Shown here: one piece after another, positions 1 through 64,000 of the stretch
How the letters are laid out: every line of letters begins with the position of its first letter
Position numbering within the stretch: position 1 is the first letter of the stretch
Sequence record: LC788710.1
Length of the DNA: 64,000 nt
Reading direction: 5' to 3' (one strand)
Source of the DNA: Escherichia coli phage Wa28
Position numbers and translations under genes: made by a program
The notes under the pieces: generated by a model
Database searches by the model: none
The model's input: the letters and a program-made list of their open reading frames with translations, nothing else
Told to the model about the DNA's origin: nothing

Positions 1-111
1 GCCAACTAACTATTTCATATTATATAATATACTTATAAATTAAAGAGAAATAATAACTATAAGAAACTATCGGCTAAGTGAGAACCACTATCATTTAACT
101 TATGCACAAAG

Positions 112-208
112 TTATCCACAGCACTTTTTGACTTGACACAATAAGCAACATTTTGGCGACTTATCCACAGACTTATATACAGGTTATCCTACTGTATAAA
201 TATACAGG
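112..208. repeat. Left arm of ~100-bp imperfect inverted repeat: DnaA-box matches TTATCCACA (112-120, 161-169), TTGACTTGACA (128-138), LexA-box-like palindrome CTGTATAAATATACAG (192-207)
   Basis: Read directly; reverse complement of 4202-4309 aligns block by block. Confidence 0.8.
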
Positions 209-456
209 GTAGAATGGTAGCAGTAACAACCGCAATCAAATTTAAGCGGTCTAAAACGCGCTACACGGCGTTTTCTCACTGCTGCCCTTATTATAATAAA
301 GCCTTGTGTACGCTTACAGAGAGCTAGAAATAGAAAACGCGCGGTTATCATAAAAACAGGCAGTAAGCAAGAAATAAAAAACCTTTTCTTTTTTCTTGCC
401 CCTAGCGAACAATTATATATATCATTCACTCACCGATTAACGAGGGAGACAAAGAA

Positions 457-1458
457 ATGTCTACTGTAAGAATTGCAGTACCAGCAAACGCCACTATTAT
501 TAATGGTAGTTTGCGCAACCTGCTAGATGGTAGTAGTGCGGCAAGCGTACAACATACCGCTACTATTGTAGAAAAGATTCACGATGAAATTTTAGACAAT
601 AATGATACTCATTATTCAGTTGATGATTTCACGCTATTACTAGACCAGACAAGGGCGCTAGTAATTTTCAACCGTGATTATCACATTTTCCGTAATAGTC
701 GGGGAACTGATATTGATTTTATCATTGTTGGTTATAGTGAGTCTCATAGTGGTTACATTGCGCGATTATATAACGTGCAAGAAAAAGAGCAGGTAACAGC
801 AACAAAAGTAAATAATATCAGACTGGATAGTGTCGGATCGTTATTAAATAGTATCTGGCGTGAATTATCATCCAGTTATAAAGGTGCTGATAGTGACGCA
901 ATCGAAACAACTGGCGTATTGTGTTTTGAACGCGCTACGGGTAACATGTTGATTCCTAATGATTATTTAGAGTATGGGAATGAATCAAACGTTGCAAACG
1001 CTGGATTTACACTTCTCCCGCTTGACAATGTAGCAAAACAGGCTGTACAATCTCAAACTTCAAGCGCAAATGCGCAAACTACTGAAAATAAAGGAAATAT
1101 TATGTCTAAAGTATCTTCTATCGTTGCCGCTAATAAATCCGCCGTTATTAACGCTGCTAAACTGGAAGCGGGTAAAATTGCACTGACTCAAATCACAAAA
1201 GTAGCGGCGAAAAAAGCGCCGTTTATGATTAAAGGGTATATTGATACGCCGATTGGTCGTGTAGTGATCGCTAACCTGCTGAGTGTAGCGGTTGACCAGT
1301 ACGCCCCGACTAACCAGAAAGCGAAAGCGGTAGCAGGCGCGGCAATGGAAGCGGCAATGTTGGAAATGGTACAGAGTTTCAATATTGCTGAAATGATCGA
1401 TGAAATGGTAAAAGGCATTGACATTTCTACCTTTACCCAAAACACCGAAACAGAATAA
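457..1458 (+). CDS. hypothetical protein (333 aa)
   Basis: ORF with GAGGGAG Shine-Dalgarno 8 nt upstream; terminator hairpin follows. Confidence 0.6.
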   Translation: MSTVRIAVPANATIINGSLRNLLDGSSAASVQHTATIVEKIHDEILDNNDTHYSVDDFTLLLDQTRALVIFNRDYHIFRNSRGTDIDFIIVGYSESHSGYIARLYNVQEKEQVTATKVNNIRLDSVGSLLNSIWRELSSSYKGADSDAIETTGVLCFERATGNMLIPNDYLEYGNESNVANAGFTLLPLDNVAKQAVQSQTSSANAQTTENKGNIMSKVSSIVAANKSAVINAAKLEAGKIALTQITKVAAKKAPFMIKGYIDTPIGRVVIANLLSVAVDQYAPTNQKAKAVAGAAMEAAMLEMVQSFNIAEMIDEMVKGIDISTFTQNTETE

Positions 1459-1467
1459 TAATTACTA

Positions 1468-1492
1468 GCGGGGATTATTCCCCGCTTTACTA
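1468..1492 (+). terminator. rho-independent terminator (GCGGGGATTATTCCCCGC + T run)
   Basis: GC hairpin followed by TTT immediately after stop of 457..1458. Confidence 0.6.
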
Positions 1493-1524
1493 TTTCCCTG
1501 TTAATTGTTAGGAGACTAATTATT

Positions 1525-1836
1525 ATGCAACTGAACCAAACCATGTTGGCGCAATTAGCCGAAAAAATGCCGAATAGCCCACACGTTAATTATTCAGATG
1601 ATAAAAGCAATATTCCTGTATGGGAAAAGCAAGGGCGTCCCTTTTTATGGGAACATGTAGAAAGCGCTAATAATTATCATGCTTTCTTTGATCGTGGTTA
1701 TGGCTGGCTATGTATTTTTGTAGGTGAAACTTTGCTGGATTATGGAATGGATGAAATAGTCCGTGATGACGTAATTTTCTTGAATAAAGGATTTTACGAT
1801 GTAGCAAATTCTCTTTATTTCCCTGTTAATTGTTAG
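1525..1836 (+). CDS. hypothetical protein (103 aa)
   Basis: ORF preceded by AGGAG; 3' end lies inside second copy of a 30-bp repeat. Confidence 0.55.
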   Translation: MQLNQTMLAQLAEKMPNSPHVNYSDDKSNIPVWEKQGRPFLWEHVESANNYHAFFDRGYGWLCIFVGETLLDYGMDEIVRDDVIFLNKGFYDVANSLYFPVNC

Positions 1837-1846
1837 GAGACTAATT

Positions 1847-2341
1847 ATGTCAGAAGAAAAATATGGCTTTTCGCTAGAAAGTGTGAATGAAGCTAAACAC
1901 GATATGATCGTTTTAGTTGATTGTCATACTGGCTATTGCGGGGAGGGCTGGACGGAGGAACATTTTGTTCCCGCTGGCTGTGATCTGGACGCTTTCGCAA
2001 ACGAACACGCATATGATAATGCTTCTCGTTTCGGTAGCGATGGGGAAGAAGATGAAGAAACAGGGGAATGGATTGAAAATGATAATGTTTATGCGAGTAT
2101 TTATCATTATCAATTGAGTAAATCCGGTATTTATGTAAATGGCGGCGATCCTATTAATACCGTTATGAAACTAATTATTAAACACGGTGGCGCGGAAATA
2201 ATTGGTAACAAGGCGTTATTATATGCAAATCGATTAAAACAGCTTGTTTATATTCCTGATAATTCCCGTTGGGATGAATATGCCGTTTTACAGAAAGAAC
2301 TAAAACGCTGTTTCGGTGTGGAAGCATTAGAAATAGTCTAA
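1847..2341 (+). CDS. hypothetical protein (164 aa), Cys/His-rich N-terminal half
   Basis: ORF preceded by AGGAG in repeated leader. Confidence 0.6.
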   Translation: MSEEKYGFSLESVNEAKHDMIVLVDCHTGYCGEGWTEEHFVPAGCDLDAFANEHAYDNASRFGSDGEEDEETGEWIENDNVYASIYHYQLSKSGIYVNGGDPINTVMKLIIKHGGAEIIGNKALLYANRLKQLVYIPDNSRWDEYAVLQKELKRCFGVEALEIV

Positions 2342-2357
2342 TGTAAAGTTTTGTAAA

Positions 2358-2384
2358 GGTCGCCTATTATGGCGACCTTTTTTG
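2358..2384 (+). terminator. rho-independent terminator (GGTCGCC..GGCGACC + TTTTTT)
   Basis: Perfect 7-bp stem followed by T6 right after stop at 2341. Confidence 0.7.
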
Positions 2385-2448
2385 TTATAATGCCTTTACA
2401 CCGAAACGGTGGGTTGAAAATTTTCCCTGATTTCTAGGAGGCGTTAAA

Positions 2449-2676
2449 ATGGTACATTCATCATCTTCTGCAATTTTTAACGGTATGGAATGGGTATCCG
2501 TTCCCGCTATTGTCAGCGTTATGGTTTCTGAGTTCGGCATAGGTAAAACTTATGTTACCATTCAGGGGCTTTACGACAATGACAAGATTGACCAGCAAAC
2601 CGCCGGATTTTTGCTGGATGAATTGAAAGCTAACCATTGCACTAAAAAGCAAGCGGCAAAAATTGTTTTAATGTAA
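2449..2676 (+). CDS. hypothetical protein (75 aa)
   Basis: ORF with TTCTAGGAGG leader. Confidence 0.5.
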   Translation: MVHSSSSAIFNGMEWVSVPAIVSVMVSEFGIGKTYVTIQGLYDNDKIDQQTAGFLLDELKANHCTKKQAAKIVLM

Positions 2677-2722
2677 TTATTAAAGGGGGTATATTATCCC
2701 CTAATTTCTAGGAGCTAATAAA

Positions 2723-2872
2723 ATGGTTATTTTTCGATCTATTCTGGCTAGTATCTTGGGCGCTATTTTATCGCTGTTTGTAATAGCTTTCGGCGTTCAC
2801 GTGGTTATTATTGGAGCAGGTATCGCGGGGTTTTCTTACTTGTTAGGCTGTATGACTGGTAAAGGGGAATAA
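2723..2872 (+). CDS. small hydrophobic membrane peptide (49 aa, MVIFRSILASILGAILSLFVIAFG...)
   Basis: Not in ORF track (<60 aa); hand-translated; same TTCTAGGAG leader as upstream gene. Confidence 0.35.
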   Translation: MVIFRSILASILGAILSLFVIAFGVHVVIIGAGIAGFSYLLGCMTGKGE

Positions 2873-2874
2873 AA

Positions 2875-3087
2875 ATGTTAAAGAATGTTTCCCTTGCCCG
2901 TTCCAAAGGTTTTAAGCTGGTGGATGTTAACACGTTCGAGCGTCCAGATTGTAAAATTGAATATGTAGCACGCAACAAAAATGCTTTCCGTGTTACAGAA
3001 AAGAAGTTTGACAAGCGCGGCAATTTGGTAGCCGAAACGATTAAACACTTTGCCACCTTTTACGCTGCATTTCGTGGGGTATTATAA
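2875..3087 (+). CDS. hypothetical protein (70 aa)
   Basis: ORF tightly packed after previous gene. Confidence 0.45.
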   Translation: MLKNVSLARSKGFKLVDVNTFERPDCKIEYVARNKNAFRVTEKKFDKRGNLVAETIKHFATFYAAFRGVL

Positions 3088-3193
3088 TGGAAAGGGCAAT
3101 TGTTAAAATGTTAACTTTTGTTTGTGGCGTGTCTAGTGCTGCAATGTTGATCACGCTAGTGATTATGATTATCCGTGACGCGAGGATCTTTTA

Positions 3194-3538
3194 ATGGTAA
3201 TTTATGAGGGCAATCGCTTTATTACTAATTGCCGTCCGGCATTATTAGCAAACTATTTAAATCAGCTTTCACCAGTTTATAAAGGCGTAGTTAATATCTA
3301 TGAGGGCAAAGCACATTATAAAATTTCTGCCGTTGTCGCCCGTGAACTAGCGTTTCAATTTTTAACTTTTGGGTCTTGTGACGTTCAGGTTATGGGGGAA
3401 GCGTTAATAGCGGAAAATGAAAATGAATTTATTGACATTTTCCGCAAAGTATGTACGGAGCGCCTGATTATGAAAGGCGCATATATTCAATCAACCGCTG
3501 AAAGTATTGAAACAGCGTTTCGAAAGGTGGCGCAATGA
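3194..3538 (+). CDS. hypothetical protein (114 aa)
   Basis: ORF; stop overlaps start of next ORF. Confidence 0.55.
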   Translation: MVIYEGNRFITNCRPALLANYLNQLSPVYKGVVNIYEGKAHYKISAVVARELAFQFLTFGSCDVQVMGEALIAENENEFIDIFRKVCTERLIMKGAYIQSTAESIETAFRKVAQ

Positions 3539-3735
3539 CTAAAGATGAAGCACTAGAAAAAATGAAACAAGGTTTCAAAGTTAGTAATCAATATTTTACT
3601 AGCGATGAATTTTTGTACATGAAAGAAAACGGCGTGATCATGTCAGAAGATGGTTACAATTTTAATGATTGGTTTTTCAATATTCGCAAGGGGGAGGAAT
3701 GGAAGCTAGACGGTTGGAGCGTTTACCGTGAATAG
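3535..3735 (+). CDS. hypothetical protein (66 aa)
   Basis: ORF with ATGA-type overlap to upstream gene. Confidence 0.5.
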   Translation: MTKDEALEKMKQGFKVSNQYFTSDEFLYMKENGVIMSEDGYNFNDWFFNIRKGEEWKLDGWSVYRE

Positions 3736-3861
3736 CTGGTGGCGAAAAACACAAAGCCATAAATCTAATAATACCGCTGGGAAACATTCCCAGCGTTTAC
3801 GATTTGGTAATGGCTTTACAATGATATTGATAATCATTCTCATTCTAGGAGCGATGGCGTT

Positions 3862-4056
3862 ATGAGTGATAAAATTGTTGTAACTAAAACTACTGTTACC
3901 GTTGATACTTTCTTTGTGCCTGATACGCTGGAAAATCGGCAAGCGGTGGAGCGTGGCGATTATGATAAAGTGATTTATGATAACGATGGTTACTACCAAC
4001 ATTTGGTAGACTCCTACGGCGAAAGCGAAAAGATCACACATCGACTACCAGACTAA
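3862..4056 (+). CDS. hypothetical protein (64 aa)
   Basis: ORF with CTAGGAGCG leader; terminator follows. Confidence 0.5.
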   Translation: MSDKIVVTKTTVTVDTFFVPDTLENRQAVERGDYDKVIYDNDGYYQHLVDSYGESEKITHRLPD

Positions 4057-4063
4057 TAATAAC

Positions 4064-4090
4064 GGGGCGCAACTATCTGCCCCCTTTTCT
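4064..4090 (+). terminator. rho-independent terminator (GGGGCGCAACTATCTGCCCC + TTTT)
   Basis: Hairpin plus T run just after stop at 4056. Confidence 0.6.
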
Positions 4091-4201
4091 GGCCTCCTCC
4101 AATTTTGCCCTTATTAAAATACCTCCTCCAAAAATAAACGCGTTAGAATGCGTTACAGAGCGTTTAAAGGCTATATTAGATTATTCTCCTACTGGAATAT
4201 A

Positions 4202-4309
4202 CTGTATATTTATACAGTAGAATAACCTGTTAATAAGTCTGTTGATAACGCCTCAAAATCGCTAGGATTTTGTCAAGTCAAATCATGCTGTTAATAAACC
4301 TGTGGATAA
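4202..4309. repeat. Right arm of inverted repeat: LexA-box-like CTGTATATTTATACAG (4202-4217), DnaA-box variants (4240-4248, 4301-4309), TGTCAAGTCAA (4271-4281)
   Basis: Reverse complement matches 112-208. Confidence 0.8.
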
Positions 4310-4319
4310 CTTAAATAGC

Positions 4320-4500
4320 AGTGTTTCTCACTTCCCTTTCTAAATGCGAATCATTATCATTATGCAACTCATTCGCATTCAATTCTGTAAATGATAACCA
4401 TTCTCATTCCACTTTCTAAACGCGAATCATTATCATTCGCATTCAACTTTTTAAATGAGAATCAATCTCATTATCATTCGCATTTCGGCAGGCAGGGCAT
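4320..4500. repeat. AT-rich block of short palindromic/direct repeats (AATGCGAATCATTATCATTCGCATT, AATGAGAATCAATCTCATT)
   Basis: Read directly. Confidence 0.7.
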
Positions 4501-4522
4501 TTTCATTTTGCCCTGCGCTTTT

Positions 4523-5125
4523 GTGCAAATCCGACATTGCTCCACGGGTGTTACGTGCGGGCGTGTATGTGCGAATCCGACAATTTTTGGTAGTGTGCAA
4601 ATCCGATGGGAAATATTTTTATAGTGTGCGAATCCGACAATGAATTTTCCTAAAAACTCCAGCAATCCGCAACTGCGATGCAATCCAGCTGGATTTACTA
4701 GAGTATGTGCAAATCCGACAAGTGTTAAGGTGTGCGAATCCGATAAGATTTTTGTGATTTCGATTGGAGGGTGTGTGATTGTGTGGGTTTGGGGAGAAGT
4801 TGAGAGAGTGAGAGAAAATAAGGGTAGAAACTGGAGTGGGCAGCATGGGTGGCGTGAAACGCCTGGTTTGCTGCGTTTTTGGGGATAATGCGGGATGTTT
4901 TGGCTAGAATTGAGATTAGGGGAGATAAAGCGAAATTTTATTAGCAAAATGGGGCAAAATCGCTTGACAAGTGAAAATTCCTGTGGCTCTAAAAAACTCA
5001 GGCAAATATGGGCCTTCGGCCCGAAATAATGCTGCTATTTTCAGTGTTCCTAAAAACTTTGGAGACTCCTATCAATGTGCAAATCCGACCATAAATTTCT
5101 AGAAACACAGTGTGCAAATCCGATA
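4523..5125 (+). repeat. Eight same-orientation copies of 15-bp motif TGTGC(A/G)AATCCGA(C/T) at 4523, 4568, 4594, 4626, 4706, 4731, 5076, 5111
   Basis: Read directly; irregular spacing; no coding potential beyond repeat-derived ORFs. Confidence 0.85.
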
Positions 5126-5265
5126 GCAATTTCCAGAAATGTGTTTTGGAAAAATGTCTCCTAGAAATAACCGCCCTCCCTATAACCGCCCTGTATTAAA
5201 CCGCCTATTGCTGGAGTTTCTAGGAACATGAAAACCGCCTGAGTTGGCGAGAGTTTTCCTAGAAA
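5094..5265. repeat. Cluster of palindromic TTCCTAGAAA/TTTCTAGGAA motifs and four AACCGCC repeats
   Basis: Read directly. Confidence 0.7.
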
Positions 5266-5490
5266 CTTAGGAGTCTACTAGAAAGTGTTGTGCTATCCTA
5301 GCAGATGAGCGGCAACAGGTGTATCATCTTGAACATTAATTTATCTATTCAACAGTATTAGTTTTTATATAAGTATAAGATCCCCAGGGGATTGTGAGAG
5401 ATGCTCCACCCCTGGGATACGAATTGCGTGAGATGGTACAAAACTTCTGAAGATTTCCCTAGCCCTCCGACAAGCTACGGGGAAATAGAA

Positions 5491-5530
5491 GTTTCCCATC
5501 CACCATCCGTATCCGGGTGGATCTCTTTAT
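5491..5530 (+). terminator. hairpin (ATCCACC..GGTGGAT) followed by T-rich tract
   Basis: Stem-loop then CTCTTTATTCT on plus strand. Confidence 0.4.
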
Positions 5531-5551
5531 TCTATGTTATTTCATAGAGTT

Positions 5552-5580
5552 ATTATAACATGCAGAAATCATAACGTCAA
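5552..5580 (-). promoter_or_regulatory. sigma70-like promoter (TTGACG-17-TATAAT) firing leftward into the repeat locus
   Basis: Reverse complement gives TTGACGTTATGATTTCTGCATGTTATAAT. Confidence 0.5.
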
Positions 5581-5587
5581 GTAGAGT

Positions 5588-6478
5588 TTATTCATCGAAC
5601 ATGAGATTTCCTTTCATCCCCATCTCCGCATACTCCATGAGTTCTCCTAGGGATCTCACAGGGTAATCTACTTTACTGAAGTTATCATAGATCTTACATG
5701 AACTCTCGTACAACTCGTTAGGTATCTGCAATTTGTTATCAGTTAGCTTCTCATAACGTGTAGAAGATTTTGTACCTTCAAACAGAACTGCAATAACTGC
5801 GGCGATTTGTTTGGTAAGATCATCTGCTCCTAGAATTATTCTATTAATAGCAATCGTTACTTCATGCTTAGGTTTCACAGGTGGAAGGATAGGCTTGAGA
5901 TCCTTAGGTAAAGGTTCTGTTCCTAGGAATCCTTCTTTTGTGCGGAACCAATAATTATCTAGATCAGATATTGTCTTAGACTTATTCCATATAGTGAAGC
6001 AAGGTTTATTTCCTTCACGATCTCTGTATTCACGAACTGGAAGATAATGATCAGGGAATGAGTTGAGTGCATCATGCATTGGTGAGCCTGTCTTTTTAAA
6101 TGACAAACCGTACAACTCATTATAATTCATAACTTCATCTTCATAAACATGGAAATCTTTATATGCTGGAAGATTAAACCATTCCTGAAGTGAATGAACT
6201 GCAAAACGTTGTGCCCAAGCATGCATCACAAGAACTCTGTACTCTTTTACTTCATCTTTTGGAGAAGTACCTCTAACTGTTCTAGCTGACCGAATACAGA
6301 ACATCTCAACAACACGTCTCTCGTTTAAAGAAAGCTCAGAGTAACAACGTTCATGGCAACCTTCTAGCATTTCTAGAAGTTCACGTAGTTTCTCTACATC
6401 GACCGGTGGAAAAGGTCTCTCTTCCACCGCGAATTTACCAACTACACCTTTCGGCTTTCTATTACTATAAAATCCCAT
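5588..6478 (-). CDS. hypothetical protein (296 aa)
   Basis: Long ORF, first gene of leftward train. Confidence 0.6.
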   Translation of the reverse strand: MGFYSNRKPKGVVGKFAVEERPFPPVDVEKLRELLEMLEGCHERCYSELSLNERRVVEMFCIRSARTVRGTSPKDEVKEYRVLVMHAWAQRFAVHSLQEWFNLPAYKDFHVYEDEVMNYNELYGLSFKKTGSPMHDALNSFPDHYLPVREYRDREGNKPCFTIWNKSKTISDLDNYWFRTKEGFLGTEPLPKDLKPILPPVKPKHEVTIAINRIILGADDLTKQIAAVIAVLFEGTKSSTRYEKLTDNKLQIPNELYESSCKIYDNFSKVDYPVRSLGELMEYAEMGMKGNLMFDE

Positions 6479-7089
6479 TAACGACCTCTAGCCTTATCTG
6501 CATCAATAGCTTCGAATACTTTCGTTAACATTTCTTCAAGCTCACCTTCTTTGCTAGGATTGCTCAAACGAATAGTATATGAGTTCCTAGAAACTCCTGA
6601 GTCTTCTTGTGCTCCGCGATCTTTTGCAAAGCCCATCATTGCAACGCCAGCTTTATTCCACTCGTCTACGCTAGATGCTTCCCCAAATTTATATGATTGC
6701 GTATTGCTTACCACGCCACCACAAGGAACATTGTGCATATCCGACATTAATCTTTTATCGGAATTATTCAGCATTGCGATTGGTCCCGACTGCCACGGAT
6801 CTCGAATAGTCACTGGAGTACTCGGGCGGTTCACTTCAGTCTTCACGAGTTTGTATCCAGCATCGATTAGTGCATTAATCAGATTATCAGCCGGGATACG
6901 AGCCGTGCCAAAGATAGCACGAGCATTCATAAGCTTAGCCTGAAATTCCTTGCAACCTTGAAGATCAGTGTGCAAAAACGACAGTTGCATAGATTTAAAC
7001 TGTACTGTAGCAGTCAGATCTTTAAAGCTGTAATCCCATGTGTCGAGTTCATGATCTGCAACTACTTTAATGGTTTGTTGTGTAAACAT
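6478..7089 (-). CDS. hypothetical protein (203 aa)
   Basis: ORF, start/stop overlap with neighbours. Confidence 0.6.
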   Translation of the reverse strand: MFTQQTIKVVADHELDTWDYSFKDLTATVQFKSMQLSFLHTDLQGCKEFQAKLMNARAIFGTARIPADNLINALIDAGYKLVKTEVNRPSTPVTIRDPWQSGPIAMLNNSDKRLMSDMHNVPCGGVVSNTQSYKFGEASSVDEWNKAGVAMMGFAKDRGAQEDSGVSRNSYTIRLSNPSKEGELEEMLTKVFEAIDADKARGR

Positions 7090-7274
7090 TATTTATTCTC
7101 CAGTTTATCTAACAGCTTACGAGCTGCGATATTGTGTTGTTTAATTTCTCTGTTAAGAATCTCGTTCTCACAGTTTAACTCTAGATTCTTAGTATTAAGA
7201 CGACTGCAAATCAGTATCAAGCCTAGAATAGTTAAGAGTGAACCGCCCAGTAATATAAGAAGTAATGTTTCCAT
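7089..7274 (-). CDS. small membrane protein (61 aa, TM + coiled coil)
   Basis: ORF, hydrophobic N-terminus. Confidence 0.45.
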   Translation of the reverse strand: METLLLILLGGSLLTILGLILICSRLNTKNLELNCENEILNREIKQHNIAARKLLDKLENK

Positions 7275-7507
7275 TATTTGATTCCCATGTAACGTTTAAG
7301 ATAAACAATGAAGTCTTCCGGTGCATGCTCTAGGCTACCTTGAGCCACGAATAACTTCAGAGCTTCACGTTGTAGTTTAAGAGTCGCCACCTCGCCACGT
7401 AACTTTGTTAGATCCTCTGCTAATTCTCTGGCTCTACGCATAATAACGAAAGATACAAGTATTACTATGAATAACATAACTACTAAGACGCTTGCTACAA
7501 TTTCCAT
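7274..7507 (-). CDS. small membrane protein (77 aa)
   Basis: ORF, hydrophobic N-terminus. Confidence 0.45.
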   Translation of the reverse strand: MEIVASVLVVMLFIVILVSFVIMRRARELAEDLTKLRGEVATLKLQREALKLFVAQGSLEHAPEDFIVYLKRYMGIK

Positions 7508-7794
7508 TAGTTACCCCAAATTAACATCCAACTCTTATCAAAGTTAGATACTCTATTAATTAATTCGCCCATAGAAATGTTATTGTTGTCTATGGCTTCT
7601 TGTACAAACTCTTTACCGAAATCATCTACTAGGTATTCTGTACCATTTATAATAATCTTGTAGAGAGCTGGGACTAAAGGATGTTGATGATTAAGAGGAC
7701 TCTCGTTAACAATTATCTCATTCTTTCCCCACGTCGTCTTGAACAGTTTGTGAGAGAGTAGAGCTAAGGGGTTTGACCAGACTACGTACTCCAT
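7507..7794 (-). CDS. hypothetical protein (95 aa)
   Basis: ORF. Confidence 0.45.
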   Translation of the reverse strand: MEYVVWSNPLALLSHKLFKTTWGKNEIIVNESPLNHQHPLVPALYKIIINGTEYLVDDFGKEFVQEAIDNNNISMGELINRVSNFDKSWMLIWGN

Positions 7795-8260
7795 CTTTCT
7801 TTAACTCCTGTTTTAACTTTTGATCTTTATTATACCAAATTATGTGCTCACCGTCAACTACAAATTTGTGGAAAGGTGCTGGTACGGTGTACACTCCATA
7901 TTCTGTTAAGCGTGTCACAACTTTATGTGCACATAATCGGCAACCATGTCCTTCTAAGTGAGACCGTGCAGTTTGCAAGAAGTAACCATCATGATCTGGA
8001 CAATAGATCTCAACTTGCTGTTGCATAGTTCTATACTTAACTCTCTCGTATCCAAAGAACTTACCATGTGCTTCTACAGCTCTCCTGATAAAGATTAGAT
8101 TAAGTGCATCTTGCTGGAAGTCTGGATGAAGTTGTTTGAGTTTAATTCTATTAATAGATCCATCTGATTTAGTGAATCTATTTATGGGAAACTGTAATGC
8201 TTCCTCATAAAGTAATTCGTTTATTTTATCTCTCATAGTATACACGAAAGGCCAGAACAA
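7718..8260 (-). CDS. hypothetical protein with Cys/His cluster (180 aa)
   Basis: ORF; CPDH...GHGCRLCAH motif. Confidence 0.5.
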   Translation of the reverse strand: MFWPFVYTMRDKINELLYEEALQFPINRFTKSDGSINRIKLKQLHPDFQQDALNLIFIRRAVEAHGKFFGYERVKYRTMQQQVEIYCPDHDGYFLQTARSHLEGHGCRLCAHKVVTRLTEYGVYTVPAPFHKFVVDGEHIIWYNKDQKLKQELKKDGVRSLVKPLSSTLSQTVQDDVGKE

Positions 8261-8281
8261 TTAAGTCCTGGCCTCTAGAAA

Positions 8282-8734
8282 TTAGGTAGCGTCAATGCTC
8301 ACTAAATCCGTTATAAATTCACCTGATTCCATAGGGATAGAGATCGCAGGGTCACATTCACAGGAGGTTATCCATTCGTCCCATTTACTATCAAGTAAAG
8401 AGATAAAGCTATCAGGACTTCCTCTTTCTTTATACCTAGCTAAATATTCTTCTTTTAGCTCTCGTTCTGGATAAAGCAAAATAAAATCTATTCCAGCAGC
8501 ATGAAGAGCATCTCGTACTTCTTTATGGCTAGAAACTAAGATCAGTTTACCTTCTTCTATAGCTTGTGAAATGTGCTCAATATAGTTTGCTGGAAAGTTA
8601 TCCTTCGGGAACTTAGAAGAATCCGAATCTAGTACACGTGGAAAACACTTAGTGAAGTAAGTCTTACCGCACCCTGGAAAAGCAGATATAACATTAAATT
8701 GCATAATTATTTCCTTAATGAAGTTGCTTGCCAT
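8282..8734 (-). CDS. P-loop NTPase (putative kinase), 150 aa
   Basis: Walker A FPGCGKT near N-terminus. Confidence 0.55.
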   Translation of the reverse strand: MASNFIKEIIMQFNVISAFPGCGKTYFTKCFPRVLDSDSSKFPKDNFPANYIEHISQAIEEGKLILVSSHKEVRDALHAAGIDFILLYPERELKEEYLARYKERGSPDSFISLLDSKWDEWITSCECDPAISIPMESGEFITDLVSIDAT

Positions 8735-9164
8735 TTAAGGCCATATCAGCGGTTTCCAGAAGAGATTCAGTAATCTCACGAGAAACTAGATATTCATCAA
8801 TTGAGTGGCGGCGTTTGCAGGCATAAGCATTAACAATCAGATCTAGAGCACCAAGAACATCATGAATAGTTACTTCTTCATCCTTGTCTAACTCTTCTTT
8901 GGTAATCTCAATTAACTGGCCAACTGCCATTAAAAGCCCAAGAATATCTGCTGTTTCGCCTGCCACCAGCGGATTAGCACATCCTACTGTAAGATCGAAA
9001 GCATGATTGACAATTGACTGCCCATCAACGCTTCCTTCCTCAATCTGCTTCTCCAACTGCTTCATCTGCTCTAGCACTGGATTTTTCTTTTGTGTCATGG
9101 TAAAGATTTCCTGTATCAGTTGGAAGGAATGCCGATTGTGCCTTCGGCGGATGTTGTTTAGCAA
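8715..9164 (-). CDS. hypothetical protein (start probably internal, about 9098)
   Basis: ORF; overlaps next ORF. Confidence 0.45.
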   Translation of the reverse strand: MLNNIRRRHNRHSFQLIQEIFTMTQKKNPVLEQMKQLEKQIEEGSVDGQSIVNHAFDLTVGCANPLVAGETADILGLLMAVGQLIEITKEELDKDEEVTIHDVLGALDLIVNAYACKRRHSIDEYLVSREITESLLETADMALNGKQLH

Positions 9165-9507
9165 TCCAGTTGAGGATCAGTACACGGCTAGGAACGATAT
9201 CGGTATTATACCAGAAATCATGAACCCAATGTCGTGCATTTTCAAACTTACCGAACTTATACGCTTTCTTGAACAGCTCAAAACCAAAACAGTCAGGTGC
9301 AAAATCTACATCACGATAAGGAATTACCTTAGATCCGGTGAGATCTTGAATCGCTGCGTTAATCTCTGTATGCGAGAACTTCGTTTCATGGAAAGTATTA
9401 AAGAAGCGGTAATTAAAACGTCCGTTCGTTTCGACAAACAACTGGATGAATAAATCATTAAATTGGCCATCAAACCAGTAATTCTGTAATCTTTGCAGTG
9501 CTGTCAT
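9040..9507 (-). CDS. hypothetical protein (155 aa)
   Basis: ORF. Confidence 0.5.
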   Translation of the reverse strand: MTALQRLQNYWFDGQFNDLFIQLFVETNGRFNYRFFNTFHETKFSHTEINAAIQDLTGSKVIPYRDVDFAPDCFGFELFKKAYKFGKFENARHWVHDFWYNTDIVPSRVLILNWIAKQHPPKAQSAFLPTDTGNLYHDTKEKSSARADEAVGEAD

Positions 9508-9704
9508 TTACGAACCCCATTTATTGCTGCGATAACGCCTTCATACATGAAAGGAAGAACTTGTGAAATGTGGAAATCTTGGACTGTCCAACCAGCTTCT
9601 TGATACATAATGTTAATGATTGCACAACTTAACATAAAAGCTGGTAGAATTATAAAGTAATCCCACGTTGCTTTCTGCAAGTTAGGGTTATAAAAATTAA
9701 TCAT
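9504..9704 (-). CDS. small membrane protein (66 aa)
   Basis: ORF, hydrophobic. Confidence 0.4.
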   Translation of the reverse strand: MINFYNPNLQKATWDYFIILPAFMLSCAIINIMYQEAGWTVQDFHISQVLPFMYEGVIAAINGVRK

Positions 9705-9804
9705 CTGTTTTTAAGTCTCCGTATTACTTTGGCCTGCTCAACGATTATGAAAGCGGCAACCACTAAACCGAAGATTAGGATTGCCGTAACAGTTGTTAAA
9801 TCAA

Positions 9805-10137
9805 TCAAGGCAGACGCCAAATATAATGGGCTGTCCAAAGTGTTTCTGGTTCATCGTCATGATGCATCACTAGGGACTCTGGAGAATAACTATTAGCCAG
9901 TTCTTTACGAACCATCTCACGTTCTTCGCCAGTTTCAATATTTTTAACAATCACTTTCATATTAAGAGGAGTTAGCTCAGAAAGTGGTCGCCATAAGTCT
10001 TCCAGATCTGTTTTAGTTTTATTCTGGATGGATTGCAAGACTTCTAGTGTCTGAGGATCTACATTAATAAACCCACGTTCAGTAACAAAACCTAGAAACT
10101 CGTCCAGCAGGGTTAATTCACTAAAATTAAGCTTCAT
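9805..10137 (-). CDS. hypothetical protein (110 aa)
   Basis: ORF. Confidence 0.5.
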   Translation of the reverse strand: MKLNFSELTLLDEFLGFVTERGFINVDPQTLEVLQSIQNKTKTDLEDLWRPLSELTPLNMKVIVKNIETGEEREMVRKELANSYSPESLVMHHDDEPETLWTAHYIWRLP

Positions 10138-10372
10138 CTTTCAGAATATCCTCGATCATGTCAGAAGATTGCTGTAGTTCGTCTACAATGCGTTTAACGT
10201 CAGTTTTTGTCACTTTACAGGCCAACATCGTGAACAGCATTGCAACGATGATGATAGGAACTGGCAGAACAAACAGTGCTACTTTAGCAACGTTCTTCGG
10301 GGTCCAGGTATGATACTTAGTAACCAGAACACCAACAATAACCAGATAAAAAGCTAAGATAATTAACATCAT
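10127..10372 (-). CDS. membrane protein (81 aa)
   Basis: ORF, two hydrophobic segments. Confidence 0.45.
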   Translation of the reverse strand: MMLIILAFYLVIVGVLVTKYHTWTPKNVAKVALFVLPVPIIIVAMLFTMLACKVTKTDVKRIVDELQQSSDMIEDILKDEA

Positions 10373-10650
10373 TTCTTAATCTCCGTGATTACCTGAGCGC
10401 GCAGGACTTTAATAGGAAGTTTAGTGTTACCAACAAGAGTTTCAATATTCGTTAGCTTTTCTTTAAGAAGATCTGAGCGTCTTTGTGCTAATTCGATATC
10501 TTCTTCCTGTTCAACGAGACGTTTAACTAGCCCATCATTGGTGAGGCGCATCCTATCCATATTTTTATTAGCATTAATAATGCCAATGATTCCACCAATT
10601 GCTGCTAAAGTCGTGAGAACCAGTAATCCAATTAAAATTTCTGTTATCAT
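10369..10650 (-). CDS. membrane-anchored coiled-coil protein (93 aa)
   Basis: ORF. Confidence 0.45.
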   Translation of the reverse strand: MITEILIGLLVLTTLAAIGGIIGIINANKNMDRMRLTNDGLVKRLVEQEEDIELAQRRSDLLKEKLTNIETLVGNTKLPIKVLRAQVITEIKK

Positions 10651-11054
10651 TTAAATACTCCATTAGCACACCACATGGATGGTGGGACTTCTTCTACATT
10701 TCCATAAAATTTGATCTTAAATAAGACACTACCTTTATTTTGGCAGAAAATCTTTCCTTCCTCTACCATAATTTTTGCTTGATTTGTGTCACCAGATCTT
10801 AAAACATCTATTACTGTAACCCCTGTAAATCTGGAGAATTGTTCATCAGCATATTCACCTTGTTGACGGTGTCTCTGCTCCATTTCCATGGCTGCTTTCT
10901 TTGCCTCTTCCCATTTATCCTTATGCTGGGTTGGGGCTTCCTTAACTTCTACTTTATCACGCTGGTTAAGCATGAAATCGGTAACACCGAGTGTGATAGC
11001 TAGAGAGACTAGGGCATTCAGCCCTAGTACAAGTAAGAATTTTCCATTAGTCAT
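10647..11054 (-). CDS. membrane-anchored protein (135 aa)
   Basis: ORF. Confidence 0.5.
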   Translation of the reverse strand: MTNGKFLLVLGLNALVSLAITLGVTDFMLNQRDKVEVKEAPTQHKDKWEEAKKAAMEMEQRHRQQGEYADEQFSRFTGVTVIDVLRSGDTNQAKIMVEEGKIFCQNKGSVLFKIKFYGNVEEVPPSMWCANGVFK

Positions 11055-11323
11055 TATTTCTTACCTTTCAGTTGCTTAACTTCACGCTCAAAAGATGCTG
11101 CACGACGTTCGGCAGTTGCCTGATGCTCTTTCGCAAAACGTGCTTCTTGTTTCGCAAGGTTGAATGCCATAGCATTCTTGTTCAGAGAATCATACATCTT
11201 TTTCATTGCCGGAATAGACATCTTCATGAGCTGACCTTCAAACCCTTGCATGTCCAACAGGATAGCCAATACGTTTGCCATTTCAGTTTTAGTCATGTTT
11301 TCCATTTGAACTTCCTCTCTCAT
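11054..11323 (-). CDS. hypothetical protein (89 aa)
   Basis: ORF directly downstream of consensus promoter. Confidence 0.5.
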   Translation of the reverse strand: MREEVQMENMTKTEMANVLAILLDMQGFEGQLMKMSIPAMKKMYDSLNKNAMAFNLAKQEARFAKEHQATAERRAASFEREVKQLKGKK

Positions 11324-11337
11324 TAATTTATAAATAT

Positions 11338-11366
11338 ATTATATAAGATTTCTGGACATTTAGCAA
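11338..11366 (-). promoter_or_regulatory. early promoter TTGCTA-17-TATAAT
   Basis: Reverse complement of plus strand. Confidence 0.65.
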
Positions 11367-11371
11367 GTAAA

Positions 11372-11902
11372 TTATTTATTTAATTCTTCTAATGCTGGAA
11401 GCAACCCGCGAAAGACTTCCTTAACTGCTAGCTCTCCGTGAAGCTCTTCCCTTAGTATATTAGCTGCTTCAACAGCTAAATTTAGATCTTGGTATCTAAA
11501 GTAGCCACCATGTACTGGAGTACTTTCAGAATTTCTGGCTTGGACTCTCCATTGCTGGAGATCTTTCTTCCAGCTAACCCCTAGATATCCAGAATTAGAT
11601 TGTGCGACTTTATTACGATTATTTTCCTGAGATGTGGCATCCTTTAGATTACACCATCTGTTATCTTTTCTTATATTATTTAAGTGATGAACTAAACCTG
11701 GGATATAACCCTCCATATACAGGAAAGCTAATCTATGGGCTGCATATCTTTTTCTGTTTATCCCGATAAATATATAACCATCTTTATCGGGACTGCCAGC
11801 GATAGCTCCAGCTTTAGCTCTACCCTTACTGACTTTCCTTATAAAGTCTCCTGTATCGGGATTATATTCAAATAGTTCTTTTAGTAGTTCTTGTGTTATC
11901 AT
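11372..11902 (-). CDS. HNH homing endonuclease with AP2-like DNA-binding domain
   Basis: HHLNNIRKDNRWCNL HNH motif; SGYLGVSW AP2-like. Confidence 0.7.
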   Translation of the reverse strand: MITQELLKELFEYNPDTGDFIRKVSKGRAKAGAIAGSPDKDGYIFIGINRKRYAAHRLAFLYMEGYIPGLVHHLNNIRKDNRWCNLKDATSQENNRNKVAQSNSGYLGVSWKKDLQQWRVQARNSESTPVHGGYFRYQDLNLAVEAANILREELHGELAVKEVFRGLLPALEELNK

Positions 11903-12334
11903 TTACCAATCGTTAACGAAACCTGAGAACTCAGAAGCAAAGACTAACTCAAATTTCTCAGCAATTTCAGGATGATCTTTACAGATCAGTTCAATGCACT
12001 TCTCAGGTTCCATACCATCTTCTTCAGGATCACCGTAATACTTGTCCCAAAGATCATCAGGAATAACTTGCTCAGCTAGATCTTGGAAGTTCACTAACTG
12101 ATAGCGTGGAGTATCCTCATTAATAAAGATCTCATGCAATTCCTCAGATACTTCTCCCTTATAATCGGAAATTAGCAGAGCATTGCAAGCAAAACATTCC
12201 CACATCATCAAACGCTCAGAAATCGGGTTCGATTTGTCTTGAACATAGGACTGAAAGACTGCCTTAAAAGTAGCTTTAACTTGCTCAAACTTATCTGCTG
12301 TTGCGATTAAAAGTGCTTTATCAATCTTTTGCAT
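11903..12334 (-). CDS. hypothetical protein (143 aa)
   Basis: ORF downstream of promoter. Confidence 0.55.
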   Translation of the reverse strand: MQKIDKALLIATADKFEQVKATFKAVFQSYVQDKSNPISERLMMWECFACNALLISDYKGEVSEELHEIFINEDTPRYQLVNFQDLAEQVIPDDLWDKYYGDPEEDGMEPEKCIELICKDHPEIAEKFELVFASEFSGFVNDW

Positions 12335-12364
12335 TTTGATTCCTTCTCATCAATTTATAAAGTA

Positions 12365-12393
12365 ATTATACAGAAAACTAAGCATTTTAGCAA
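12365..12393 (-). promoter_or_regulatory. early promoter TTGCTAA-17-TATAAT
   Basis: Motif read. Confidence 0.65.
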
Positions 12394-12399
12394 ATGAAG

Positions 12400-12428
12400 T
12401 TTTAAAATAAAAGGCCTAAGCCTAGGCC
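12400..12428 (-). terminator. rho-independent terminator (GGCCTAAGCCTAGGCC + U run on minus)
   Basis: Hairpin preceded on plus by A run. Confidence 0.6.
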
Positions 12429-12495
12429 CGTAAAGAAAGAGATAAGAACTACTATCCCTATTGCTATAAATATCTCACGAGCCATGCCATCAAAA

Positions 12496-13086
12496 TCAAA
12501 CATTGATATCTCCCCTCAATACCGCTGCCACATCTTCATCGATTTGGAGTATTTCACCAGTAGTGCAGTTAACCACTTTATCATAGCTTGTGAACTTGCC
12601 AGACACAATATCCTCTAGAGGAATAGGAGTCTTGCTCATCTCAAAAGAGACGTTGATATAACGTGGGTCACGCACAGAATTGGTGTGCACATGTCCGTGA
12701 ATGTTTAGCTTACCACGAAGTTCTGCTTCGTGCAATGGACAATGTGACAGCCAAAACTTCTTGCCACCACCTGTTTGCTTACCTAGAGCCTGAATATCAT
12801 CATAAACGTCTACAAGATCTTTAATACGCAGACCCTGACGTTCAGCATCGTGGTTGCCCATGATTAATTGGTTAGGCACATTGTAGATAACCGACTTCAA
12901 TTTAGCCAACCCTTCACGCCCCACGGCAATATCTCCTAGCAATACAAGTTTTGTACGCTTGCCAATGTGCTTGGACAAAGTATCTAGGATATATTCATCG
13001 TGCTCTTTCCTGTTCTTAAACCACGGACGGAAGCGAAGAGTTCCAGGATGGTCTAGGTGCAAATCCGACCAGAATTTAACTTTCAT
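12496..13086 (-). CDS. calcineurin-like metallophosphoesterase
   Basis: SDLHLD, GDIAVG, GNHD motifs. Confidence 0.7.
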   Translation of the reverse strand: MKVKFWSDLHLDHPGTLRFRPWFKNRKEHDEYILDTLSKHIGKRTKLVLLGDIAVGREGLAKLKSVIYNVPNQLIMGNHDAERQGLRIKDLVDVYDDIQALGKQTGGGKKFWLSHCPLHEAELRGKLNIHGHVHTNSVRDPRYINVSFEMSKTPIPLEDIVSGKFTSYDKVVNCTTGEILQIDEDVAAVLRGDINV

Positions 13087-13292
13087 TACTTATTCCTTAC
13101 ACAAGTTGAGGTAATAGTATAACTATCGTAGAATATACCTTTTGTGAGTCCAATTTGGATGCTGGAATTATCCAGCTTACCTCCAGCTACGTCACACAAG
13201 TGTCTAGTATCTTCTGCGGTGAATCTCATACTATTATCATAAGGATCACATCCAGCTAGTATTAGTACTGATACTAGTAGTAATCTCTTCAT
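13086..13292 (-). CDS. putative lipoprotein (68 aa)
   Basis: Signal peptide with LAGC lipobox. Confidence 0.5.
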   Translation of the reverse strand: MKRLLLVSVLILAGCDPYDNSMRFTAEDTRHLCDVAGGKLDNSSIQIGLTKGIFYDSYTITSTCVRNK

Positions 13293-13660
13293 TACAGAAC
13301 TTCCTCCGCATATTTATTCCAACCCTGACAATAACTACTAATACCACGAAGTTTGAATATTTCATCATAAACCTCATGGTGCTCTTTTGCTTCTTGATAT
13401 CCTTTGTCAAGTTCTTCTTGTCGTGCTTGCTCAAAATCAACACGATTCTCTAGCATTTTCCAGACTTTTTCATACTCTGGCCAGTCATGCTCTACCACAA
13501 CGGTTTTGAGATCCTCTTTTCCACGTTGTGCTCGACTATACCACAGTTTGGATAAGATATGTTCCAAAGTGGTAAAGTTGCTTTGAGTGATATGCCCTAA
13601 TTCTAGGGCTTTCTCAATATCAGACAACTTTATAACTACATAACGTTCTTCACGTTCCAT
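13292..13660 (-). CDS. hypothetical protein (122 aa)
   Basis: ORF. Confidence 0.55.
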   Translation of the reverse strand: MEREERYVVIKLSDIEKALELGHITQSNFTTLEHILSKLWYSRAQRGKEDLKTVVVEHDWPEYEKVWKMLENRVDFEQARQEELDKGYQEAKEHHEVYDEIFKLRGISSYCQGWNKYAEEVL

Positions 13661-14523
13661 TATAGAATCCTCTGTACACCACAGCTATCATTTTTATCTG
13701 TGGTAAATGTCAAGATCTTACCAGCTTCATCATTAACTTGCGCAACCGTCAACTGCCCGTTGAAAACACCGCCAGTATCGAGATAAACACGGTTCTTGTA
13801 CAGAATTGGGTAAGGAACACCAGTGTGGCCATGGAATACGAAATCTACACTTTCAACTTCTGGCACTTCCACAGTCAGTTCATCTTTAAATCCTGCATAA
13901 CGCTGGAAATAGGGGTGCTCTGCACCTTGCTTAGACAGATGAAAACCAATTTCCTGAATTACATCACGATCCCATAGATATGGCTCAATGTAATAACTAG
14001 GATGATCATTAGGATCATTTTCACTTGCAGCGATATGATCAATAATATCATCCCAATTAGGTGTATGTACATCGAATCCCGCATCTTTATACTGGAATGG
14101 TATTCCACCATGAACAACACCATATTTCTTGCCACGATGGAGTACAGTCATGAATACTGGCATTTTAACTGCCATATCTTCTGCGATACCTTTAATTGTA
14201 TCGGTATCTAGATCATTCATTGCCCACATTCCACCATTATACATCCAGTTGGCGTAGTCACCAGCAATCATAAACTGATCATGGTTGCCACGAACGCTGC
14301 GGAAGCGTGGGTTATATAAGAATTTGGCTAGAACCTGTAAGTTCTGCGGGCCACGGTCAATTAAGTCGCCAACACAGACAACATAGTCACGCTTCTCTTT
14401 ATATCCTGCTAGTTTAAGAGCATCTTCCAGCATATCATTACAGCCGTGAATATCTCCTACGAAGAACAGGTTAACATCGTCTGGTACTACTAACATTTCA
14501 TGCAGGTTAAATTCTTTTTTCAT
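13660..14523 (-). CDS. Ser/Thr protein phosphatase (PPP family)
   Basis: GDIHG, GDLIDRG, GNHD motifs. Confidence 0.8.
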   Translation of the reverse strand: MKKEFNLHEMLVVPDDVNLFFVGDIHGCNDMLEDALKLAGYKEKRDYVVCVGDLIDRGPQNLQVLAKFLYNPRFRSVRGNHDQFMIAGDYANWMYNGGMWAMNDLDTDTIKGIAEDMAVKMPVFMTVLHRGKKYGVVHGGIPFQYKDAGFDVHTPNWDDIIDHIAASENDPNDHPSYYIEPYLWDRDVIQEIGFHLSKQGAEHPYFQRYAGFKDELTVEVPEVESVDFVFHGHTGVPYPILYKNRVYLDTGGVFNGQLTVAQVNDEAGKILTFTTDKNDSCGVQRIL

Positions 14524-14554
14524 TATCTGGTTCCTTTCTCAAGTTTATAGGTAT

Positions 14555-14583
14555 ATTATATCAAAATTTTAAGCGTTTAGCAA
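14555..14583 (-). promoter_or_regulatory. early promoter TTGCTAA-17-TATAAT
   Basis: Motif read. Confidence 0.65.
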
Positions 14584-14586
14584 ATA

Positions 14587-14617
14587 AAGAAAAACCCAGA
14601 TCAGCTAAGATCTGGGT
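14587..14617 (-). terminator. rho-independent terminator (CCCAGATC..GATCTGGG)
   Basis: Hairpin with flanking A/T runs. Confidence 0.65.
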
Positions 14618-14625
14618 TGGATTTA

Positions 14626-14916
14626 TTAATCTTCTGGATTATCTTCCAGGAAGTTTTTGATTGCATCGTGCATAGTTTCCTTACGAAGCTGACGACCAAT
14701 CAGAATGTGGTTGGCTTCCACACGACCATTCGGTAGACGATCTGCTAGAACTACTACAGGAACTTGTCTAACACCGAACTTCTGCATAAGTTCTGTATTA
14801 TCAGTCTCTTTATGAACTTCTAGACTGTAGCCCTGTACTACTTTATCGAATACAGGCTCGAAAAGTTTACATGGGTTGCAAGTGGAACCTTTTAATAGAT
14901 ATATTAATTTACTCAT
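14626..14916 (-). CDS. thioredoxin/glutaredoxin-like protein
   Basis: CNPC redox motif, 96 aa. Confidence 0.6.
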   Translation of the reverse strand: MSKLIYLLKGSTCNPCKLFEPVFDKVVQGYSLEVHKETDNTELMQKFGVRQVPVVVLADRLPNGRVEANHILIGRQLRKETMHDAIKNFLEDNPED

Positions 14917-15319
14917 GTTTATTAATGGCCTCCAAAAAGCCTTTCATTACCTTGACAGTTGCAGTGCTAAGATCTAAGGTAGCACCTAAGCACTCGGATA
15001 CAGCAGCTTGATAAGGGGCTTTTAGCCTGCCTTCCGGTACTTGTACTTTCTTATAGGTTTTCTTCTTGACTTTATCCAGCATCGTTTCAAGAACATTGAG
15101 AGGCAACTTCTGACCTTCAATATTCACGCCAAGCTCTTCCATTAGCATGGTATTTAAGTCAATACGAGTAAGTTTCTTGCCCTTGCTAGACATACGAATT
15201 CCCGCCTTTTTCTCAAGTTTTGCACGCTCTGGTGAATCGAGGTCACGTAATGCGATGTTCAATTCATACGGAGCCATATTGTAATGGTTAGCCATCTGAG
15301 TATAGTAACGATCTGACAT
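14909..15319 (-). CDS. hypothetical protein (136 aa)
   Basis: ORF. Confidence 0.55.
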   Translation of the reverse strand: MSDRYYTQMANHYNMAPYELNIALRDLDSPERAKLEKKAGIRMSSKGKKLTRIDLNTMLMEELGVNIEGQKLPLNVLETMLDKVKKKTYKKVQVPEGRLKAPYQAAVSECLGATLDLSTATVKVMKGFLEAINKHE

Positions 15320-15352
15320 TTGTGAAACTCCTCTGATTCAATTTATATAAAT

Positions 15353-15381
15353 ATTATATAAAAATTTCAGCGGAAAGTCAA
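15353..15381 (-). promoter_or_regulatory. early promoter TTGACT-17-TATAAT
   Basis: Motif read. Confidence 0.6.
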
Positions 15382-15394
15382 CTACTTTTTTATA

Positions 15395-15811
15395 TTAGTG
15401 TGCTTGATGTGGGAATCTCTTCCTAACTAAGTACATAGTTATTGGATATATTGAATACATAAGTATAGGGGAGAAAAGGGTGAAATAAGCCGTGACTCCC
15501 CCAGCTAACATTAGTGGTATCAATGCTAGAGTAAGGGCCATAAGAATCATACCGAATGAGACAGCCAGGGCTACTGTGATGCAGTTCTCTAACTCCATCC
15601 AAAGCCAACAATATTTCGTATTCCTCTGGCAGTTGCATTTGCAAACGCCGAATGTGCCCATAATTATATACTCTAGCCCATGAACGACTTTCTTTAATGT
15701 ATCATTTTGGGTAACTAGTGCGACAACAGTGAGAATTATCATTAAGATGAAAATTACTAGGCTTATTTTCCATATTCCTAGTAATATCATGGTGAATAGT
15801 TCTGCAAACAT
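15395..15811 (-). CDS. multi-pass membrane protein (138 aa)
   Basis: ORF, 3-4 hydrophobic segments. Confidence 0.5.
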   Translation of the reverse strand: MFAELFTMILLGIWKISLVIFILMIILTVVALVTQNDTLKKVVHGLEYIIMGTFGVCKCNCQRNTKYCWLWMELENCITVALAVSFGMILMALTLALIPLMLAGGVTAYFTLFSPILMYSIYPITMYLVRKRFPHQAH

Positions 15812-15850
15812 GGCTTTCTCCTATCATTAAGTTTTTAAAGCCCCCTTTGC

Positions 15851-15876
15851 TTTAAAAGGCGGGAATTACCCCGCCT
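15851..15876 (-). terminator. rho-independent terminator (GGCGGG..CCCGCC)
   Basis: Hairpin with A run on plus. Confidence 0.55.
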
Positions 15877-15886
15877 TGATTTATTA

Positions 15887-16300
15887 TCAGACTAATTCTA
15901 CGTGACCACCGTCGTAAGTACCACGATCGATCTCATCATGATAATCACCAGAACTATTCCAGTCGGCACCAAAACGAAGTTTGACACCAAGTTCCTTACC
16001 GGCTTGTTCAAAAGCCTTCTTAACAGCCCAAAATGCTTCCAGATCTTTCCAATCAATCTTTCCATTAATATATGGTGCAAAATCGATAGCGTCTCCAGTT
16101 ACATGCTTACTCTTGCTAGGGTCTTTCAAAAATGAAGTACCATTAGCAATGTTTTGGGCACTTTGTGCTACTGTACGAATACCCTGTACGATTGTGAAAT
16201 CATATGGAGATAATTCTAAAGCCCTACGAGCTACCTTTTGTAGCTCGGGCTTAACAGTTGCTAATTGTTTTTCGCTATTTTTACCAAATTTAAAACTCAT
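15887..16300 (-). CDS. lys: endolysin, L-alanyl-D-glutamate peptidase (M15-like), 137 aa
   Basis: Near-identical to remembered T5 endolysin N-terminus MSFKFGKNSEKQLATVKPELQK. Confidence 0.85.
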   Translation of the reverse strand: MSFKFGKNSEKQLATVKPELQKVARRALELSPYDFTIVQGIRTVAQSAQNIANGTSFLKDPSKSKHVTGDAIDFAPYINGKIDWKDLEAFWAVKKAFEQAGKELGVKLRFGADWNSSGDYHDEIDRGTYDGGHVELV

Positions 16301-16953
16301 ATAGATCTACCTAATGATCTCCGTTGTGGGGAACAGAGCTTTGCTAAGTACTCATTAAATTGTTCCGAATCAGCTGTATCTACGGGTTTATCCTTCCATG
16401 CAATACCTATGTATCCAGCATAGATATTATTTAGGTTGAAATATGGACAAGTGTAGACGTAATTAAAAGTAATGTTCTTAAATGCTGGTATATTTGACCC
16501 TGTATATTTATTTACTTTTACACTTAAATCCGCAGCGTAGTTAAAGCCTTCCAGGTGACGTCTATAAAGTTCAGACGTCTTATTTACTGCTTTATCGGCC
16601 AAGTCAGCCCTATCCAATTGCGCATTGCTTTCCCATGCAATAATGTTTGAATAATCATTTATAGCATCTGGTTTATACTTTACTACAAAAACGGCATCCG
16701 CACCAGTCTGGGAGAAAAGAACCATACTCTTTTCTCGTGCTACATTAGGAAAGTTATCTATCCTTTGGGTTTGAACATCCTGTAAAACCGAAGACGTGGA
16801 GAAAGTCTTTAAAAATGACATCACCTCGCTAGTGTTACTTACAAACAAGAAAATAATGACAGCAACTAAGATAGTTAGCAGACGTTTTAGTAGTGAAGCT
16901 GGATCTTTCGCTTCTTGTAGCAGTATCGTTAATAGTTGTATAAACTTTTCCAC
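16297..16953 (-). CDS. putative holin (218 aa, single TM)
   Basis: Directly upstream of endolysin with overlapping stop/start; one TM segment. Confidence 0.5.
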   Translation of the reverse strand: MEKFIQLLTILLQEAKDPASLLKRLLTILVAVIIFLFVSNTSEVMSFLKTFSTSSVLQDVQTQRIDNFPNVAREKSMVLFSQTGADAVFVVKYKPDAINDYSNIIAWESNAQLDRADLADKAVNKTSELYRRHLEGFNYAADLSVKVNKYTGSNIPAFKNITFNYVYTCPYFNLNNIYAGYIGIAWKDKPVDTADSEQFNEYLAKLCSPQRRSLGRSI

Positions 16954-17068
16954 TTGTAACCTCCTCTAACCACTACCATTATACTAATTCTAGAGTAAAA
17001 TTACAATGTGTTTTTTAAGATCACTTCTGGAGCACAATTTTTTGTCGTTGTCAAGAAGAATTTTAGGC

Positions 17069-17100
17069 AAAAGAAAAGCCAGAGTCGTTAAACTCTGGCT
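17069..17100 (-). terminator. rho-independent terminator (GCCAGAGT..ACTCTGGC)
   Basis: Hairpin preceded by A run on plus. Confidence 0.65.
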
Positions 17101-17109
17101 TAAAACTAC

Positions 17110-17709
17110 TTACACTTCTCCATGTTCTTCTGGATGCGGGGCTTGAGCTTTACTACACTGCTCTTTACGATAATTCGCCAAAATTTCAATACGCTTATTG
17201 ATTTCTTTGCTGTTGAGATAGATATTCTTATTCTCTTTTACCATGTCCTCGATTTCGTCGACAGAGAAGAACGGAAAGTAAATATCTAGCATCATATCTT
17301 CTACAAACTGGTTGTAGGATTCATATGCTTTCTTGATTTCTTGACCTTTCTCGCAGAATCCGCCAGAGAACGTATGTCCCATAAGCGTAGCATGTGGATG
17401 TACAACCCAACCGTGGCAAGATAGGAAGATTGTGCAGTAAGCAGAAGCACTAGGACCGAGTAGGTGTCCAATAACAGTTCCACGACAGTTAGCGATTAGG
17501 TTAGATAGTTGTGCAGCAGTATCAACGTAACCACCCGGCCCATTAATCATCAGATTAATTTCATCATCTTCACCAGCCTGCATCAGTATCATGGATAGGT
17601 CACGATACTCATCCGGTGAGCCTAATTCTTCATCAAAGAAAAAGGTATATTCGTTAGATTGGCGAACAGTGTGAAACAGGTTAGTCTTTTCTTCTTTCTT
17701 GTTAGTCAT
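17110..17709 (-). CDS. ClpP-like serine peptidase
   Basis: NGPGG and GPSASA / MGHTFSGG motifs resembling ClpP. Confidence 0.6.
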   Translation of the reverse strand: MTNKKEEKTNLFHTVRQSNEYTFFFDEELGSPDEYRDLSMILMQAGEDDEINLMINGPGGYVDTAAQLSNLIANCRGTVIGHLLGPSASAYCTIFLSCHGWVVHPHATLMGHTFSGGFCEKGQEIKKAYESYNQFVEDMMLDIYFPFFSVDEIEDMVKENKNIYLNSKEINKRIEILANYRKEQCSKAQAPHPEEHGEV

Positions 17710-17721
17710 AGTGATCCTTAA

Positions 17722-18474
17722 TTATCCAACTAGTGGTTCTAGCTCTAAGTCACAGAAGTGGTACACATCGGTACGAAGTGCATCAAGTCCGTTGAAGGTA
17801 TTCTCAAATTTATGAGAAATATATTTTTCAGGAATACCGCTTTCAGACGGATGATCTGTCTCGATGCGATACTTATTAGTAATACCAGATTCAACCTTAA
17901 TAAGCATGGAATCCATATCTAGAGTATTGGTTTCCATGATTAGTTCTCCCTCATTGGGGAAACGCACATCGGTAACGATTGCGACGTCTGGGTCGTCTTT
18001 ATCGATGGATTGCTCCAGAATTATGAGCCAAATGCGTTCATGCACCAGCTGCCTTCCTAACTCAGTACCTACAAGCTGTAGCATTTTTCTTGGGGAGATA
18101 AATACGCTATACAGCGCATCATCAGCTTGCCCAATTAACTGCTGAGGATCAAGGTATTTTCCTTCAAATATCGGCCAAACGTACGAGAAGTCCTCAAACT
18201 TATCGATACCATACTTAAACCATACGTCTCTAGCTCGCTCCAATTGAGATTGTGTGACTGTAAACCATTGGTCAATCTCTTTTCCCCTGCGCTCTCCCAG
18301 AAACTCTGGAGTTACCCCGAGGATTACGGATGCAAGTTCGTAAACGGGTTTAGCAAAACTGTAACGACGGGATAAACACGTTGGGAACGTGTCATTACAC
18401 CAGTCAATCATTAATTCTGCAACGGTATCTTTTCCCGCACCAGCCTCACCATGTAAACCGACTAATACTGACAT
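17722..18474 (-). CDS. deoxynucleoside monophosphate kinase
   Basis: P-loop GEAGAGKDT close to N-terminus, as in T4 dNMP kinase. Confidence 0.65.
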   Translation of the reverse strand: MSVLVGLHGEAGAGKDTVAELMIDWCNDTFPTCLSRRYSFAKPVYELASVILGVTPEFLGERRGKEIDQWFTVTQSQLERARDVWFKYGIDKFEDFSYVWPIFEGKYLDPQQLIGQADDALYSVFISPRKMLQLVGTELGRQLVHERIWLIILEQSIDKDDPDVAIVTDVRFPNEGELIMETNTLDMDSMLIKVESGITNKYRIETDHPSESGIPEKYISHKFENTFNGLDALRTDVYHFCDLELEPLVG

Positions 18475-18827
18475 TAATCTTTCCTATTTGTAATGGGTGG
18501 ATAGTAAACTAAGCAACGTTTTTCTTGTAAATCTTGACGATAGAAGCAAACCATACCAGTCAGTCGTGAAATGTAAGAGTAAACTGCTTCCTCGCATTTT
18601 GCTTTTGCATTCCAATCTTTGTAAGGTACAACAACTACTACGCCATCTTCGCCATTCGTAGCTAATTTCTTTTCGAATTTGAAATCAAAGCTACACGGCT
18701 GAAGTCCTTTAGGCCAGTCAACATGGGCTTGCTTTAACTCATGTGAAGGCTCTGGTTTTATTTCTTCTGCACAGCCTGTGATTGTGATTGCGGCTGCGAG
18801 CAGTACTCCAAGTTTCCAGTTAAGCAT
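18474..18827 (-). CDS. lipoprotein, candidate outer-membrane spanin
   Basis: Signal peptide ITGC lipobox; start embedded in preceding gene. Confidence 0.45.
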   Translation of the reverse strand: MLNWKLGVLLAAAITITGCAEEIKPEPSHELKQAHVDWPKGLQPCSFDFKFEKKLATNGEDGVVVVVPYKDWNAKAKCEEAVYSYISRLTGMVCFYRQDLQEKRCLVYYPPITNRKD

Positions 18828-19207
18828 GCTAATCTTTCCTCGAACTCCTTACTCTGCTTTTTAGCAATTAATGTAACCAATCCAGGCTTTGCAGCTATAA
18901 TGTCTTGACGACTAAGTGCTTTATCAAGCTGACTAATTTTCTTGTCTAGATCTGCTTGGGAAACATTATTCATTGTGAAATACTGATTCATACGAGTTTC
19001 ACGAAGTTCACTTTCAGCTTTCACATTATTAAGGGAAGTCTCTAGGGACGTAATCTTTTTAGTAGCTACTGCAAGATCACCTGCTAGAGTCTCAACCTTA
19101 TTTACTAAGTGATAAGCACCGAATCCGATACCTATCGCAAGACCAGCTCCCAGGATATACCACTTACCTTGCCATATTCCTGAAAGAAGTTTTTGTATCA
19201 AATCCAT
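18758..19207 (-). CDS. N-terminal TM + coiled-coil protein, candidate inner-membrane spanin
   Basis: TM helix then long coiled coil; overlaps lipoprotein gene. Confidence 0.45.
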   Translation of the reverse strand: MDLIQKLLSGIWQGKWYILGAGLAIGIGFGAYHLVNKVETLAGDLAVATKKITSLETSLNNVKAESELRETRMNQYFTMNNVSQADLDKKISQLDKALSRQDIIAAKPGLVTLIAKKQSKEFEERLACLTGNLEYCSQPQSQSQAVQKK

Positions 19208-19862
19208 GTGCTGCTAACCTGTCTTTATCTGATACGGTAATCATATCAGGCTCACCAGTTCCTAGTACACCGAAGATATACTGTTCGAGAACTTGGTGTA
19301 AACGGTATAAGTTACTTTCAATTTCCTGCCACGGAATACCTGACTGGTGGAAACGAATGTTTGTCTGAATTACGAAGTTACGAACATCATCGTTATCGTT
19401 CTTCTTAATACCTTTCACATATGCAATTGGTACGCGCAGTTCAGATAAGATACGTTCTGCTTTAGGTTTTGCTTCAACCAACATATCTCGCATGGTTTCA
19501 CGAACATCACCACGATTCTTGTCTAGTAAGTAAGAACGGGCATGTAATCCCATTTCTTCCATTTTATCAAATACAGCATCGATGTTGAACGTTTTGAAAC
19601 TGAATGCCGGATGCCAGCAGGACAGCTCATGTAACCAGTAAACTTCACCTGCAATAAACAGCGGATTTACTGAGTATTCGAAATCACCACGGAAGGATAA
19701 GGAACCTTCACGAAACACCTGACGATTATGAACAATATTCTTTTCTACATCGTCGGTTACTTTTACTCGCAGCTCTTCAGTTTTACGCTCCCAGACACGA
19801 TCTGGATCAAATAAACTATTCTGCAAATCGTATACATCATTGAACTTTGAAATGATTCTCAT
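19164..19862 (-). CDS. hypothetical protein (232 aa)
   Basis: ORF. Confidence 0.55.
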   Translation of the reverse strand: MRIISKFNDVYDLQNSLFDPDRVWERKTEELRVKVTDDVEKNIVHNRQVFREGSLSFRGDFEYSVNPLFIAGEVYWLHELSCWHPAFSFKTFNIDAVFDKMEEMGLHARSYLLDKNRGDVRETMRDMLVEAKPKAERILSELRVPIAYVKGIKKNDNDDVRNFVIQTNIRFHQSGIPWQEIESNLYRLHQVLEQYIFGVLGTGEPDMITVSDKDRLAAHGFDTKTSFRNMAR

Positions 19863-19937
19863 AAATTATCCTTTTGCCTCAATCTATAAACATATTATAC
19901 AATACTTGTGGCATCTGAGCAACTGAAATTTTATTAC

Positions 19938-19972
19938 AAAAATAGCCCAGTCGCAAAATTGCAGGCTGGGCT
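19938..19972 (-). terminator. hairpin terminator (AGCCCAG..CTGGGCT)
   Basis: Hairpin with flanking A/T. Confidence 0.5.
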
Positions 19973-20007
19973 TTGTCATTATTATTCTTGCTAGGAGGTG
20001 ATTATCA

Positions 20008-20397
20008 TCACTCTTGTTTACTTAATTCTCTAGCACGACGTAGCGATCCAGCGGTTCTCCATAGTTTAATGTCGTCAACAACTTCTTTGTAGGGAGCAAT
20101 AGTAAGACCTAGCGGCCCCGCTACCAACAGTCCAAAGAAACCAATTACACGCATGTAAAGCAAGCATTCTTTGGGAGTCATTGACTGGACAGCCTGTCTT
20201 TCCTCAGCACTGTCGAACTCGTGTTCTCGATCGTCTAAACGTAGGTACTTAATAAACCATTCAGCAGAATATTCATCCAGATGACGAATAACTGCAATAG
20301 CATAGCCTAAACCAATAATAAACCATGCTGCTACAATGAATAAAATAAAGCTCATGATATCTCCAGTTAAAGTTGAGGTCAGCGACCAACTCACCAC
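20008..20397 (-). CDS. membrane protein (129 aa)
   Basis: ORF. Confidence 0.5.
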   Translation of the reverse strand: MVSWSLTSTLTGDIMSFILFIVAAWFIIGLGYAIAVIRHLDEYSAEWFIKYLRLDDREHEFDSAEERQAVQSMTPKECLLYMRVIGFFGLLVAGPLGLTIAPYKEVVDDIKLWRTAGSLRRARELSKQE

Positions 20398-20472
20398 TTA
20401 CCGCACTAAAGGGGCACGACTCCCTTATCCGTAACAGTTGCAGGTGACGCAACTCGGTCCTACGCGAGTTCT

Positions 20473-20757
20473 TTACTTGCTCTGCATTTCAGCGCGAAAC
20501 TTTTTCATCTTACGAGTTTTACGGAAGAAGAAGTAAGTAGCTACTGGCCCGAACAAGGTGTCCATGATAAGCATACCTGACATAATGAATTTGAACATCT
20601 TTTCATCGTCAAATTCTGCTAATTCTGGTGGACGATATTTGTTTATAACATAAAGAATAACATCTTTATTTTTAGAGATATACAGATCATCAATCAGGCT
20701 GTAAATCGCGACAACTGCACCAATAACAAACCACAAAGCAAATGGAGAGATAATCAT
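20473..20757 (-). CDS. membrane protein (94 aa)
   Basis: ORF. Confidence 0.45.
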   Translation of the reverse strand: MIISPFALWFVIGAVVAIYSLIDDLYISKNKDVILYVINKYRPPELAEFDDEKMFKFIMSGMLIMDTLFGPVATYFFFRKTRKMKKFRAEMQSK

Positions 20758-21047
20758 TTAAGATCCTTTTCATCAATTAGAATAGTAACAAACAATGGTA
20801 CACAACCTGGGCACAAATCTTTACCAAACTTTTCCATCACATCCCAAAGTGGTAAAGTAATCACACCATTCTTAACTCTAGAATCTGTATACTCAGCTAT
20901 TCGTTTATTTGCAAAATCAGTAGCTAAATCTGAGTTATGCTCGTAGCTATAATCAGTCCAGAATTTAACATGATCCTTTCTAAGATATTCTAGCACAGCA
21001 TCAGTTGCTGGAATCTGTACTAGACTGTTGAGATTTAGCTCTTTCAC
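20754..21047 (-). CDS. hypothetical protein (97 aa)
   Basis: ORF. Confidence 0.5.
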   Translation of the reverse strand: MKELNLNSLVQIPATDAVLEYLRKDHVKFWTDYSYEHNSDLATDFANKRIAEYTDSRVKNGVITLPLWDVMEKFGKDLCPGCVPLFVTILIDEKDLK

Positions 21048-21498
21048 GTTCTTCTCTCCGACGTTTGCGTTCTTTCATCATGTAAGCTGCTACAACTTCA
21101 TGGTAGTAGTCGTTAATGTTACCTTCAGGCAAGAAATGCTTAATCGTTTCTAGCTGGCAGACAACACGGTAAAGATGTTTATTTGGTAAACATAATTTCA
21201 TGCCCATAACAAATCCAGAGAAGCCTGGAACACTGAACATGGGTTGGGCTTCTACGTTGCCCTCTGGATTGATACTAAGTTCAATCGAGATGCCCATTTT
21301 CATGCTATAAAGCTGACAGCCTTCACCATTGCCAAATCTTGACCAAACAGTGAAGTCCTCATCTATCTGATCTTGGATTTCTTCGACTGCATGTTTAATT
21401 CTAGGGTCTAAATTACTCATCTTCACCTTCAAAGCCGCAGTCATAACGGCAAGTAAAAGAATCAGAACTATTAGTACGTTGAGTAGTGATTTCACCAC
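21001..21498 (-). CDS. hypothetical protein (true start may be 21420)
   Basis: ORF; internal Met with GAAGGTGAAG SD. Confidence 0.5.
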   Translation of the reverse strand: MVKSLLNVLIVLILLLAVMTAALKVKMSNLDPRIKHAVEEIQDQIDEDFTVWSRFGNGEGCQLYSMKMGISIELSINPEGNVEAQPMFSVPGFSGFVMGMKLCLPNKHLYRVVCQLETIKHFLPEGNINDYYHEVVAAYMMKERKRRREERERAKSQQSSTDSSN

Positions 21499-21712
21499 GT
21501 TTACTAACAGTAATAGCCGGAGTAGAGAAGTTTTTATTAGTATAGATTTCTACTTTGCCATTACGTTCTTTAACATCACGTACTTTACCATATTCGGTGG
21601 TAATGCCGTTCTGCTGAACTTTAACATTACCATTTTTCATAGAAACTTTGGTAGATGCCAGAGAACCGAAACTAACTGCTGAAATTACCAGAGCAATAAT
21701 AAACTTATTCAT
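21413..21712 (-). CDS. secreted protein (signal peptide MNKFIIALVISAVSFGSLAS)
   Basis: Start moved to internal Met with GAGGAAG SD. Confidence 0.45.
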   Translation of the reverse strand: MNKFIIALVISAVSFGSLASTKVSMKNGNVKVQQNGITTEYGKVRDVKERNGKVEIYTNKNFSTPAITVSKRGEITTQRTNSSDSFTCRYDCGFEGEDE

Positions 21713-21986
21713 CAGGATCTTCCTCATTACAGTCACGGCATACATCATAATCGTTGTAAGAATGTTCGTGCGCTTCACACCACCAGCCACATTCGTCACA
21801 CAGAAAGATTTCGGTCTTTTCAATGGCTTGGCCTAGTAATTCGTAGGCTTCATCATGTGTAATCTTCAGGCTACAAACATCAGCTACTTGTTGAACAATC
21901 AGACTCCCTACTTTGTGGTAGGACATGCAGGTTCCTTGTGCATCATGCTCAAGGACGTGGATAGCACAGTCTAAGCGATTTTTCAT
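21705..21986 (-). CDS. Cys-rich zinc-binding protein (93 aa)
   Basis: CDECGWWC...CRDC. Confidence 0.5.
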   Translation of the reverse strand: MKNRLDCAIHVLEHDAQGTCMSYHKVGSLIVQQVADVCSLKITHDEAYELLGQAIEKTEIFLCDECGWWCEAHEHSYNDYDVCRDCNEEDPDE

Positions 21987-22016
21987 TTCAAAGCCCTCTC
22001 ATCAATTTATATAAAT

Positions 22017-22045
22017 ATTATATCAAAAGGAGAGGGTTTTAGCAA
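22017..22045 (-). promoter_or_regulatory. early promoter TTGCTAA-17-TATAAT
   Basis: Motif read. Confidence 0.65.
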
Positions 22046-22062
22046 ATGAATTATTTACGAAA

Positions 22063-22458
22063 TTAGTCGTAAACCCACCATAACCCACGCTTACGCAGGT
22101 CATGATCACGGTTATAGTCATAATTTTCTGGATCTTTCAGTACACGGTGAAGTTCGCGACGGCTTCCCTGACGAACCATTTTGTTAGAATGCCACTTAAC
22201 ACTTCTGCTAATAGAATCCCACCAGTGTCCATCTTTCTTCTCGTTACGGATGATATTTTCCTGAATCTCCTTCTCAATTTCATCCCAAGTTTTAGCCCAT
22301 GCTTCATTGGAGCGAACTTGATAATATTTCCACTGCTTACCATCCCTATCCGTGTAGATATACGGAATACGGATATTAGTGCTATGAAAATTATAAGTAG
22401 AACGATGTGCAGCACGCCAGTGACGATCACCAGATTGTTTACGGTATGTACGGCTCAT
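22063..22458 (-). CDS. hypothetical protein (131 aa)
   Basis: ORF. Confidence 0.55.
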   Translation of the reverse strand: MSRTYRKQSGDRHWRAAHRSTYNFHSTNIRIPYIYTDRDGKQWKYYQVRSNEAWAKTWDEIEKEIQENIIRNEKKDGHWWDSISRSVKWHSNKMVRQGSRRELHRVLKDPENYDYNRDHDLRKRGLWWVYD

Positions 22459-22516
22459 ATTACCTCCATTAAGTCTTTTAAATTAACTTAATGTGGGCGA
22501 ACTTCAAAATATAACA

Positions 22517-22702
22517 TCAGTAATCTCCGTTGTCGTTGTATACTACCCCACTGCTGGGGAGTTCTTCTACTGTCACATTTTCGAATTCTATAGAACTTCT
22601 ATGGTTTCTAGCCAGTTCGATTGCTTCTTCCGCAGTTTCTGCAACGACAATAGCTGTACCACCTAACCACAGACCTCTATAGCTCACTTTAAAAATTTTC
22701 AT
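22517..22702 (-). CDS. hypothetical protein (61 aa)
   Basis: ORF. Confidence 0.4.
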   Translation of the reverse strand: MKIFKVSYRGLWLGGTAIVVAETAEEAIELARNHRSSIEFENVTVEELPSSGVVYNDNGDY

Positions 22703-22720
22703 TTCGAAAATCCTATATAC

Positions 22721-22756
22721 AAGAAAACCCCAGACTACTTATTCAATAGCTGGGGT
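22721..22756 (-). terminator. rho-independent terminator (CCCCAG..CTGGGG)
   Basis: Hairpin with A run on plus. Confidence 0.55.
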
Positions 22757-22766
22757 TTGTTATTAA

Positions 22767-23066
22767 TTAGATAATTTCTACAATATCCTGAGTTACAAAA
22801 CCGTCGAATTCATCAGAGATACCACCTGTAAAGGTGATGCCCATAATCATTGCATCCATCTTTTTAATCTCCGAGATTTTCATGCCTGCTTTACTATTCT
22901 TATAGTATTTGCGAGGATTCCCACACATCCAACAAGAACAGATGCAAGGAGTGGTAGTGATAATGCCTAACCGCTTAGGACTTTCTTCATGTGGGAAGAC
23001 TGTCCAATACTTTTTGCGATTGTTTTTCACACGTTGCCGGTGATGGCGTCTTAATGCTCGATCCAC
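22767..23066 (-). CDS. zinc-finger protein (CICSCWMC)
   Basis: ORF. Confidence 0.5.
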   Translation of the reverse strand: MDRALRRHHRQRVKNNRKKYWTVFPHEESPKRLGIITTTPCICSCWMCGNPRKYYKNSKAGMKISEIKKMDAMIMGITFTGGISDEFDGFVTQDIVEII

Positions 23067-23147
23067 ACATTTCTCCTAAAACTTGGGAGATAAATGGAGT
23101 TTGCTCGACTACCTTGCGTAGTTGGTAGAAATCGTACCCAAACCCCA

Positions 23148-23516
23148 TTACATCGCCTGAGTAAATGTACGACTAATAACGTCGTTCTGTTGTTCACGCG
23201 TCAATGCGTTAAATCGAACAGCATAGCCAGAGACACGGATGGTCAACTGAGGATATTTTTCAGGATGTTTCTGTGCATCCAAAAGCTGATCACGGCTTAA
23301 CACATTGACATTTAGGTGCTGACCACCCTCGACTTGAGGAACCACTTCCACATCTACAATGCGAAAGGCCTCAGGGTCAAAGTGAGGTGTGATACCTTCT
23401 AGATCTTCGACTAGAACTTTCTGTTTAAGTTCACCATCTTTAGAATATAGTTGAATGATCTGATTGTTATGAACAATGTTAATTACGCCAGACTTAAGAC
23501 TTTGATATGCTTTCAT
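23148..23516 (-). CDS. hypothetical protein (122 aa)
   Basis: ORF. Confidence 0.55.
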
Positions 23517-23881
23517 TAGATCTCCCTGATGTTAGAATTTGGCTCAGCTTTTTGTTAACCCAGAAGCAAGATAAAAACTGGAAGGCAGGCTTGCTTATTA
23601 AGTGAATACCCGATAATCGCTCGTAGTCCGGCTTGTGGATTGATAGTCCCATTCAGTTTAATAAGCACAGGAGCTTTGATTTTAACGTTGCGATCTTCCA
23701 GGTCTGTTGCAACTACGTGATTGCTCACGCTAAGACAATGGCTATCTAAAGTCTTAGCTTCTACATTTATACTCCTGGATAGCATGGAGTTGCAGTCTAC
23801 TTCCTGCTGTCACGCCCGGCCATTTATAGAATGTGGACTCTCTTCTCAGCAGGATCTGGTACAATGACCTGATCCTCTGTT

Positions 23882-23957
23882 TGGTAGTTAGTAGTGGATT
23901 TGAACCACTGTAGTCGCTCCGTATGAAGGAGGTGCATAACCACTCTGCCAACTAACT
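23882..23957 (-). tRNA. tRNA-Met-type (anticodon CAU)
   Basis: Hand-folded: T-arm AGTGG/ATTTGAA/CCACT, anticodon loop gives codon ATG, encoded CCA. Confidence 0.7.
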
Positions 23958-23963
23958 ATAATT

Positions 23964-24039
23964 TGGTACTCCGACTTGGGATCGAACCAAGATTTGACGA
24001 TTATCGGTCGCCTGTTCTAACCGTTTGAACTATCGGAGC
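23964..24039 (-). tRNA. tRNA-Ile (GAU), atypical C33
   Basis: Hand-folded cloverleaf; loop sense CCGAUAA. Confidence 0.55.
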
Positions 24040-24040
24040 A

Positions 24041-24334
24041 TTACATCATTTCGTCTAAGTAAGAAGTATACTGGTATTTAGCTTCTCCAGTTTTATCTAC
24101 TTCGACTTCTGTTCTAGGTACTTTTCGTACCAGACCGTGAATCATCTTGTACTGAATAGACTTAGATGGTTCGTGATCTTTTGGAAATACTTGTTTAACC
24201 GTTACTACTTTGAAGCCTTCACGAGGTGTTAGCACAACAACTTGATCACCTTCTTTTATTTTCCAAGACTCAGGAAATTCGTAAGTGTAGCGTTGACCAC
24301 CCGTTTGGAACACGACAGAAAGATAACGTTTCAT
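24041..24334 (-). CDS. hypothetical protein (97 aa)
   Basis: ORF downstream of promoter. Confidence 0.5.
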   Translation of the reverse strand: MKRYLSVVFQTGGQRYTYEFPESWKIKEGDQVVVLTPREGFKVVTVKQVFPKDHEPSKSIQYKMIHGLVRKVPRTEVEVDKTGEAKYQYTSYLDEMM

Positions 24335-24364
24335 TTGGTTTCCCTCTCATTAATTTATGTAAAT

Positions 24365-24393
24365 ATTATAACAAGAAATAAGAGAGAAGGCAA
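24365..24393 (-). promoter_or_regulatory. early promoter TTGCCT-17-TATAAT
   Basis: Motif read. Confidence 0.6.
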
Positions 24394-24408
24394 ATGAATT
24401 TTTAAATT

Positions 24409-24483
24409 TGGTGCTCCCACCAGGAATCGAACCCGGTTCAGATGCTTACAAGGCAACTGCATCGCCAGCAATGCTTTAGGAGC
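24409..24483 (-). tRNA. tRNA-Thr (UGU)
   Basis: Hand-folded cloverleaf. Confidence 0.65.
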
Positions 24484-24650
24484 AATAAACCCGTTATTTC
24501 AACGGAATTTCTTTTTCAAATACAGGAGACTTATCAGACATTACTGTCATAGCCAACTGCTGTAGAAATTCGAATGAGAGTTTTAAACGTTCTTCACCCA
24601 ACTCAACCTCAACACACTTCATTTGCTTATCAACCTTTAGCTTTAGATTA

Positions 24651-24872
24651 TCAGCCCTCTTCGGGTTCTCTTTGCTCAGCTATTGCTAGCCAGTCTGGTA
24701 AAAGAAACTTAGTACGAAATTCTTCATATGTTTCTTCTGGATGAAAGCTATAGCCTTGCTTTTCATCATTTAATAAAACCGAACCGTCTTCCTGTTCATA
24801 AGCTCGGTATGTTTCACCAATAATTAAAACTCGTCTATTGGGGTTTTTATTACGAAACTCAAAAACGTCCAT
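24651..24872 (-). CDS. hypothetical protein (73 aa)
   Basis: ORF. Confidence 0.45.
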   Translation of the reverse strand: MDVFEFRNKNPNRRVLIIGETYRAYEQEDGSVLLNDEKQGYSFHPEETYEEFRTKFLLPDWLAIAEQREPEEG

Positions 24873-24887
24873 AACGTTTCCTTAAGT

Positions 24888-24962
24888 TGGTGCGGGATAC
24901 GAGAGTCGAACTCGTGTCTACTGGTTGGAAGCCAGTTATTCTAGCCACTGAACTAATCACGC
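24888..24962 (-). tRNA. tRNA-Gly (UCC)
   Basis: Hand-folded; perfect T-arm and anticodon stem. Confidence 0.75.
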
Positions 24963-24968
24963 ATAAAT

Positions 24969-25044
24969 TGGCTGGAGAAGGAGGAATCGAACCTACCATT
25001 AACGGAGTCAAAGGCCGTTGTGCTAACCGTTACACTACTCTCCA
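24969..25044 (-). tRNA. tRNA-Gln (UUG)
   Basis: Hand-folded. Confidence 0.65.
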
Positions 25045-25050
25045 AGTATT

Positions 25051-25126
25051 TGGCTGGGATGCCACGGATCGAACGTGGAACCTTCGGAGTCAGAGGCCGA
25101 CGATCTGCCAATTGATCTACATCCCA
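25051..25126 (-). tRNA. tRNA-Gln (CUG)
   Basis: Hand-folded; exact acceptor pairing. Confidence 0.7.
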
Positions 25127-25133
25127 ATAATTT

Positions 25134-25334
25134 TTATTCTACAGGAACCGTGGCAATTGGATCTGGTTCTTCTAGACGTTTACCATTATGGTCAACACGA
25201 ATAATACCACAACCTTCACAGATTACAACAGCACCATAGCCTTCTTTAACTTCGGCTTCTGTAATCAGACCAGAAAGATCACCAGTATCTTTGCCCCACA
25301 TATCGATAGAGCATTCTTTGCAGAAATCAGCCAT
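25134..25334 (-). CDS. small zinc-ribbon protein (66 aa)
   Basis: CKEC...CEGC. Confidence 0.45.
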   Translation of the reverse strand: MADFCKECSIDMWGKDTGDLSGLITEAEVKEGYGAVVICEGCGIIRVDHNGKRLEEPDPIATVPVE

Positions 25335-25358
25335 ATTTTAGTTCCTGTATAAGTTAAT

Positions 25359-25433
25359 TGGTGCATCCTCAGGGAATCGAACCCCGATCGTAAAGTTCGT
25401 AGCTTTACATTCTTTCCGTTGAAATAAGGACGC
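25359..25433 (-). tRNA. tRNA-Arg (ACG)
   Basis: Hand-folded; perfect anticodon stem. Confidence 0.7.
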
Positions 25434-25438
25434 ATATT

Positions 25439-25515
25439 TGGGGTGGCTAGTGGAATTCGAATCCACATAGGCCTGATTCACAATCAGGATCATTAACCAA
25501 TTATGATATAGCCAC
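25439..25515 (-). tRNA. tRNA-His (GUG)
   Basis: Hand-folded; 77 nt consistent with extra 5' G. Confidence 0.8.
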
Positions 25516-25896
25516 AATTGAATACTATTAGGGGATGATCAGTCCTCCATTTGGCCGTCTAAGGTACCAAAGTTAGTCATTCTGCGCACAGGTTTTTCTC
25601 CTGATTCTTTATTGCGAATGCTCTCTAATAATACTCAATTGTGGCGGCTCTCCGAAACTCTTCTACTCTAGCCTTAGCAGCTTACTCCCGAACGCATGTC
25701 GGGAAAGTCTTACTAAGAACATCAAATAGCACCGTTACACTTTGAGCCATTAATGTATCAAGAAGCAGAAGGACTTGAACCTTCACGAGATAGACCATTT
25801 ATCTCAGCCTCGTTTTCGGGTATCTTATGAGGAGTGGATGTTCCCCTTACGCCCTTTAGGAAGCCCCGTCTACCGATTCCGGCATACTTCAAGATT

Positions 25897-25986
25897 TGGC
25901 AGAAGATAATGGAGTCGAACCATCACCGTATCACTACAGCGGGCCGGTTTTCAAGACCGGTTACGTACCACTACGTCCTATCTTCT
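25897..25986 (-). tRNA. tRNA-Ser (UGA), type II
   Basis: Hand-folded; long variable arm. Confidence 0.7.
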
Positions 25987-26213
25987 AGTATTTGTTCTAC
26001 TTCTTTTCGAAGATCTTCTGGATTATCATGATAGGTTGTTTGCCATACATAAATAACTCCAGTATCACATGCTTTATCAAATATTTCTCGCTCAGGAAGT
26101 TTCATGCCCATTGCGTACTTGATATGAAACTCTAAAGCTTGCTTACTAGGGAATGTATGACGCAAGAAAAACTTATCATTAACTAAATCCAACATCATAA
26201 TCTTGACTTTCAT
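25971..26213 (-). CDS. hypothetical protein (80 aa)
   Basis: ORF. Confidence 0.45.
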   Translation of the reverse strand: MKVKIMMLDLVNDKFFLRHTFPSKQALEFHIKYAMGMKLPEREIFDKACDTGVIYVWQTTYHDNPEDLRKEVEQILEDRT

Positions 26214-26234
26214 TTATATTCCCTATTAGTTGTT

Positions 26235-26327
26235 TGGCGGAAGAAGAGAGATTCGAACTCTCAAGCCTGCTTTAACAAGTCAGCCACTTTCCAAGCGGTT
26301 TTCGTCACCTAATCGATTTGCTCTTCC
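26235..26327 (-). tRNA. tRNA-Ser (GGA), type II
   Basis: Hand-folded; variable-arm hairpin; one weak anticodon-stem pair. Confidence 0.55.
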
Positions 26328-26501
26328 GTAGATCTCAGGATTAAATCATAAACTTCATTAGCAGATACTGGAAGTATGAGATTATACATCTTTTGGTCAT
26401 ACCTCTGACCATACTCTATAAACACATACTCTTTAGTTAATGTATTAACAGCTAACCAGATATCAGTTATAGGAGTTTTCATCATGAGTTAATCCAATGT
26501 T

Positions 26502-26582
26502 TGGTAGGGATGGAGGGACTCGAACCCACACCCGAAGACTAGAACCTAAATCTAGCGCGTCTGCCAATTTCGCCACATCCCC
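26502..26582 (-). tRNA. tRNA-Leu (UAG)
   Basis: Hand-folded; perfect anticodon stem; 9-nt variable region. Confidence 0.6.
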
Positions 26583-26589
26583 ATTTTAT

Positions 26590-26808
26590 TTAGTTAGAAA
26601 TAAATAGTAACCCTGCAACAATGGAACCTATGCCACTGAATACCATTATCAGCATAGCTTCTAAGCTGATAAAGCGGACGTTATATGGAGCGCCCCAAGA
26701 ATAATCAGTAAAGAAAGTTTTCTTTTCTTTAGCTAAATCTTTAATAGTTCTAAAATAGATAGCTAGTGCTAAAGCTACAAGAACTACAGAGGCTGCTAAG
26801 AATACCAT
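26590..26808 (-). CDS. small membrane protein (72 aa)
   Basis: ORF. Confidence 0.4.
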   Translation of the reverse strand: MVFLAASVVLVALALAIYFRTIKDLAKEKKTFFTDYSWGAPYNVRFISLEAMLIMVFSGIGSIVAGLLFISN

Positions 26809-26827
26809 ATTATTTCCTTAATTTGTT

Positions 26828-26903
26828 TGGTGGAGTCACTCAGAATTGAACTGAGTTCCACTGCTTGCAAGGCAGTAAGTTTAACCAAATAACCTATGAC
26901 CCC
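26828..26903 (-). tRNA. tRNA-Ala (UGC)
   Basis: Hand-folded; G3-U70 in acceptor stem. Confidence 0.75.
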
Positions 26904-26908
26904 GAATT

Positions 26909-26987
26909 TGGTGGAGAATAAGAGATTCGAACTCTTCTGATATCCTCGGTGCAAGCGAGGTGTCCACTCCAAGCAGACCCATTCCCC
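26909..26987 (-). tRNA. tRNA-Ala (UGC), second copy
   Basis: Hand-folded; G3-U70 present. Confidence 0.6.
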
Positions 26988-27249
26988 AAAATCTTTAAGT
27001 TTACTAAGGCTATTAGCTCGGTGTGCGTATTACCCTCAGACATTAGCCAGTAGAGGATAACCGCTCTTCACAAACCCGATACACTATTCAGTTGCCGCTG
27101 AATCTAGTGGACTAATCTAGAACTTATTGCAAAGTATCCCCCGCCATTAAGGGTCTACTTGCAATTGTGCTTTTTGGCAGCCAGTCCTAGGTCGAGCTAA
27201 TACCTTAGTGAACTTTGATGAGGATTTCTCCTCATCAATTTATATAAAT

Positions 27250-27278
27250 ATTATAACAAGAAATTAAGCATCAAGCAA
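27250..27278 (-). promoter_or_regulatory. early promoter TTGCTT-17-TATAAT
   Basis: Motif read. Confidence 0.7.
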
Positions 27279-27630
27279 GTACATTTTTAGCGATTTCTTG
27301 TATTTCCTTAACGTCACTAACGAAAAGGTAATCAGAGCTTCCAGAGTGCATACTCTGCATAACCACACCATCCTCTGGTGCATCTTCTTTCAAAGTAATA
27401 CCTAACCAGAACTCGGCAAAACTAGGTGTTACCTCACCTTGACTTGCCTTGAATACATCGGCTTCTGTGATCTCCTGACCAGTAGAGAGTCCCATGTACG
27501 GTACGTTCAGATCAATATCTTTGTAAAACTCAGCTAGATCTTGTTCGAAGTCCCAACCTTTAGAGATAGCGAACTCCATTGTTACATGACCGAAATAGCC
27601 TTGAACCTTGCTTGATAATTGCATTTGCAA
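27271..27630 (-). CDS. hypothetical protein (119 aa)
   Basis: ORF. Confidence 0.55.
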   Translation of the reverse strand: MQMQLSSKVQGYFGHVTMEFAISKGWDFEQDLAEFYKDIDLNVPYMGLSTGQEITEADVFKASQGEVTPSFAEFWLGITLKEDAPEDGVVMQSMHSGSSDYLFVSDVKEIQEIAKNVLA

Positions 27631-27649
27631 TTCCTTATTTTGAGTTAAT

Positions 27650-27723
27650 TGGTACTCGGTGATAGAATCGAACTATCGCAACCGCCGTGTAAAGACGGGG
27701 TTCTCCCATTAAACTAACCGAGC
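27650..27723 (-). tRNA. tRNA-Val (UAC)
   Basis: Hand-folded. Confidence 0.65.
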
Positions 27724-27727
27724 AATT

Positions 27728-27805
27728 TGGTGGATTGCCTGGGATTCGAACCCAGAACTGACGGATTAAAGGTCCGCTACTCTTATCCGGTTGAGCTAGC
27801 AATCC
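27728..27805 (-). tRNA. tRNA-Lys (UUU), atypical C33
   Basis: Hand-folded; exact acceptor pairing, GCUC D-stem; loop sense CCUUUAA. Confidence 0.6.
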
Positions 27806-28269
27806 AATTTTTCTACTAATAATTTAAAAGCATCTAGTACAGGTACTTCAAACCATTCCCCGGATACTCTGTAGTCTTTGAGAAGATTATGTAACTCTTT
27901 CTCCGTACGTCTTTTATCTGACGAAAATCTGAAATGGTGTAGCTTGTAGTCTCTATTAGGTGAATAGGTTTGATAACTTGCTAACCTCTCATTTACATCT
28001 ATAGTCATACCTATTTTATACATGCCTGGCCATGCGGGATTACCGATTACATATACAAAACCTTCCGTTATAGGTATTTTATGTTCTCTTTTGTATTTTA
28101 AGAGATTTAAAGCTGCCATTCGATAACAGAATTTAAATTCTGAAGTTTTTAACTTACCCTCTTTACCAGAAATTTCATTATATTTGCTCATATAAGCTCT
28201 TATAAGCTTATCATCTATAATAAAATTATCAGGAAGGTTTAAGGCAGCTAAAACTTTATTAATTAGCAT
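27796..28269 (-). CDS. T5orf172-domain (GIY-YIG-like) protein
   Basis: GFVYVIGNPAWPGMYKIGMT...YQTYSP motif. Confidence 0.65.
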   Translation of the reverse strand: MLINKVLAALNLPDNFIIDDKLIRAYMSKYNEISGKEGKLKTSEFKFCYRMAALNLLKYKREHKIPITEGFVYVIGNPAWPGMYKIGMTIDVNERLASYQTYSPNRDYKLHHFRFSSDKRRTEKELHNLLKDYRVSGEWFEVPVLDAFKLLVEKLDC

Positions 28270-28444
28270 AAACTTCCTTAATAGAGTAGACTTTCAAGTA
28301 AGGATGATTAATACCAAATTCCGCCATTACTTCATTTTCATCTTTACCATAATGGGCTAGTGGATACTTCTTACGATCTTTACTAGAACGTAAATCACTT
28401 ACTTTTAAACGAAATAATTTCATTTCGAAATCCTTCTATTAAAT

Positions 28445-28522
28445 TGGAAGCGGGTGCAGGAATCGAACCTACCTCTTTCTAGCTTATGAGACTAGCGATC
28501 TCTACCAGAGATCTAACCCGCA
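28445..28522 (-). tRNA. tRNA with CAU anticodon (Met, fMet or Ile2)
   Basis: Hand-folded. Confidence 0.6.
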
Positions 28523-28528
28523 ATTGTT

Positions 28529-28606
28529 TGGTCTCCGTGGGAGGATTTGAACCCCCGACCCTATCGCCCCAAACGAAACGCTCTAGCCAAACTGAGCTAC
28601 ACGGAG
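28529..28606 (-). tRNA. tRNA-Pro (UGG)
   Basis: Hand-folded; exact acceptor pairing. Confidence 0.65.
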
Positions 28607-28638
28607 AATATTCTTTGTTAACTCACTTTATAAAATAT

Positions 28639-28667
28639 ATTATACAGAGAATTAAGCTAAATAGCAA
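28639..28667 (-). promoter_or_regulatory. early promoter TTGCTA-17-TATAAT
   Basis: Motif read. Confidence 0.65.
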
Positions 28668-28921
28668 CTACATTTTTTAATAAATTTACTTATTGCGTAG
28701 GCCACCTGGAGGGTTCAAGCCCCACGGCTGACAAAGAAGTTTGCGAGACTTCTCTTAAACGCCAGAATAGACCCGCCGATCTATCGGAACCTACTCAATA
28801 AGTAAACTTTCGTTTACCTACACCTACCTGGTCGGGAGGATTTTCAGCGACTAGAACCGGCCGGAAACTCATCGCCTTGTTTATCTAGGAGTCCGTTCTC
28901 TAGGAAGCAGAAACCTAAATT

Positions 28922-28995
28922 TGGTGCGGTCGGAGGGAATCGAACCCTCAACTTCTGGTTGGCAACCAAAAATTATACCTTTTAACTACGAACGC
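28922..28995 (-). tRNA. tRNA-Gly (GCC)
   Basis: Hand-folded. Confidence 0.7.
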
Positions 28996-29001
28996 ATAAT
29001 A

Positions 29002-29130
29002 AGTCAATCTAGGCAGGACTTGAACCTGCTATCACTTGTGCGGATTTACGAGAACCATTCTTTCACTCGAATCGAACGAGCTTCTACCCTCGGCAAGCTG
29101 GTGTCCCCTCTCCACCACGCTAGAATGATA
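29002..29130 (-). other. two degenerate tRNA-like elements (T-arm-like GCAGG/ACTTGAA/CCTGC and CTCG/AATCGAA/CGAG) lacking full cloverleaf
   Basis: T-arms found; no pairing acceptor or canonical anticodon arm. Confidence 0.3.
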
Positions 29131-29208
29131 ATTAGTGCCTGCTCCTTTGAATCAAGAAGTCCACCCCGGACTTTGGGTCTTTGCAGTACATCACGCTGCT
29201 CTGATGTT

Positions 29209-29285
29209 TGGTACACCCACTAGGACTTGAACCTAGAACCTACCGCTTAAGAGGCGGTAGCTCTAACCAATTGAGCTATGGATGT
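29209..29285 (-). tRNA. tRNA-Lys (CUU)
   Basis: Hand-folded; perfect anticodon stem. Confidence 0.7.
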
Positions 29286-29291
29286 ATAATT

Positions 29292-29366
29292 TGGCGGTAC
29301 TAAGGGTAATCGAAACCCTACCTCTCCCGTGACAGGGGAGTATCCTAACCGTTAGACTATAGTACC
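29292..29366 (-). tRNA. tRNA-Asp (GUC)
   Basis: Hand-folded; exact acceptor pairing. Confidence 0.75.
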
Positions 29367-29938
29367 TTTAACTTTTTAAGTTCTTTAGGATTGCCTCCTA
29401 AAGAAGTGTATCTTTTACGCAACCCATTATCTGAATAACTTAACTTTCTCCCTGCACCTGACCAGCCTAGCTCTCTTACTGTAACCTCGATTATTTCTTT
29501 AGTTATAGAGATATCTTTTGGTTTATGTGAAGAGCACTCCTGACATTTTTCAGCTTTTAAAGAAATAGCTTTACCACAATCCTTACAACAATTATCATGG
29601 TTTAGTTTACTAAATCCTTTATCTTTTAAAGTCTTTTCTAGATGCTGCTCTTTTGTGAGCACTTGTAAGTTATTAAGACCCCAATAAGTAATGTCTGTGT
29701 TAATATGGTCAACTTCTAGTTCAGAGTCTAGACTTGGTAATTTCTTAAATGCACATGCTAAAATCCTATGTACACCGGTATTTCTCTGTTGACCATTTTT
29801 ATGGAGACGTATAGATAAGTATCCGTAATTACTGGTTATTTGGGTTAGTATTTTGTTTGATTTGATACTAAATACTAACCCATCCAAACTTACTAAGTAC
29901 TCCTCAAACCCTGGAATGGGTAAGGATATTCCGTGCAT
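29357..29938 (-). CDS. HNH homing endonuclease
   Basis: NGYLSIRL...HRILACAF...VDHIN motifs; Cys cluster. Confidence 0.65.
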   Translation of the reverse strand: MHGISLPIPGFEEYLVSLDGLVFSIKSNKILTQITSNYGYLSIRLHKNGQQRNTGVHRILACAFKKLPSLDSELEVDHINTDITYWGLNNLQVLTKEQHLEKTLKDKGFSKLNHDNCCKDCGKAISLKAEKCQECSSHKPKDISITKEIIEVTVRELGWSGAGRKLSYSDNGLRKRYTSLGGNPKELKKLKVL

Positions 29939-29941
29939 AAT

Positions 29942-30127
29942 TTACTCAGTTTTGAGTTTTTCGATAGCTTCCTCAACCTCTTTTAGAGCTTCACGACGCT
30001 CTACTTGACCTTGAAGTTCTTCAAGAAGTTCAGCTTTCAGAGCCTTAATAATATTACCACGAACCTTAATATTATTAATCAGATTATCACGATCAGCTTC
30101 TAGTCGAGCAATTGCACGAGTTGTCAT
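29942..30127 (-). CDS. small coiled-coil protein (61 aa)
   Basis: ORF. Confidence 0.4.
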   Translation of the reverse strand: MTTRAIARLEADRDNLINNIKVRGNIIKALKAELLEELQGQVERREALKEVEEAIEKLKTE

Positions 30128-30230
30128 ATCTATTTCCTCAGTTGTTAATGAAAAATGGTATCTGTGACTGAATTCGATATCAGCAATGATAGCTGGTTGG
30201 CTACCGGTTTACTTAACTCTACACAGAATA

Positions 30231-30313
30231 TGGCGGGCCGTGTAGGATTCGAACCTACGTTGTCTTTCGACATGGATTAACAGTCCACCGCCAAACCGCT
30301 TGGCTAACGACCC
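30231..30313 (-). tRNA. tRNA-Asn (GUU) with unusually long (13-nt) variable region
   Basis: Hand-folded. Confidence 0.55.
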
Positions 30314-30320
30314 TAAAATT

Positions 30321-30396
30321 TGGACGACCGCATGAGATTCGAACTCACATAAGGAGGTTTTGCAGGCCTCCGCCTAAGCCATTCAGCCAACGGTCG
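30321..30396 (-). tRNA. tRNA-Cys (GCA)
   Basis: Hand-folded. Confidence 0.6.
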
Positions 30397-30574
30397 ATTT
30401 ATCTTGCTTTTCGAGATTAGTAAACTCTAGATCTTTAGAATGTCCTATAGATCTAGCATAATAGCCATCTCCAGCATCGTAGCCTGATTTACCGCACTCA
30501 CACATCTTAAACTCTCTATAATGAGTGAAAATATGTTCAGAACCACAACACTTAAATTTAACTAACATTTTCAT
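30383..30574 (-). CDS. small zinc-ribbon protein (63 aa)
   Basis: CCGSEH...CECG. Confidence 0.4.
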   Translation of the reverse strand: MKMLVKFKCCGSEHIFTHYREFKMCECGKSGYDAGDGYYARSIGHSKDLEFTNLEKQDKSTVG

Positions 30575-30813
30575 TTAACACGCTCCGGTAAATCTTCGAG
30601 TTTATATTGAGTAGCCACATTAGCAGCATCTAGTAACAAACCCATATGTTTAAGAATCCTAGTGATAGCCTCGCCTTCTGCTTCTTCTACAAAAGTGCGT
30701 AGTTGAATGAAGTCAATACCCCCATCCATACCAGAGAAAATGTTTAGTAAGCGAAGCATTACCAGCTTACGTTCTTTCAATTCTTGTTCTGTCATGTTGC
30801 TTCTCCAGTTCAA
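30571..30813 (-). CDS. hypothetical protein (80 aa)
   Basis: ORF downstream of promoter. Confidence 0.45.
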   Translation of the reverse strand: MNWRSNMTEQELKERKLVMLRLLNIFSGMDGGIDFIQLRTFVEEAEGEAITRILKHMGLLLDAANVATQYKLEDLPERVK

Positions 30814-30824
30814 TTTATGTAATA

Positions 30825-30853
30825 ATTATACAGAACTTTAAGCGGTTAAGCAA
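30825..30853 (-). promoter_or_regulatory. early promoter TTGCTT-17-TATAAT
   Basis: Motif read. Confidence 0.65.
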
Positions 30854-31124
30854 CTACATTTTTTAAGAATTTGATGCCTTTCTTTTTCTTCTTATATTTC
30901 CACGTTAACGGGTTCTGTCGATTATGAACGCTTGAGATCTTTGTCTCGTCAAAGTTCTTCAAAACCATGTAATCACAGGCCAACTGTTCTAGTGGGATGT
31001 GATCTCCATCAAAAGCATAAACATAAGGCTGTTGACTAGCACGATAATGATAGACTTTGTTAATTCTGCGTTTCAGTGACTTATCCGCACAGTAAATAAA
31101 GAAGTTTTCAGGATGCATCAGCAT
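30846..31124 (-). CDS. hypothetical protein (92 aa)
   Basis: ORF. Confidence 0.45.
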   Translation of the reverse strand: MLMHPENFFIYCADKSLKRRINKVYHYRASQQPYVYAFDGDHIPLEQLACDYMVLKNFDETKISSVHNRQNPLTWKYKKKKKGIKFLKNVVA

Positions 31125-31135
31125 CTCCTTAAAAT

Positions 31136-31210
31136 TGGTGCACCCTGTTCGTATCGAACGAACCTCTCAAGCTCTTCAGGCAAGCGCTAATCCATCTCAG
31201 CTAAAGGTGC
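31136..31210 (-). tRNA. tRNA-Phe (GAA), weak anticodon stem
   Basis: Hand-folded; two U-U mismatches in anticodon stem. Confidence 0.5.
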
Positions 31211-31216
31211 AAATAT

Positions 31217-31293
31217 TGGCAAACCTACTAGGACTCGAACCTAGACCGTACGGTTTTGGAGACCGACATGCTGTCCAGTAACACTCTAGGAAT
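31217..31293 (-). tRNA. tRNA-Trp (CCA)
   Basis: Hand-folded; acceptor stem 5/7 paired. Confidence 0.55.
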
Positions 31294-31301
31294 GCAGAAA
31301 T

Positions 31302-31378
31302 TGGCGTCCTGTGCGGGGATCGAACCCGCAAACCCCACCTTGAAAGGGTGGTGACTTTACCAGTTTGTCTAACAGGAC
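31302..31378 (-). tRNA. tRNA-Glu (UUC)
   Basis: Hand-folded; all stems perfect. Confidence 0.8.
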
Positions 31379-31860
31379 TTAAATTGTTTATTGGATAGAT
31401 TGTTAAACTCGGAAAGTATGTCGTCTACACTTCTGTCTAACACTACCCATTCATTAAGCCGTTCAGGAAAGCTATTATGAAGCATTTTCTCCGCTTCTCT
31501 AGCATTAAACCAAAATGACCAATGTATTAACTTATAATCACGTAAGGGAGAATAAGTTTGGTAATTTCCTAATCTTGTTTTAGGATCAGAAGACATACCA
31601 ATTTTTACATAGTTATCCCACGCTGGGTTAGTTATTGCATAAATAAAACCACAGCTGGATTTTTCTCCAATACTTTTGTTATACTTGATAAAAGATAGGG
31701 CAGATAACTTCAAGCTATATCGACGATTACTATCGCGACCAAAGTTAGCTGTACCAAATGTGAGGCTTTCTAATATTAGATCTTTGTTTATATCGGCGGG
31801 TGAACCCAACTGTATAATACCTCTATTTGCAGCTTCTTGAATTATCCGATCAATATACAT
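31369..31860 (-). CDS. T5orf172-domain (GIY-YIG-like) protein
   Basis: GFIYAITNPAWDNYVKIGMS...YQTYSP motif. Confidence 0.65.
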   Translation of the reverse strand: MYIDRIIQEAANRGIIQLGSPADINKDLILESLTFGTANFGRDSNRRYSLKLSALSFIKYNKSIGEKSSCGFIYAITNPAWDNYVKIGMSSDPKTRLGNYQTYSPLRDYKLIHWSFWFNAREAEKMLHNSFPERLNEWVVLDRSVDDILSEFNNLSNKQFKSC

Positions 31861-31877
31861 ATCCTTTACCTTTAATT

Positions 31878-31965
31878 TGGTGGGCGTTAATGGAGTCGAA
31901 CCACTCGAGTCGCAATGACCAGGGATTTACAATCCCCTCCGCTACCACTTACGGAATAAACGCCC
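31878..31965 (-). tRNA. tRNA-Tyr (GUA), type II
   Basis: Hand-folded; long variable arm. Confidence 0.7.
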
Positions 31966-32094
31966 ATATTTAGAAGTATTCAAATACTTGTTTAAACACT
32001 TTTAAATATGTTTTCCAAATTAGATATCTATTATATCAAGTTTTGAAGGACTGAGCAAGTCAAATTTTAAAGAACTTGCTCAGTGCTACATCAG

Positions 32095-32370
32095 TTACTC
32101 GAAGCTAGGAGTGACGCTCAGTTTGAATGGAAGCTCGAACACTTCTTCATAATCATCATTGAGCGTAATTACACGACCTTCTAGCTTAGTCATGGTGATT
32201 TCGATATCAGCCCTTGCATCAGGAGCCATACCAGCTTCCACACATTTAGCTTTAACTTCCGGCAGAAGTTCTACGTCGTAGAAATAAAGCCATTCAATCT
32301 CACCTTCCCAGCCACCCCAGGATTTACAAACAGCACTTTCAACACCAGTTGCAGTAACACGTTTTGACAT
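32095..32370 (-). CDS. hypothetical protein (91 aa)
   Basis: ORF. Confidence 0.5.
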   Translation of the reverse strand: MSKRVTATGVESAVCKSWGGWEGEIEWLYFYDVELLPEVKAKCVEAGMAPDARADIEITMTKLEGRVITLNDDYEEVFELPFKLSVTPSFE

Positions 32371-32400
32371 TCGTTAACTCCTTCATCAATTTATATAACT

Positions 32401-32430
32401 ATTATAACAGAAATCTTAAGTAAAAAGCAA
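32401..32430 (-). promoter_or_regulatory. early promoter TTGCTT-18-TATAAT
   Basis: Motif read. Confidence 0.6.
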
Positions 32431-32460
32431 GTACATTTTTAAAATTTCTGCTTGGAGGAG

Positions 32461-32733
32461 TTAAACTCCTGATTCTTCAGCCAGATCAAGCCCAACCAAC
32501 GTGATTGCCATAATAGCCGCGCCATGTTCTTTCTCCCCTAGCTCTTTGGCTTGAGCGAGAATATTGAGGAATTGCTTTTGAAAATCTGCAACTTCTTCTG
32601 TCATGCCTGCTTCAGCAATAATTCCTTTAAGCATAAAGCGTTGTGCCGTAATTTCAGGATTAGCCATTTGTTTTCTCCAGTTATTTAGAATGTAAGCCAA
32701 ACTTAGGATCATAGCGATCGTAAGTCGTACCAT
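32461..32733 (-). CDS. hypothetical protein (90 aa)
   Basis: ORF. Confidence 0.5.
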   Translation of the reverse strand: MVRLTIAMILSLAYILNNWRKQMANPEITAQRFMLKGIIAEAGMTEEVADFQKQFLNILAQAKELGEKEHGAAIMAITLVGLDLAEESGV

Positions 32734-32818
32734 TAGTTGAAGCCTTAATGCTATGGAAACGACAGTACATAAATTTACGTAGTGCTTTCTTAATAGCTTT
32801 CATTTTATTTCCTTAATT

Positions 32819-32895
32819 TGGTAGGGGTGGTGGGATTCGAACCCACAAAACCTGAATTTTAAGTCCAGTACCTATGCCAATTCGATTACACCCCC
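32819..32895 (-). tRNA. tRNA-Leu (UAA), short variable loop
   Basis: Hand-folded; D-arm poorly paired. Confidence 0.55.
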
Positions 32896-32903
32896 ATGTA
32901 ATC

Positions 32904-33257
32904 TTAGCGAATCTCTAAACCCTGGAAATATCGAGGGAATGGAGAGCCAACTTCAAAATTGATGCCCCAATTAAGTTCAACGAGTTCAGATTTATTAAGA
33001 TCTAGGCCATTACCTTCAAAGATATAGCCGTAAACCGCAGGAAACATAGCTGCTAGATCTTCCATATCGGAATGAGCATTGTGTTCTTCACGGAACTGCT
33101 CAAACTCTTCAAAGAACTTTTCTAGGAAGAACTCAGGTACGATGAACGTTACCACATCAGTAGAATCATCGGTACGATACACCGTAGCTTGGAACAAGCC
33201 AACACCTAAAAGGTTTATTGCCGGAGTAGTAAAAATATCCATCTTAGCCTCGCTCAA
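32904..33257 (-). CDS. hypothetical acidic protein (117 aa)
   Basis: ORF. Confidence 0.5.
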   Translation of the reverse strand: MSEAKMDIFTTPAINLLGVGLFQATVYRTDDSTDVVTFIVPEFFLEKFFEEFEQFREEHNAHSDMEDLAAMFPAVYGYIFEGNGLDLNKSELVELNWGINFEVGSPFPRYFQGLEIR

Positions 33258-33429
33258 TGTCTAGACAAATTGCATATTCAGGGTTGATACCAGTACCTTT
33301 ACATGTAGGACATTCCCATTCTCTACAGAAAATACCCCCCGGTTCTGCATCATCCTGCCTACCACCACCATGACAGTCCTTACACCGACATTCTTCTAAT
33401 GCTTTCTTCATTTCATAGAATCTAGACAT
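33244..33429 (-). CDS. small zinc-ribbon protein (61 aa)
   Basis: CRCKDCHG...CREWECPTC. Confidence 0.45.
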   Translation of the reverse strand: MSRFYEMKKALEECRCKDCHGGGRQDDAEPGGIFCREWECPTCKGTGINPEYAICLDIERG

Positions 33430-33446
33430 ATAGTCTCCTGGTTAAT

Positions 33447-33524
33447 TGGTGGCTCCCGGAGGATTCGAACCTACCTACCTTTCGCTTATGAGGCGACGGC
33501 TCATACCAAATGAGCTTGAGAACC
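33447..33524 (-). tRNA. tRNA with CAU anticodon (Met, fMet or Ile2), third copy
   Basis: Hand-folded; anticodon loop identical to 28445-28522. Confidence 0.6.
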
Positions 33525-33529
33525 AAATT

Positions 33530-33623
33530 TGGAGGAAGATGCCAGACTCGAACTGGCACACCGTGTCTCCACAGCTACTGGCTGTTTAGCAAACAGCTCC
33601 CTTACCTTTAGGGTTAATCTTCC
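33530..33623 (-). tRNA. tRNA-Ser (GCU), type II
   Basis: Hand-folded; perfect anticodon stem, exact acceptor pairing. Confidence 0.7.
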
Positions 33624-33637
33624 GAATTTATGAATAT

Positions 33638-33666
33638 ATTATACAGAAAATTTCGGCATTAAGCAA
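33638..33666 (-). promoter_or_regulatory. early promoter TTGCTT-17-TATAAT
   Basis: Motif read. Confidence 0.65.
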
Positions 33667-33674
33667 GTGAAATT

Positions 33675-33971
33675 TTACTGAACACTGCACTGATACACTT
33701 GTTTGATACGTGTCACTGACTTCTTAGTTGGATTGATAGAAGAACCTTGCCACCAACGTGACTCTGAGCTAAGAACAGCGCCAGGAACAGCCTGCTCTTT
33801 TGGCAGAACAATATCAAAACACTGTTCACCCATATTATCTTTAATGTGTGACCAAATATCCAAAGTAAATCGTTCTAACTTATTACAAACCTGAACTTGA
33901 CAAAGTTCCTGTTGCGGAGCAGCAAATACAGAAGTAGATACTAGAGCCAATGCAAGTACAATGCGTTTCAT
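33675..33971 (-). CDS. secreted protein (signal peptide), 98 aa
   Basis: MKRIVLALALVSTSVFAAP. Confidence 0.5.
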   Translation of the reverse strand: MKRIVLALALVSTSVFAAPQQELCQVQVCNKLERFTLDIWSHIKDNMGEQCFDIVLPKEQAVPGAVLSSESRWWQGSSINPTKKSVTRIKQVYQCSVQ

Positions 33972-34001
33972 GTTTGATTCCTCTCTCGAATTTATAAATA
34001 T

Positions 34002-34030
34002 ATTATACAGAAATTTTCTATATTAAGCAA
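34002..34030 (-). promoter_or_regulatory. early promoter TTGCTT-17-TATAAT
   Basis: Motif read. Confidence 0.65.
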
Positions 34031-34077
34031 GTGAAAATTTCTGTATAATAGCCCTCGCTTAGAGGGCTATAACTACT

Positions 34078-34770
34078 TTATTTGTTAACGCGTACAAAGT
34101 ATCCTTTATAAGCTCCAAGAATAGAGTTGCCTAAGAATACTAGCCACATTGCTAGGATTGCGTAAGATGCACCTGTAGATTGAGCAGTTACAAGCCAAAT
34201 GTACACAGTACCAATGTTAATAGCAATCCAAATCAGCCATTGTTCAGCATATTGTTTGACCATAAGCCACATAGCAATCACACTACCAACCGCAGTAAAT
34301 GCATCCAACATTGGGAATGGATCAGCCGTAGTAGCAAGGAAACTACCATAACCTAACGTGGCTACTGCTAAAATCCCTAGAGTCAGCAAAGCTTGAGCTT
34401 TTGTCAGAACTTTAGTTGGAACATCCGGTAGATTACTTGGCTTATTTTTATGCCACAAGTACATTCCGTAGAACTGCATAGGAACGTAGTACAATAGGTT
34501 TAGTGCTGCGTTACCATAAAGATCAGCATTTAGAGCTGTAATACCGTAGGTCAGAACACCTACCAAACCCCAGACATAGTTGGAAACACGTCCTTTTGCA
34601 ACCAGAATAACACAAACCACATTGGTTATTGCAGTAGCCCAATCTAGAGCTGTACCATTATAGTTTGCTAAACTAATGAAGACAACCGCTATGAACAGCC
34701 ACAGATATTCCAGAGGTTTCCAGTTTTTAAAGTCATTTACGAGATAGTTAGTCATATTAAAACTCTCCAA
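34078..34770 (-). CDS. pnuC: PnuC-family nicotinamide riboside/NMN transporter
   Basis: Multi-TM; EQWLIWIAINIGTVYIW resembles E. coli PnuC ENWLLWVIINVISVVIF. Confidence 0.75.
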   Translation of the reverse strand: MESFNMTNYLVNDFKNWKPLEYLWLFIAVVFISLANYNGTALDWATAITNVVCVILVAKGRVSNYVWGLVGVLTYGITALNADLYGNAALNLLYYVPMQFYGMYLWHKNKPSNLPDVPTKVLTKAQALLTLGILAVATLGYGSFLATTADPFPMLDAFTAVGSVIAMWLMVKQYAEQWLIWIAINIGTVYIWLVTAQSTGASYAILAMWLVFLGNSILGAYKGYFVRVNK

Positions 34771-35830
34771 CGTTAAAGTGATGAATCAGCCAGTCTACTG
34801 CGTTTACTGCTTCGTCCATACGAACTTTGTAGTCCGGAGAGTCGATGTAAACAGTACGCCCTTCAGGGAACTGATTTGGAAATTCTTTCTTCATCTGCTC
34901 GAACAGTTCAGAAGTAATTGAACGATCGGAGTTAATACGTAAACCATCATCTACCCACTTGACAGTAGGCGCTAGAACAATTACTAAATCGTAATGTTCT
35001 TCTTTTGCAATTGCTGTAACCACAGGGTTCTTACTATGTTCATAAAGTCTGTGGTAGAACTCAGTAATAAAAGCATTTGTATCCACAAACATGATCTTAT
35101 TTGCAGTACGTTCTGCTTCAAACTCTAGCTCTTTGTGTCTGAACGCAATTTTACTATAGTCTTCGCTGGTAAGCAGATTTTCGTTACCAACTAGATCAAC
35201 TTCACAATACGTTCGGCCATATTCTTCTACCCACGAAGTGTTGTATAGCTTCGCAAGGTATTTTGTTAAAGTAGTCTTTCCTGAGCTTTCAGTCCCAATG
35301 ATTACAACCTTACGCACGTAATCTTTACGAGCTACGCTAGGAAGAAACTCCCAATACTTCATAAGATCATTACGAATCATTGTAGCTGAGATTGGAACAC
35401 GAGTCCGATCAGAATCTACAATATAATGACCAAACTTCGGCAGATATTTCTTATATTCTGCATCATAGTCTAGTTCGCTAGAGAAAATGGTGATCTCAGG
35501 CAAATGTCCGTAATTTTCATTAAGGATTCTAGCATATTCCGGCCAACCATTCGGATATTCAGGAATATCATCTTCAATAATGTACTCTACCGAAATGTGC
35601 TCAATATCCGCGTAAGTTTGTTCTAACCAACGAAGTCGATTCTTTAACTGTAATACTTCCTGATCACGAGTGTTCTGCTTATCCAGCCAACGATTATCAT
35701 GACTAACTACAACAATAACTCGTTCACACATAGTTGCTGCTGTGTTTATTAGGTTAATATGACCACGCGTTAATGGCGCGAACTTACCAATTACTAGACC
35801 AGTCTTAATCATATTTGATTCCTCTCTCAA
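34757..35830 (-). CDS. nadR: NadR-like bifunctional NMN adenylyltransferase / ribosylnicotinamide kinase
   Basis: N-terminal GKFAPLTRGH nucleotidyltransferase motif; central GTESSGKTT P-loop. Confidence 0.75.
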   Translation of the reverse strand: MREESNMIKTGLVIGKFAPLTRGHINLINTAATMCERVIVVVSHDNRWLDKQNTRDQEVLQLKNRLRWLEQTYADIEHISVEYIIEDDIPEYPNGWPEYARILNENYGHLPEITIFSSELDYDAEYKKYLPKFGHYIVDSDRTRVPISATMIRNDLMKYWEFLPSVARKDYVRKVVIIGTESSGKTTLTKYLAKLYNTSWVEEYGRTYCEVDLVGNENLLTSEDYSKIAFRHKELEFEAERTANKIMFVDTNAFITEFYHRLYEHSKNPVVTAIAKEEHYDLVIVLAPTVKWVDDGLRINSDRSITSELFEQMKKEFPNQFPEGRTVYIDSPDYKVRMDEAVNAVDWLIHHFNVGEF

Positions 35831-35842
35831 ATTTATAAATAT

Positions 35843-35871
35843 ATTATACAGAGAATTTAGCGTTCAAGCAA
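35843..35871 (-). promoter_or_regulatory. early promoter TTGCTT-17-TATAAT
   Basis: Motif read. Confidence 0.65.
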
Positions 35872-36024
35872 TCGAATTTTTAAACTTTTTAGTGGAAAAA
35901 TCTCAAGGCATTTAGTGGTAGCACGTTGTTGCTACAATAATAGTATATGATTCTAAAGAATTAAAGAATTAAATACTAAAGACCTTAGTTGAATAACTTA
36001 TGGGCTTTTCTTTTGCCTTAAATA

Positions 36025-36059
36025 CAGAAAAGCCCGCGCTCTCGGAGGAAACGCGGGCT
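36025..36059 (-). terminator. rho-independent terminator (GCCCGCG..CGCGGGC)
   Basis: 7-bp GC stem with A run on plus. Confidence 0.7.
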
Positions 36060-36083
36060 TGGTTCGAAGATTACGTGTAACTA

Positions 36084-37028
36084 TTACTTGTTACGCATAT
36101 CCATGATCATTTGACCATCGTAGCCAGTACCAACAACAGTCTGCGGTACACCACCTTGGTATTTTTCAGCACGAAGCATTTCAACTTCCAGCTGCTTCCA
36201 ACGAATCATTTCAGGAGTAATGGTACGTTGCAGCGCGGCGTTAGCTTCAGCTTCTTTCTTAGCTGCGTACAGTTTAGCATCTGCGTCACGTTCGTTAGCT
36301 ACTGCCATGTTTTCACGAGCAGAACGATCAGCTTCAGCTTGCTTAACTTTCTGCTGTGCTTCTTGTTCAACACGAGCCAATTCAGCTTTAGCGGCGTTAA
36401 CTTGTTCTTCACGAACTTTTGTGTTTTGTACCTGTTCCATGATTACAGGTGGCAGAGTAATATCCTGAAGGAATACTTGCTTAACCGTGTAACCATAAGG
36501 ACGCGCGTACTCTTCTACTTCTTGCTGAATAGCAGTTTGCAGTTGAGCCTGAATCTTAGCGTCGAACAGATCTTGTGCTTTTGGTACAGACTTACCAAAC
36601 TCACGAATCGTAGATAGCATCTTCTCTTCAACGTACTTGTTCAGAGCTTGATCCTGAGTACCTGCGTTAACACGGTTCATAGGAGCTTTAGCACCATCAA
36701 ACTGCAACATAACGGTAATGTCAACAGTGGACTTAAACTTATCCTGGCTAGGAACCTGGAGTTTATCCAGTTTCATAGAAATATCTTTCGTACTAAAAGT
36801 ATCAAAAGAGGCGAATGGGTTGACAATATGGAACCCCGGCAATACAGGATTAGGACTAACTTTACCCAGGAAAGTCTGAGTTTTAACCGTACCGTCCTGA
36901 ACAACTGTATAGGAATTGAGAGCCAGAATAAGAGCGCCAAGACCAACTACAGCACCAACACCCCAACGTTTAATAGTACGAATTACTTTTTGATCGGAAG
37001 TCAGTTCTTTAGTGTTTTTAGTAAACAT
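36084..37028 (-). CDS. SPFH/band-7 (prohibitin/HflC-like) membrane protein
   Basis: N-terminal TM, SPFH core, Ala/Glu/Lys-rich coiled-coil tail. Confidence 0.75.
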   Translation of the reverse strand: MFTKNTKELTSDQKVIRTIKRWGVGAVVGLGALILALNSYTVVQDGTVKTQTFLGKVSPNPVLPGFHIVNPFASFDTFSTKDISMKLDKLQVPSQDKFKSTVDITVMLQFDGAKAPMNRVNAGTQDQALNKYVEEKMLSTIREFGKSVPKAQDLFDAKIQAQLQTAIQQEVEEYARPYGYTVKQVFLQDITLPPVIMEQVQNTKVREEQVNAAKAELARVEQEAQQKVKQAEADRSARENMAVANERDADAKLYAAKKEAEANAALQRTITPEMIRWKQLEVEMLRAEKYQGGVPQTVVGTGYDGQMIMDMRNK

Positions 37029-37039
37029 ATATTTCCTTA

Positions 37040-37240
37040 TTATTTAGAAGAGTTAGCTACTACAGTTACTTTAGTTGCAGAAATAAACAGGCTAGCATCC
37101 ACAGCAAATTCAGGAGCTTTGATATCTCCGTTATGAAATATGACTATACCGGAGACTACTTCAAATGCTAGCGCTGTAACATCGGTGGTATTTACTTGTG
37201 AATGTTCACCTACTACTTTTACTATATATCGTGTTTTCAC
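37040..37240 (-). CDS. small protein, possible NfeD-like partner of SPFH
   Basis: 66-aa ORF immediately upstream of SPFH gene; beta-rich composition. Confidence 0.35.
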   Translation of the reverse strand: MKTRYIVKVVGEHSQVNTTDVTALAFEVVSGIVIFHNGDIKAPEFAVDASLFISATKVTVVANSSK

Positions 37241-37266
37241 TTTATTTTCCTAGCAGTTAATAAAAT

Positions 37267-37341
37267 TGGCCGAGGTGACAGGATTCGAACCTGCATAAAG
37301 GAATTTAGAAGACTCCTGCCTATCCCTTAGACTACACCCCG
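37267..37341 (-). tRNA. tRNA-Arg (UCU)
   Basis: Hand-folded. Confidence 0.65.
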
Positions 37342-38195
37342 TTTAGGTATTTTTAAGAACTCTTATAAAAGCTCTTAAAGATACCAGACGGTAGGTAGGG
37401 TCAGCCCCCTCAGATTAAGCTCTGCAGCCCTTCCGTCAGACAATATCTTCCAGTTTAAGTCAGGGTGACTTTGTGGTTATGTTCTCCGTATGTGAAGAAC
37501 TCGGTTAGGCTTAGGTCATGACTCCCAGCCTACTGCTGCCGCTCAACAGGAATTATCGCGAATTACCTGTACTATTGGGCACCATTAGTGACATCTCTCA
37601 TGTCAGCGTTTCCCACTCTCATATTCACGCGGTCTGTTAGAATCGCACCTCCGATTTTCGATGCGAAGCTGGATGCCTAGTCTCAGGTTAAACGGGGCAC
37701 ACACTAGGCAGTGATCCCGAGTTCCGAGTTTGGTTGAGGCCGTCAGGTTTCCTCGTGGTTTAGCTGTTTCGATTCTAACCTAATACTGATCAGGTGGCGT
37801 ACCTCCTGAACCGTCATAGTATGTACTCCAGCAGCGAATGCTTATCCGGTATAAGCCCGAGTTATCTGATTCTTTCCGACCGCAGGATTCGAACCTGCAT
37901 CTTCCACCAGTTACGGTTTGATATTACCGTTTATACTAGGACGGCAGTGTTATCACATAAGTCAGTTCGACACCCCACTAACATAAACTAGAGAAGAGTT
38001 TACGAGATTTCGGGACAGCTCCCGAGTTTTCCGCAGATTTTCAGTTCCCTATCAATAGCAATAAGCGTTAGCTCGTAGCCTCTCTCAGAGTACTTACTAG
38101 TCTCCAACTCACCGACTCTATTCAGTGGAATAGCTATCCTAGTAGGAATCACTAAACTCACTCAGCGTAATCGGCTCGCTGTTCTCTAATTTATG
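37342..38195 (-). ncRNA. about 850-nt ORF-free, hairpin-rich region transcribed from promoter at 38201-38229; candidate large structured RNA / leader
   Basis: No ORF >60 aa on minus; contains tRNA-like T-arm at 37882-37898. Confidence 0.35.
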
Positions 38196-38200
38196 AATCT

Positions 38201-38229
38201 ATTATACAGAATTTTGAGGCGTTTAGCAA
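38201..38229 (-). promoter_or_regulatory. early promoter TTGCTA-17-TATAAT
   Basis: Motif read. Confidence 0.65.
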
Positions 38230-38237
38230 ATCAATTT

Positions 38238-38681
38238 TTAATTAAATTCGCCAGCAACCTGAGCAGCAATGCCACCGTCGTAACGACCAGGAAACTCTTC
38301 CTTAATCGCTTTCATCAGCATACCTTTTGTAATCCCAGGGTTCAACTTAACTAATTCTGCAAAGTATTTGCGAATCTCAGAATCAGATAACTGAGGCGGC
38401 AGATACTGTTGTAGCCATTTGTTCAGTATATACTCATACTGAGCAGACTGCAAGCTATAATTATCAAGGTCTTGACCGTGAAGTTTAGCTTTCGTCTGAT
38501 TAATGCTTTTCAGTTGAGCTTTTAGATAAGATACAAACTGTTCAGAAGTAATGAAGTCTTTATCAACACGCTGAAGATCTCCGATTATGGTCTGGTAGCT
38601 TTTAGCTACTTCTTTATCAGAACCATCAACCTTAGATTCCTGCAAAGCCCTACGCAAAACATCTAGAATATTCTCTTCCAT
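38238..38681 (-). CDS. GatB/YqeY-like domain protein (147 aa)
   Basis: Helical protein; weak resemblance to YqeY family. Confidence 0.45.
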   Translation of the reverse strand: MEENILDVLRRALQESKVDGSDKEVAKSYQTIIGDLQRVDKDFITSEQFVSYLKAQLKSINQTKAKLHGQDLDNYSLQSAQYEYILNKWLQQYLPPQLSDSEIRKYFAELVKLNPGITKGMLMKAIKEEFPGRYDGGIAAQVAGEFN

Positions 38682-38881
38682 TATTTAATTCCCAGTGCTT
38701 GGTTAAAAGATTGTTCTGTCATAACTGCCGAGACTTTAGCGAAATCAAACTTCTTAGGGTTTGTAGTAATTTCAGCAACGTTAGTAGTTTTAACTGTTTT
38801 CGTAGTACGGATACCACGAGTATTAACACCAATAATTACAACTGATTTCATATTTCGCTTCCTCTCATTAATTTATGAAAG

Positions 38882-38910
38882 TATTATACAGAAATTTAAG
38901 GCTTTAAGCA
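38882..38910 (-). promoter_or_regulatory. early promoter TTGCTT-17-TATAAT
   Basis: Motif read. Confidence 0.65.
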
Positions 38911-38919
38911 ATCGAATTT

Positions 38920-39387
38920 TTAAGTTTTCTTAACCACAGGCTTGTAGAACGTATGGCCTTGAATCTTCGTTGTTTTCTTAAACTTCTTTGTCCAGTACGG
39001 TTTATCTTTACCACTATGGAAGTATAACGCTCCATGTGTTGGATCTTGTGGTAAATCAACGTAGTATATCACTCTAGCTAAATTCTTAGCAACTTGCCAA
39101 GCCTCATCGGTTTTATCAACTTTTGGTCTCTTGGCCACCCAAGAGAACTGGTTAGACTGATATACTACTTTACAGTAAGAATCAGGAAAAGTACCAGAGT
39201 TAACACGGTTTTTAGTAACCTGTGCAACTGCGATCATTCCTTTAGTGCCCTCACCTCGTGCTTCGAAGTAGATATTTTTTGCAATGCAATCAATCTGCTT
39301 TGAGTCGTAGGTCGCATGACTATTGAAGCTATAGGTTAGGGCAGCTATTAAAAGCAAAGCTGCCTTCATTTTATTTACTCCGGCCAA
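38920..39387 (-). CDS. secreted SleB-like cell-wall hydrolase
   Basis: Signal peptide; NIYFEARGEG...VAQVTKNRV motif. Confidence 0.5.
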   Translation of the reverse strand: MAGVNKMKAALLLIAALTYSFNSHATYDSKQIDCIAKNIYFEARGEGTKGMIAVAQVTKNRVNSGTFPDSYCKVVYQSNQFSWVAKRPKVDKTDEAWQVAKNLARVIYYVDLPQDPTHGALYFHSGKDKPYWTKKFKKTTKIQGHTFYKPVVKKT

Positions 39388-39692
39388 TCGTACTCAATAC
39401 GATTAGGGCTTTCTTGATACCCTTCGTCTAAGAGATCATTACGCATGGTCTCTTTAGCTACTGGGTTCGAGGTTACTAGTACCACTTTCTTGGGTCTCTG
39501 ACCAAATTCTAGGAGTAAACGAAGAATTTGATAACCTTCCATACCATCTACAGCCAGATCGTTATCCATATAAACGAAATGACCTGTGGTATCGGTTTTA
39601 TTCAGAAACTCAACAGCGGCTTCGGGGGTTCGAATGATAATGTCCATTCCATGAAGGTTACGCACATCATCAATCAGAATATGAAAAATCAT
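39375..39692 (-). CDS. CheY-like receiver-domain protein (putative)
   Basis: ILIDDV...MDNDL..GMEGYQ pattern. Confidence 0.35.
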   Translation of the reverse strand: MIFHILIDDVRNLHGMDIIIRTPEAAVEFLNKTDTTGHFVYMDNDLAVDGMEGYQILRLLLEFGQRPKKVVLVTSNPVAKETMRNDLLDEGYQESPNRIEYDWPE

Positions 39693-39722
39693 AATAGCCT
39701 CGTCTCATCAATTTAAAAATAT

Positions 39723-39751
39723 ATTATACAGAAAACTAAACTAATTAGCAA
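39723..39751 (-). promoter_or_regulatory. early promoter TTGCTA-17-TATAAT
   Basis: Motif read. Confidence 0.65.
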
Positions 39752-40131
39752 ATACATTTTTAAATTGAGAGACTAGTAAACCGATAAACAGCCTAGAGGC
39801 GCCACAGGCCATATCTTATGAGCCATGTACCTTTGATCTAGGGTTTGAATCATCAACGAATACTTTGCATCTTTTAGCTTTAGAAGGTTAGAAGTTTGAG
39901 TGCTTTTAACTTTTCAGCTTTCATACTTGAGCGTTGATCTTTGAAGTTGTGTTGGTACTACCAACGACCGTTTTTACAGTTCAGCTTAAGAGGCTGGTGT
40001 AATAAACATAATCTCCAATAGATTATACTTTATAGTATGGTCAGCGGTCTTATTTAACCTCGTATTTCAACCGCTGCTGCGAGGTAAGATGCTTGGGCTT
40101 TCGTCTACCGATTTACTAGTCTTTTAAATTA

Positions 40132-40770
40132 TTACTCTACTTCGATAAAAGTAGAGGCGTTGGACTCAGATAGAACAAAGTCAACGTTAGTTGCAAAGTC
40201 CTGGTACTCTTCGTCGTGTTGCTTGATCAGCTTTTCCAGCCCCAGCGGATCGATCAGGAACGGAGTGTTCTTGAGTTCCAGCAGGTTAAGCTGCATCTTA
40301 ACTTCATCCTCGGAAGTCTTCTTGTCGCGGGTAGCCATGGTATCCTGCAAACGCTCATACTTAGCATCAAACTGAGCTTTCTGAGTGTTAAACTTAACAG
40401 TAGCAGCATGGAACTGCTTACGCATGTTAGCCAGCAACTGAGCTTTGAGTTCCATAGAACGCTTAGCTTCGATTGCTTCCGCAACAGTCATAGAGCGCGA
40501 ACCGATCTCTACAACAGTTTCAGCATTGCTCTTGATCAGCGCAGCTTTCAGACGATCACGCTGGGACATCATATCCAGCAGAGACTGGAAATCAGTCTTA
40601 ATACGGGTAGACAGAGCATCTACTTCGATTGCAGCGCCAACGACAACTTGGTTCTTGTCCTTACCTTCACCAACAGCGATCAAAAGCTGTTGTTCAGTAG
40701 CTTTACGGATTTTAGCTTCCAGAGACTTGATAGTTGCCAGAGCACGAGTTTTAGAGATACGAGTAGTCAT
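40132..40770 (-). CDS. hypothetical protein (212 aa, helical)
   Basis: ORF. Confidence 0.55.
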   Translation of the reverse strand: MTTRISKTRALATIKSLEAKIRKATEQQLLIAVGEGKDKNQVVVGAAIEVDALSTRIKTDFQSLLDMMSQRDRLKAALIKSNAETVVEIGSRSMTVAEAIEAKRSMELKAQLLANMRKQFHAATVKFNTQKAQFDAKYERLQDTMATRDKKTSEDEVKMQLNLLELKNTPFLIDPLGLEKLIKQHDEEYQDFATNVDFVLSESNASTFIEVE

Positions 40771-40823
40771 TATTTGCTTCCTTATATGAAGTTTGAGATT
40801 TGAATTTGTTTAAAAACGGCCTA

Positions 40824-41006
40824 TTACAGACCGATTGCCAGCATAGTGTGCAGAACAGTATCAGAACTGTTATCAATATTCGGATTGGCGCGATTCAGTA
40901 CATTAAAGATTTTCTGGATGCCGGACTGACGTTCAGCCATACGACGCAGACCCAGGTTACGTTTTGCTACTTTACCATTTTTACGGACGTTTTTAGATAC
41001 TGGCAT
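40824..41006 (-). CDS. small basic protein (60 aa)
   Basis: ORF. Confidence 0.4.
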   Translation of the reverse strand: MPVSKNVRKNGKVAKRNLGLRRMAERQSGIQKIFNVLNRANPNIDNSSDTVLHTMLAIGL

Positions 41007-41046
41007 AATTGTTTTCCTTTTGTTGTTCTCTCAAATTTATGAATAT

Positions 41047-41075
41047 ATTATACAGAATTTTGGAGCTGAAAGCAA
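41047..41075 (-). promoter_or_regulatory. early promoter TTGCTT-17-TATAAT
   Basis: Motif read. Confidence 0.65.
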
Positions 41076-41076
41076 A

Positions 41077-41778
41077 TCAAATTTTGATTTTTTCGATCAT
41101 GACGGCTACACAATAACTTTCAACTAAAGCATCGAATGCTGGATCATGCTTCACAGGATAGATTCCATAACGAATGGTGTCCATCTTTTCCATTTTAGCT
41201 TTTGCCCAGCTAGCACCTTCGGCTTCTAGATCTTTATAGCTATAACCAGCTTGCATCCACTGATTACGGAAAGATCGAACGTTACCTAAGTTCCAGAATT
41301 TCCACGGAACTATTTCTTCATGGGTTCCGGCATGGAACGTATTTGCAGAGTAGATTGTCATATCAAACTCTGGGCCATTGCCGTAGTACAGAGCATTATC
41401 TCCTAGAGACAATTCCATAATGTTCTGAGCCATAGAGAAGGCAGCATAATTAGAGCCTACGTCATTAGTGCAGTGATGCTTACCATCACGGAAGGCAATC
41501 AGTTTAGGATTACGACCATTTAGAGCCTCCATAATATGGAGCGCAGATGGACTGTTTTTAGCTTGATCCATCCAGAATGCAATAGTAGAGGCAGTTACCT
41601 TAGCACCCGCATTAAGCTGATCTTGAACGTCTAGAGTAACGAATACCAGATCAGGATCTTTATCAATTCCGTGCATCGCTACAAAAGCGAAAGAAGGCAT
41701 TGCAATATGAGTAGTACCGCAATTTCCTGGAGTACCTAGAGATTCAATGTCCAGCATACCAAAGGGCTTGAATTTCAT
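41077..41778 (-). CDS. hypothetical protein, possible DnaQ-like 3'-5' exonuclease
   Basis: N-terminal GMLDIESLG resembles Exo I motif D-x-E. Confidence 0.4.
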   Translation of the reverse strand: MKFKPFGMLDIESLGTPGNCGTTHIAMPSFAFVAMHGIDKDPDLVFVTLDVQDQLNAGAKVTASTIAFWMDQAKNSPSALHIMEALNGRNPKLIAFRDGKHHCTNDVGSNYAAFSMAQNIMELSLGDNALYYGNGPEFDMTIYSANTFHAGTHEEIVPWKFWNLGNVRSFRNQWMQAGYSYKDLEAEGASWAKAKMEKMDTIRYGIYPVKHDPAFDALVESYCVAVMIEKIKI

Positions 41779-41808
41779 AATTATGTCCTTTATTGTTGTA
41801 GAAAACTA

Positions 41809-42021
41809 TTAAAGAGCTGTCTCTTTAATAGACTCCCACTGTTTGGGGTCTTTCAGAGGAAGTTCCTCTTCTTCAAACAGGTCTGTTCCATTTTCACTAA
41901 CATCCCAGTTTTCTTCCATGATTTCTTCTAGAAGCTCATGTTTAGAAAGACGAGTGTAGTCTCTAGCAGACTTGTGAGTGCTAGCACGGTTAAAATCATT
42001 CTTTGCAACGAAGTTACGCAT
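41809..42021 (-). CDS. hypothetical protein (70 aa)
   Basis: ORF. Confidence 0.45.
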   Translation of the reverse strand: MRNFVAKNDFNRASTHKSARDYTRLSKHELLEEIMEENWDVSENGTDLFEEEELPLKDPKQWESIKETAL

Positions 42022-42029
42022 AGTTTCTC

Positions 42030-42054
42030 CAAATAAGAGGGGCTTTCGCCCCCT
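42030..42054 (-). terminator. rho-independent terminator (GAGGGGCTTTCGCCCC)
   Basis: Hairpin. Confidence 0.6.
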
Positions 42055-42062
42055 GATTTAAA

Positions 42063-42278
42063 TTACTTGCCCAGCAGTTTAAGGATATTTTCCTTAATAG
42101 TTTGAGCAGATTTTTCACTCTTATTGGTTTCAGCCAGTTTCAGAGCGAGTTCTTCCTGCTGTTTCTGAATATCAGCAGCAGTTTTCTGGTCAGCTTCAAT
42201 ACGAGCTTGAAGTTCATCAGTAATAGTGGTAAAGGAAGCAACGATTTCAGTAACGGAACGTGGTTTCTTAGAGAACAT
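42063..42278 (-). CDS. hypothetical protein (71 aa)
   Basis: ORF. Confidence 0.45.
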   Translation of the reverse strand: MFSKKPRSVTEIVASFTTITDELQARIEADQKTAADIQKQQEELALKLAETNKSEKSAQTIKENILKLLGK

Positions 42279-42299
42279 AAAAATATCCTTAATTAGTCA

Positions 42300-42324
42300 G
42301 AGAAAGAGTTAGTATATGGGGCTT
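42300..42324 (-). terminator. rho-independent terminator (ATGGGGCTTTCGCCCCAT)
   Basis: Hairpin. Confidence 0.6.
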
Positions 42325-42339
42325 TCGCCCCATCAATCA

Positions 42340-42864
42340 TTACTTCGCTTTACGCTTACGAGCAGGTTTAGTGGATTTAGTGGATTTACGATCAGAAGCA
42401 CCAGTAAACTTAATACCGATACCATAGCACAGAGCGCGAACGTTGTCACGGCTATACTCTACCCCGAAGATATTCGGTTTAACGGAGCCAAACTGTCCAC
42501 GGGATTCACGCATTACGTCAGCCATTGGCTTACGCTTCTGATTGACTGCTTTTTCGTAATCTTTCAGAGCCATACCGTTGCGGGCGAACATCTCAGCACC
42601 TCCGTTAAAGCTCAGAGTTACCGGTACAGACTTATGACCTTCACCCTTGATGAACACAACCTGCTTAGCAGTTGCGCGAGTGGAGTTCTTAGCCTTCGGC
42701 TTCTGACGAATCGGAGCCGGAGACTTCAGAGCAGTCTGAGCCTGAGCATCGCTAGGATGCTTACGCAGATGACGTTCCAGACGAGCCTTACGATTGGCTT
42801 CGGTCTGAGCGAAAGTTTTAACTGCCGGAGCTGCCTGAGTTTTTGCGTTTTTCTGCTTAGCCAT
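42340..42864 (-). CDS. highly basic protein (174 aa), possible nucleic-acid binding
   Basis: Lys/Arg-rich termini. Confidence 0.55.
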   Translation of the reverse strand: MAKQKNAKTQAAPAVKTFAQTEANRKARLERHLRKHPSDAQAQTALKSPAPIRQKPKAKNSTRATAKQVVFIKGEGHKSVPVTLSFNGGAEMFARNGMALKDYEKAVNQKRKPMADVMRESRGQFGSVKPNIFGVEYSRDNVRALCYGIGIKFTGASDRKSTKSTKPARKRKAK

Positions 42865-42902
42865 TATTTGTTTTCCTTTTTGTTGATCAATTTATGAGAT
42901 AT

Positions 42903-42931
42903 ATTATACTAAATTTTGAAGCGTTTAGCAA
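42903..42931 (-). promoter_or_regulatory. early promoter TTGCTA-17-TATAAT
   Basis: Motif read. Confidence 0.65.
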
Positions 42932-42947
42932 ATGAATTTTTTAAAAA

Positions 42948-43226
42948 TTATCTGCCGATCATCTTAGCTTGTTCCTCACTGGAAACGTATTGATAACCAC
43001 CCTTGTTATACGCAGGAGCAGTACACAGTTTCTTACGCTCAATTTCTTCTTGAGCTTTGCGTTCCCTTTCGGCTAACTCTTCATCTAGGTAAACTAGACG
43101 TTGCTCCGGAGGTGGTGGAAGCCTAGTTTCTGGCTCACCAATATTTGCCTTTCTGATCTGACGCGGAGATTGTGCGCGTTTTCTCAAAGGTTTAAATCCT
43201 AATGAATTTGAGTTGTAAATTCGCAT
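42948..43226 (-). CDS. hypothetical protein (92 aa)
   Basis: ORF. Confidence 0.45.
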   Translation of the reverse strand: MRIYNSNSLGFKPLRKRAQSPRQIRKANIGEPETRLPPPPEQRLVYLDEELAERERKAQEEIERKKLCTAPAYNKGGYQYVSSEEQAKMIGR

Positions 43227-43253
43227 AAAGCCCTCCTCACTTTCAATACGAAT

Positions 43254-43282
43254 ATTATACTAAATTCGAGGGCTTTAAGCAA
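43254..43282 (-). promoter_or_regulatory. early promoter TTGCTT-17-TATAAT
   Basis: Motif read. Confidence 0.65.
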
Positions 43283-43302
43283 GTGAATTTTTAATTTATT
43301 TA

Positions 43303-43791
43303 TTACATCTCAGCAAGTTCTTGCTCAGTAATTACAGTATTGCATAGAGCATCAACTTCTTCATTACCACGAATACCTGAGTGACCTTTAACCTTAACAA
43401 AGGTTGGATTGGTATCATGGAAGTTAATGTACTGTTGGGTTAGTTTAAATGCTTCTTGCCAGAGTTCTAGATTAAGAGGGGTTTCACCATCTCCCTTCTT
43501 CCAGCCTTTCTTCTGCCAAGACCACATCCAGCTTTCCATACCATTTTTGCAGTAAGCAGAATCAGTGTAGATAATTACTGGACGATTATCTTTCTTAGTA
43601 GACCAACGAAGAACTTCTACAATTGCAGTAAGTTCCATTTCGTTATTAGTAGTTTTAGGGCTGAAGCCAGATTTAGAGCCAATACGATCATCATTATCAT
43701 TATAGACAACGAATCCCCACGCACCTAAACCAGGATTGCCTTTACATGCACCATCTGTATATATGTGGAAAACCGACATTATTTGCTCCAA
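43303..43791 (-). CDS. rnhA: ribonuclease H
   Basis: HIYTDGACKGNPG, ELTA, YTDS, GHSG..GNEEVD motifs. Confidence 0.8.
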   Translation of the reverse strand: MEQIMSVFHIYTDGACKGNPGLGAWGFVVYNDNDDRIGSKSGFSPKTTNNEMELTAIVEVLRWSTKKDNRPVIIYTDSAYCKNGMESWMWSWQKKGWKKGDGETPLNLELWQEAFKLTQQYINFHDTNPTFVKVKGHSGIRGNEEVDALCNTVITEQELAEM

Positions 43792-44048
43792 TCAATTTCA
43801 AGCCAAAAACCTTCACGCTGTTCATACTTAGCTTCTACAACATAACCTAGTTTGCTAAGTTTTTGCATGACGCTATTTCTAGCGTTTTCTGAGTATTCAG
43901 TTAATCCCTGGATGTGACAATTAAATTCTTTATCTTTAATAGCTTTGTCAATCTCTACGGCAATAAGTGATTCTAGGTCAATTACTTCCTTTTTAATGCT
44001 AGCAATAGTATTTTGTTTTGCTTCTAAAGCAGATAAAAGAATAGACAT
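43779..44048 (-). CDS. hypothetical protein (89 aa)
   Basis: ORF. Confidence 0.45.
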   Translation of the reverse strand: MSILLSALEAKQNTIASIKKEVIDLESLIAVEIDKAIKDKEFNCHIQGLTEYSENARNSVMQKLSKLGYVVEAKYEQREGFWLEIDWSK

Positions 44049-44050
44049 AT

Positions 44051-44629
44051 TTATTCTCCAATTACTAAAATATCATGTTGAGAAGATACACCACACATAT
44101 AATCTGCACAATGCGTAAAAGCCAGATCAATGATTTCAAATATATCATCTACATCTAAATCTGTGGCTCGACAATCCGCAATAGCTAAACCTGTACGAAT
44201 ACTGGAAAGTACATCTTCTCCTCCACAGCCTACACCGGCATATTCAACTTCTAGAATAGAAGCATTAGATTGGAAAATAAAGATTCTTCCTTTGTAGAGC
44301 ATAATAAATTGTCCCAGATTAGGTTCAGCATATTTTTCATTTTTCTTTTCGCCAAAATCTTTCTGGTTAAACATATCACGTAATTTAGGTACTATTTCCG
44401 TATATAAATATTTATCATCAGAAATATCTGCTAAACGTGGTGGTACAGTAAAGCTATGCTCTAGTAATTGTCCCATGTAGAAGGAACTAGTGTATCCGAA
44501 GCACAAATCATCAGAGATTTTGAATACTTTCGGATTTTTAACCAGCAGTTTCGTATAGCCATTAGAACCCATACGATCACCGGCTAAGTATACTTTATCT
44601 TTATATTTAAATGCTACTATGGCTGTCAT
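44051..44629 (-). CDS. Ntn-hydrolase (HslV/proteasome-beta-like) peptidase, putative
   Basis: Thr directly after initiator Met (MTAIVAFKYKDKVYLAGD). Confidence 0.45.
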   Translation of the reverse strand: MTAIVAFKYKDKVYLAGDRMGSNGYTKLLVKNPKVFKISDDLCFGYTSSFYMGQLLEHSFTVPPRLADISDDKYLYTEIVPKLRDMFNQKDFGEKKNEKYAEPNLGQFIMLYKGRIFIFQSNASILEVEYAGVGCGGEDVLSSIRTGLAIADCRATDLDVDDIFEIIDLAFTHCADYMCGVSSQHDILVIGE

Positions 44630-44659
44630 TATTAAATCCTTCTGTCAAATTAGAAGTAT

Positions 44660-44688
44660 ATTATATTTGAATTTCACTCAGTAAGCAA
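44660..44688 (-). promoter_or_regulatory. early promoter TTGCTT-17-TATAAT
   Basis: Motif read. Confidence 0.65.
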
Positions 44689-44727
44689 ATGAAATTTAAA
44701 TATAATAGCCCCGAAGGGCTATTTGAA

Positions 44728-45081
44728 TTAGATTATAATCAAGATTATTAGGGCGTATGTCAGATAATGCAGTAACTGATCAAATCCTAAAGCTATCCAA
44801 AACTTAGCATCGCTTATAGCGTATTTACAGCGTTGTGCTTTCCAATAATCTATAATAAAGTGTAGAATTAATTCCATAATAGCTAAAGCTATAGACATTC
44901 CTGGTGATGTGAATAGGATTAGAATTGCAAATGTTAATCCAGCATGTACTAGCGAATGGGTTAATAATGGAAGTTTCCACCCTATTTTATGCGTCTTTCT
45001 TAGCATATATGGTGTTTGGAGTGGATAATCGGCCATAAAATGTTTTAGAAAGAATATGACAAATAATAGTATAATTAACAT
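44728..45081 (-). CDS. membrane protein (117 aa)
   Basis: ORF, 3 hydrophobic segments. Confidence 0.5.
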   Translation of the reverse strand: MLIILLFVIFFLKHFMADYPLQTPYMLRKTHKIGWKLPLLTHSLVHAGLTFAILILFTSPGMSIALAIMELILHFIIDYWKAQRCKYAISDAKFWIALGFDQLLHYLTYALIILIII

Positions 45082-45084
45082 ATG

Positions 45085-45939
45085 TTACACCGTAAATGGA
45101 TATGCAATAGCAGGATGGTGTTCATAGCCACGAACAGTAAAATCATCCTTACTTACCCACGTTAATACATCATCCAAAGTTCTAATATTTGGATTGATTT
45201 CTAAAGTAGGAGGTGCAAAAGGTTCACGATCGAATTGCTTGTGCTCCATCAGAACATTATACTGATCTTCATAGATATGAAGATTAATAATCTTTTGACG
45301 AGCAATACCTGGCTTAAGACCTGTAATCTGTGCCATAATAGCTAGAAGTGCATAGCATTGCACCATATTAAATACTTGGCCCAGCAAGAAATCATTAGAC
45401 CTCTGGAAAGAGTTTAGGTATAGTGTATCACCTAAAATAGAGAATTGATGGGTATGCATACACGGACGTAGGCATCCTTTACGAAATTCCCCAGGGTTCC
45501 AAAAAGTTAAAATTTCTCCACGATCGTCAATCCCTCTTTTCAAATTATGATAGACTTTGGCTAACTGATCAAATACCATACCATCAGAATTAGTCCAATG
45601 ACGTCCTTGAACACCATAGACTCGTCCCATATCATCCTCGCCTTTACGGAATGGATTACCTAGCCAGGCAATATTTTCATTTGCATTAGCATTCCATGTA
45701 TTAACACCAATAGCGCGGAATTGTGCTGCTGAGTCGTACCCACGGAGATATCCGATCATTTCCATTATTGCTTGTTTAGCAAATGCTTTACGAGTAGTTA
45801 CTAGCGGCAGTTCTCCTGCTCCTACGTTAAAGGTAAAGTCTGCATCAATAATGGTTAGGCAACGAACCCCTGTTCTAGGATTCGTTACCCATACACCCTC
45901 TTCAAGAATACGTTTTCCAGTTTCAATATATTGCTTCAT
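45085..45939 (-). CDS. thyA: thymidylate synthase
   Basis: 284 aa; ThyA-like core; adjacent to DHFR and nrd genes. Confidence 0.8.
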
Positions 45940-46466
45940 TTAAATATCACCAATTCTTGTAAGAATGAAAGCGTTTTATCTGCATTCTGTCCTGCTACAT
46001 AATCCATTCTAGTTGCCATTGAATTAGTTAAAGTAATGTGATGATGCAGATGTACATCAGCAGATAATGGTGTAGCTGAAGTAATAGTAGAGATATACGC
46101 CATATCTAGATGATTTTTGACATACATTTCAAGAAGCAGAGTTGCTCCCCCTAATACTACAGTTACTTCTTCCTTGAGGAAATCAGGTAGACTGTATCCA
46201 ATGTTACTTATGCGTGTGGCTGATCCTACAGAGTTAGGTAGTGGTCTATTTGCATAAATAAATAGGTCAGAATCTCCTAGTATTCTTTTTTGCAGAGTCT
46301 CAGGGAAGGCTAACCAAGTTCCTGCACCTACAATAATATTATCAGGTGCTAGAGAATCCAAAGTAGTATAGAAGATATCTAGTTCTTCTTTGAAAGAACC
46401 CCAGGGGAGCTTACCATTGAGGCCGAACTCCCCATTCGGCCCAGTTGCATAGATTGCTGCTATCAT
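45936..46466 (-). CDS. dihydrofolate reductase
   Basis: [23 protein letters not shown]-terminus. Confidence 0.75.
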
Positions 46467-47611
46467 TAGAACATGCCCTCAAATTCGTTACCCAGATCTT
46501 TCAGGGTATCAGCAGAAGTTTCAGTTACCTGACCCACACGATATGCTGCACCAATCTGGATTTCTTGTGGGGCAGGCTGTAAGGAAGTAGTATCCAGCCA
46601 GTTCATAATCCACGGAATAGGGTTCTTAGTAATTACAGGTAAGTGGCTTGGCCATTCTACACCAATGTGCATAAATGCGTTACGTCCTACAAAGTAAAGG
46701 TATTCTTCAAGCAGTTCTGCATTCAAACCAATCAGACTACGGCCTTTAAAGATAAAGTGACCCCATTCAATCTCAGTTTTCAGAGTTTTCAGGAGTTGTG
46801 CTGGTGCTTTAGCTAATGCTTCATCTACCAGATCTTTATCAAACTGCTGGAACATAATCTGGATGATAGCTTTAGACATTTGAGTATGCAGAGCTTCATC
46901 TTTAGCGATTAATTGCAGGTTCTTAGCAATACCTTGCAGAATATCGTTCTCTGCTAGAGCAAAGGTACATGCAAAAGATGCGTAGAACTGCATTGCTTCC
47001 AGACCGTAGATTGCAAAGTAAGCATCTAACAGCTTAGCCTGAGTTTCACGTTTAACTTCAGGGAACTCAGTTTCTGGATAAGTATTATCACCACGATGAT
47101 CACGTACTGCAAGGAAATACTGACCTAACAGATACAATTCATCAAACAGTTCAACAGAATCTGCGATACGTGCAAATGCTTCTTGGTTTTTAGTTACAGA
47201 ATCAATAAATTCTGCTGGGTCAGTCAGAACGTTACGAATAATGTTACTATACGCACGGCTATGTAGATCTTCGAAGTAGCTCCACTGCTTGAGCATACCT
47301 TCCAATTCAGGACGGCTTACAAGTGGCATAATAGCTGCCTCAGGAGCACGACTAATGAAAGAATCTGTTTGAACCTGCCAAGCTAAGTTCAGCAGAGTGA
47401 TTTCTTGTATTTCTCTTGGAAGATTAGGCCATTGCTTTTTGTCACTTTCTAGACTGATTTCAGTTTCAGTCCAAAACTGGCTCCTCTGTAATAGTGCGAG
47501 TCGTTCTAGCTCTGGATGAGCAACACGAACATAGTCTGCTACTCCCAGGGCATCTCCGAGAAATAGCTCTTCAGAATCAGGATTCCAGTTCAGATTTAGT
47601 AAGGTTGTCAT
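46466..47611 (-). CDS. nrdB: ribonucleotide reductase class Ia beta subunit
   Basis: 381 aa; di-iron NrdB-like motifs. Confidence 0.85.
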   Translation of the reverse strand: MTTLLNLNWNPDSEELFLGDALGVADYVRVAHPELERLALLQRSQFWTETEISLESDKKQWPNLPREIQEITLLNLAWQVQTDSFISRAPEAAIMPLVSRPELEGMLKQWSYFEDLHSRAYSNIIRNVLTDPAEFIDSVTKNQEAFARIADSVELFDELYLLGQYFLAVRDHRGDNTYPETEFPEVKRETQAKLLDAYFAIYGLEAMQFYASFACTFALAENDILQGIAKNLQLIAKDEALHTQMSKAIIQIMFQQFDKDLVDEALAKAPAQLLKTLKTEIEWGHFIFKGRSLIGLNAELLEEYLYFVGRNAFMHIGVEWPSHLPVITKNPIPWIMNWLDTTSLQPAPQEIQIGAAYRVGQVTETSADTLKDLGNEFEGMF

Positions 47612-47614
47612 TAA

Positions 47615-48133
47615 TTATTCTCCATTATTAGCGTATTCGCCATGAAATTCTTTAAGTTTAATATCTCTATGTTCTAGAGCTTTTTCTAGAGGCATTGCGG
47701 AAGATCTGTAAACAGTACCGTTGTGTGTTATCCTAACCCTCCAGTTTCCTGAACTAAGAGGCTCTAGGTTTTTATGTCCATGGGTATTGTTTTTACCGGC
47801 TCCCCTATTTTGGGCATTACCAGCATCGGTTGATTCTCGTAGATTTAAAGGATGGTTATTAAGTTTATTTGTATCTTTATGGTCTACTGTCTTAGTTGGG
47901 TAATATCCATAATAGAGACAGAAGATTACTACATGATTTCTTAATTCCCATCTATAACCTTCCACGTTAAGTCGGAAGCATAGGTAGCCATTTCCATTGA
48001 CGGCTCCTACAGGTTTTCCAGCAAATCTAGTATTAAATCCACCTTTATTAGTCTCTCTTGGCTTCCAATAGAGAGTATCTTCTCTGAGTTCTAGATATTT
48101 CTCTAGAAATTCTTTTGTTAGTTGAGGTTTCAC
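47615..48133 (-). CDS. HNH homing endonuclease between nrdB and nrdA
   Basis: VDHKDTNKLNNHPLNL HNH motif. Confidence 0.7.
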   Translation of the reverse strand: MKPQLTKEFLEKYLELREDTLYWKPRETNKGGFNTRFAGKPVGAVNGNGYLCFRLNVEGYRWELRNHVVIFCLYYGYYPTKTVDHKDTNKLNNHPLNLRESTDAGNAQNRGAGKNNTHGHKNLEPLSSGNWRVRITHNGTVYRSSAMPLEKALEHRDIKLKEFHGEYANNGE

Positions 48134-48196
48134 AGTATATCTCCTTAATATAGAGATATTATAGCAAATCTGGTAGCGATTAGCAAGTAAAATTTC

Positions 48197-48224
48197 AAAG
48201 AAAAAGGAGACCCGAAGATCTCCT
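48197..48224 (-). terminator. rho-independent terminator (GGAGATC..GATCTCC)
   Basis: Hairpin with T/A runs both sides. Confidence 0.55.
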
Positions 48225-48232
48225 TGTTTTTA

Positions 48233-50623
48233 TTATAGGTTACAACCACCGGATGCACAACCTGCTGCTTCTTCACCAGCTCCACCACCATTTTCAGTGT
48301 TGAAGTTAGCGTAGTACCAAGTTTTCCAACCATACTTAACAGCAGTCATGAAGTCACGAACTACTACTGGGCCAGGAATAATTTCATTCTCAAACTTGGT
48401 GTAGTCATAGTACATATTCGTACTTATAGACTGACTGAAGAATTTCTGCATGGTTGCTACCCATTTGATCCACTCGATACGATCTACATCATAAGCCAGT
48501 TTATAGCTCATTAATGTATCCCAATCAGTTGCACCTGGAGCAATTGCAATTACTTTATTCACTGCACTACCCTTGATAGATACAATCTTACGAGGCGGTT
48601 CAATAGAGTTAGTAACACCTAGCAGTACAGAGGAACTTTCACCCGGCATCTGAGCAGTCAGAACGGAGTTACGCATACCATATTTCAGGATATCTGCACG
48701 CAGAGATTCCCAATCCATTTCTAGATCAACAGTTACCAGTTCATCAACAGTTTTCTTGTACGTGTCGATTACCAGAGTCCCTTTGGATGGCTTAGTACGA
48801 TTAAACCAGTCACATGCACCTTGTTCTTTAGCCAGACGTACAGAGGCTTTGTGCAGGAAGTAGGACAGCTTCTCAGCTTCACGGTGAATCCAGTTACGGG
48901 CTTCAACACCTTCATAAGCCAAACCTTCTGCTGCCATTGCACCTGCTGCATTCATCAGACCAATACCAACGTTACGACGTTTCTTAGCCGTGTATTCCAT
49001 GGTTGGGAATGGATAATCCTGAATCTCGATGATTGTATCAACGAATTTCAGAAGGATGTAGCAAGTTTTCTCCCATTCAGCCAGAGATTCCATGCGACCT
49101 AGTACAACACCACCTAAGTTACACAGAGATACTTCACCAATGTCCTCTGGACGCATATCGTCTAACTGATCTTGGGTCTTATACAGTTCCGTAATGTGAT
49201 GGAATGGACGGGTTGGCTGAGTAATTTCAACACAAAGGTTGGTCATACGAATCGGGTCAAGGAAGTTACCATGACGGTTAGATTCACCAATGTGATGAGC
49301 ATACATACGCCCTGTTTCCATACGGATACGTAACCAAGTATCTAGGATTTCTTTTGCAGAGATTCTAGGAGCTGCTGGAATTGTTTTTCCTTCGTGGTCG
49401 ATCTTTGTAAGAGATGCCACACGTTTCTCCGCTGCCACGTAGATTTCTTCAAACTTAGCCTCATCTTCATCATAAAACGCTTCATGAACTTCTGGTGCGT
49501 AGAAGTAGGACATTAGCGTAATATCTTCGTTTTTCAGGTAACGTTTTAACAGAAGGTTGTTAAAGCTCAGAGAGTAATCCATTTTATCGATTTTATTCTC
49601 GTCTGTAGCACGTTGTTGTTTAACCTGCATCAATTGAATGATTTCAGGATCGAAGTATGGATAAGACACAGTAGCAGAACCGCCACGGGTTTGCTGAGTG
49701 TTAGCTTTTACTGAACGGTCAATGTGTCGATAATATGGCAGTTTTCCGGAATGCGGGAATGCCCCATTTCGCACCGGATCAGCAATTGATCGGCTTTCAA
49801 GATGATACCCGATTCCCGCTCGGGCTGCGACCATTTTGAAGACGATATGCTCGGCTGTGTCGATTGAATCGAGGGTATCAGTACTATCAACAAGACAACA
49901 AGAAGCAAAACCGCGGTCGCTGCTCCTAAGACCCACGAGAGGTGGAGTCGGCACGTTGATTTTATGGAGTGACATTGCGTTGTAGAGGTCGATTGCATCG
50001 AGAATTGTCCAGTTAGGTTGAGATAACATCGCCATTGCCATACCCATATAGGCAAACTGCGGGGTTTCATAAATTTCACCAGTTGCAATATTACGACGAG
50101 AATACTTGTCGAAGAACTGTTTCAGTCCACCACTGGTGAATAAACGATCACGATCATGATCAATAACTTGGTTCAGAGCGTCAAACTGATCATCGCTAAT
50201 CCATGCACTCATGTCTTCCCAAGCGCCTGCACGAACCATATGATCGTGGAAGAAACGCAGAGAAGGAGGTTCAAAGGAATCATATAGGCGTTTACGCATC
50301 TGCGCAAGACGTAATTCCTTTGCTACAGTATCATATGCTGGGTTGTCTTTGATAAGACCTTCAGCGGCTTTAATTAACACATCTTGGAGTGTATCGGAGT
50401 CTACAACACCTTTGGGTAGATTTTTCAGGGCAGCCATAACTACGGCAGACCAACTTACGTCAGTATCTTTACATGCCCATGCAGCCCAATCATTGAGTTT
50501 TTCAGGAGCAAAGTCCTGAACAGTACCGTCACGTTTAATTACTTTTTCGATGCGATGGCTCATTTGGCTTTCCTTTTTGTAGTTATCAGGATTTAGGAAA
50601 TATTCTACTTTGTTTTGGGTCAT
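48233..50623 (-). CDS. nrdA: ribonucleotide reductase class Ia alpha subunit
   Basis: 796 aa; ATP-cone N-terminus, C-terminal Cys pair. Confidence 0.9.
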   Translation of the reverse strand: MTQNKVEYFLNPDNYKKESQMSHRIEKVIKRDGTVQDFAPEKLNDWAAWACKDTDVSWSAVVMAALKNLPKGVVDSDTLQDVLIKAAEGLIKDNPAYDTVAKELRLAQMRKRLYDSFEPPSLRFFHDHMVRAGAWEDMSAWISDDQFDALNQVIDHDRDRLFTSGGLKQFFDKYSRRNIATGEIYETPQFAYMGMAMAMLSQPNWTILDAIDLYNAMSLHKINVPTPPLVGLRSSDRGFASCCLVDSTDTLDSIDTAEHIVFKMVAARAGIGYHLESRSIADPVRNGAFPHSGKLPYYRHIDRSVKANTQQTRGGSATVSYPYFDPEIIQLMQVKQQRATDENKIDKMDYSLSFNNLLLKRYLKNEDITLMSYFYAPEVHEAFYDEDEAKFEEIYVAAEKRVASLTKIDHEGKTIPAAPRISAKEILDTWLRIRMETGRMYAHHIGESNRHGNFLDPIRMTNLCVEITQPTRPFHHITELYKTQDQLDDMRPEDIGEVSLCNLGGVVLGRMESLAEWEKTCYILLKFVDTIIEIQDYPFPTMEYTAKKRRNVGIGLMNAAGAMAAEGLAYEGVEARNWIHREAEKLSYFLHKASVRLAKEQGACDWFNRTKPSKGTLVIDTYKKTVDELVTVDLEMDWESLRADILKYGMRNSVLTAQMPGESSSVLLGVTNSIEPPRKIVSIKGSAVNKVIAIAPGATDWDTLMSYKLAYDVDRIEWIKWVATMQKFFSQSISTNMYYDYTKFENEIIPGPVVVRDFMTAVKYGWKTWYYANFNTENGGGAGEEAAGCASGGCNL

Positions 50624-50686
50624 TTTGCAAGTACAATTTTACAGATAAAAAGAGCCCGGATATTTTCATACCCAGGCTCGTCTGTC

Positions 50687-50929
50687 TTACCATTTAAGTT
50701 TATCGGTCATATCAGTTAGTTTCTGTCGTATTTCCTTAGCCATAAGAATGTCTATAGAAGTACTCAGTTCATTATAGTTGAAAGGCCGATTTGGATTAGA
50801 GGCTACAATTTTCCACGCTAGGGTAGTCTTAGGACTTTCTTCTCCTTCCTTACGTGTAATCATATTAGCAGCACTCAATGAAGTACGGTGGATCTTAGTT
50901 TTGCGGTGCAGATGTACGACGTTTTCCAT
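50687..50929 (-). CDS. hypothetical protein (80 aa)
   Basis: ORF. Confidence 0.45.
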   Translation of the reverse strand: MENVVHLHRKTKIHRTSLSAANMITRKEGEESPKTTLAWKIVASNPNRPFNYNELSTSIDILMAKEIRQKLTDMTDKLKW

Positions 50930-50930
50930 A

Positions 50931-51692
50931 TTACACCTTCCCCATATCCTTAAAGATATCGTAGAATGCTTTAGACTCTGGTGAGCGAACGTTGTCGATC
51001 AGTTCGATCATAGAGAAAGGAGAGTTTTCGTACTTCTCATAGACTTCCATAAGAAGTGCTAGACCTGAATCACCCTTGATGTCTTTCTGAGCTATATCTC
51101 CACAGATAATTAGACGACAATCTTGTCCGACACGAGTCAAGAGACAGATCATTGCTTCAACGGAGATATTCTGAGCTTCATCGACAATTACATAGGAGTT
51201 GTTGAAAGTTCGGCCACGGGCATGTTCGATAGCCAGGAATTTAATTTTCTGACGTTCGACATATCCTTTGTAGGCGTGATCACCGATTGCCCATTTCATG
51301 CCATCGGCTATTGGTTCCAACCAAGGCTCTAGCTTTTCTGCCAGATCACCTGGGAGCATACCAAGAGATTTACCTAGAGGTTCGTTTGGACGCACGAGGA
51401 TCACTTGCTCAATATCTGAGTGAATGTCTACGAGTTCCTGAGCTGCAAGAACGGATGGAATAAAGGTTTTACCAGTACCTGGCTCACCAATACCCACAGT
51501 CACTGTGTTGTTCTTGATCATATTGATATATGATTTTTGCTCACGGTTTTTACCAACTAGGGATTTAGCAACTGGATTGGCGTAATCACCAGAGAAATCT
51601 GCTTGAATTACGTTACTCTCGTACTTGTTGCCACGCTTTCTTGAACCATTGCGGTTCTCTCTTTTTTGACGTGCTTTTCCCATAAATAACAC
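50931..51692 (-). CDS. phoH: PhoH-like ATPase
   Basis: Walker A GEPGTGKT, Walker B VIVDEAQN. Confidence 0.85.
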   Translation of the reverse strand: MLFMGKARQKRENRNGSRKRGNKYESNVIQADFSGDYANPVAKSLVGKNREQKSYINMIKNNTVTVGIGEPGTGKTFIPSVLAAQELVDIHSDIEQVILVRPNEPLGKSLGMLPGDLAEKLEPWLEPIADGMKWAIGDHAYKGYVERQKIKFLAIEHARGRTFNNSYVIVDEAQNISVEAMICLLTRVGQDCRLIICGDIAQKDIKGDSGLALLMEVYEKYENSPFSMIELIDNVRSPESKAFYDIFKDMGKV

Positions 51693-51756
51693 TCCTATAG
51701 TGTACTTCGCTAACAGAGGATCAACAAAAAGATCTTGTTTATCAACTTACAAATAT

Positions 51757-51785
51757 ATTATACCAATATATGCGGGAGAAAGCAA
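51757..51785 (-). promoter_or_regulatory. early promoter TTGCTT-17-TATAAT for phoH train
   Basis: Motif read. Confidence 0.65.
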
Positions 51786-51987
51786 CTACAATTTTAAATA
51801 AGCCTATGATATTGCATTTAAATAAAAAATTTGCTTGCTTTTATTGGGAGATGTATGGTACTAGATAATCATTTTATATCGCGTACACGGGTGCGTGATT
51901 ATACTATTTTTAGTAGAGGTTGGCAAATAAAATTTTTTGACTCAGATCAATTTACAGAATGTTATAGTAAAATATTGTTGACATCCG

Positions 51988-52016
51988 CCTTCGAATGAGT
52001 TATAATAGTAGTCTTA
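51988..52016 (+). promoter_or_regulatory. consensus sigma70 promoter TTGACA-17-TATAAT for nrdD
   Basis: Motif read. Confidence 0.75.
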
Positions 52017-52035
52017 GTTAGAGAAGGAGGGTATA

Positions 52036-53910
52036 ATGAATCGCAATGAAGAACTAAAGTATAAAGGAATGCAGTCCTTGATTCGAAACTGCAAAGAAAT
52101 TATCGAAGGTTCAGCAGATGAAGAGCTGCTGTTTAATAATGCCAATAAGCCCTCAGAACGTTTCCCTACACAAAGGGATATGCTTGCAGGGGAATTGAGT
52201 AAATATCTGATTCTGGAAGAAATGCCGATCCAGATTCGAAATGCTCACATGATTGGTGATATTCACTTCCATGATGCTGATTACGCTGCGTTAGGTATGA
52301 CTAACTGTTGCCTGGTTGCTTTGGAAGATATGTTGAAGAATGGTATGAAGGTTGGTAATGCTGAAATCAGTACGCCAAACTCTATCACTACTGCGGCTGC
52401 TATTACAGCTCAGATTATCACTCAGGTTAGCTCACACCAATATGGTGGTACTTCTGTAGACCGATTAGATGAAGTATTGGCTCCTTATGTTCGTAAGTCT
52501 TATGATAAGAATCATGCGTTTGCAAAACGTTGGACTAAGGATGAAGCCAAAGCATCTGTAATGGCTACGGAAATGACTGAGAAAGAAGTTTACGATGCCT
52601 GCCAGGGTCTAGAGTACGAAATCAATACGATGTTCAACTCTAATGGTCAGAGTCCATTTATTACCTTTGGTTTCGGTTTAGGAACTTCTTGGGAAGCACG
52701 TCTTGTACAGAAAGCAATCTTAGAAGTGCGTATGGATGGTTTGGGTATCAATAAACGTACTGCTATCTTCCCTAAACTGGTATTTGTTCTACGTGACGGC
52801 GTAAACATGAAACCTGGCGATGTTAACTATGATATCAAGAAGTTAGCTATGAAGTGTACTGCTGAACGTATGTATCCGGACTATATCAGCTATGATAAGG
52901 TTGTAGAAGTTACGGGGGACTACAAAGTCTCTATGGGCTGTCGTTCATTCCTGGCTGCTGCGGAAGATGGTGAAACTTCTGGTCGTAACAACTTAGGCGT
53001 TGTTTCCGTAAACCTTCCTCGAATCGCTATCGAAGCGGAAGGAAATATTGATCTATTCTTCGATCTGCTTGAGCTGCGTGTGGATACCGCGTTAAAAGCA
53101 TTGGAGTGGAGGGTTGATCGCTTAAAATACATTCAAGCTAAAGCTGCGCCCATCCTCTATATGTCAGGAGCCTTTGGATTACGTCTGGGGCCAGATGAAT
53201 ATGTATTTGATCATTTCTACAAGCGTGCTTCTGTATCCCTAGGATATATTGGCTGCCACGAAATGTTGCAGCTCATGTTTGGTAAAGATGTAGATACAAT
53301 GTCTGAGTCTTGTATCAAGTTCGTTCAACGTGTGCTACAATACATGCGTGATCGTGCTGATCAGAAGAAGGAAGAGACTCAATTAGGGTATAGTCTGTAT
53401 GCTACACCATCTGAATCTCTATGTGATCGCTTCTGTCGCCTAGACCGTGAGTATTTCCCAGAGCATGAAGATATTCTGGCTAAAGGATATTACACTAATT
53501 CCCATCACCTTGATGTAGAACGTAAGGTTGCTCCAAATGTGAAGTTTGATTATGAGTCTAACTTTACTCCTATTGCTTCTGGTGGGTGCATTTCCTATGT
53601 GGAATTACCTGATATGAAACGATTCCCTGATGCATTGGAATGGGTTATTAACTATGCTGCAAGTAAAGTTCATTACTTCGGTATTAATACTCCAGTAGAC
53701 TCTTGTGGGGAATGCGGGTTCTTGGGTGAAACTATAGCTTCTGAGGATGGTTTCAAATGTCCAATTTGTGGCAATCATGATCCTGAGACTCTTGAGGTAA
53801 CTCGTCGAGTTTGTGGATATCTTGGAAATCCAGGTGCTCGTCCGTTTAACCCAGGTAAACAACATGAGGTTATGGGTCGAGTGAAACATCAAGACATTCG
53901 CGCTAAATAA
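52036..53910 (+). CDS. nrdD: anaerobic ribonucleoside-triphosphate reductase (class III)
   Basis: 624 aa; C-terminal CGECGF...CPICG zinc site and RVCGYLG glycyl-radical motif. Confidence 0.9.
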   Translation: MNRNEELKYKGMQSLIRNCKEIIEGSADEELLFNNANKPSERFPTQRDMLAGELSKYLILEEMPIQIRNAHMIGDIHFHDADYAALGMTNCCLVALEDMLKNGMKVGNAEISTPNSITTAAAITAQIITQVSSHQYGGTSVDRLDEVLAPYVRKSYDKNHAFAKRWTKDEAKASVMATEMTEKEVYDACQGLEYEINTMFNSNGQSPFITFGFGLGTSWEARLVQKAILEVRMDGLGINKRTAIFPKLVFVLRDGVNMKPGDVNYDIKKLAMKCTAERMYPDYISYDKVVEVTGDYKVSMGCRSFLAAAEDGETSGRNNLGVVSVNLPRIAIEAEGNIDLFFDLLELRVDTALKALEWRVDRLKYIQAKAAPILYMSGAFGLRLGPDEYVFDHFYKRASVSLGYIGCHEMLQLMFGKDVDTMSESCIKFVQRVLQYMRDRADQKKEETQLGYSLYATPSESLCDRFCRLDREYFPEHEDILAKGYYTNSHHLDVERKVAPNVKFDYESNFTPIASGGCISYVELPDMKRFPDALEWVINYAASKVHYFGINTPVDSCGECGFLGETIASEDGFKCPICGNHDPETLEVTRRVCGYLGNPGARPFNPGKQHEVMGRVKHQDIRAK

Positions 53911-53917
53911 TGAATCA

Positions 53918-53950
53918 GCCAGGTTGCTAGTCGACCTGGCTTTTATTTTA
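53918..53950 (+). terminator. rho-independent terminator (GCCAGGT..ACCTGGC + T run)
   Basis: Hairpin plus TTTTATTTTATTT. Confidence 0.7.
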
Positions 53951-53951
53951 T

Positions 53952-53980
53952 TTGCTTTCGAGCTAAAACTTATGTATAAT
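53952..53980 (+). promoter_or_regulatory. early promoter TTGCTT-17-TATAAT
   Basis: Motif read. Confidence 0.7.
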
Positions 53981-54008
53981 TGATTTATAAATTTGAGAGG
54001 AGAAAGCT

Positions 54009-54290
54009 ATGAGCGAATTGCTTCCGAAAGTAGATGTTTCCCATCTTGTAGAGCCTAGTGAAGAACGTAAGGCTCTAGATTGGTTGGGCGGATTTGATTA
54101 TCGTCGTGTTGTTGCAACATGGAATGATAAGAAAGTTAAGAAGTTTCGGGTACATTATGTAGGTAAAGACAAGTGGCTCTGGATTGATTATGAAGAATCG
54201 AAGGGGTCTACTAAGGCTGTGAAAATTTATCGTATGTATGGGTATTATTATGCTCACTGTGATAAGAATGAATTTACAGTACAGAACTAA
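54009..54290 (+). CDS. hypothetical protein (93 aa)
   Basis: ORF with GAGAGGAG SD. Confidence 0.5.
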   Translation: MSELLPKVDVSHLVEPSEERKALDWLGGFDYRRVVATWNDKKVKKFRVHYVGKDKWLWIDYEESKGSTKAVKIYRMYGYYYAHCDKNEFTVQN

Positions 54291-54299
54291 GGAACAAGA

Positions 54300-54503
54300 A
54301 TGAAAAACGTAAAACATCTTAAATATCGCTTAATTTACAACGGACGTATGGAAACAGAAGATCTAGCTCAGCTAGCGATCAATTCAGATGAAGTTACAGT
54401 TCGTGCTTTGTCCATCGAGAAGCTGCGTGCTTCTTACGAAAATCGTATTATGGAATTGGAGGAAAAACTTTATGGACTTCTTGAATCAGAATCTAAAAAG
54501 TAA
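54300..54503 (+). CDS. hypothetical protein (67 aa)
   Basis: ORF. Confidence 0.45.
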   Translation: MKNVKHLKYRLIYNGRMETEDLAQLAINSDEVTVRALSIEKLRASYENRIMELEEKLYGLLESESKK

Positions 54504-54666
54504 TTTAGAAAATATGCTTATGGAGCAGTGGAATGCTGGGTATAATGCTGGAGTAGCTACCTGTATTGCTGGTTTGGATATGCTTATTAAGCAAGAGAAG
54601 GTTCGCCCAGAAGAAGCAATTCTGCTCCAAAATATCATCGAAGGATTCAAGCAAGGAATCGTATAA
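54471..54666 (+). CDS. hypothetical protein (65 aa; start MDFLNQ)
   Basis: Internal Met of track ORF 54388..54666 with GGAGG SD. Confidence 0.4.
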
Positions 54667-55517
54667 TGCGTAGACTAATCGTTGTTAGTGGTGCAGGTTT
54701 GAGTGTAGATAGTGGTGTTCGTGCTTTCCGTACTGATACTGCTAGTGGGAAATCCTTATGGGATGAGTACGATCTAGAGGAAGTATGTAGCTTGCCTAAC
54801 TTTGAAGCTGGCTTCCGTCGCTTCTGTGGTGAAGATGATCCTAACTACTTCAGTGCTCGTTTCCCTGGCATTGATGAAGATGGTAACGATCTGTATCTCA
54901 AGACTCATGAGTTCTACAACATGCGTCGTCAGGAATTACAGACTGTTGAGCCTAACATTGCCCATCTGCGAATTGCAGAATGGTTCCAGCGTTATGGTGC
55001 GGATAGCGTGAAGAACTTCACTACTAACGTTGATGACCTTCTGGAACGTGCTGGTATCCCTCGTGATGAAATCATTCACGCTCACGGGTACTTGAAAGAG
55101 GTGATCTATCGTCAGGGTCGCAACCAAATCATTGAAGATGTTGGGTATACTGCGATTGCCCCTGAGGATTACGAATGGGTAAAACCAAACGTAACATTCT
55201 TTGGTGAGACGGCTCCGTGGTATATGGGTCAGATTAACCTGTTTGATACACTTACTAGCAATGATATGGTTATTGTAGTAGGTTGTAGCAACCAAGTAAT
55301 CGACTTCAACTGGGAGCTATTTCCTGCTGTATGTCGTGGAACTAAGATGATGGTTGTTAACCCACAAGTTCGTTATGACGAACAGCTTGAGTATGAGAAA
55401 CGTGGTGTTACTGTATGGCGTGCTGGAGCTGCCGAAGTTTTTGGTAATAAACACTTTATTGATCAAGTTGAAGCTTTTATGGAGGGAAATATTTATGTCC
55501 CAGAAAAGCATGTGTGA
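54666..55517 (+). CDS. Sir2-family (sirtuin-like) NAD-dependent enzyme, no zinc-ribbon
   Basis: GAGLSVDSGVRAFR, TTNVDDLLERAG, HAHG, FFGE, VVGCS motifs. Confidence 0.7.
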   Translation: MRRLIVVSGAGLSVDSGVRAFRTDTASGKSLWDEYDLEEVCSLPNFEAGFRRFCGEDDPNYFSARFPGIDEDGNDLYLKTHEFYNMRRQELQTVEPNIAHLRIAEWFQRYGADSVKNFTTNVDDLLERAGIPRDEIIHAHGYLKEVIYRQGRNQIIEDVGYTAIAPEDYEWVKPNVTFFGETAPWYMGQINLFDTLTSNDMVIVVGCSNQVIDFNWELFPAVCRGTKMMVVNPQVRYDEQLEYEKRGVTVWRAGAAEVFGNKHFIDQVEAFMEGNIYVPEKHV

Positions 55518-55677
55518 TCTTTTAGTATGGCCAGACGGTAGTTGGTGCTACCGTTTCGAATTTGCTACTGATGACTTCTCATGGAAGAGTGATGATTTCT
55601 GCGTTATCTATGAGGATACAGCAGAATGGAAAGAGTTCCTTATTAAGGAGGGAGAATATGGTGAAGAAGATTTTTAA
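55494..55677 (+). CDS. hypothetical protein (60 aa)
   Basis: Internal Met of track ORF with GGAGGG SD. Confidence 0.4.
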
Positions 55678-55843
55678 GGGTATCTGGAAAGGTCTAGTAT
55701 GGTTTGTTAACCTAATCGGTATGATTACCATTTATTCTCTGTTCCTATCTGTTATGTGGGGTAAAGGTGAGCTGAAGGTTCCAATTCCTTTTACTGATGA
55801 AGTTAAAGTCTGGACGTGGGATGCTACTGGTGGAAATAAGTAA
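55655..55843 (+). CDS. small membrane protein (62 aa)
   Basis: Internal Met with AGGAGGG SD. Confidence 0.4.
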   Translation, partial: NMVKKIFKGIWKGLVWFVNLIGMITIYSLFLSVMWGKGELKVPIPFTDEVKVWTWDATGGNK

Positions 55844-56336
55844 TACTCCTATAATTTTTCTGGATATTGATGGAGTGCTCAATTCGAGCATCTCTCACCA
55901 TCATGCTCCAGATAGTGAAAAGCTATTCTTTGGTAGTGATTGGGTTTATAAGCCCTTACTCCAGGCTTTTCAGAACTTCCTTAAACCTTCTCCAATAATG
56001 ATTGTTGGGGTATCTTCGTGGTTTTCTGTACGAAACGAGATGGAGAACGTCCAGATTATGACCGGACTCGGTTTGATCGATCGTTTTCTTGGTACTACAG
56101 ATTTTACTGGAGGTGGTTTATATCGAGGTAATTCTGTCTTACGTTTCGTAGAAAAACATAAGCTCAAGCATTGGTGCGTCCTAGATGATGCTGGTGCTAT
56201 GATGTACCAATTTCCTACTGTTATTGTAAATGGCAGGAATGGAATAAACCTTCAAGATTTAAATGCTATAAGCTATATGCTGGAATTTAGTCCAGATCTT
56301 GAAATGTGTAAGGCTCTTCAGAAACTTAAGGTATAA
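55797..56336 (+). CDS. HAD-superfamily hydrolase (start uncertain)
   Basis: IIFLDIDGVLN motif I. Confidence 0.55.
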   Translation: MKLKSGRGMLLVEISNTPIIFLDIDGVLNSSISHHHAPDSEKLFFGSDWVYKPLLQAFQNFLKPSPIMIVGVSSWFSVRNEMENVQIMTGLGLIDRFLGTTDFTGGGLYRGNSVLRFVEKHKLKHWCVLDDAGAMMYQFPTVIVNGRNGINLQDLNAISYMLEFSPDLEMCKALQKLKV

Positions 56337-56338
56337 GC

Positions 56339-56767
56339 ATGTTCAATAATATTTTCATGAAAGAGGTAAATCCTATGCTCCTCAACTTCTGGCGTTCTCT
56401 CCCTAATGGTATGTACAATGAAACCATCAATCTGCTTAAGATTTGGTGTGAGAATAACGATATCTTCCTGTCTTTTAAAGGCCCACTAGAGGAAGCTCCG
56501 TGTATTGGAGTTAGCGTGGATTTAGGGGAGGGAGTAGAAGAAATTGTAGACTGGAAAGAACTCGATGAAATGGGTCTGGTTTTTGCCTTGAACCATAAGC
56601 TGTTTATGCCTGCAAATCACCGTCTTATTGTAAACTATCGCACTGGTGAAGCTCCTGCTTTCCAGGTAAATGAACGTGAGGGCTGGTCATATTCGCCCGA
56701 AGAAGTAAATGAGGGGATTCAGAAACTTCGTCGTTTCGGGTATATGATCCCAGGTTTAACTGCTTAA
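56339..56767 (+). CDS. hypothetical protein, paralog A (142 aa)
   Basis: Shares WxELxxMGLxxALN...GExP...PGL pattern with next ORF. Confidence 0.55.
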   Translation: MFNNIFMKEVNPMLLNFWRSLPNGMYNETINLLKIWCENNDIFLSFKGPLEEAPCIGVSVDLGEGVEEIVDWKELDEMGLVFALNHKLFMPANHRLIVNYRTGEAPAFQVNEREGWSYSPEEVNEGIQKLRRFGYMIPGLTA

Positions 56768-56776
56768 GGAGGCAGA

Positions 56777-57172
56777 ATGGAACAAGTATTTTGGCGTCAG
56801 ATAGATCCTAGTTTGGTAGAGCGTGCTGAAGGGCTCCTTGCACGTTGGTGGGGGGTTGACAAGGTTAGTGTAACATTTCCGTTTACTTCTGTAACAGACC
56901 CTAGTGTAGGTGTCTTTGTGGACGAAGATGAAGATGATGGTTGGGAAGCTGACTGGAATGAATTGTCCAGTATGGGCTTGATTGTTGCCCTCAACTTCTC
57001 TATATTCCACCCACGTGGTTTAGCTATTACACGTGATCCCGAAACCGGTGAATCCCCTTATCTTTTGCAAGTAGAAGATGATATTTGGGAGTACACCGAA
57101 GATATTCTCGAAGAAGCTAAAGGTCAATTAAATCGCATTGGGATCTATGTTCCAGGCCTAAATGATGATTGA
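56777..57172 (+). CDS. hypothetical protein, paralog B (131 aa)
   Basis: Tandem paralog of 56339..56767. Confidence 0.55.
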   Translation: MEQVFWRQIDPSLVERAEGLLARWWGVDKVSVTFPFTSVTDPSVGVFVDEDEDDGWEADWNELSSMGLIVALNFSIFHPRGLAITRDPETGESPYLLQVEDDIWEYTEDILEEAKGQLNRIGIYVPGLNDD

Positions 57173-57196
57173 TTTTCATTAGTCCAATCCTGATTA

Positions 57197-57220
57197 CCGA
57201 GTCATTTTGGCTCGGTTTTC
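57197..57220 (+). terminator. rho-independent terminator (CCGAG..CTCGG + TTTT)
   Basis: Hairpin plus T run. Confidence 0.6.
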
Positions 57221-57263
57221 TCTGTGCTCAAAGACACTGATAGCACCTTCGGAAAAATTTTAC

Positions 57264-57292
57264 TTGCAGGATGGTCAAAATCTTGATATAAT
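57264..57292 (+). promoter_or_regulatory. promoter TTGCAG-17-TATAAT
   Basis: Motif read. Confidence 0.55.
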
Positions 57293-57788
57293 ATTTATAT
57301 TGAATTGAGAGACATTAGTAAAAATTGATTTTGCTAATTTTTCTTGTTTACAATCCGCAATACGGAACAGTTAGGCTGCCCCATTAAGGGTTGTTTTAAC
57401 TATTACTAGTGTTTATACTGCATTAGTTAATTATCAATTAAGTGATCTGCGTACCCTGAATTCGGAAAGGTAAATCCAAACCGTGCATATTTAGCTCGTT
57501 ATATAGGCAGAGCTTTATATGGGGGTGCGAACGAAAAGAGCAGCGAATGGTGACACGTCCAGTAGCCACCTACCAATAGGATAGTGAGGGCAATCAGAAT
57601 CGGCTTAGCGGCCAATGACCTAGGTTCTGATCTGGATAAGAGTTAAGAGAGCGCAGCACTGAGGTATGATAACTTATTCATACTGCTTGATGATGATTAA
57701 TGTTTGTGTAAATGGTAGTAATAGTTGTTCTATTCTTTTGAATAGTCCTAAAGAAAGATATTCGAATAACCAACATAGGAGTATTGTT

Positions 57789-60578
57789 GTGTTCTCAATC
57801 CTACAAGGTCACGCAGGATTTTCCAGAGATAAAGCTACTGGCATCTGGAAAGAGATCAAAGTGGAAGATTACACCTTTGCAAAGCGATTCTCTAAAGAGC
57901 ATCCAGAAGGTAAACCAGCTTCCATGCCCTTCAAATTTGATGTACTTGAAGAACTTGACCCGCAAAACCTTGCTGAAATGTTACCTATCATGCGTCGTCT
58001 TACCAAAGACCCGCATATTGTAGCTATTCGTGGTAAATGTTTAGCTCCAAAAGATAATGTGCGTCGTACCAGAGGAAACTTTAACGTATCCAATCCTAGT
58101 CATATTATTGCTATGGACGTGGACGGTATTGTAGATACTGGTGGCTATGACAAGTTTAATCTTGTTGGCATGGCACGTCATATTATTAAGATGTTGAATA
58201 GTATTAGTGAGGATATGTTTCCTCTTGATGCAGGGTTTATTGCTCATGCATCGTCTTCGGCTGGCCTAAAACCAGGTATCCGAATGCACTTAATGCTAGA
58301 ATCTAATGTCAAGGTAACGCAGGGACAATTAAAATTCTTATTTACATCCATCAATGACAGTAGTAAGCAAAAGTATGGCTTTGATATTGCTGACTTAGCT
58401 TATTATTCTTCTGTTCAGCTTCACTATTTCGCAGATCCCTTATTTGATGATGGTATAGTCGATCCGTTTAAAGCGGAGAATAAACCACGTCTTGTGTATG
58501 TTAAGGGTTCGAAAGTGAATCTACCCAATAACCTAGTTGACTTTGAAACAACTAGAGGTGAGTTTAAAGAAGAATTCTACTCCTTACTTGACCAAATTAA
58601 AGGCAAGAAGGCTGCATCTGATAAAGTGGAAGAAACCATCAGCGAACTAGAAGAAGCTGAGGATGGGGTGTACCTGCGTATTATTCCAAAACTTTACCAC
58701 AGAGCGTTAGAAGATGGTGTTGACTTTACATGGTTAGAACGTGAGATTAAACCAGCTTTATCTGAATATATTGCAACTAAAGATAATAGTCGTAATATTC
58801 AAGATTACTTTAATAACGGTCGTAAGCAGGCTCTCAAAGCCTTTGTAAATAACTCCAAACGTGAGATTCCACCCAACTTAAAAGGTGTACCATTAAAACG
58901 TCTGGACACAGATTCTCCACCAGAAGTTCCATACCTGAAAATTAATATTGTACCACCAAAAGGACATTTAACATTTGTTAAGGCAAGTCTTGGTACGGGT
59001 AAAACTACAGCAGTAACTAAGTGGCTAGATGCAGGTGTTCTTCCAGGAAACTTTATTGCAATCACAAATACTAGGGCACTTGTATCTTCTAACGCGAAGA
59101 AATTCGGTGCTGGTCAGTATGATAAGTCAGTTGATATGCTGAACTTCAAACGTGGTGCCATTGATCGTATGTCTTCAACTATTCACTCTATCCATAAGTT
59201 CAAGAGCTTTGTGGGTCAGATTGATACGATCTTTATTGATGAATGTGACGCAGTAATGAATGATCTGTTATTCGCTCCGGTTGTTAAAAATCGTCGTGAA
59301 TGTATTCAGGTTCTTCGTGATATCCTTATTACTGCTAAAACTGTTATCTTATCCGATGGTGATATTAGTGCAGAAACGATTGAAGCCTATGGTTCTTTGA
59401 TTGATTTTGATAAACCAGTCGCATTTTATAATCACCACCGTAAAATGCTGGCGAAAGCTCATGCTTATGAATTCCCTGATGAATCCAGTATTTGGGTTGC
59501 ACTTCAAACATCTTTAGAGATGGGGGGGAAATCAATCCTAGTATCTGACTGTGGCCCGGATGAACTGAATGAGAAGGGAATGGCATTACGTCGTAATACT
59601 GGTGCGTTAGTTAAAGAAATTCACTCAAACTCTACGTCTGATGTAGATATCCGACGTATTCTGGATTATACAACTAATGAGCTAATTGATCAACAGATTG
59701 ATTGTTTATTATGTAGTCCATCTGTAACGAGTGGTGTTGACTTTAACTATTTTGATAACGTATTCGTAATCACTAGAACCTCAAACCAAGCGCCAAACAT
59801 GCGTTTTCAAGCAATCAGGCGCGACCGTGGTGCTCAGAACATTTATTATTTTATTGATAAATCTACGAGTGGATTTTCTGCGGGTTCCGAGCAATATAAT
59901 ATTGACGAAGGTTGGATTGAGTTAGCCCAACAACTGTACGCACGTCGTCGTGAGCTGGAATCTAGAAACTATACCAGTACTTTGCGGTATTATCTTCTCG
60001 ATCAAGGTGCAACTATTGATATTTTCAGTGAAAGCTGGGGAACTATCGAAGGTGCAGGCAAAGAGTATACAGAAGAGCGAATCAAAGCTATTTTGCACTC
60101 AACTCCTGAATATTGCGCACCACGTCATGCAGACGCATATGAAGCTAAATTGCTTCTGGTTCGCTATTATCATCTGGATTCTATCAAAGATGTAACAATG
60201 GAACATGTTGAACAGTATATCAAGGATAAACCGAATGATCGAGCTGCATTTTTCCACAAGATGCACGACATGTTCTGGGAAGATATTAAAAAGTGTTCAA
60301 ACGTAACAATCAAACCGTTTATCGAAGCTCTTAAGAATAAGAAGAAGGATTTCTTCCTTAAGACAGGTCAGAGCGCTAACCCAAAATATGCTCGTATGTA
60401 TCTTGGCATGATGGGTATCGGTAAAGATCTGGATACGGAAAAGATTGTGGACTGGTACAGAACTTACTGTAAGATCGAATGTATGCCGATTCCAGTTAAG
60501 TTTATGACAGACGAAGAACGTCAGATGCACGAGGAAGCTCTTGCTGAATTGGGAGCTAGAAATGACAGTGAAGAATAA
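57789..60578 (+). CDS. large Walker A/B NTPase, putative replication origin-binding / SF2 helicase-like protein
   Basis: GTGKTT Walker A, IFIDECD Walker B; GTG start with TAGGAG SD preferred over track ATG at 57666 (low-complexity N-term). Confidence 0.55.
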   Translation: MFSILQGHAGFSRDKATGIWKEIKVEDYTFAKRFSKEHPEGKPASMPFKFDVLEELDPQNLAEMLPIMRRLTKDPHIVAIRGKCLAPKDNVRRTRGNFNVSNPSHIIAMDVDGIVDTGGYDKFNLVGMARHIIKMLNSISEDMFPLDAGFIAHASSSAGLKPGIRMHLMLESNVKVTQGQLKFLFTSINDSSKQKYGFDIADLAYYSSVQLHYFADPLFDDGIVDPFKAENKPRLVYVKGSKVNLPNNLVDFETTRGEFKEEFYSLLDQIKGKKAASDKVEETISELEEAEDGVYLRIIPKLYHRALEDGVDFTWLEREIKPALSEYIATKDNSRNIQDYFNNGRKQALKAFVNNSKREIPPNLKGVPLKRLDTDSPPEVPYLKINIVPPKGHLTFVKASLGTGKTTAVTKWLDAGVLPGNFIAITNTRALVSSNAKKFGAGQYDKSVDMLNFKRGAIDRMSSTIHSIHKFKSFVGQIDTIFIDECDAVMNDLLFAPVVKNRRECIQVLRDILITAKTVILSDGDISAETIEAYGSLIDFDKPVAFYNHHRKMLAKAHAYEFPDESSIWVALQTSLEMGGKSILVSDCGPDELNEKGMALRRNTGALVKEIHSNSTSDVDIRRILDYTTNELIDQQIDCLLCSPSVTSGVDFNYFDNVFVITRTSNQAPNMRFQAIRRDRGAQNIYYFIDKSTSGFSAGSEQYNIDEGWIELAQQLYARRRELESRNYTSTLRYYLLDQGATIDIFSESWGTIEGAGKEYTEERIKAILHSTPEYCAPRHADAYEAKLLLVRYYHLDSIKDVTMEHVEQYIKDKPNDRAAFFHKMHDMFWEDIKKCSNVTIKPFIEALKNKKKDFFLKTGQSANPKYARMYLGMMGIGKDLDTEKIVDWYRTYCKIECMPIPVKFMTDEERQMHEEALAELGARNDSEE

Positions 60579-60795
60579 AAAGTGGGAAACAAGGAAGTTT
60601 CCAGTAAAAGAACGTAAAACTTCTGTTTACGATACTGCGGAGAAACTATGTAGGGTTGTACCACCTCGTCTCGCTGGCATCCCTAATGTCTCCATATGGT
60701 TACTTAAACAACGGAAGACTCGTGTGTCTCTTCGCATTGGCTTTGAGTTAGATAAAGTCTATGCTGAACTTGCTTCTTTGCTCAAAGAATCATAA
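60562..60795 (+). CDS. hypothetical protein (77 aa)
   Basis: Internal Met overlapping upstream stop. Confidence 0.45.
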   Translation: MTVKNKKWETRKFPVKERKTSVYDTAEKLCRVVPPRLAGIPNVSIWLLKQRKTRVSLRIGFELDKVYAELASLLKES

Positions 60796-60804
60796 AAATT
60801 TTAT

Positions 60805-60833
60805 TTGCTTTCAGGAAAAATTTTCTGTATAAT
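60805..60833 (+). promoter_or_regulatory. promoter TTGCTT-17-TATAAT, near-exact match to classical T5 PN25
   Basis: Sequence CATAAAAATTTTATTTGCTTTCAGGAAAAATTTTCTGTATAATAGATTCATAAATTTGAGAGAGGAG recalled from PN25. Confidence 0.85.
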
Positions 60834-60864
60834 AGATTCATAAATTTGAGAGAGGAGTTTAAAT

Positions 60865-61569
60865 ATGGCTGGTTCTCGTAGAAAGAAACTTATCCATGAA
60901 ATCCCTGATGAAACCTTTAAAAAGGTTATTGAACATCTGGAGAATGGTGGTACTAAGAAAGCAGCATGTGAGATGCTCGGTGTTTCTTCTAACCCAACTA
61001 TGGAACGAATGATCGAGGAATGGAGAGATCGTCAGGTTCAAGTTGCGGAAATGAAAAAGAAGAAGCGCGGAACACTAATTGAAGGTGTTGAGCTTGCAAA
61101 CGTAATTGAACAGTATCTTTCTGGTGATTCTTTTGAAGAAATCGCAGATCGTAACTATCGTTCTGTAGCGATGATTAAATCTGTTCTGGAACGTTATGGT
61201 GCTCTGCTTCGTTTAAACGATATTGTTGATCCATTGAATCCTCCATTGATTCCTGATGATGCAATGGCAGAAGAATTTGAAGTTGGAGAACTTGTTTGGG
61301 TTCCCGGCTACCAGTGTATTGGTGAAATCAAGAAAGCAATGACTAACCCAGTTGGCTGCTACCGTGTTTGGTTGTTATCAGAAGGTAAACAACAGAACGT
61401 TCATTATATGCACTACGAATTAGCTTCTGTTAAACATCTGGAAAAGCTGGGAGTTAATGTTAAAGCTCTGGGCTTTAAATGGAGCCGTGAAGAAGTTATC
61501 ACGTTGGTTAATGAAGCTGTTAAAGCCGCCCTGAAACTCGATAAAGAGAAAGGAAAACGTCGTGAGTAA
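60865..61569 (+). CDS. HTH DNA-binding protein (234 aa)
   Basis: N-terminal GGTKKAACEMLGVSSNPTMERMIEEW helix-turn-helix-like. Confidence 0.55.
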   Translation: MAGSRRKKLIHEIPDETFKKVIEHLENGGTKKAACEMLGVSSNPTMERMIEEWRDRQVQVAEMKKKKRGTLIEGVELANVIEQYLSGDSFEEIADRNYRSVAMIKSVLERYGALLRLNDIVDPLNPPLIPDDAMAEEFEVGELVWVPGYQCIGEIKKAMTNPVGCYRVWLLSEGKQQNVHYMHYELASVKHLEKLGVNVKALGFKWSREEVITLVNEAVKAALKLDKEKGKRRE

Positions 61570-61795
61570 ACTAACTGATCTGTTAAAAGCTGGAGACGTG
61601 AAATATCTCCAGCGAGATAGCTGGAAGAACACCCGAGACTTTACATTCTTGTTAAAATTTGATGTAGATAGTGACACTGTTAAGCTATATGAGTGGCCTA
61701 GTATACACTGCGTACGCCCGATAGTAACAGTAGTTAATCTTAGTCTAGAAGAAGCTCTGGCCGACGATTGGGAGATCGTTGAACTAGATGTGTAG
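61562..61795 (+). CDS. hypothetical protein (77 aa)
   Basis: ORF overlapping upstream stop. Confidence 0.45.
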   Translation: MSKLTDLLKAGDVKYLQRDSWKNTRDFTFLLKFDVDSDTVKLYEWPSIHCVRPIVTVVNLSLEEALADDWEIVELDV

Positions 61796-61814
61796 CAGTT
61801 ACTGAAAAATTTCA

Positions 61815-61843
61815 GTTGCTTAATCCTGTAATTCTTGATATAA
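61815..61843 (+). promoter_or_regulatory. early promoter TTGCTT-17-TATAAT
   Basis: Motif read. Confidence 0.7.
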
Positions 61844-61902
61844 TATTCTCATAGTTTGAAAGAACTATTCTGTTTAATTCTTAATTAAGGAAATCGAAAA
61901 AT

Positions 61903-62313
61903 ATGACTACTCCAACTCAGTGGACTGATGAACTGTTCGAAAAAATGTCTTCCGACTACGTTGCTCGTATGGAGCAATTCCCAGAAGACGAGCGTCCGGG
62001 CGTTAGCATGGAAATTGTTAGCGAAATTGCTCAGGAAAATGGTGTAACTCCGAACGGTTTCCGTATGAAGCTGACCAAAGCAGGTCTGTATATCAAGAAA
62101 GCTGCTGGCTCTACTTCTAAATCAAGCGCATCTACTGGAGAAAAAGCTTCTGGTGGTTCTCGTACTTCCAAAGCTCAGGCTCACTCCGATCTTCGCTCTG
62201 CATTCTCTGATGCTGGCTTAGCACCGGACTTCCTGGACGACGCAATCATCGACAAGCTGACCGGTAAAGCAGCTGCTCATCTGGCAGAAGCTATCCGAGC
62301 TATCACTAAGTAA
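61903..62313 (+). CDS. hypothetical protein (136 aa)
   Basis: ORF. Confidence 0.55.
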   Translation: MTTPTQWTDELFEKMSSDYVARMEQFPEDERPGVSMEIVSEIAQENGVTPNGFRMKLTKAGLYIKKAAGSTSKSSASTGEKASGGSRTSKAQAHSDLRSAFSDAGLAPDFLDDAIIDKLTGKAAAHLAEAIRAITK

Positions 62314-62349
62314 TTCTTAGATAAATCCACCAACACAAGGAATACAGTT

Positions 62350-62646
62350 ATGAATAAAGCTGAAATTATTGCTCAATGCGAAAAATTTGGTGAGTTTTAT
62401 CTTCATTACGAAAAACTTCGTCAGAAAGGAACCACGTACCTTCAGGGTACGATGGAGTTTGATCCAGCTCAGGATAAATACCTGGCTGAGCGTATTAAAC
62501 GTGAGCGCATCCGTAAGCCGAAAGAAGATGAAATCCTCGTTTTCTCTCGTACTAACGATAGCTTCCGTTTCATTCCTGTTGCGAAAGTTCGCCGTGTGAC
62601 GAGCCTCCAGTCAGAGTTAGATCGTGCTTCTCCAGTAGGCCGATAA
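62350..62646 (+). CDS. hypothetical protein (98 aa)
   Basis: ORF with AAGGAA SD. Confidence 0.5.
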   Translation: MNKAEIIAQCEKFGEFYLHYEKLRQKGTTYLQGTMEFDPAQDKYLAERIKRERIRKPKEDEILVFSRTNDSFRFIPVAKVRRVTSLQSELDRASPVGR

Positions 62647-62656
62647 GAAACCAATT

Positions 62657-62680
62657 AGCCCCTATATGGGGCTTTTTGTG
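62657..62680 (+). terminator. rho-independent terminator (AGCCCCTATATGGGGCT + TTTT)
   Basis: Hairpin plus T run. Confidence 0.7.
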
Positions 62681-62696
62681 TATTTGGGATATGTAA

Positions 62697-63005
62697 ATGA
62701 GCGATCAGGTAAATCAAAACTATGAAGGACACATTGACGACCAGTCCATCATGCTTTGGGAGAAGGACGGGGAACAAGTAAGACTAACCGTATCTGAATT
62801 TCGTGGGAATCTATACATGGGAATTCGTTACTGGCTCCAAGATATTACTGGAGAGTGGTTTCCAACGAAATCCGGCTTCTCTTTTCCTTATACCCTAGAA
62901 ACTACATCACAGCTATTTTACGCTTTTACGCAAATCCTCAGTGAATCCGAGGTCTTGCATGAAATACAGAAACGAGCTGAAGAACTCAAAGCCAAGAATG
63001 CCTAG
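62697..63005 (+). CDS. hypothetical protein (102 aa)
   Basis: ORF. Confidence 0.5.
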   Translation: MSDQVNQNYEGHIDDQSIMLWEKDGEQVRLTVSEFRGNLYMGIRYWLQDITGEWFPTKSGFSFPYTLETTSQLFYAFTQILSESEVLHEIQKRAEELKAKNA

Positions 63006-63032
63006 TTCTTGGCTTTTTCTTTATAAATGTAC

Positions 63033-63061
63033 TTGCTTTCGACTCAGTTTTGTTATATAAT
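63033..63061 (+). promoter_or_regulatory. early promoter TTGCTT-17-TATAAT
   Basis: Motif read. Confidence 0.7.
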
Positions 63062-63093
63062 ATTTATATAAATTGATGAGAGATATAAATAAA

Positions 63094-64000
63094 TGACTAA
63101 TGTAAAAGAATTTATTAAACGCTGTCAAGAAGCATATTATCAAGGTATGTCTTTAATCTCTGACGAAGAATATGATCGTCTGATTAAAAGATTCCCACTA
63201 GAGGAAGAAATCGGACCGAAAGGTGATATTCCTCATTTGTATCGTATGTATTCTTTGCAGAAAGTCTATTACGGTCGCGGTGATAAAGCTCCATTCAATC
63301 CATTAGGTCAGGTTGAAACTGATAAGTTAGATGGTTGTGCGATTTCTCTATTATATATTAATGGTGAATTTGTTCAAGCGTTAACTCGTGGTAACGGTAT
63401 TCTAGGGAATGATGTAACGCATAATGTTAAAATGCTGAACATCCCCAAAACTATTTCCCAAAAAGTACCAACTCAAATCACTGGTGAAGTTCTCATTACT
63501 AAAGAAGTAGAGAACAAACGTAACTACGCTTCGGGTGCTATTAACCTGAAAGACAGCGATGATTTCATCCAACGTATTGGTGAAGGTGGTTTAATCTTCG
63601 TTGCATACGGTATCCAGTGTTCAGCGGAAACAGTCGGTATTACAGAAGCCTATTTAAAAGATATGCTTTGGCTAGAGAATGAGAACTTCTTGACAGTTGT
63701 TAATGTTCGTTCCTTCTTTAAATGGATTCCGACAGATGGTAAAGTTGTTCGCATTAACGACAACAATAAATTCTTCCGTGAAGGTTGGACTAATAAATTT
63801 CCTCGTGGTGCATTTGCTATTAAAGAGGATGAAGAAGGCGAAATTACCACACTTGTTAAAGTTGAATGGCAAGTAGGGGCTTCTGGTAAAGTAACTCCAG
63901 TTGGTTATTTCGAACCGGTGATTATTGATGATGCCACAATCGTTAAAGCAACTCTTAATAACGTTGATTATATTAACGCTCTCGATTTAGAGATCGGTTG
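63094..64000 (+). CDS. ligA: NAD-dependent DNA ligase, N-terminal part (runs off window)
   Basis: Adenylation-site motif KLDGCAISLLY (KxDG) as in LigA-type ligases. Confidence 0.7.

What the first reader, a model, noticed from the sequence alone, without database searches (positions are those of the whole stretch)
112..4309. 4-kb small-gene cassette bracketed by a 100-bp inverted repeat carrying DnaA boxes and LexA-box-like palindromes
Positions 112-208 and the reverse complement of 4202-4309 share ordered blocks: a DnaA-box match, TTGACTTGACA, a second DnaA-box match and a 16-bp CTGT-N8-ACAG palindrome. Between them lie about 9 tightly packed plus-strand small ORFs with their own terminators. 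Host-factor sites (DnaA, LexA) on both flanks of a phage pre-early-like module suggest host-state-coupled control of DNA entry, replication or expression, which matters for how a T5-type phage stages infection.
Basis: partly seen in the sequence, partly recalled or inferred. Interest (0 to 1): 0.8.

Follow-up and report, generated by a model that had tools for sequence, protein, structure and literature searches.

The report
T5-type repeat arms carrying LexA boxes
The inverted repeat is real, but it is the already-published repeat pair that flanks the right-hand pre-early genes of T5-like phages; the one apparently undescribed point is that its most conserved block is a near-perfect binding site for the host SOS repressor LexA, which offers a testable lead on how these phages pause DNA injection.

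Summary
Window 76-207 and 4333-4202 form a 134-column inverted repeat (78% identity, E=4e-19) around ten plus-strand small genes.

The window is an Epseptimavirus (T5-like) left terminal repeat. The arms are the orthologues of T5 IRC-spacer-IRD and IRD'-spacer-IRC' (Repeat Regions 2 and 3, the injection-stop region). Their paired DnaA boxes and the variable cassette between them were described by Heusterspreute 1987, Wang 2005 and Davison 2015/2020, so that part is already known.

The LexA reading is not in the literature I could search. The palindrome (T5 "palindrome D") matches the LexA consensus at 19/20 (right arm) and 17/20 (left arm). These are the two best LexA-matrix hits in 64 kb (26.0 and 22.8 bits; next 13.6). 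A box of at least 17 bits follows 87 of 95 homology-located arms; the other 8 are mis-anchored. It is conserved from Escherichia to Vibrio phages.

It overlaps no convincing promoter, so it does not look like a classical operator. Arms and the phage protein A2 are co-inherited (48/48 vs 0/32 loci). The cassette between the arms is flipped in My1 and Spivey.

Best reading: symmetric host-protein (DnaA plus LexA) landing pads tied to two-step DNA transfer. Binding is untested.

The parts
76..209 (+). Left arm, orthologue of T5 IRC-spacer-IRD (Repeat Region 2) plus the palindrome at its inner edge
   Evidence: T5 annotation
78..88 (+). GTGAGAACCAC motif at the outer end of the arm (mirror copy at 4321-4331)
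   Evidence: conserved in T5 and Sw2
100..120 (+). Outer DnaA-box pair: TTATGCACA (100-108) and TTATCCACA (112-120), 3 bp apart
   Evidence: paired-box architecture as in the Davison preprint
128..138 (+). TTGACTTGACA in the spacer; conserved, no matching -10 element found
161..192 (+). Inner DnaA-box pair: TTATCCACA (161-169) and TTATATACA (173-181), plus a third degenerate 9-mer TTATCCTAC (184-192) that overlaps the LexA 20-mer by 3 nt
190..209 (.). Left LexA-type box TACTGTATAAATATACAGGG (core 192-207); 17/20 to consensus, 22.8 bits
244..275 (+). Inner-flank array of AAGCG/AACGC/ACGGC pentamers in 10-11-bp phase (T5 IRB' neighbourhood)
396..425 (+). Promoter-like TTGCCC-18-TATCAT upstream of the first cassette gene. 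It aligns with the T5 promoter region upstream of gene 011, which the 2026 T5 preprint says was characterised experimentally
457..4056 (+). Cassette of ten small pre-early ORFs: 457-1458 (DUF7566, T5 gene 011 homologue), 1525-1836, 1847-2341, 2449-2676, 2723-2872, 2875-3087 (T5 gp015-type Ung-dependent nickase), 3087-3194, 3194-3538, 3535-3735, 3862-4056
4064..4083 (+). Terminator-like hairpin after the last cassette gene
4137..4170 (-). Inner-flank array AACGC x3 at exact 10-bp phase on the minus strand; 4137-4154 also forms a hairpin (T5 palindrome C equivalent)
4200..4219 (.). Right LexA-type box TACTGTATATTTATACAGTA (core 4202-4217), equivalent to T5 palindrome D; 19/20 to consensus, 26.0 bits
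4217..4248 (-). Third degenerate 9-mer TTATTCTAC (4217-4225) and inner pair of variant DnaA boxes TTATTAACA (4228-4236) and TTATCAACA (4240-4248)
4271..4281 (-). TTGACTTGACA, mirror copy
4289..4309 (-). Outer pair: TTATTAACA (4289-4297) and TTATCCACA (4301-4309)
4200..4333 (-). Right arm, orthologue of T5 IRD'-spacer-IRC' (start of Repeat Region 3, the injection-stop region); 88% identical to the T5 right arm
4322..5129 (+). Context: repeat field to the right of the right arm (T5 DRC-like units 4322-4472; GTGTGCRAATCCGAYA units at 4519-5129), the rest of the untranslated stop-signal region
   Evidence: (D1-D3)

Best explanation
Identity (effectively certain). The two arms are this Epseptimavirus's copies of the T5-family inverted repeats IRC-spacer-IRD and IRD'-spacer-IRC'. 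They lie in the left terminal repeat (first-step-transfer DNA) and bracket the variable right-hand pre-early operon. The right arm opens the untranslated injection-stop region.

Mechanism (inferred). Each arm is a symmetric landing pad for host proteins that already exist when the DNA enters. It has two pairs of DnaA boxes plus a third degenerate box in about 12-bp register. These abut a near-consensus LexA operator that faces the cassette, and 37 bp further in lies a 10-bp-phased AACGC array for an unidentified reader. On entry, LexA dimers and DnaA should occupy these sites without any phage protein synthesis, forming a bulky complex at, and possibly bridging, the two arms. The universally present right arm would be part of the cis-acting pause of two-step DNA transfer. 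The phage proteins A1/A2, which are co-inherited with the arms, would override the complex to let the rest of the genome in. LexA would act here as an architectural or roadblock protein, not as a promoter-occluding repressor.

Shown: the sequences, their statistics, their conservation, and co-inheritance with A2. Inferred: binding by LexA and DnaA, and any role in the pause.
For: Identity:
- 92-99% identity to Epseptimavirus genomes at 5.4-11 kb of the terminal repeat.
- Alignment with the annotated T5 repeats and palindrome D.
- The published description matches block for block.

LexA box:
- 19/20 and 17/20 matches to TACTGTATATATATACAGTA.
- 26.0 and 22.8 bits against a next-best 13.6 in 64 kb; chance expectation 4.5e-6 and 5e-4 per 64 kb.
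- The recalled training sites agree with a published table.
- In arms located by homology without using the palindrome, 87 of 95 are followed at once by a box of at least 17 bits; the 8 misses are mis-anchored 23-nt hits.
- Conserved in Tequintavirus, Epseptimavirus, Sugarlandvirus, Myunavirus, a Serratia phage and two Vibrio phages.
- Most variants (CTGG, CTGTAC, CCAG) are ones seen in genuine E. coli boxes.
- It is the most conserved block of the arm, though that ranking comes from a palindrome-anchored extraction.

Selection rather than homogenisation: the right arms of this phage and T5 are 88% identical, while left and right arms within one genome are 76-78%.

DnaA boxes: local clustering, and variability that mirrors the consensus, with W at position 3 and the least conservation at position 5, the N.

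Module: every locus with A1 at least about 44% identical has the boxes, except L010, where little upstream DNA is held. Distant A1 homologues have no arms, no DnaA pairs, no boxes and no A2.

Symmetry: the cassette is inverted relative to A1 in My1 and Spivey while the inner junction to the box is kept.

Host proteins fit the classical finding, cited in the preprint, that the pause needs no phage protein synthesis.
Against: - No binding experiment exists for LexA or DnaA on these arms; a 2023 paper states that functional studies are lacking.
- The boxes overlap no convincing sigma-70 promoter. The 011-type promoter lies about 190 bp away, and promoter-like hits are not above shuffles (23 vs 17.4, sd 4.6).
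- To my knowledge T5 plaques on recA1 laboratory strains, so LexA cleavage cannot be required for infection.
- The left arm is absent in some T5-like phages (Vibrio PG07). It would also be removed in the viable T5 hegG-017 deletion mutant if that deletion is one contiguous stretch, which is my inference.
- Half of the 9-mers deviate from the DnaA consensus at position 6.
- Perfect co-inheritance with the dimeric DNA-binding protein A2 means a phage reader of the palindrome cannot be excluded.
- How a cytoplasmic complex would halt DNA still outside the cell is unexplained.
Confidence: 0.55

Rival explanations
1. The palindrome, and perhaps the TTATnnACAG 9-mers, are operators of a phage protein, most plausibly the dimeric DNA-binding protein A2 that is needed for second-step transfer. 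The likeness to LexA and DnaA sites is either incidental or lets A2 compete with those host proteins.
For: A2 is present in 48/48 arm-bearing loci and 0/32 loci without arms. A2 is a DNA-binding dimer required for second-step transfer. The ATATACAG half-site recurs in the variant 9-mer TTATATACA(G). All 9-mers end in ACAG, which the DnaA consensus does not require.
Against: A 19/20 match to another protein's consensus is very improbable by accident (4.5e-6 per 64 kb). A2 is only 33-48% identical across genera that keep the identical 20-mer, and it has no LexA-like or other recognisable domain. LexA specificity, by contrast, is conserved across these hosts (established knowledge). An abundant host repressor would occupy such a site regardless.
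Confidence: 0.2
2. The arms matter mainly as DNA rather than as protein sites. They would be a duplicated segment that serves as a substrate for homologous recombination, which flips or exchanges the accessory-gene cassette, or as a structural element of the stop region.
For: The cassette is inverted relative to A1 in My1 and Spivey, with gene order kept in My1. Cassette content is highly variable between phages. The preprint reports a variable distance between the arms.
Against: Recombination needs only similarity, not specific motifs. Yet the arms within a genome are just 76-78% identical while particular short blocks stay nearly invariant across genera. Phages with a single arm keep the DnaA-plus-LexA block. 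The cassette encodes no invertase or transposase.
Confidence: 0.12
3. The arms are DnaA-dependent replication or priming sites under SOS control.
For: Clusters of same-orientation DnaA boxes recall oriC. LexA boxes next to them could couple firing to DNA damage.
Against: T5 origins map near the middle of the genome, and replication genes are not expressed in the first-step stage (preprint). There are no AT-rich 13-mer unwinding repeats. The box register of about 12 bp differs from the 11-bp arrays of oriC (own knowledge).
Confidence: 0.04
4. The LexA box is a classical operator for an unrecognised promoter inside the arm, for example a short inward transcript or an outward transcript into the stop region.
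For: There are weak candidates: TATACA-17-AATAAT on the minus strand at 4208-4180, and TTAACA-16-CAAAAT with an upstream TG at 4294-4267. A hairpin follows each arm on its inner side.
Against: The candidates are 9/12 matches, are not conserved at the mirror position or in T5, and promoter-like hits are not above shuffles. Rfam finds nothing.
Confidence: 0.08

Closest known systems
Bacteriophage T5 inverted repeats IRC-spacer-IRD (6022-6152) and IRD'-spacer-IRC' (9332-9462), with palindrome D (9330-9349); Repeat Regions 2 and 3, the injection-stop-signal region (Heusterspreute 1987; Wang 2005; Davison 2015; Davison bioRxiv 10.1101/866236)
   Same: Orthologous sequence (76-88% identity). Same place in the left terminal repeat. 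Same order of blocks, same 3-bp-spaced DnaA-box pairs, same palindrome at the inner edge. It brackets the same variable pre-early operon and is followed by the same kind of repeat field.
   Different: This phage has no HNH-endonuclease insertion to the left of the arm. Its cassette has four genes without a T5 homologue. The published descriptions I could read never call palindrome D a LexA box.
LexA (SOS) operators of Gammaproteobacteria, CTGT-N8-ACAG, e.g. tisAB/istR2, umuDC, sbmC, and LexA sites used by mobile elements (CTXphi, GIL01, coliphage 186 tum; own knowledge)
   Same: A 16-bp palindrome with an AT-rich centre and TA flanks. It scores at or above the best chromosomal operators.
   Different: It lies in a strictly virulent phage, overlaps no recognisable promoter, occurs as a mirror pair 4 kb apart, and is fused in fixed register to DnaA-box arrays.
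DnaA-box clusters outside origins (datA, DARS, the dnaA promoter) and at oriC
   Same: Strong and weak 9-mers in the same orientation in close register. The variability follows TTWTNCACA.
   Different: There is no unwinding element and no evidence of initiation. The register is about 12 bp. Half of the boxes have A or T at position 6.
Stepwise genome entry of phage T7 (entry limited and then driven by proteins acting on the entering DNA; own knowledge)
   Same: It is a staged entry of a linear genome, with early genes expressed from the leading end before the rest enters.
   Different: T7 uses transcription to pull DNA in. In T5-like phages the pause is attributed to a cis-acting site, and the restart to A1/A2.

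Membership tests
T5-family IRC/IRD - IRD'/IRC' repeat pair (Repeat Regions 2 and 3) | Located in the left terminal repeat, between the A2-side operon and the untranslated stop-signal repeat field | tested here: met
   Window 1-5340 corresponds to EPS7 5449-10958 and Sw2 5512-10840, inside the PhageTerm-defined terminal repeat. A2 lies to the left in Sw2, and DRC/DRD-like repeats lie to the right.
T5-family IRC/IRD - IRD'/IRC' repeat pair (Repeat Regions 2 and 3) | Two arms of about 131 bp in inverted orientation, homologous to the T5 arms | tested here: met
   76-207 vs 4333-4202, E=3.6e-19; 76-88% identity to the T5 arms.
T5-family IRC/IRD - IRD'/IRC' repeat pair (Repeat Regions 2 and 3) | Eight DnaA or variant DnaA boxes, in four pairs separated by 3 bp | tested here: met
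   Pairs at 100-108/112-120, 161-169/173-181, 4228-4236/4240-4248 and 4289-4297/4301-4309.
T5-family IRC/IRD - IRD'/IRC' repeat pair (Repeat Regions 2 and 3) | The arms bracket a variable set of small pre-early genes | tested here: met
   Ten ORFs: six with T5 homologues, including genes 011 and 015, and four without.
LexA operator (SOS box) | CTGT-N8-ACAG palindrome with an AT-rich centre, scoring in the range of proven operators | tested here: met
   26.0 and 22.8 bits; the training sites span 13.0-24.6 bits. 19/20 and 17/20 to the consensus.
LexA operator (SOS box) | Conserved at the orthologous position in related genomes | tested here: met
   87 of 95 homology-anchored arms, with the 8 misses mis-anchored; six or more genera.
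LexA operator (SOS box) | Overlaps or abuts a promoter, so that LexA represses transcription | tested here: not met
   No conserved sigma-70 match overlaps either box. The nearest supported promoter is about 190 bp away. This rests on consensus scans only, without transcript data.
LexA operator (SOS box) | Bound by LexA in vitro or in vivo and released on SOS induction | not testable with these tools
   Needs EMSA, footprinting or ChIP.
DnaA-box cluster | Local excess of TTWTNCACA matches, with variability that follows the consensus | tested here: met
   4 of the 9 window matches lie in about 260 bp of arms. Position 3 is A or T, and position 5 is the least conserved.
DnaA-box cluster | Bound by DnaA | not testable with these tools
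   Proposed by Davison; a 2023 paper states that experimental studies are lacking.
Replication origin (oriC-like) | DNA-unwinding element next to the boxes, and initiation mapped there | tested here: not met
   No AT-rich 13-mer repeats are visible in or beside the arms. The preprint cites T5 origins near mid-genome.
Transposon or invertible segment | Terminal inverted repeats together with a transposase or invertase gene | tested here: not met
   No such family appears among the ten cassette proteins. The arm is absent from 5,426 E. coli genomes. The segment is nevertheless found in both orientations among genera, which fits rare homologous recombination between the arms.

The most novel reading that the evidence does not exclude
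Host LexA, together with DnaA, is the long-sought pre-existing host factor of the T5 injection pause. LexA dimers clamp the near-consensus SOS boxes at the cassette-facing edge of the stop-signal arm as it enters the cell. The co-inherited phage protein A2, with A1, removes or overrides the complex to start second-step transfer. The SOS state of the host would therefore tune the timing of genome entry in a strictly virulent phage.
Probability: 0.18. Interest if true: 0.85.

Novelty: new member of a known kind. Interest (0 to 1): 0.5.

Why it matters
How T5-like phages stop DNA injection after 8% of the genome and then restart it has been an open question for about 60 years. A 2026 paper still calls the mechanism poorly understood and lists only repeats, palindromes and DnaA boxes.

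The best-conserved block of the stop-region arm is a consensus-grade LexA operator, kept from Escherichia to Vibrio phages and co-inherited with A2. That adds a second, easily testable host candidate. LexA protein, lexA(Def) and lexA(Ind-) hosts and T5 genome engineering all already exist.

If LexA does bind, this would be a use of the SOS repressor by a virulent phage at a non-promoter site. If it does not, the palindrome becomes the prime candidate for the unknown A2 binding site. The repeat and its DnaA boxes are not new in themselves.

Tried and rejected
1. Cassette inverted in T5 relative to this phage. I suspected this from the preprint's phrase "opposite strand", but the T5 annotation shows the same orientation. 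A real inversion exists in My1 and Spivey instead.

2. Promoter overlapping the LexA box. Only 9/12 consensus matches turned up, they are not conserved, and the overall count is not above shuffles.

3. Known RNA element in the arms. Rfam gives only sub-threshold hits, and those are at a cassette terminator.

4. Arm captured from a host locus. There is no match in 5,426 E. coli genomes.

5. Distant A1 homologues as a natural experiment with a different host LexA motif. These 32 metagenomic loci have no arms, no DnaA pairs and no A2, so they are uninformative on that point.

6. A2 as a LexA-like protein. There is no Pfam family, no PDB relative by profile, and no LexA-type domain.

7. A link through ColIb abortive infection (A2 derepressing the LexA-controlled colicin gene). 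I dropped this because the ibf/abi locus is distinct from the colicin gene and its products are unidentified.

8. Global DnaA-box enrichment. There is none; the enrichment is only local.

9. The first conservation profile was anchored on the palindrome and was therefore partly circular. I repeated it with a palindrome-free anchor.

10. Davison's 2015 review could not be read. Prior mention of LexA there, or in the 1987 paper, cannot be fully excluded.

Full report
**What is there.** The sequence and the repeat finder confirm a long inverted repeat. blastn joins the pieces into 76-207 against 4333-4202: 134 columns, 78% identity, E=3.6e-19.

A pairwise alignment and a motif map show the same blocks in mirror order on both arms:
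- GTGAGAAnCAC (78-88; 4321-4331).
- An outer pair of DnaA-type 9-mers 3 bp apart (100-108/112-120; 4289-4297/4301-4309).
- TTGACTTGACA (128-138; 4271-4281).
- An inner pair of 9-mers (161-169/173-181; 4228-4236/4240-4248).
- A third degenerate 9-mer (184-192; 4217-4225).
- A 20-bp palindrome (190-209; 4200-4219) containing CTGT-N8-ACAG.

Between the arms lie ten plus-strand ORFs (457-4056), nine of them in PHROG families, with terminator-like hairpins.

**Where it comes from.** The first 6 kb are 92-99% identical to Epseptimavirus genomes (Shin27, SE18, EPS7, Sw2). They map to about 5.4-11 kb of those genomes, inside the terminal repeat defined for Sw2. This is the pre-early, first-step-transfer DNA of a T5-like phage.

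The annotated T5 genome has the same layout:
- A1/A2 on the minus strand.
- Inverted repeats C and D (6022-6152).
- A putative promoter, then ORF011-017 on the plus strand.
- Palindrome C, palindrome D (9330-9349), inverted repeats D' and C' (9332-9462).
- A field of direct repeats, then the 7.9% nick.

The window arms align with the T5 arms block for block.

**What is already known.** Davison's preprint (bioRxiv 10.1101/866236) names the two 131-bp arms IRC-spacer-IRD and IRD'-spacer-IRC'. It traces the first DnaA box to a 1987 paper. It shows eight DnaA or variant boxes, in pairs 3 bp apart, in 25 T5-like phages including EPS7. It notes that the coding region between the arms is highly variable. 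It proposes that membrane-bound DnaA holds the DNA at the injection stop signal until A1/A2 release it.

Papers from 2023 and 2026 repeat this description and state that functional studies are lacking and the mechanism remains poorly understood. The repeat, the DnaA boxes and the host-factor idea for DnaA are therefore not new.

**DnaA boxes.** TTWTNCACA is not enriched across the window (9 found, 8.3 expected). But 4 of the 9 matches, and all 3 perfect TTATCCACA, lie in about 260 bp of arms.

Across 77 non-redundant arms, the first inner box has A or T at position 3 and is least conserved at position 5. Those are the W and N positions of the consensus. Position 6 alternates between C and A, which departs from the consensus.

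**The LexA box.**
- The right-arm 20-mer TACTGTATATTTATACAGTA differs at one position from the LexA consensus TACTGTATATATATACAGTA. The left-arm copy differs at three.
- I built a matrix from 28 E. coli operators recalled from memory; nine of them agree with a published table. On it the sites score 26.0 and 22.8 bits. The training operators span 13.0-24.6, and the next-best site in 64 kb scores 13.6.
- Exact tail probabilities give 4.5e-6 and 5e-4 expected sites per 64 kb. The two copies are not independent, because they belong to one repeat.
- The arm occurs in 545 phage records. In Vibrio phages only the inner DnaA pair plus the palindrome is still alignable.
- Direct inspection shows the box at the cassette-facing edge of the arms in T5, Sw2, Klebsiella phage Spivey, Pectobacterium phage My1, Serratia phage Kamaji and two Vibrio phages.
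- To avoid circularity, I collected 80 loci through the A1 protein and located arms with a query that lacks the palindrome. Of 95 arms, 87 are followed immediately by a box of at least 17 bits. The other 8 are 23-nt alignments in which the outer DnaA pair was mistaken for the inner one.
- Most variants (CTGG, CTGTAC, CCAG) also occur in genuine E. coli operators. A few left arms have CAAG.
- The right-arm box is nearly always the perfect 20-mer. The left-arm box typically ends in CAGGG.

**Selection, not homogenisation.** The right arms of this phage and T5 are 88% identical and the left arms 76%. Left and right arms within one genome are only 76-78% identical. The arms have therefore evolved separately since before these genera split, and the shared short blocks are kept by selection. 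No copy of the arm exists in 5,426 E. coli genomes.

**Novelty of the LexA reading.**
- The Davison preprint contains no occurrence of LexA or SOS.
- Full-text searches pairing LexA with T5, T5-like, pre-early or the genus names found nothing relevant.
- The phage 20-mers occur in none of the held papers.
- Davison's 2015 review and the 1987 paper could not be read, so a prior mention there cannot be excluded.

**What the box is not.** It does not overlap a convincing promoter. The conserved 011-type promoter (396-425, TTGCCC-18-TATCAT) aligns with T5 and lies about 190 bp downstream of the left box. The 2026 T5 preprint says a promoter upstream of gene 011 was characterised experimentally. 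Other promoter-like matches near the boxes are weak and are not conserved at the mirror position, and the total is not above shuffles. Rfam finds no RNA element.

**Further anatomy.** Inside each arm, at +37, +47 and +57 from the box, AACGC/AAGCG/AAGCC pentamers recur in 10-bp phase. They appear in nearly all genera and on both arms. The conserved arm is therefore about 215 bp, and its elements sit in fixed register, which suggests a higher-order nucleoprotein complex.

**Link to A2 and A1.** A2 homologues are present in 48 of 48 arm-bearing loci and in none of 32 distant A1-bearing metagenomic loci. Those distant loci also lack inverted repeats, DnaA pairs and LexA-type boxes. A2 is 33-48% identical across the genera compared. 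It has no Pfam family, no PDB relative by profile and no LexA-like domain. Arms and A2 thus form one inherited module. This fits A2 acting on the arms, but it also keeps alive the rival in which A2 itself reads the palindrome.

**The cassette flips.** The DUF7566 gene (457-1455; homologue of T5 gene 011) and its followers diverge from A1 in this phage, T5, Sw2 and Kamaji. They run the other way in My1 and Spivey. In My1 the gene order is preserved, and the last gene ends about 144 bp from the left-arm box, the same distance as to the right-arm box here. This is what recombination between inverted arms would produce, and it shows that the arms work symmetrically with respect to the genes they enclose. 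The preprint noted opposite-strand transcription in those phage types but reported no DNA homology.

**Cassette content.**
- 457-1458: DUF7566.
- 2875-3087: the T5 gp015-type nickase that acts on abasic sites made by host Ung.
- 3535-3735: a weak, sub-threshold Tad2-like match.
- The remaining ORFs have unknown function.

In T5, genes 011, 013 and 015 are toxic when expressed alone, and a mutant lacking hegG through 017 is viable with small plaques. If that deletion is one contiguous stretch, which is my inference from the T5 map, the left arm is dispensable. That would match natural phages that have only the right arm.

**Most likely mechanism.** Each arm is a landing pad for host proteins that are already present when the DNA enters: DnaA on the 9-mers and LexA on the palindrome. 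An unknown reader, possibly A2, would use the AACGC array. The universally present right arm belongs to the cis-acting pause of two-step transfer, and A1/A2 override it.

- Shown: the motifs, their statistics, their conservation and register, the independent evolution of the arms, co-inheritance with A2, and the flipped cassettes.
- Inferred: occupancy by LexA and DnaA, and any role in the pause.
- Against: there are no binding data, and no promoter context. T5 grows on recA1 strains (own knowledge), so LexA cleavage cannot be required. It is also unexplained how a cytoplasmic complex would stop DNA that is still outside the cell.

I put about 0.55 on genuine, selected host-protein sites acting architecturally, and about 0.18 on LexA being a functional part of the injection pause.

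**Verdict.** Most of it is an already-described structure of T5-like phages. The LexA identity of palindrome D is the part worth following up, because it is strong, conserved, apparently unreported and cheap to test.

Noticed in passing
window 244-275 and 4137-4170; also T5 (L001), Spivey (L006), Kamaji (L007), My1 (L005), PG07 (L003), L045, L050: AACGC/AAGCG/AAGCC pentamers recur at +37, +47 and +57 from the LexA-type box, an exact 10-bp phase, on both arms and in nearly all genera. They look like a site array for an unidentified protein. In the right arm, 4137-4154 also forms a hairpin equivalent to T5 palindrome C.
   Followed up: partly
L005 (My1) 7279-9747 and L006 (Spivey) 7789-10590, compared with window 457-4056: The operon between the arms is inverted relative to A1 in My1 and Spivey, with gene order kept in My1. 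This implies at least one flip of the inter-arm segment during evolution, as recombination between the inverted arms would produce.
   Followed up: partly
window 3535-3735 (+): This 66-aa pre-early ORF has a weak, sub-threshold match to the Tad2-like (Thoeris anti-defence 2) domain: PF11195, E=0.005, 17.8 bits against a cutoff of 25.
   Followed up: no
window 1491-1523 and 1816-1848: There is an exact 33-bp direct repeat (TATTTCCCTGTTAATTGTTAGGAGACTAATTAT) just upstream of two consecutive cassette ORFs (starts at 1525 and 1847). It is a duplicated leader with ribosome-binding site. A similar pair lies at 2425-2453 and 2699-2727 (83% identity).
   Followed up: no
window 4322-5129: The field to the right of the right arm holds about 40-bp units rich in GCGAATCATTATCATT (4322-4472) and roughly ten GTGTGCRAATCCGAYA units (4519-5129). 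These are the counterparts of T5 direct repeats C and D in the stop-signal region. Many related records end their match at 5335-5389, probably the end of the terminal repeat.
   Followed up: partly
loci L055-L087 (IMG/VR metagenomic contigs): These 32 loci encode A1 homologues (38-47% identity, N-terminal 60-100 residues not aligned in most) but have no A2, no inverted arms, no DnaA pairs and no LexA-type boxes near A1. A1 therefore occurs outside the two-step-injection module.
   Followed up: partly
L004 (Vibrio phage VCPH) 533, 3025, 3147: VCPH carries three LexA-type palindromes. One abuts a DnaA pair as in T5. Two lie in a diverged second region that has convergent TTATCCACA boxes. The LexA-plus-DnaA combination thus persists where the rest of the arm sequence has changed.
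   Followed up: no
window 184-429 (-) and 214-327 (+): Mechanical ORFs overlap the left arm and its inner flank. Some public records annotate a 'hypothetical protein' over the arm (e.g. BD13 and GEC_vB_N7), which is probably an over-annotation of a non-coding regulatory region.
   Followed up: no

What the first reader, a model, noticed from the sequence alone, without database searches (positions are those of the whole stretch)
4320..5300. Gene-free repeat locus: eight copies of TGTGCRAATCCGAY plus nested palindromes; candidate injection-stop / protein-loading site
About 1 kb has no credible ORF yet carries eight same-orientation 15-mers, AT-rich palindromic repeats (4320-4500), palindromic TTCCTAGAAA motifs and four AACCGCC repeats. 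It sits between the pre-early-like cassette and the first leftward early gene. T5-type phages pause DNA transfer at a defined site near the end of the terminal repeat; this architecture fits a multi-site protein-binding platform for that pause, or alternatively an origin or partition site.
Basis: partly seen in the sequence, partly recalled or inferred. Interest (0 to 1): 0.8.

Follow-up and report, generated by a model that had tools for sequence, protein, structure and literature searches.

The report
T5-type injection-stop repeat region
This gene-free repeat cluster is this phage's copy of the long-known "injection stop signal" region of phage T5, so it is a rediscovery; it also contains the exact spot where the phage genome's right end is cut.

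Summary
Window 4320-5300 has no conserved ORF. It carries eight exact, same-strand copies of TGTGCRAATCCGAY (0.08 expected), AT-rich nested palindromes, CTAG-centred palindromes and four AACCGCC.

It is not new. The window is a T5-like phage (Demerecviridae, closest to Epseptimavirus). The locus aligns base-for-base with the T5 feature annotated "injection stop signal (iss)". Davison calls it "Repeat Region 3" and the 14-mer "DRD", with nine copies in T5.

- Paired DnaA boxes lie just left of the range (4228-4309), with an inverted partner at 76-207.
- A T5 nick consensus sits on the minus strand at 4512-4519, directly before copy 1.
- The terminal repeat ends inside the locus at 4989|4990, after TTGACA-N13-GTGGCTC. 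Copies 7-8, the palindromes and AACCGCC are therefore unique DNA.
- The same element order and the core GTGCRAAWCCGAY persist in Klebsiella, Serratia, Vibrio and metagenomic relatives.

No function has been demonstrated. I favour a polar protein-binding platform for the pause and restart of DNA transfer. A role in terminase packaging initiation is a serious rival.

Novelty: already known. Interest: low.

The parts
76..207 (.). Distal partner of the DnaA-box inverted repeat (IRC-spacer-IRD in Davison's nomenclature). It carries consensus DnaA boxes at 100, 112 and 161.
   Evidence: Inverted repeats 76-142/4267-4333 (67 nt, 78%) and 150-207/4202-4259 (58 nt, 86%). DnaA boxes. Described for T5.
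4064..4083 (+). Terminator-like hairpin that closes the rightward pre-early operon.
   Evidence: It aligns with the terminator annotated in T5 at 9275-9296.
4200..4333 (.). Palindrome TACTGTATATTTATACAGTA followed by two pairs of DnaA-type boxes (4228 and 4240; 4289 and 4301). The boxes of each pair are 3 bp apart and all read TTATNNACA on the minus strand. This is IRD'-spacer-IRC'.
   Evidence: (family D7). Conservation is 0.89-0.95 across 11 relatives. The element is kept in Klebsiella, Serratia, Vibrio and metagenomic lineages.
4322..4490 (.). AT-rich nested direct and inverted repeats (the DRE repeats of T5).
   Evidence: In other genera the sequence is replaced but the AT-rich repeated character is kept.
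4492..4516 (.). 7-bp G+C hairpin or palindrome (GCAGGGC...GCCCTGC) overlapping the nick motif.
   Evidence: Read from the sequence. Paired in the DNA fold. The aligned T5 sequence is a near-perfect palindrome.
4512..4519 (-). Match to the T5 major-nick consensus R/GCGCRGG, predicting a nick between 4519 and 4518 on the minus strand. It is homologous to the T5 '7.9%' single-chain interruption.
   Evidence: The T5 feature at 9748/9749 maps to window 4518/4519. Consensus taken from PMC3517423. Site found. A GCGC motif sits directly before copy 1 in Kp127, Slocum and Chazly21.
4522..4744 (+). DRD copies 1-6 (TGTGCRAATCCGAY), inside the terminal repeat.
   Evidence: Conservation is 0.93-0.99 at most copies against 0.59-0.84 in the spacers. 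Related genomes have 5-7 inner copies.
4760..4930 (+). Strongly G-skewed, sequence-variable tract (G 42%, C 7%).
   Evidence: Conservation falls to 0.48-0.80. A G-rich tract occupies the same place in Klebsiella, Serratia, Vibrio and metagenomic relatives.
4935..5045 (.). Near-invariant block holding TTGACA (4964-4969), GTGGCTC (4983-4989), the inferred right end of the terminal repeat and of the packaged genome (4989|4990), and hairpin GGGCCTTCGGCCC (5010-5022).
   Evidence: Conservation 0.92-0.99. The annotated repeat ends of T5, Sw2 and SIY1lw map to one alignment column. Those of phiR201, Spc35 and EscoHU1 show the same GTGGCTC| context. Six IMG/VR right-repeat copies end exactly at GTGGCTC. 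In Kp127 the hairpin is replaced by a different one (CACGGTG...CACCGTG).
5076..5124 (+). DRD copies 7-8, outside the terminal repeat.
   Evidence: Relatives have 2-5 outer copies.
5092..5284 (.). CTAG-centred palindromes and inverted pairs, with four AACCGCC repeats (5169-5239), in unique DNA.
   Evidence: AACCGCC(C) is kept in Kp127 and Slocum. A related ACCGCC motif lies about 35 nt inside the left genome end of T5, Spc35 and EscoHU1.
5285..5335 (.). Conserved block of unknown role at the right edge of the repeat region.
   Evidence: Conservation 0.88-0.93.

Best explanation
This is the phage's copy of T5 'Repeat Region 3', the non-coding region that holds the presumed injection stop signal and straddles the right boundary of the long terminal repeat.

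I read it as three modules.

1. Left module, 4200-4744, inside the repeat. It contains paired DnaA boxes (with an inverted partner 4 kb upstream), AT-rich repeats, a nick site, and six same-orientation 14-mers.
2. Central invariant block, 4935-5045. Terminase cuts here after TTGACA-N13-GTGGCTC to make the genome's right end.
3. Right module, 5076-5300, in unique DNA. It contains two more 14-mers, CTAG palindromes and AACCGCC repeats.

Proposed mechanism. DNA enters the cell left end first. Once roughly the whole terminal repeat is inside, the DnaA-box pairs have just emerged into the cytoplasm. A factor already present in the cell captures them; Davison proposes membrane-bound DnaA. Transfer stalls. 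The 14-mer array is the next DNA in the channel. It acts as a polar multi-site landing pad for a phage protein made during the pause, most plausibly the DNA-binding dimer A2 together with A1. That protein re-licenses or pulls in the rest of the genome.

Shown here: homology, anatomy, family-wide conservation and the position of the repeat end.

Inferred: every functional step.

My estimates:
- the 14-mers are protein-binding sites: about 0.85
- they act in the pause or restart of transfer: about 0.45
- A2 is the binding protein: about 0.3
For: Homology and annotation:
- Base-level alignment to T5 9140-10950 with 80% mean column identity.
- T5 annotates 9140..10149 as iss, with the 7.9% nick at 9748/9749 and the repeat end at 10219.
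- Davison describes the same elements: IRD'-spacer-IRC' with DnaA boxes, the DRE repeats and nine DRD copies.
- The sheared first-step DNA end, about 9618, falls in the repeats just right of the DnaA boxes.

Conservation:
- The non-coding elements score 0.9-0.99 while the spacers and the G-rich tract drift.
- Element order, orientation and the 13-nt core survive in Sugarlandvirus, Serratia phage Slocum (A2 50% identical), Vibrio phage Chazly21 (A2 44% identical) and a metagenomic lineage, even though spacing and the AT-rich repeats change.
- In IMG/VR, two 13-nt cores (GTGCRAATCCGAY) 8-38 nt apart occur only in 34 contigs: 31 of 104-123 kb (T5-like genome size) and 3 metagenome contigs of 47-96 kb.

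Against: - No experiment in any paper I could read maps the stop signal to these elements. Its 'exact position is not determined'.
- Two to five 14-mers always lie outside the terminal repeat, and the array brackets the terminase cut site. A pure stop signal does not need this arrangement.
- In vitro, T5 ejects its whole genome through FhuA alone, so the DNA by itself does not stop.
- A protein bound on the cytoplasmic side would be expected to ratchet DNA in rather than block it (my inference).
- A2 has no recognisable domain or solved relative that would indicate sequence specificity.
Confidence: 0.55

Rival explanations
1. Packaging signal. The 14-mer array is the recognition (pac/cosB-like) array for the small terminase subunit or a packaging accessory protein. 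It positions terminase to cut at GTGGCTC| and start packaging leftward into the terminal repeat. The overlap with the injection pause region would then be incidental, or the array would be used in both directions.
For: - The repeat end, which is also the genome's right end, lies between the inner and outer 14-mer groups in every lineage where it can be placed.
- The block around the cut is the most conserved part of the locus.
- The left end enters cells first. By the usual last-in-first-out rule it is packaged last, so packaging should start at this boundary (inference).
- Arrays are strictly one-orientation with flexible spacing, ranging from abutting 15-16-bp units to 25-81-bp gaps. This is typical of recruitment sites.
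- From my own knowledge, not tested here: lambda cosB R sites and the P1 pac hexamers flank or adjoin cut sites, and T7 has short-repeat arrays next to its terminal repeat.
- The left repeat boundary has its own conserved motif and no 14-mers, as expected if there is only one initiation site per genome.
Against: - No terminase-binding data exist.
- The last inner copy is 245 bp from the cut, which is far for a cosB-like site.
- This reading does not explain the paired DnaA boxes, their partner 4 kb away, or the coincidence with the first-step DNA end.
Confidence: 0.28
2. Iteron-type replication origin. DnaA boxes open the adjacent AT-rich repeats, and the 14-mers are iterons for a phage initiator, for example the 970-aa helicase at 57666..60578 that T5 annotates as 'replication origin binding'.
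For: - The order DnaA boxes, then AT-rich repeats, then same-orientation direct repeats is that of plasmid iteron origins. It is clearest in the metagenomic lineage, which has seven abutting units.
- The window encodes a helicase with a marginal Herpes_ori_bp match (21.9 bits against a cutoff of 20). Its T5 homologue, T5.108, is annotated with Myb/SANT and helicase domains.
Against: - The Pfam match covers only the helicase core, not an origin-recognition domain.
- Cumulative GC skew peaks here and bottoms near window 51 kb, although this is confounded by transcription direction.
- Electron-microscopy studies cited by Davison place T5 origins near the genome centre.
- No 14-mer cluster exists elsewhere in the window.
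- Spacing is irregular in most lineages.
Confidence: 0.08
3. Transcriptional buffer or other role. The locus would mainly be a set of terminators, structural DNA or recombination sites separating convergent pre-early and early transcription. The repeats might be relics of slippage or a site for recombination between the two terminal repeats.
For: - Convergent transcription units meet here.
- Terminator-like hairpins are present.
- Davison proposes cleavage or recombination at palindromes to the right of the stop.
Against: Exact conservation of a 13-14-nt asymmetric motif, in a fixed orientation, across subfamilies with different hosts is not what relic repeats or terminators show.
Confidence: 0.05

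Closest known systems
Bacteriophage T5 injection stop signal region / 'Repeat Region 3' (NC_005859 misc_feature 9140..10149; Davison 2020, bioRxiv 10.1101/866236, which cites Heusterspreute 1987 and Wang 2005)
   Same: Homologous sequence in the same position. It has the same elements in the same order: DnaA-box inverted repeat with a distal partner, DRE repeats, the 7.9% nick site, the DRD 14-mers, the repeat end, and the palindromes and AACCGCC repeats beyond it.
   Different: Eight DRD copies here against nine in the T5 region. There are small indels in the DRE repeats. The G-rich tract differs in sequence. There is no architectural difference.
Terminase recognition sites with repeated elements (lambda cosB R sites, P1 pac hexamers, T7 short-repeat arrays beside the terminal repeat). 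Recalled from my own knowledge, not tested here.
   Same: Arrays of short repeats next to, or bracketing, the site where the genome end is cut. The function is polar.
   Different: No sequence similarity and no binding data. The distances to the cut are larger (86-245 bp). The T5-type cut makes a 10-kb direct repeat rather than cohesive ends.
Iteron-type plasmid and phage origins (pSC101, P1 oriR, R6K, lambda ori). Recalled from my own knowledge.
   Same: DnaA boxes, an AT-rich segment and same-orientation direct repeats, in that order.
   Different: There is no adjacent initiator gene. Spacing is irregular in most lineages. The unit is 13-14 bp rather than 17-22 bp. T5 origins have been mapped elsewhere.
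E. coli oriC DnaA-box arrays
   Same: Consensus TTATCCACA boxes in closely spaced pairs, next to AT-rich DNA.
   Different: Only four boxes here plus three or four in the distal partner. The 14-mers resemble a DnaA box at 8 of 9 positions, but that resemblance is not kept in the Vibrio and metagenomic lineages.

Membership tests
T5-type Repeat Region 3 / iss region | Non-coding region between the rightward pre-early operon and the first leftward early gene, at the right end of the long terminal repeat | tested here: met
   ORF map and alignment to annotated T5, Sw2 and SIY1lw. The repeat end maps to 4989|4990.
T5-type Repeat Region 3 / iss region | Sequence homology to T5 9140-10409 | tested here: met
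   Four-way alignment with 80% mean column identity. 451 phage records matched at megablast level, 231 of them over at least 80% of the query.
T5-type Repeat Region 3 / iss region | IRD'-spacer-IRC' with DnaA-type boxes in pairs 3 bp apart, plus an inverted partner several kb to the left | tested here: met
   Boxes at 4228/4240 and 4289/4301. Partner at 76-207, carrying boxes at 100, 112 and 161.
T5-type Repeat Region 3 / iss region | AT-rich DRE repeats followed by a series of DRD direct repeats | tested here: met
T5-type Repeat Region 3 / iss region | DNA transfer actually pauses here (first-step DNA end) | not testable with these tools
   This needs infection, shearing and end-mapping. Even for T5 the position is only approximate.
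Terminase recognition / cut site of a long-direct-terminal-repeat phage | A physical genome end maps within the locus | tested here: met
   Met by homology only. Six of eight annotated records share the GTGGCTC| boundary, and six IMG/VR contigs end there. This genome's own termini are not in the window.
Terminase recognition / cut site of a long-direct-terminal-repeat phage | Terminase subunit binds the repeated elements | not testable with these tools
   No binding data were found in the literature I searched.
Iteron-type replication origin | DnaA boxes, an AT-rich unwinding region and direct-repeat iterons | tested here: met
   The anatomy fits.
Iteron-type replication origin | Replication initiates here, or compositional skew switches as at an origin | tested here: not met
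   Cumulative GC skew is at a maximum here and at a minimum near 51 kb. Published EM mapping puts origins near the genome centre. Skew is confounded by transcription direction, so this is weak evidence.
Iteron-type replication origin | A cognate initiator with a sequence-specific domain that matches the iterons | tested here: inconclusive
   The 970-aa helicase matches Herpes_ori_bp only over the helicase core. The T5 homologue is annotated with a Myb/SANT domain. No link to the 14-mer could be made.
Partition (parS-type) site | Centromere repeats with adjacent parA/parB-type genes | not tested
   I did not search for par genes. None appears in the annotated genes flanking the locus in T5, Sw2 or SIY1lw.

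The most novel reading that the evidence does not exclude
The 14-mer array may not be the stop signal itself. It could be a polar 'portal-passage' array read in both directions. During assembly it would recruit terminase to cut at GTGGCTC| and start packaging leftward. During infection the same array, now the DNA sitting in the tail and channel at the pause, would be the loading site for the A1/A2 restart machinery. The field's 'iss' annotation would then merge a packaging signal with the true stop determinant, the DnaA-box inverted repeat.
Probability: 0.2. Interest if true: 0.55.

Novelty: already known. Interest (0 to 1): 0.22.

Why it matters
How T5 stops after injecting 8% of its DNA, and how A1/A2 restart the transfer, has been open for about 60 years. 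This locus is the accepted candidate site.

The finding itself adds nothing to what the T5 record and Davison's comparisons already contain.

This check adds a base-level parts list:
- the exact repeat end, inside a conserved bipartite motif that sits between the two groups of 14-mers
- a nick consensus fixed directly before copy 1
- a minimal core, GTGCRAAWCCGAY, kept as far as Vibrio phages

This gives clean targets for deletion, inversion and pull-down experiments. It also flags that any phenotype must be separated from a packaging defect.

Tried and rejected
- **14-mer as a degenerate DnaA box.** TGTGCAAAT matches the box at 8 of 9 positions, and the variant TGTGCAAAA seen in relatives is a perfect box. 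I downgraded this because the Vibrio and metagenomic lineages keep GTGCAAAWCCGAY but lose the leading T, and because five further conserved bases lie outside the box.
- **Link to herpesvirus UL9 boxes.** The G-variant shares TTCGCAC with the UL9 box (recalled from memory). The window helicase matches Herpes_ori_bp only marginally and only over the helicase core. Rejected as evidence.
- **Extra exact core at 13057.** It lies at the 5' end of a minus-strand gene and encodes W-S-D-L-H-L, a phosphoesterase-type motif, so it is a coding coincidence. The 1-mismatch copy at 6732 (exact in T5) is also inside a gene, and I did not count it.
- **TTGACA at 4964 as a promoter.** There is no acceptable -10 element, and the promoter scan did not call it.
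- **Known RNA families.** Rfam returned only two chance-level hits.
- **Local ORFs.** No Pfam or PHROGs family, and no conservation of any frame.
- **A2 protein.** No Pfam domain and no solved relative.
- **The search for related loci with the first early gene.** It returned only one locus. A DNA pattern scan worked instead.
- **RNAalifold on nine versions of the neighbouring long hairpin.** It gave no consensus because the sequences do not align.
- **Similarity between the left and right repeat boundaries.** Nothing significant was found.
- **Davison's 2015 review.** It is not held in the library.
- **Full-text search for the motif string.** It found nothing relevant.

Full report
**Observation**

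- TGTGCRAATCCGAY occurs exactly eight times, always on the + strand, at 4522, 4568, 4594, 4625, 4706, 4731, 5076 and 5111. With up to one mismatch the 64-kb window has 10 matches against 0.08 expected, and none of 100 shuffles reaches 10.
- Window 4322-4490 is AT-rich (35% GC). It is built from nested direct and inverted repeats and folds far better than shuffles as single-stranded DNA (z = -6.8).
- CTAG-centred palindromes lie at 5096, 5217 and 5256. Four AACCGCC lie at 5169-5239.
- No ORF is credible. In 11 aligned relatives the stop-free stretches change strand, frame and position, and most indels are not multiples of three. The three longest local ORFs, plus a 44-aa ORF just right of the range, hit nothing in Pfam or PHROGs.

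**Identity**

The window is a T5-like phage. The locus matches 451 phage records at megablast level. The best matches are Escherichia phage Shin27 (93.5%), Citrobacter phage YZU-L1 and Salmonella phage S132. The close relatives whose taxonomy I checked (Sw2, SIY1lw) are Epseptimavirus.

The locus aligns along its full length with T5 itself at 80% mean column identity. In the T5 reference record the aligned stretch carries three annotations:
- 'injection stop signal (iss)' at 9140..10149
- a 'major DNA single-chain interruption' at 9748/9749
- the end of the left terminal repeat at 10219

Davison's 25-phage comparison names the same stretch 'Repeat Region 3'. It lists the inverted repeat IRD'-spacer-IRC' with DnaA boxes, the 66-bp DRE repeats, nine DRD direct repeats, several palindromes and the DRA repeats. 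It also notes that the region overruns the repeat by 270 bp.

[quoted passage not shown] The finding is therefore a rediscovery of a known, annotated and reviewed feature.

1. *DnaA boxes.* The element the literature favours lies just left of the stated range. There are two pairs of DnaA-type boxes, at 4228/4240 and 4289/4301. The boxes of each pair are 3 bp apart and all have the same orientation. An inverted partner lies at 76-207 and carries three consensus boxes.
2. *Nick site.* The T5 nick maps to window 4518/4519. The minus strand there reads A/GCGCAGG, which matches the published T5 major-nick consensus R/GCGCRGG. It sits 3 nt before copy 1.
3. *The repeat ends inside the locus.*
   - The annotated repeat ends of T5, Sw2 (determined by PhageTerm) and SIY1lw fall in one alignment column, window 4989|4990.
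   - phiR201, Spc35 and EscoHU1 have the same context...TTGACA-N13-GTGGCTC|.
   - Two records, Kenya-K16 and chee130_1, disagree and are probably imprecise.
   - In IMG/VR genomes that contain both repeat copies, six right-hand copies end exactly at GTGGCTC.
   - Copies 1-6 are therefore in the repeat. Copies 7-8, the palindromes and AACCGCC are unique DNA.
   - The 110 bp around the cut is the most conserved part of the locus, at 0.92-0.99.
4. *G-skewed tract.* A tract with 42% G and 7% C at 4760-4930 separates the inner array from the cut.

**Comparative anatomy**

Across the family the order of elements is constant:
1. palindrome TGTATA..TATACA
2. paired DnaA boxes
3. AT-rich repeats
4. GCGC nick motif
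5. same-orientation 14-mer array
6. G-rich tract
7. repeat end
8. further 14-mers or lineage-specific repeats

I saw this order in four further lineages:
- Klebsiella Sugarlandvirus, with 4 inner and 6 outer copies
- Serratia phage Slocum, with A2 50% identical and 4 inner plus 2 outer copies around its PhageTerm-determined repeat end
- Vibrio phage Chazly21, with A2 44% identical
- a metagenomic lineage in which seven units abut at a 15-16-bp period

The AT-rich repeats change sequence entirely between genera, and the spacing of the 14-mers is free. What stays fixed is the orientation and the core GTGCRAAWCCGAY.

In 2.9 million IMG/VR contigs, two 13-nt cores (GTGCRAATCCGAY) 8-38 nt apart occur in only 34 contigs. 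Thirty-one are of T5-like genome size (104-123 kb) and three are partial metagenomic contigs.

This pattern is that of a protein-binding site used in a polar process. It is not that of a structural repeat or a slippage relic.

**Mechanism**

Nothing functional is shown here or, as far as I could read, anywhere else. The published arguments are positional. Sheared first-step DNA is about 7.9% of the genome, which puts its end in the repeats just right of the DnaA boxes.

Davison proposes that membrane-bound DnaA captures the boxes and that A1/A2 then cut the DNA free. [quoted passage not shown] A2 is a DNA-binding dimer with no assigned target.

I commit to the following as most likely (confidence about 0.55 for the locus as a whole):
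- The left module is the pause and restart platform.
- The DnaA-box inverted repeat is the capture element.
- The 14-mers are an oriented landing pad for a phage protein made during the pause.
- The invariant central block is the terminase cut site.

The main rival (about 0.28) is that the 14-mers are a packaging-initiation array.
- They bracket the cut site in every lineage.
- The left repeat boundary has its own conserved motif and no 14-mers.
- The left end enters cells first. By the usual last-in-first-out rule, packaging should therefore begin at this right boundary.

An iteron-origin reading fits the anatomy. It is disfavoured by GC skew, by the published origin mapping, and by the lack of any link to the window's 'origin-binding' helicase beyond a marginal helicase-core match.

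**Leads that failed**

Several tempting leads did not hold up. These were the DnaA-box and UL9-box resemblances of the 14-mer, an extra exact core at 13057, TTGACA as a promoter, Rfam, and the local ORFs. The reasons are given under 'tried and rejected'.

**Seen in passing**

Directly right of the locus there is a strong leftward extended -10 promoter, TTGACG-N15-TGTTATAAT, running from 5580 to 5552. It follows the stop codon of the first early gene (5588) and is kept in T5, Epseptimavirus and Sugarlandvirus.

Downstream of it every lineage has a 110-135-nt extended hairpin. The sequence falls into several unrelated types, but each folds well:
- z = -4.5 for the window by dinucleotide shuffles
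- z = -2.5 to -6.2 in relatives by mononucleotide shuffles
- 21 distinct versions were found

A consensus fold could not be computed because the types do not align. This may be more novel than the finding itself.

**Verdict**

Novelty: already known. Interest: low (0.22).

Noticed in passing
window 5370-5580 (minus strand): A strong leftward extended -10 promoter (TTGACG-N15-TGTTATAAT, 5580 to 5552) sits right after the first early gene's stop codon. It is conserved in T5, Epseptimavirus and Klebsiella relatives. Downstream lies a 110-135-nt extended hairpin whose sequence falls into several unalignable types, yet each folds well (window z = -4.5; relatives -2.5 to -6.2). A small G/C hairpin and an AT-rich run follow. 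It could be a non-coding RNA, an RNase III substrate or an oversized terminator. There is no Rfam match.
   Followed up: partly
window 18286-18293 and 36033-36040 (minus strand): These are the only other matches in the window to the T5 major-nick consensus R/GCGCRGG. Both are on the minus strand, with none on the plus strand. Their positions roughly correspond to the T5 18.5% and 32.6% nicks (percentages recalled from memory). Each is next to a hairpin-forming sequence.
   Followed up: partly
window 76-207: Inverted partner (IRC-spacer-IRD) of the DnaA-box element at 4202-4333. It lies 4 kb to the left, upstream of the DUF7566 gene (457..1458), and carries three consensus DnaA boxes.
   Followed up: yes
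window 4760-4930: A strongly strand-asymmetric G-rich tract (G 42%, C 7%) with GGGG runs, just before the repeat end. Its sequence is variable, but a G-rich tract is kept at this position in all lineages examined. Its function is unknown.
   Followed up: partly
window 6732-6745 and 13056-13069: Two isolated + strand copies of the 14-mer core lie inside minus-strand genes. The copy at 13057 is exact and encodes W-S-D-L-H-L at the start of a 196-aa ORF, so it is a likely coding coincidence. The copy at 6732 has one mismatch here but is exact in T5, within T5.019.
   Followed up: partly
window 57666-60578: A 970-aa protein homologous to T5.108, which T5 annotates as 'replication origin binding'. 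Its Herpes_ori_bp match is marginal (21.9 bits against a cutoff of 20) and covers only the helicase core, so the product name overstates what is known.
   Followed up: partly
L001 6669-7134, L004 2488-2694, L011 2096-3280 (public records of relatives): Several GenBank records annotate small 'hypothetical proteins' across this non-coding repeat region (for example Sw2_016-018 and phiR201 g010.3). None is conserved in frame between relatives, so they look like over-annotation.
   Followed up: partly
L007 1656 (Kenya-K16) and L008 2130 (chee130_1): These two records place the terminal-repeat end 210-680 bp left of the conserved GTGGCTC| boundary that six other records and six IMG/VR contig ends share. 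Their repeat annotations are probably imprecise.
   Followed up: no
L048 5101-5220 and L066 (metagenomic contigs IMGVR_UViG_3300043120_000090 and 3300036546_000103): A divergent T5-like lineage in which seven 14-mer units abut head to tail at a 15-16-bp period, after DnaA-box pairs and a different AT-rich repeat. It lacks the GTGGCTC motif and instead has its own downstream tandem repeats (TAGAGTAGTCTATTTTT, about seven copies).
   Followed up: no
L013 1-60, L068, L069 (left genome ends of T5, EscoHU1, Spc35): The left boundary of the terminal repeat has its own conserved motif (GATTACACATG...GGYGTG|YCCA). An ACCGCC motif lies about 35 nt inside the left end, echoing the AACCGCC repeats 180-250 nt to the right of the right boundary.
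   Followed up: partly

What the first reader, a model, noticed from the sequence alone, without database searches (positions are those of the whole stretch)
5491..5580. Strong promoter oriented into the repeat locus with no gene to read
A TTGACG-17-TATAAT promoter on the minus strand (5552-5580) fires leftward, but the next 1.4 kb is the repeat locus with only repeat-derived ORFs. This implies a non-coding transcript across the repeats or transcription-coupled remodelling of the site.
Basis: inference. Interest (0 to 1): 0.5.

Follow-up and report, generated by a model that had tools for sequence, protein, structure and literature searches.

The report
Conserved promoter for unannotated hairpin RNA
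The promoter is real and conserved in every T5-like phage examined, and it probably reads a short, unannotated, strongly folded non-coding RNA that lies between the last early gene and the DNA-injection-stop repeats.

Summary
The window is a T5-like phage. Positions 4100-5270 are the known injection-stop (iss) repeat region. The left terminal repeat ends near 4989.

The minus-strand promoter is confirmed: TTGACG, 17 bp, TGTTATAAT at 5580..5552. This motif class occurs twice in 64 kb against 0.01 expected. All 43 distinct homologous regions from E. coli, Salmonella and Klebsiella phages keep the -35, TG and -10 elements, with 20 different spacers and different upstream genes.

"No gene to read" is only half right. 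There is no conserved ORF. However, the ~200 nt after the promoter are not repeats. In at least nine unrelated sequence versions they form a 5' leader, a ~130-nt imperfect hairpin, and a small G-rich hairpin followed by an A/T-rich tail.

Folding z-scores, G·U versus A·C mismatches, compensatory changes and loop-restricted substitutions all favour the minus-sense RNA.

Best reading: an undescribed structured non-coding RNA gene, probably the first unit transcribed when second-step DNA transfer resumes. Its 3' end and function are unknown. A transcript running across the repeats is neither supported nor excluded. Public T5 RNA-seq data could settle expression.

The parts
5575..5580 (-). -35 hexamer TTGACG
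   Evidence: The homologous hexamer is TTGACA (29), TTGACG (8), TTGCAT (5) or TTGAAA (1) in 43 distinct relatives.
5552..5560 (-). Extended -10, TGTTATAAT (TGn + TATAAT), 17-bp spacer
   Evidence: TG is present in 43/43 relatives. The -10 hexamer is TATAAT (32) or TATCAT (11). There are 20 distinct spacer sequences.
5545..5545 (-). Predicted transcription start (7 nt after the -10). Inferred, not measured.
   Evidence: Inference from promoter geometry. The conserved initial transcribed sequence is AACTCTATGA / AATCTCATAGA.
5527..5545 (-). 5' leader. It is unpaired in the window's type. In most other types it forms a small stem-loop with covarying pairs.
   Evidence: Stem-loop compensatory changes are (pairs 13/21, 14/20, 10/25).
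5397..5526 (-). Long imperfect hairpin (130 nt, 53 pairs, 4 G·U) of the predicted RNA
   Evidence: MFE is -68.4 kcal/mol with z = -5.4. Equivalent hairpins occur in six Markadamsvirinae sequence types and three Klebsiella-phage types.
5380..5392 (-). Small G-rich hairpin ATCCCCTGGGGAT followed by CTTATACTTA; a candidate but weak intrinsic terminator
   Evidence: Homologous CUCUCAUGAAAUGGGGG hairpins in other types contain G·U pairs that exist only in the minus-sense RNA.
5334..5379 (-). A/T-rich stretch (about 83% A+T) between the small hairpin and the conserved block. It is either the RNA tail or an untranscribed spacer.
   Evidence: Sequence. The motif GGGGGATCT..TAAA(A)TAAAAG is shared by T5, type 4 and Klebsiella phages.
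5255..5333 (-). Ultraconserved single-copy block (TTCAAGATGATACAC..GTTGCCGCTCATCTGCTAGGAT.GCACAACACTTTC...). It is unclear whether it belongs to the transcript.
   Evidence: 437 phage records, one copy each. It is absent from Klebsiella phage Sugarland.
5235..5250 (-). Second terminator-like hairpin, TCGCCAACTCAGGCGG + TTTTCATGTT, at the edge of the repeats

Best explanation
The promoter is a functional host sigma-70 promoter with an extended -10. It heads a small independent transcription unit for a structured non-coding RNA, read on the minus strand from about 5545.

The RNA consists of:
- a short 5' leader, which is a small stem-loop in most relatives;
- a ~130-nt imperfect hairpin whose lower stem is conserved and whose upper stem is replaced wholesale between lineages but always stays paired;
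- a small G-rich hairpin followed by an A/T-rich tail.

Its length is roughly 170-200 nt if the small hairpin terminates transcription. It is about 310 nt if transcription runs to the second terminator-like hairpin at 5250..5235, in which case the RNA would include the ultraconserved block.

The promoter lies about 556 bp to the right of the terminal-repeat end and about 1 kb beyond the 7.9% nick / first-step shear point. It therefore enters the cell only at second-step transfer, and it is the first strong promoter to do so (inferred).

Sequence is free to change while duplex shape is kept, and no antisense target was found. I therefore infer that the RNA acts through its long duplex, as a protein-binding or decoy RNA or as an RNase III substrate, rather than by base pairing.

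Shown: the promoter motif and its conservation; fold conservation and strand bias; absence of conserved ORFs. Inferred: that transcription occurs, the start and end points, the timing, and the mode of action.
For: Promoter.
- It scores 11/12 with TG.
- The motif class occurs 2x in 64 kb against 0.01 expected.
- In 43/43 distinct homologous regions the -35, TG and -10 elements are kept, while 20 different spacer sequences and at least five unrelated upstream genes occur.

Fold.
- Six Markadamsvirinae sequence types and three Klebsiella-phage types share little sequence in the hairpin, yet each forms a long hairpin at the same position.
- Minus-sense folding z-scores are -4.5 to -7.2. Plus-sense z-scores are -2.1 to -4.6. 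Minus is better in 6/6 types at G+T of about 0.5.

Strand.
- Transition mismatches between the two arms are G·U on the minus-sense RNA 17 times against 6 (binomial p about 0.02).
- In the T5 type all four one-sided stem changes are GC<->GU or UA->UG on the minus sense, and three stem pairs show compensatory double changes.
- The small-hairpin stem CUCUCAU/AUGGGGG needs two G·U pairs.

Selection.
- Within types 0 and 5 every substitution inside the hairpin falls in a loop or bulge; there is also a 1-nt C-run indel within the stem in type 5.

Not coding.
- No ORF is shared among types.
- The window's 44-aa ORF is frameshifted by a 1-nt indel in Sw2, SIY1lw and L043.

Termination.
- Terminator criteria are met at the small hairpin in types 0, 2 and 5, strongly in type 2.
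Against: - No expression data were available, so the transcript, its 5' end and its 3' end are predictions.
- The U-tract after the small hairpin is poor in the window (5 of 8 T). It fails the criteria in types 1, 3 and 4, and the tail is A-rich in Klebsiella phages. The RNA may therefore not end there.
- Arms of a long DNA palindrome can evolve in concert through template switching, so compensatory changes alone do not prove RNA-level selection.
- The strand-bias evidence is moderate (17:6), and the sequence types are not fully independent.
- There is no Rfam match and no identified partner or target, so the function is a guess.
- The discriminator (AACTCT / AATCTC) differs from the ATATT reported for known T5 early promoters, so the temporal class is uncertain.
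Confidence: 0.6

Rival explanations
1. Cis-acting transcription. The purpose of the promoter is to transcribe into the A/T-rich segment, the conserved block, the iss repeats or the terminal-repeat boundary. Possible roles are forming an R-loop or primer, activating an origin-like region (DnaA boxes plus iteron-like repeats), or assisting concatemer processing and terminal-repeat duplication, as T7 phiOR/pacB does. The hairpin RNA would then be only the 5' part of that transcript.
For: - The promoter points at the terminal-repeat end 556 bp away.
- A conserved G5 run is followed by an 83% A+T stretch whose sequence (GGGGGATCT..TAAAATAAAAG) is conserved even between T5 and Klebsiella phages.
- Terminator signals are weak or absent in several types.
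- The neighbouring region has DnaA boxes, at least nine GTGCAAATCCGAC-type repeats and palindromes.
- An ultraconserved non-coding block sits just downstream.
Against: - Two terminator-like hairpins lie in the path.
- The strongest conservation of structure is in the hairpin itself, with minus-sense G·U bias. A mere passage of RNA polymerase would not require that.
- The literature places T5 replication origins near the middle of the genome (Davison preprint).
- Leftward transcripts through 4675-4975 would be C-rich, which is unfavourable for R-loops.
- There are no data on T5 packaging signals.
Confidence: 0.15
2. DNA-level or insulator element. The long palindrome works as DNA (cruciform, hairpin or protein site), or simply as a bidirectional transcription stop between the convergent pre-early (rightward) and early (leftward) units. 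The promoter would then be secondary.
For: - The plus strand also folds significantly (z = -2.1 to -4.6).
- On the plus strand the hairpin is followed by a T-rich run and is flagged as a terminator at 5503-5520.
- The element sits exactly between convergent gene blocks.
- Palindrome arms can co-evolve by DNA mechanisms.
Against: - This does not explain why a near-consensus promoter is conserved in 43/43 genomes directly upstream and pointing into the hairpin.
- Mismatches and stability favour the minus-sense RNA in all types.
- The G·U pairs of the small hairpin exist only in that RNA.
- Pre-early transcription already has a terminator at 4064-4083.
Confidence: 0.1
3. The promoter serves a small protein gene, for example the 44-aa minus-strand ORF at 5365..5499, or a micro-ORF in the conserved block.
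For: - ORFs of 20-48 codons exist in every type.
- An invariant AUG lies in the block.
Against: - No ORF is shared between types. Most start with TTG or GTG without a ribosome-binding site.
- The 44-aa ORF is broken by a 1-nt indel in the nearest relatives.
- The block ORFs are frameshifted by a 1-nt insertion in L018/L022, and the plus-strand ATG is lost in L005/L043.
Confidence: 0.03
4. The match is a chance or vestigial promoter without function.
For: Loose sigma-70 matches are as common as in shuffled sequence (37 found, 36.1 expected).
Against: - The strict motif is expected 0.01 times in the window.
- Its hexamers are conserved across 43 distinct sequences from two phage lineages, while the spacer and both flanks vary.
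Confidence: 0.02

Closest known systems
Bacteriophage T5 sigma-70 promoters (the strong early promoters; for example the one annotated upstream of T5.022/T5.023, whose window counterpart is 7857..7829)
   Same: Host sigma-70 type, near-consensus hexamers, TG extended -10, on the minus strand of the left early region.
   Different: This one is not annotated in any of the three T5 records. No ribosome-binding site or ORF follows it. Its discriminator is AACTCT / AATCTC, not the ATATT reported for T5 early promoters.
phi29 pRNA gene (Rfam RF00044)
   Same: From my own knowledge: it is a ~170-nt structured phage RNA with its own strong host-type promoter, encoded next to a genome end and read toward it, and its sequence diverges greatly among relatives while the fold is kept. 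The T5-like RNA shows this same gene-level pattern.
   Different: No covariance-model match. The predicted shape is a simple long hairpin rather than the pRNA three-way junction. T5-like phages package with a terminase, and no RNA requirement is known. The function was not tested.
Adenovirus VA RNA I (abundant viral decoy RNA)
   Same: From my own knowledge: about 160 nt, an imperfect long duplex, structure conserved with sequence variable, acting by binding a host protein. The size and the 'shape conserved, sequence free' pattern match.
   Different: It belongs to a eukaryotic virus and is a pol III transcript. No bacterial target is known. This is an analogy of mechanism only, not tested.
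T7 phiOR / pacB (a promoter reading into the terminal repeat at the concatemer junction)
   Same: A promoter with no gene downstream that points into the direct terminal repeat.
   Different: It lies on the opposite side of the repeat. Terminator-like hairpins intervene. A conserved RNA fold is present. The packaging role is untested.
Transcript-primed origins (ColE1 RNA II, T4 oriF/oriG, T7 primary origin)
   Same: A promoter followed by structured RNA, a G run and an A/T-rich segment, with DnaA boxes and iteron-like repeats nearby.
   Different: No replication data exist for this site. T5 origins have been mapped near the genome centre according to the Davison preprint.
6S RNA (Rfam RF00013)
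   Same: A ~180-nt, largely double-stranded RNA, in a phage that depends on host sigma-70 RNA polymerase.
   Different: No model match, and no large central bubble in any predicted fold.

Membership tests
Sigma-70 promoter with extended -10 | -35 hexamer close to TTGACA, 16-18 bp upstream of the -10 | tested here: met
   TTGACG with a 17-bp spacer. Relatives have TTGACA, TTGACG, TTGCAT or TTGAAA at 17-18 bp.
Sigma-70 promoter with extended -10 | TGn motif plus a -10 hexamer close to TATAAT | tested here: met
   TGTTATAAT. TG is present in 43/43 relatives. The -10 is TATAAT or TATCAT.
Sigma-70 promoter with extended -10 | Hexamers conserved while spacer and flanks vary (phylogenetic footprint) | tested here: met
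   20 distinct spacers, and different upstream genes.
Sigma-70 promoter with extended -10 | Initiates transcription in vivo or in vitro | not testable with these tools
   No expression data were reachable. Public T5 and Bas33 RNA-seq data sets exist.
Independent small non-coding RNA gene | No conserved open reading frame | tested here: met
   Frameshifting indels are seen.
Independent small non-coding RNA gene | Secondary structure conserved beyond sequence, with covariation, on the transcribed strand | tested here: met
   At least nine sequence versions all fold into the hairpin. z-scores are, compensatory and G·U changes, strand bias of 17:6, and loop-restricted substitutions.
Independent small non-coding RNA gene | Defined 3' end (intrinsic terminator: GC-rich stem plus U tract) | tested here: inconclusive
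   Criteria are met in types 0, 2 and 5 and not in types 1, 3 and 4. The tail is A-rich in Klebsiella phages.
Independent small non-coding RNA gene | RNA detected in infected cells | not testable with these tools
   Needs RNA-seq re-mapping or a Northern blot.
Any described RNA family (Rfam 15, including 6S RNA, phi29 pRNA, Y RNA, ribozymes) | Covariance-model match | tested here: not met
   cmscan of 3500-8500 at E <= 1 gave only a chance IS009 hit at 8086-8163. ARAGORN finds no tRNA or tmRNA here.
T5 injection-stop-signal repeat region (Repeat Region 3) | Lies within the repeat/palindrome array (T5 AY587007 9194-10409) and is built of its DR/IR/pal units | tested here: not met
   The promoter and hairpin lie to the right of the last DRD copy and share no repeat family with it. 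Only the left end of the conserved block carries the CTAG-type motif.
T7 phiOR/pacB-type promoter | Promoter without a downstream gene, pointing into the direct terminal repeat | tested here: met
   The predicted start at 5545 is 556 bp from the repeat end at about 4989.
T7 phiOR/pacB-type promoter | Transcription reaches the repeat and is required for concatemer processing | not testable with these tools
   Two terminator-like hairpins intervene. There are no packaging data.
Transcript-primed replication origin | Promoter followed by an A/T-rich unwinding segment | tested here: met
   5379..5334 is about 83% A+T and is preceded by a conserved G run.
Transcript-primed replication origin | DNA synthesis initiates there | not testable with these tools
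   The Davison preprint cites mapping of origins near the genome centre.

The most novel reading that the evidence does not exclude
The hairpin RNA is a virus-associated structural or decoy RNA, comparable in logic to adenovirus VA RNA or phi29 pRNA. On this reading it is made in quantity as the very first product of second-step DNA transfer. It acts through its long duplex on a host nuclease or immune sensor, or on the phage's own DNA-transfer or packaging machinery. Its hypervariable upper stem would record an arms race.
Probability: 0.12. Interest if true: 0.8.

Novelty: new member of a known kind. Interest (0 to 1): 0.55.

Why it matters
T5 is a classical model phage whose two-step DNA injection is still unexplained. 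The roughly 1.7-kb 'non-coding' border between first-step and second-step DNA has been treated as repeats only.

A universally conserved promoter plus a fold-conserved RNA at the right edge of that border would be a new, unannotated gene in about 440 sequenced phages. It would also be the first thing transcribed when injection resumes. [quoted passage not shown]

It also shows that the small 'hypothetical proteins' annotated across this interval in many records are probably spurious.

Tried and rejected
- Rfam (E <= 1) and ARAGORN found nothing in the interval.
- Protein coding is rejected. No ORF is shared among types, and the candidate ORFs carry frameshifts. The ORFs in the repeats carry stops in relatives.
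- Antisense or mimicry target: no similarity of 5256-5590 to any complete E. coli genome. Elsewhere in the window only chance 10-15-nt matches were found. The element is single-copy in phage genomes. A mobile palindromic repeat or a long antisense target is therefore unlikely.
- 6S-like shape is rejected: no central bubble.
- A hairpin inside the conserved block (TGTTGCC / GGCACAACA) is not supported. Natural variants give C·A on the minus sense or mismatches on both strands.
- An automated cross-type 'mini-alignment' with the hairpin apex removed was inconsistent and was dropped.
- One query used wrong coordinates and hit a dNMP kinase gene. Its only use was to identify L045 as a Klebsiella Sugarland-type phage.
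- Seven literature searches and several papers gave no report of a promoter or RNA at this site.
- The flanking proteins have no Pfam family and only unknown-function PHROGs.

Full report
**Context**

The window is a T5-like phage (Demerecviridae). Positions 4000-6600 match 451 phage records, with Shin27, YZU-L1, Sw2 and others at 92-96% identity.

Annotated relatives place the end of the left terminal repeat at the same aligned column in Sw2, SIY1lw and T5 (the Wang annotation). That column is window position ~4989.

The interval ~4100-5270 is the known T5 'Repeat Region 3', the injection-stop-signal (iss) region. It carries DnaA boxes, GTGCAAATCCGAC-type direct repeats and palindromes. Genes to the left (up to 4056) are pre-early genes on the plus strand. 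Genes to the right (from 5588) are early genes on the minus strand.

**Observation**

The reported promoter is present exactly as described: TTGACG (5580..5575), 17 bp, TATAAT (5557..5552), preceded by TG. Loose promoter matches are at chance level in this region (37 found, 36.1 expected). The strict class TTGACR-N13-15-TGNTATAAT occurs only twice in 64 kb, against 0.01 expected. The other copy, at 7857..7829, precedes an ordinary ORF. The promoter begins 8 nt after the stop codon of the T5.018 homologue.

**Conservation of the promoter**

I collected homologous regions from several sources:
- GenBank: T5, Sw2, SIY1lw and Klebsiella phages;
- IMG/VR;
- metagenomes.

All 43 distinct sequences have the promoter.

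| Element | Variants (count) |
|---|---|
| -35 | TTGACA (29), TTGACG (8), TTGCAT (5), TTGAAA (1) |
| TG | present in all 43 |
| -10 | TATAAT (32), TATCAT (11) |
| Spacer | 17-18 bp, 20 different sequences |

The gene upstream differs among genomes; it is a homing endonuclease in some. The promoter is therefore not a by-product of coding constraint.

None of the three annotated T5 records marks a promoter here.

**What lies downstream**

The next ~200-236 nt are not repeats. They fall into six unrelated sequence types in E. coli and Salmonella phages. The Klebsiella Sugarland-type phages add three further upper-stem versions.

Every version has the same layout:
- a short leader, usually a small stem-loop;
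- a ~110-150-nt imperfect hairpin;
- a small G-rich hairpin ending in GGGG(G);
- an A/T-rich tail.

In the window the long hairpin is 5526..5397 (53 pairs). The small hairpin is 5392..5380. The plus-strand 'terminator' flagged at 5503-5520 is simply the base of this hairpin.

**Evidence for an RNA on the promoter's strand**

1. Folding. Minus-sense z-scores are -4.5 to -7.2 and plus-sense z-scores are -2.1 to -4.6. Minus is better in all six types, although G+T is about 0.5.
2. Strand bias. In a strand-neutral DNA alignment of the two arms, transition mismatches are G·U on the minus sense 17 times and on the plus sense 6 times (p about 0.02).
3. Changes within the T5 type. Three stem pairs changed on both sides. 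All four one-sided changes keep pairing through G·U on the minus sense. 98.8% of cells are paired, against 35-43% when partners are slid.
4. Changes within types 0 and 5. Every substitution in the hairpin falls in a loop or bulge.
5. Lower versus upper stem. The lower stem is conserved (for example CUAGGC..GAUUAU / AUAAUC..GCCUAG). The upper stem is replaced by unrelated but self-complementary sequence.
6. The small hairpin. CUCUCAU-GAA-AUGGGGG needs two G·U pairs.

Caveat: palindrome arms can co-evolve by DNA mechanisms, so points 3 and 5 alone would not prove selection on RNA.

**Not coding**

ORFs of 20-48 codons exist, but none is shared between types. The window's 44-aa ORF is frameshifted in its closest relatives. 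The ORFs inside the repeats contain stops in most relatives.

**The 3' end is uncertain**

The small hairpin plus T-rich tail meets simple terminator criteria in types 0, 2 (strongly) and 5. It fails them in types 1, 3 and 4. In Klebsiella phages the tail is A-rich.

A second terminator-like hairpin lies at 5250..5235. The RNA is therefore either ~170-200 nt or ~310 nt. Some read-through toward the repeats cannot be excluded.

**The conserved block**

Between the two terminator-like sites lies a ~55-80-nt block (5333..5255). It is nearly invariant in 437 phage records, with one copy per genome.

It is non-coding, because natural indels shift the reading frame and the plus-strand ATG is lost in one lineage. 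It is absent from phage Sugarland, which has a different conserved block. Its role is unexplained.

**Negative searches**

- No Rfam family and no tRNA.
- No similarity to E. coli genomes.
- No second copy or long complementary target in the window or in phage genomes.
- No report of a promoter or RNA at this site in the papers I could search.

**Interpretation**

The best-supported reading is a small, independently transcribed, structured non-coding RNA gene.

The promoter lies about 1 kb beyond the 7.9% nick motif (window ~4511-4518) and 556 bp beyond the repeat end. It is therefore second-step DNA, and it is the first strong promoter to enter the cell (inference). I infer action through duplex shape rather than base pairing.

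Rivals:
- cis-acting transcription into the A/T-rich segment, the iss or the terminal repeat (origin priming or activation, or a T7 phiOR/pacB-like role);
- a DNA-level palindrome or bidirectional insulator;
- a small protein;
- chance.

The last two are effectively excluded.

**Verdict**

The promoter observation is confirmed. 'No gene to read' should be replaced by 'an unannotated non-coding RNA gene'. A transcript across the repeats, or remodelling of the site, remains unsupported but is not excluded.

The element is new as a member of a known kind, namely phage small structured RNAs. Expression can be settled with existing public RNA-seq data.

Noticed in passing
window 5255-5333 (minus-strand reading TTCAAGATGATACACCTGTTGCCGCTCATCTGCTAGGATAGCACAACACTTTC...): An ultraconserved, single-copy, non-coding block. 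It is nearly invariant in 437 T5-like phage records while both flanks vary. One lineage (L005/L043) changes only its middle, and Klebsiella phage Sugarland lacks it. A -35-like TTGnnn sits 17-18 bp upstream of its GATGAT in several otherwise divergent types. Its function is unknown.
   Followed up: partly
window ~4470-4520 versus 5255-5333: The block lies about 750-860 bp beyond the first-step shear/nick site. From my own recollection this is roughly the length of DNA that would span the T5 tail. It is a speculative hint that the sequence sitting at the portal during the injection pause may matter.
   Followed up: no
window ~4989 and 5009-5021: Three independent annotations (Sw2, SIY1lw, T5) put the end of the left terminal repeat at the same column, about 4989. 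It sits inside a stretch that is almost fully conserved (about 90% invariant columns) between T5 and the window (GCTTGACAAGTGAAAATT.CTGTGG.TCT). It is followed 20 nt later by the hairpin GGGCCTTCGGCCC.
   Followed up: partly
window 598-616, 3155-3173, 3823-3841 (also 43686-43704); related repeats at 4320-4480: Fur-box-like sites (GATAATGATAATCATTATC with up to 3 mismatches): 5 matches against 0.05 expected. Three are in the pre-early region. One has 2 mismatches and lies just upstream of the last pre-early ORF (3862..4056). The iss repeats at 4320-4480 are built of similar GATAAT/ATTATC-like hexamers.
   Followed up: partly
window 4675-4975: A strongly G-rich plus strand (GC skew +0.5 to +0.7), almost free of C, lies just inside the terminal-repeat end. 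Rightward transcripts here would be G-rich.
   Followed up: no
window 100-120, 161-169, 4301-4309: Consensus DnaA boxes (TTATCCACA / TTATGCACA) lie in the two inverted-repeat regions, as Davison described for T5-like phages. The total count in the window is not above chance (5 found, 3.1 expected), but the sites are clustered.
   Followed up: partly
window ~4510-4518: GCCCTGCGC followed by TTTTGTGCAAATCCGAC. This is the same sequence context as the annotated 7.9% major single-strand nick of T5.
   Followed up: no
window 7829-7857 (minus strand): The only other strict extended -10 consensus promoter in the window (TTGACG-17-TATAAT with TG). It is followed by AGGAG and the ORF 7507..7794. It lies in a position similar to the promoter annotated upstream of T5.022 in AY543070 (13212-13286), but the equivalence was not checked.
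   Followed up: partly
window 23882-37341 (minus strand): A cluster of 29 tRNA genes, typical of T5-like phages.
   Followed up: no
L045 (= Klebsiella phage Sugarland MG459987.2, 11022-11297), L047, L048, L049: Klebsiella Sugarland-type phages keep the promoter, leader and lower stem. They have three different upper stems and their own conserved downstream block (GGAAACGTGGGAATGAACTCACGA). Several records annotate small hypothetical proteins across the hairpin; these are probably spurious.
   Followed up: partly
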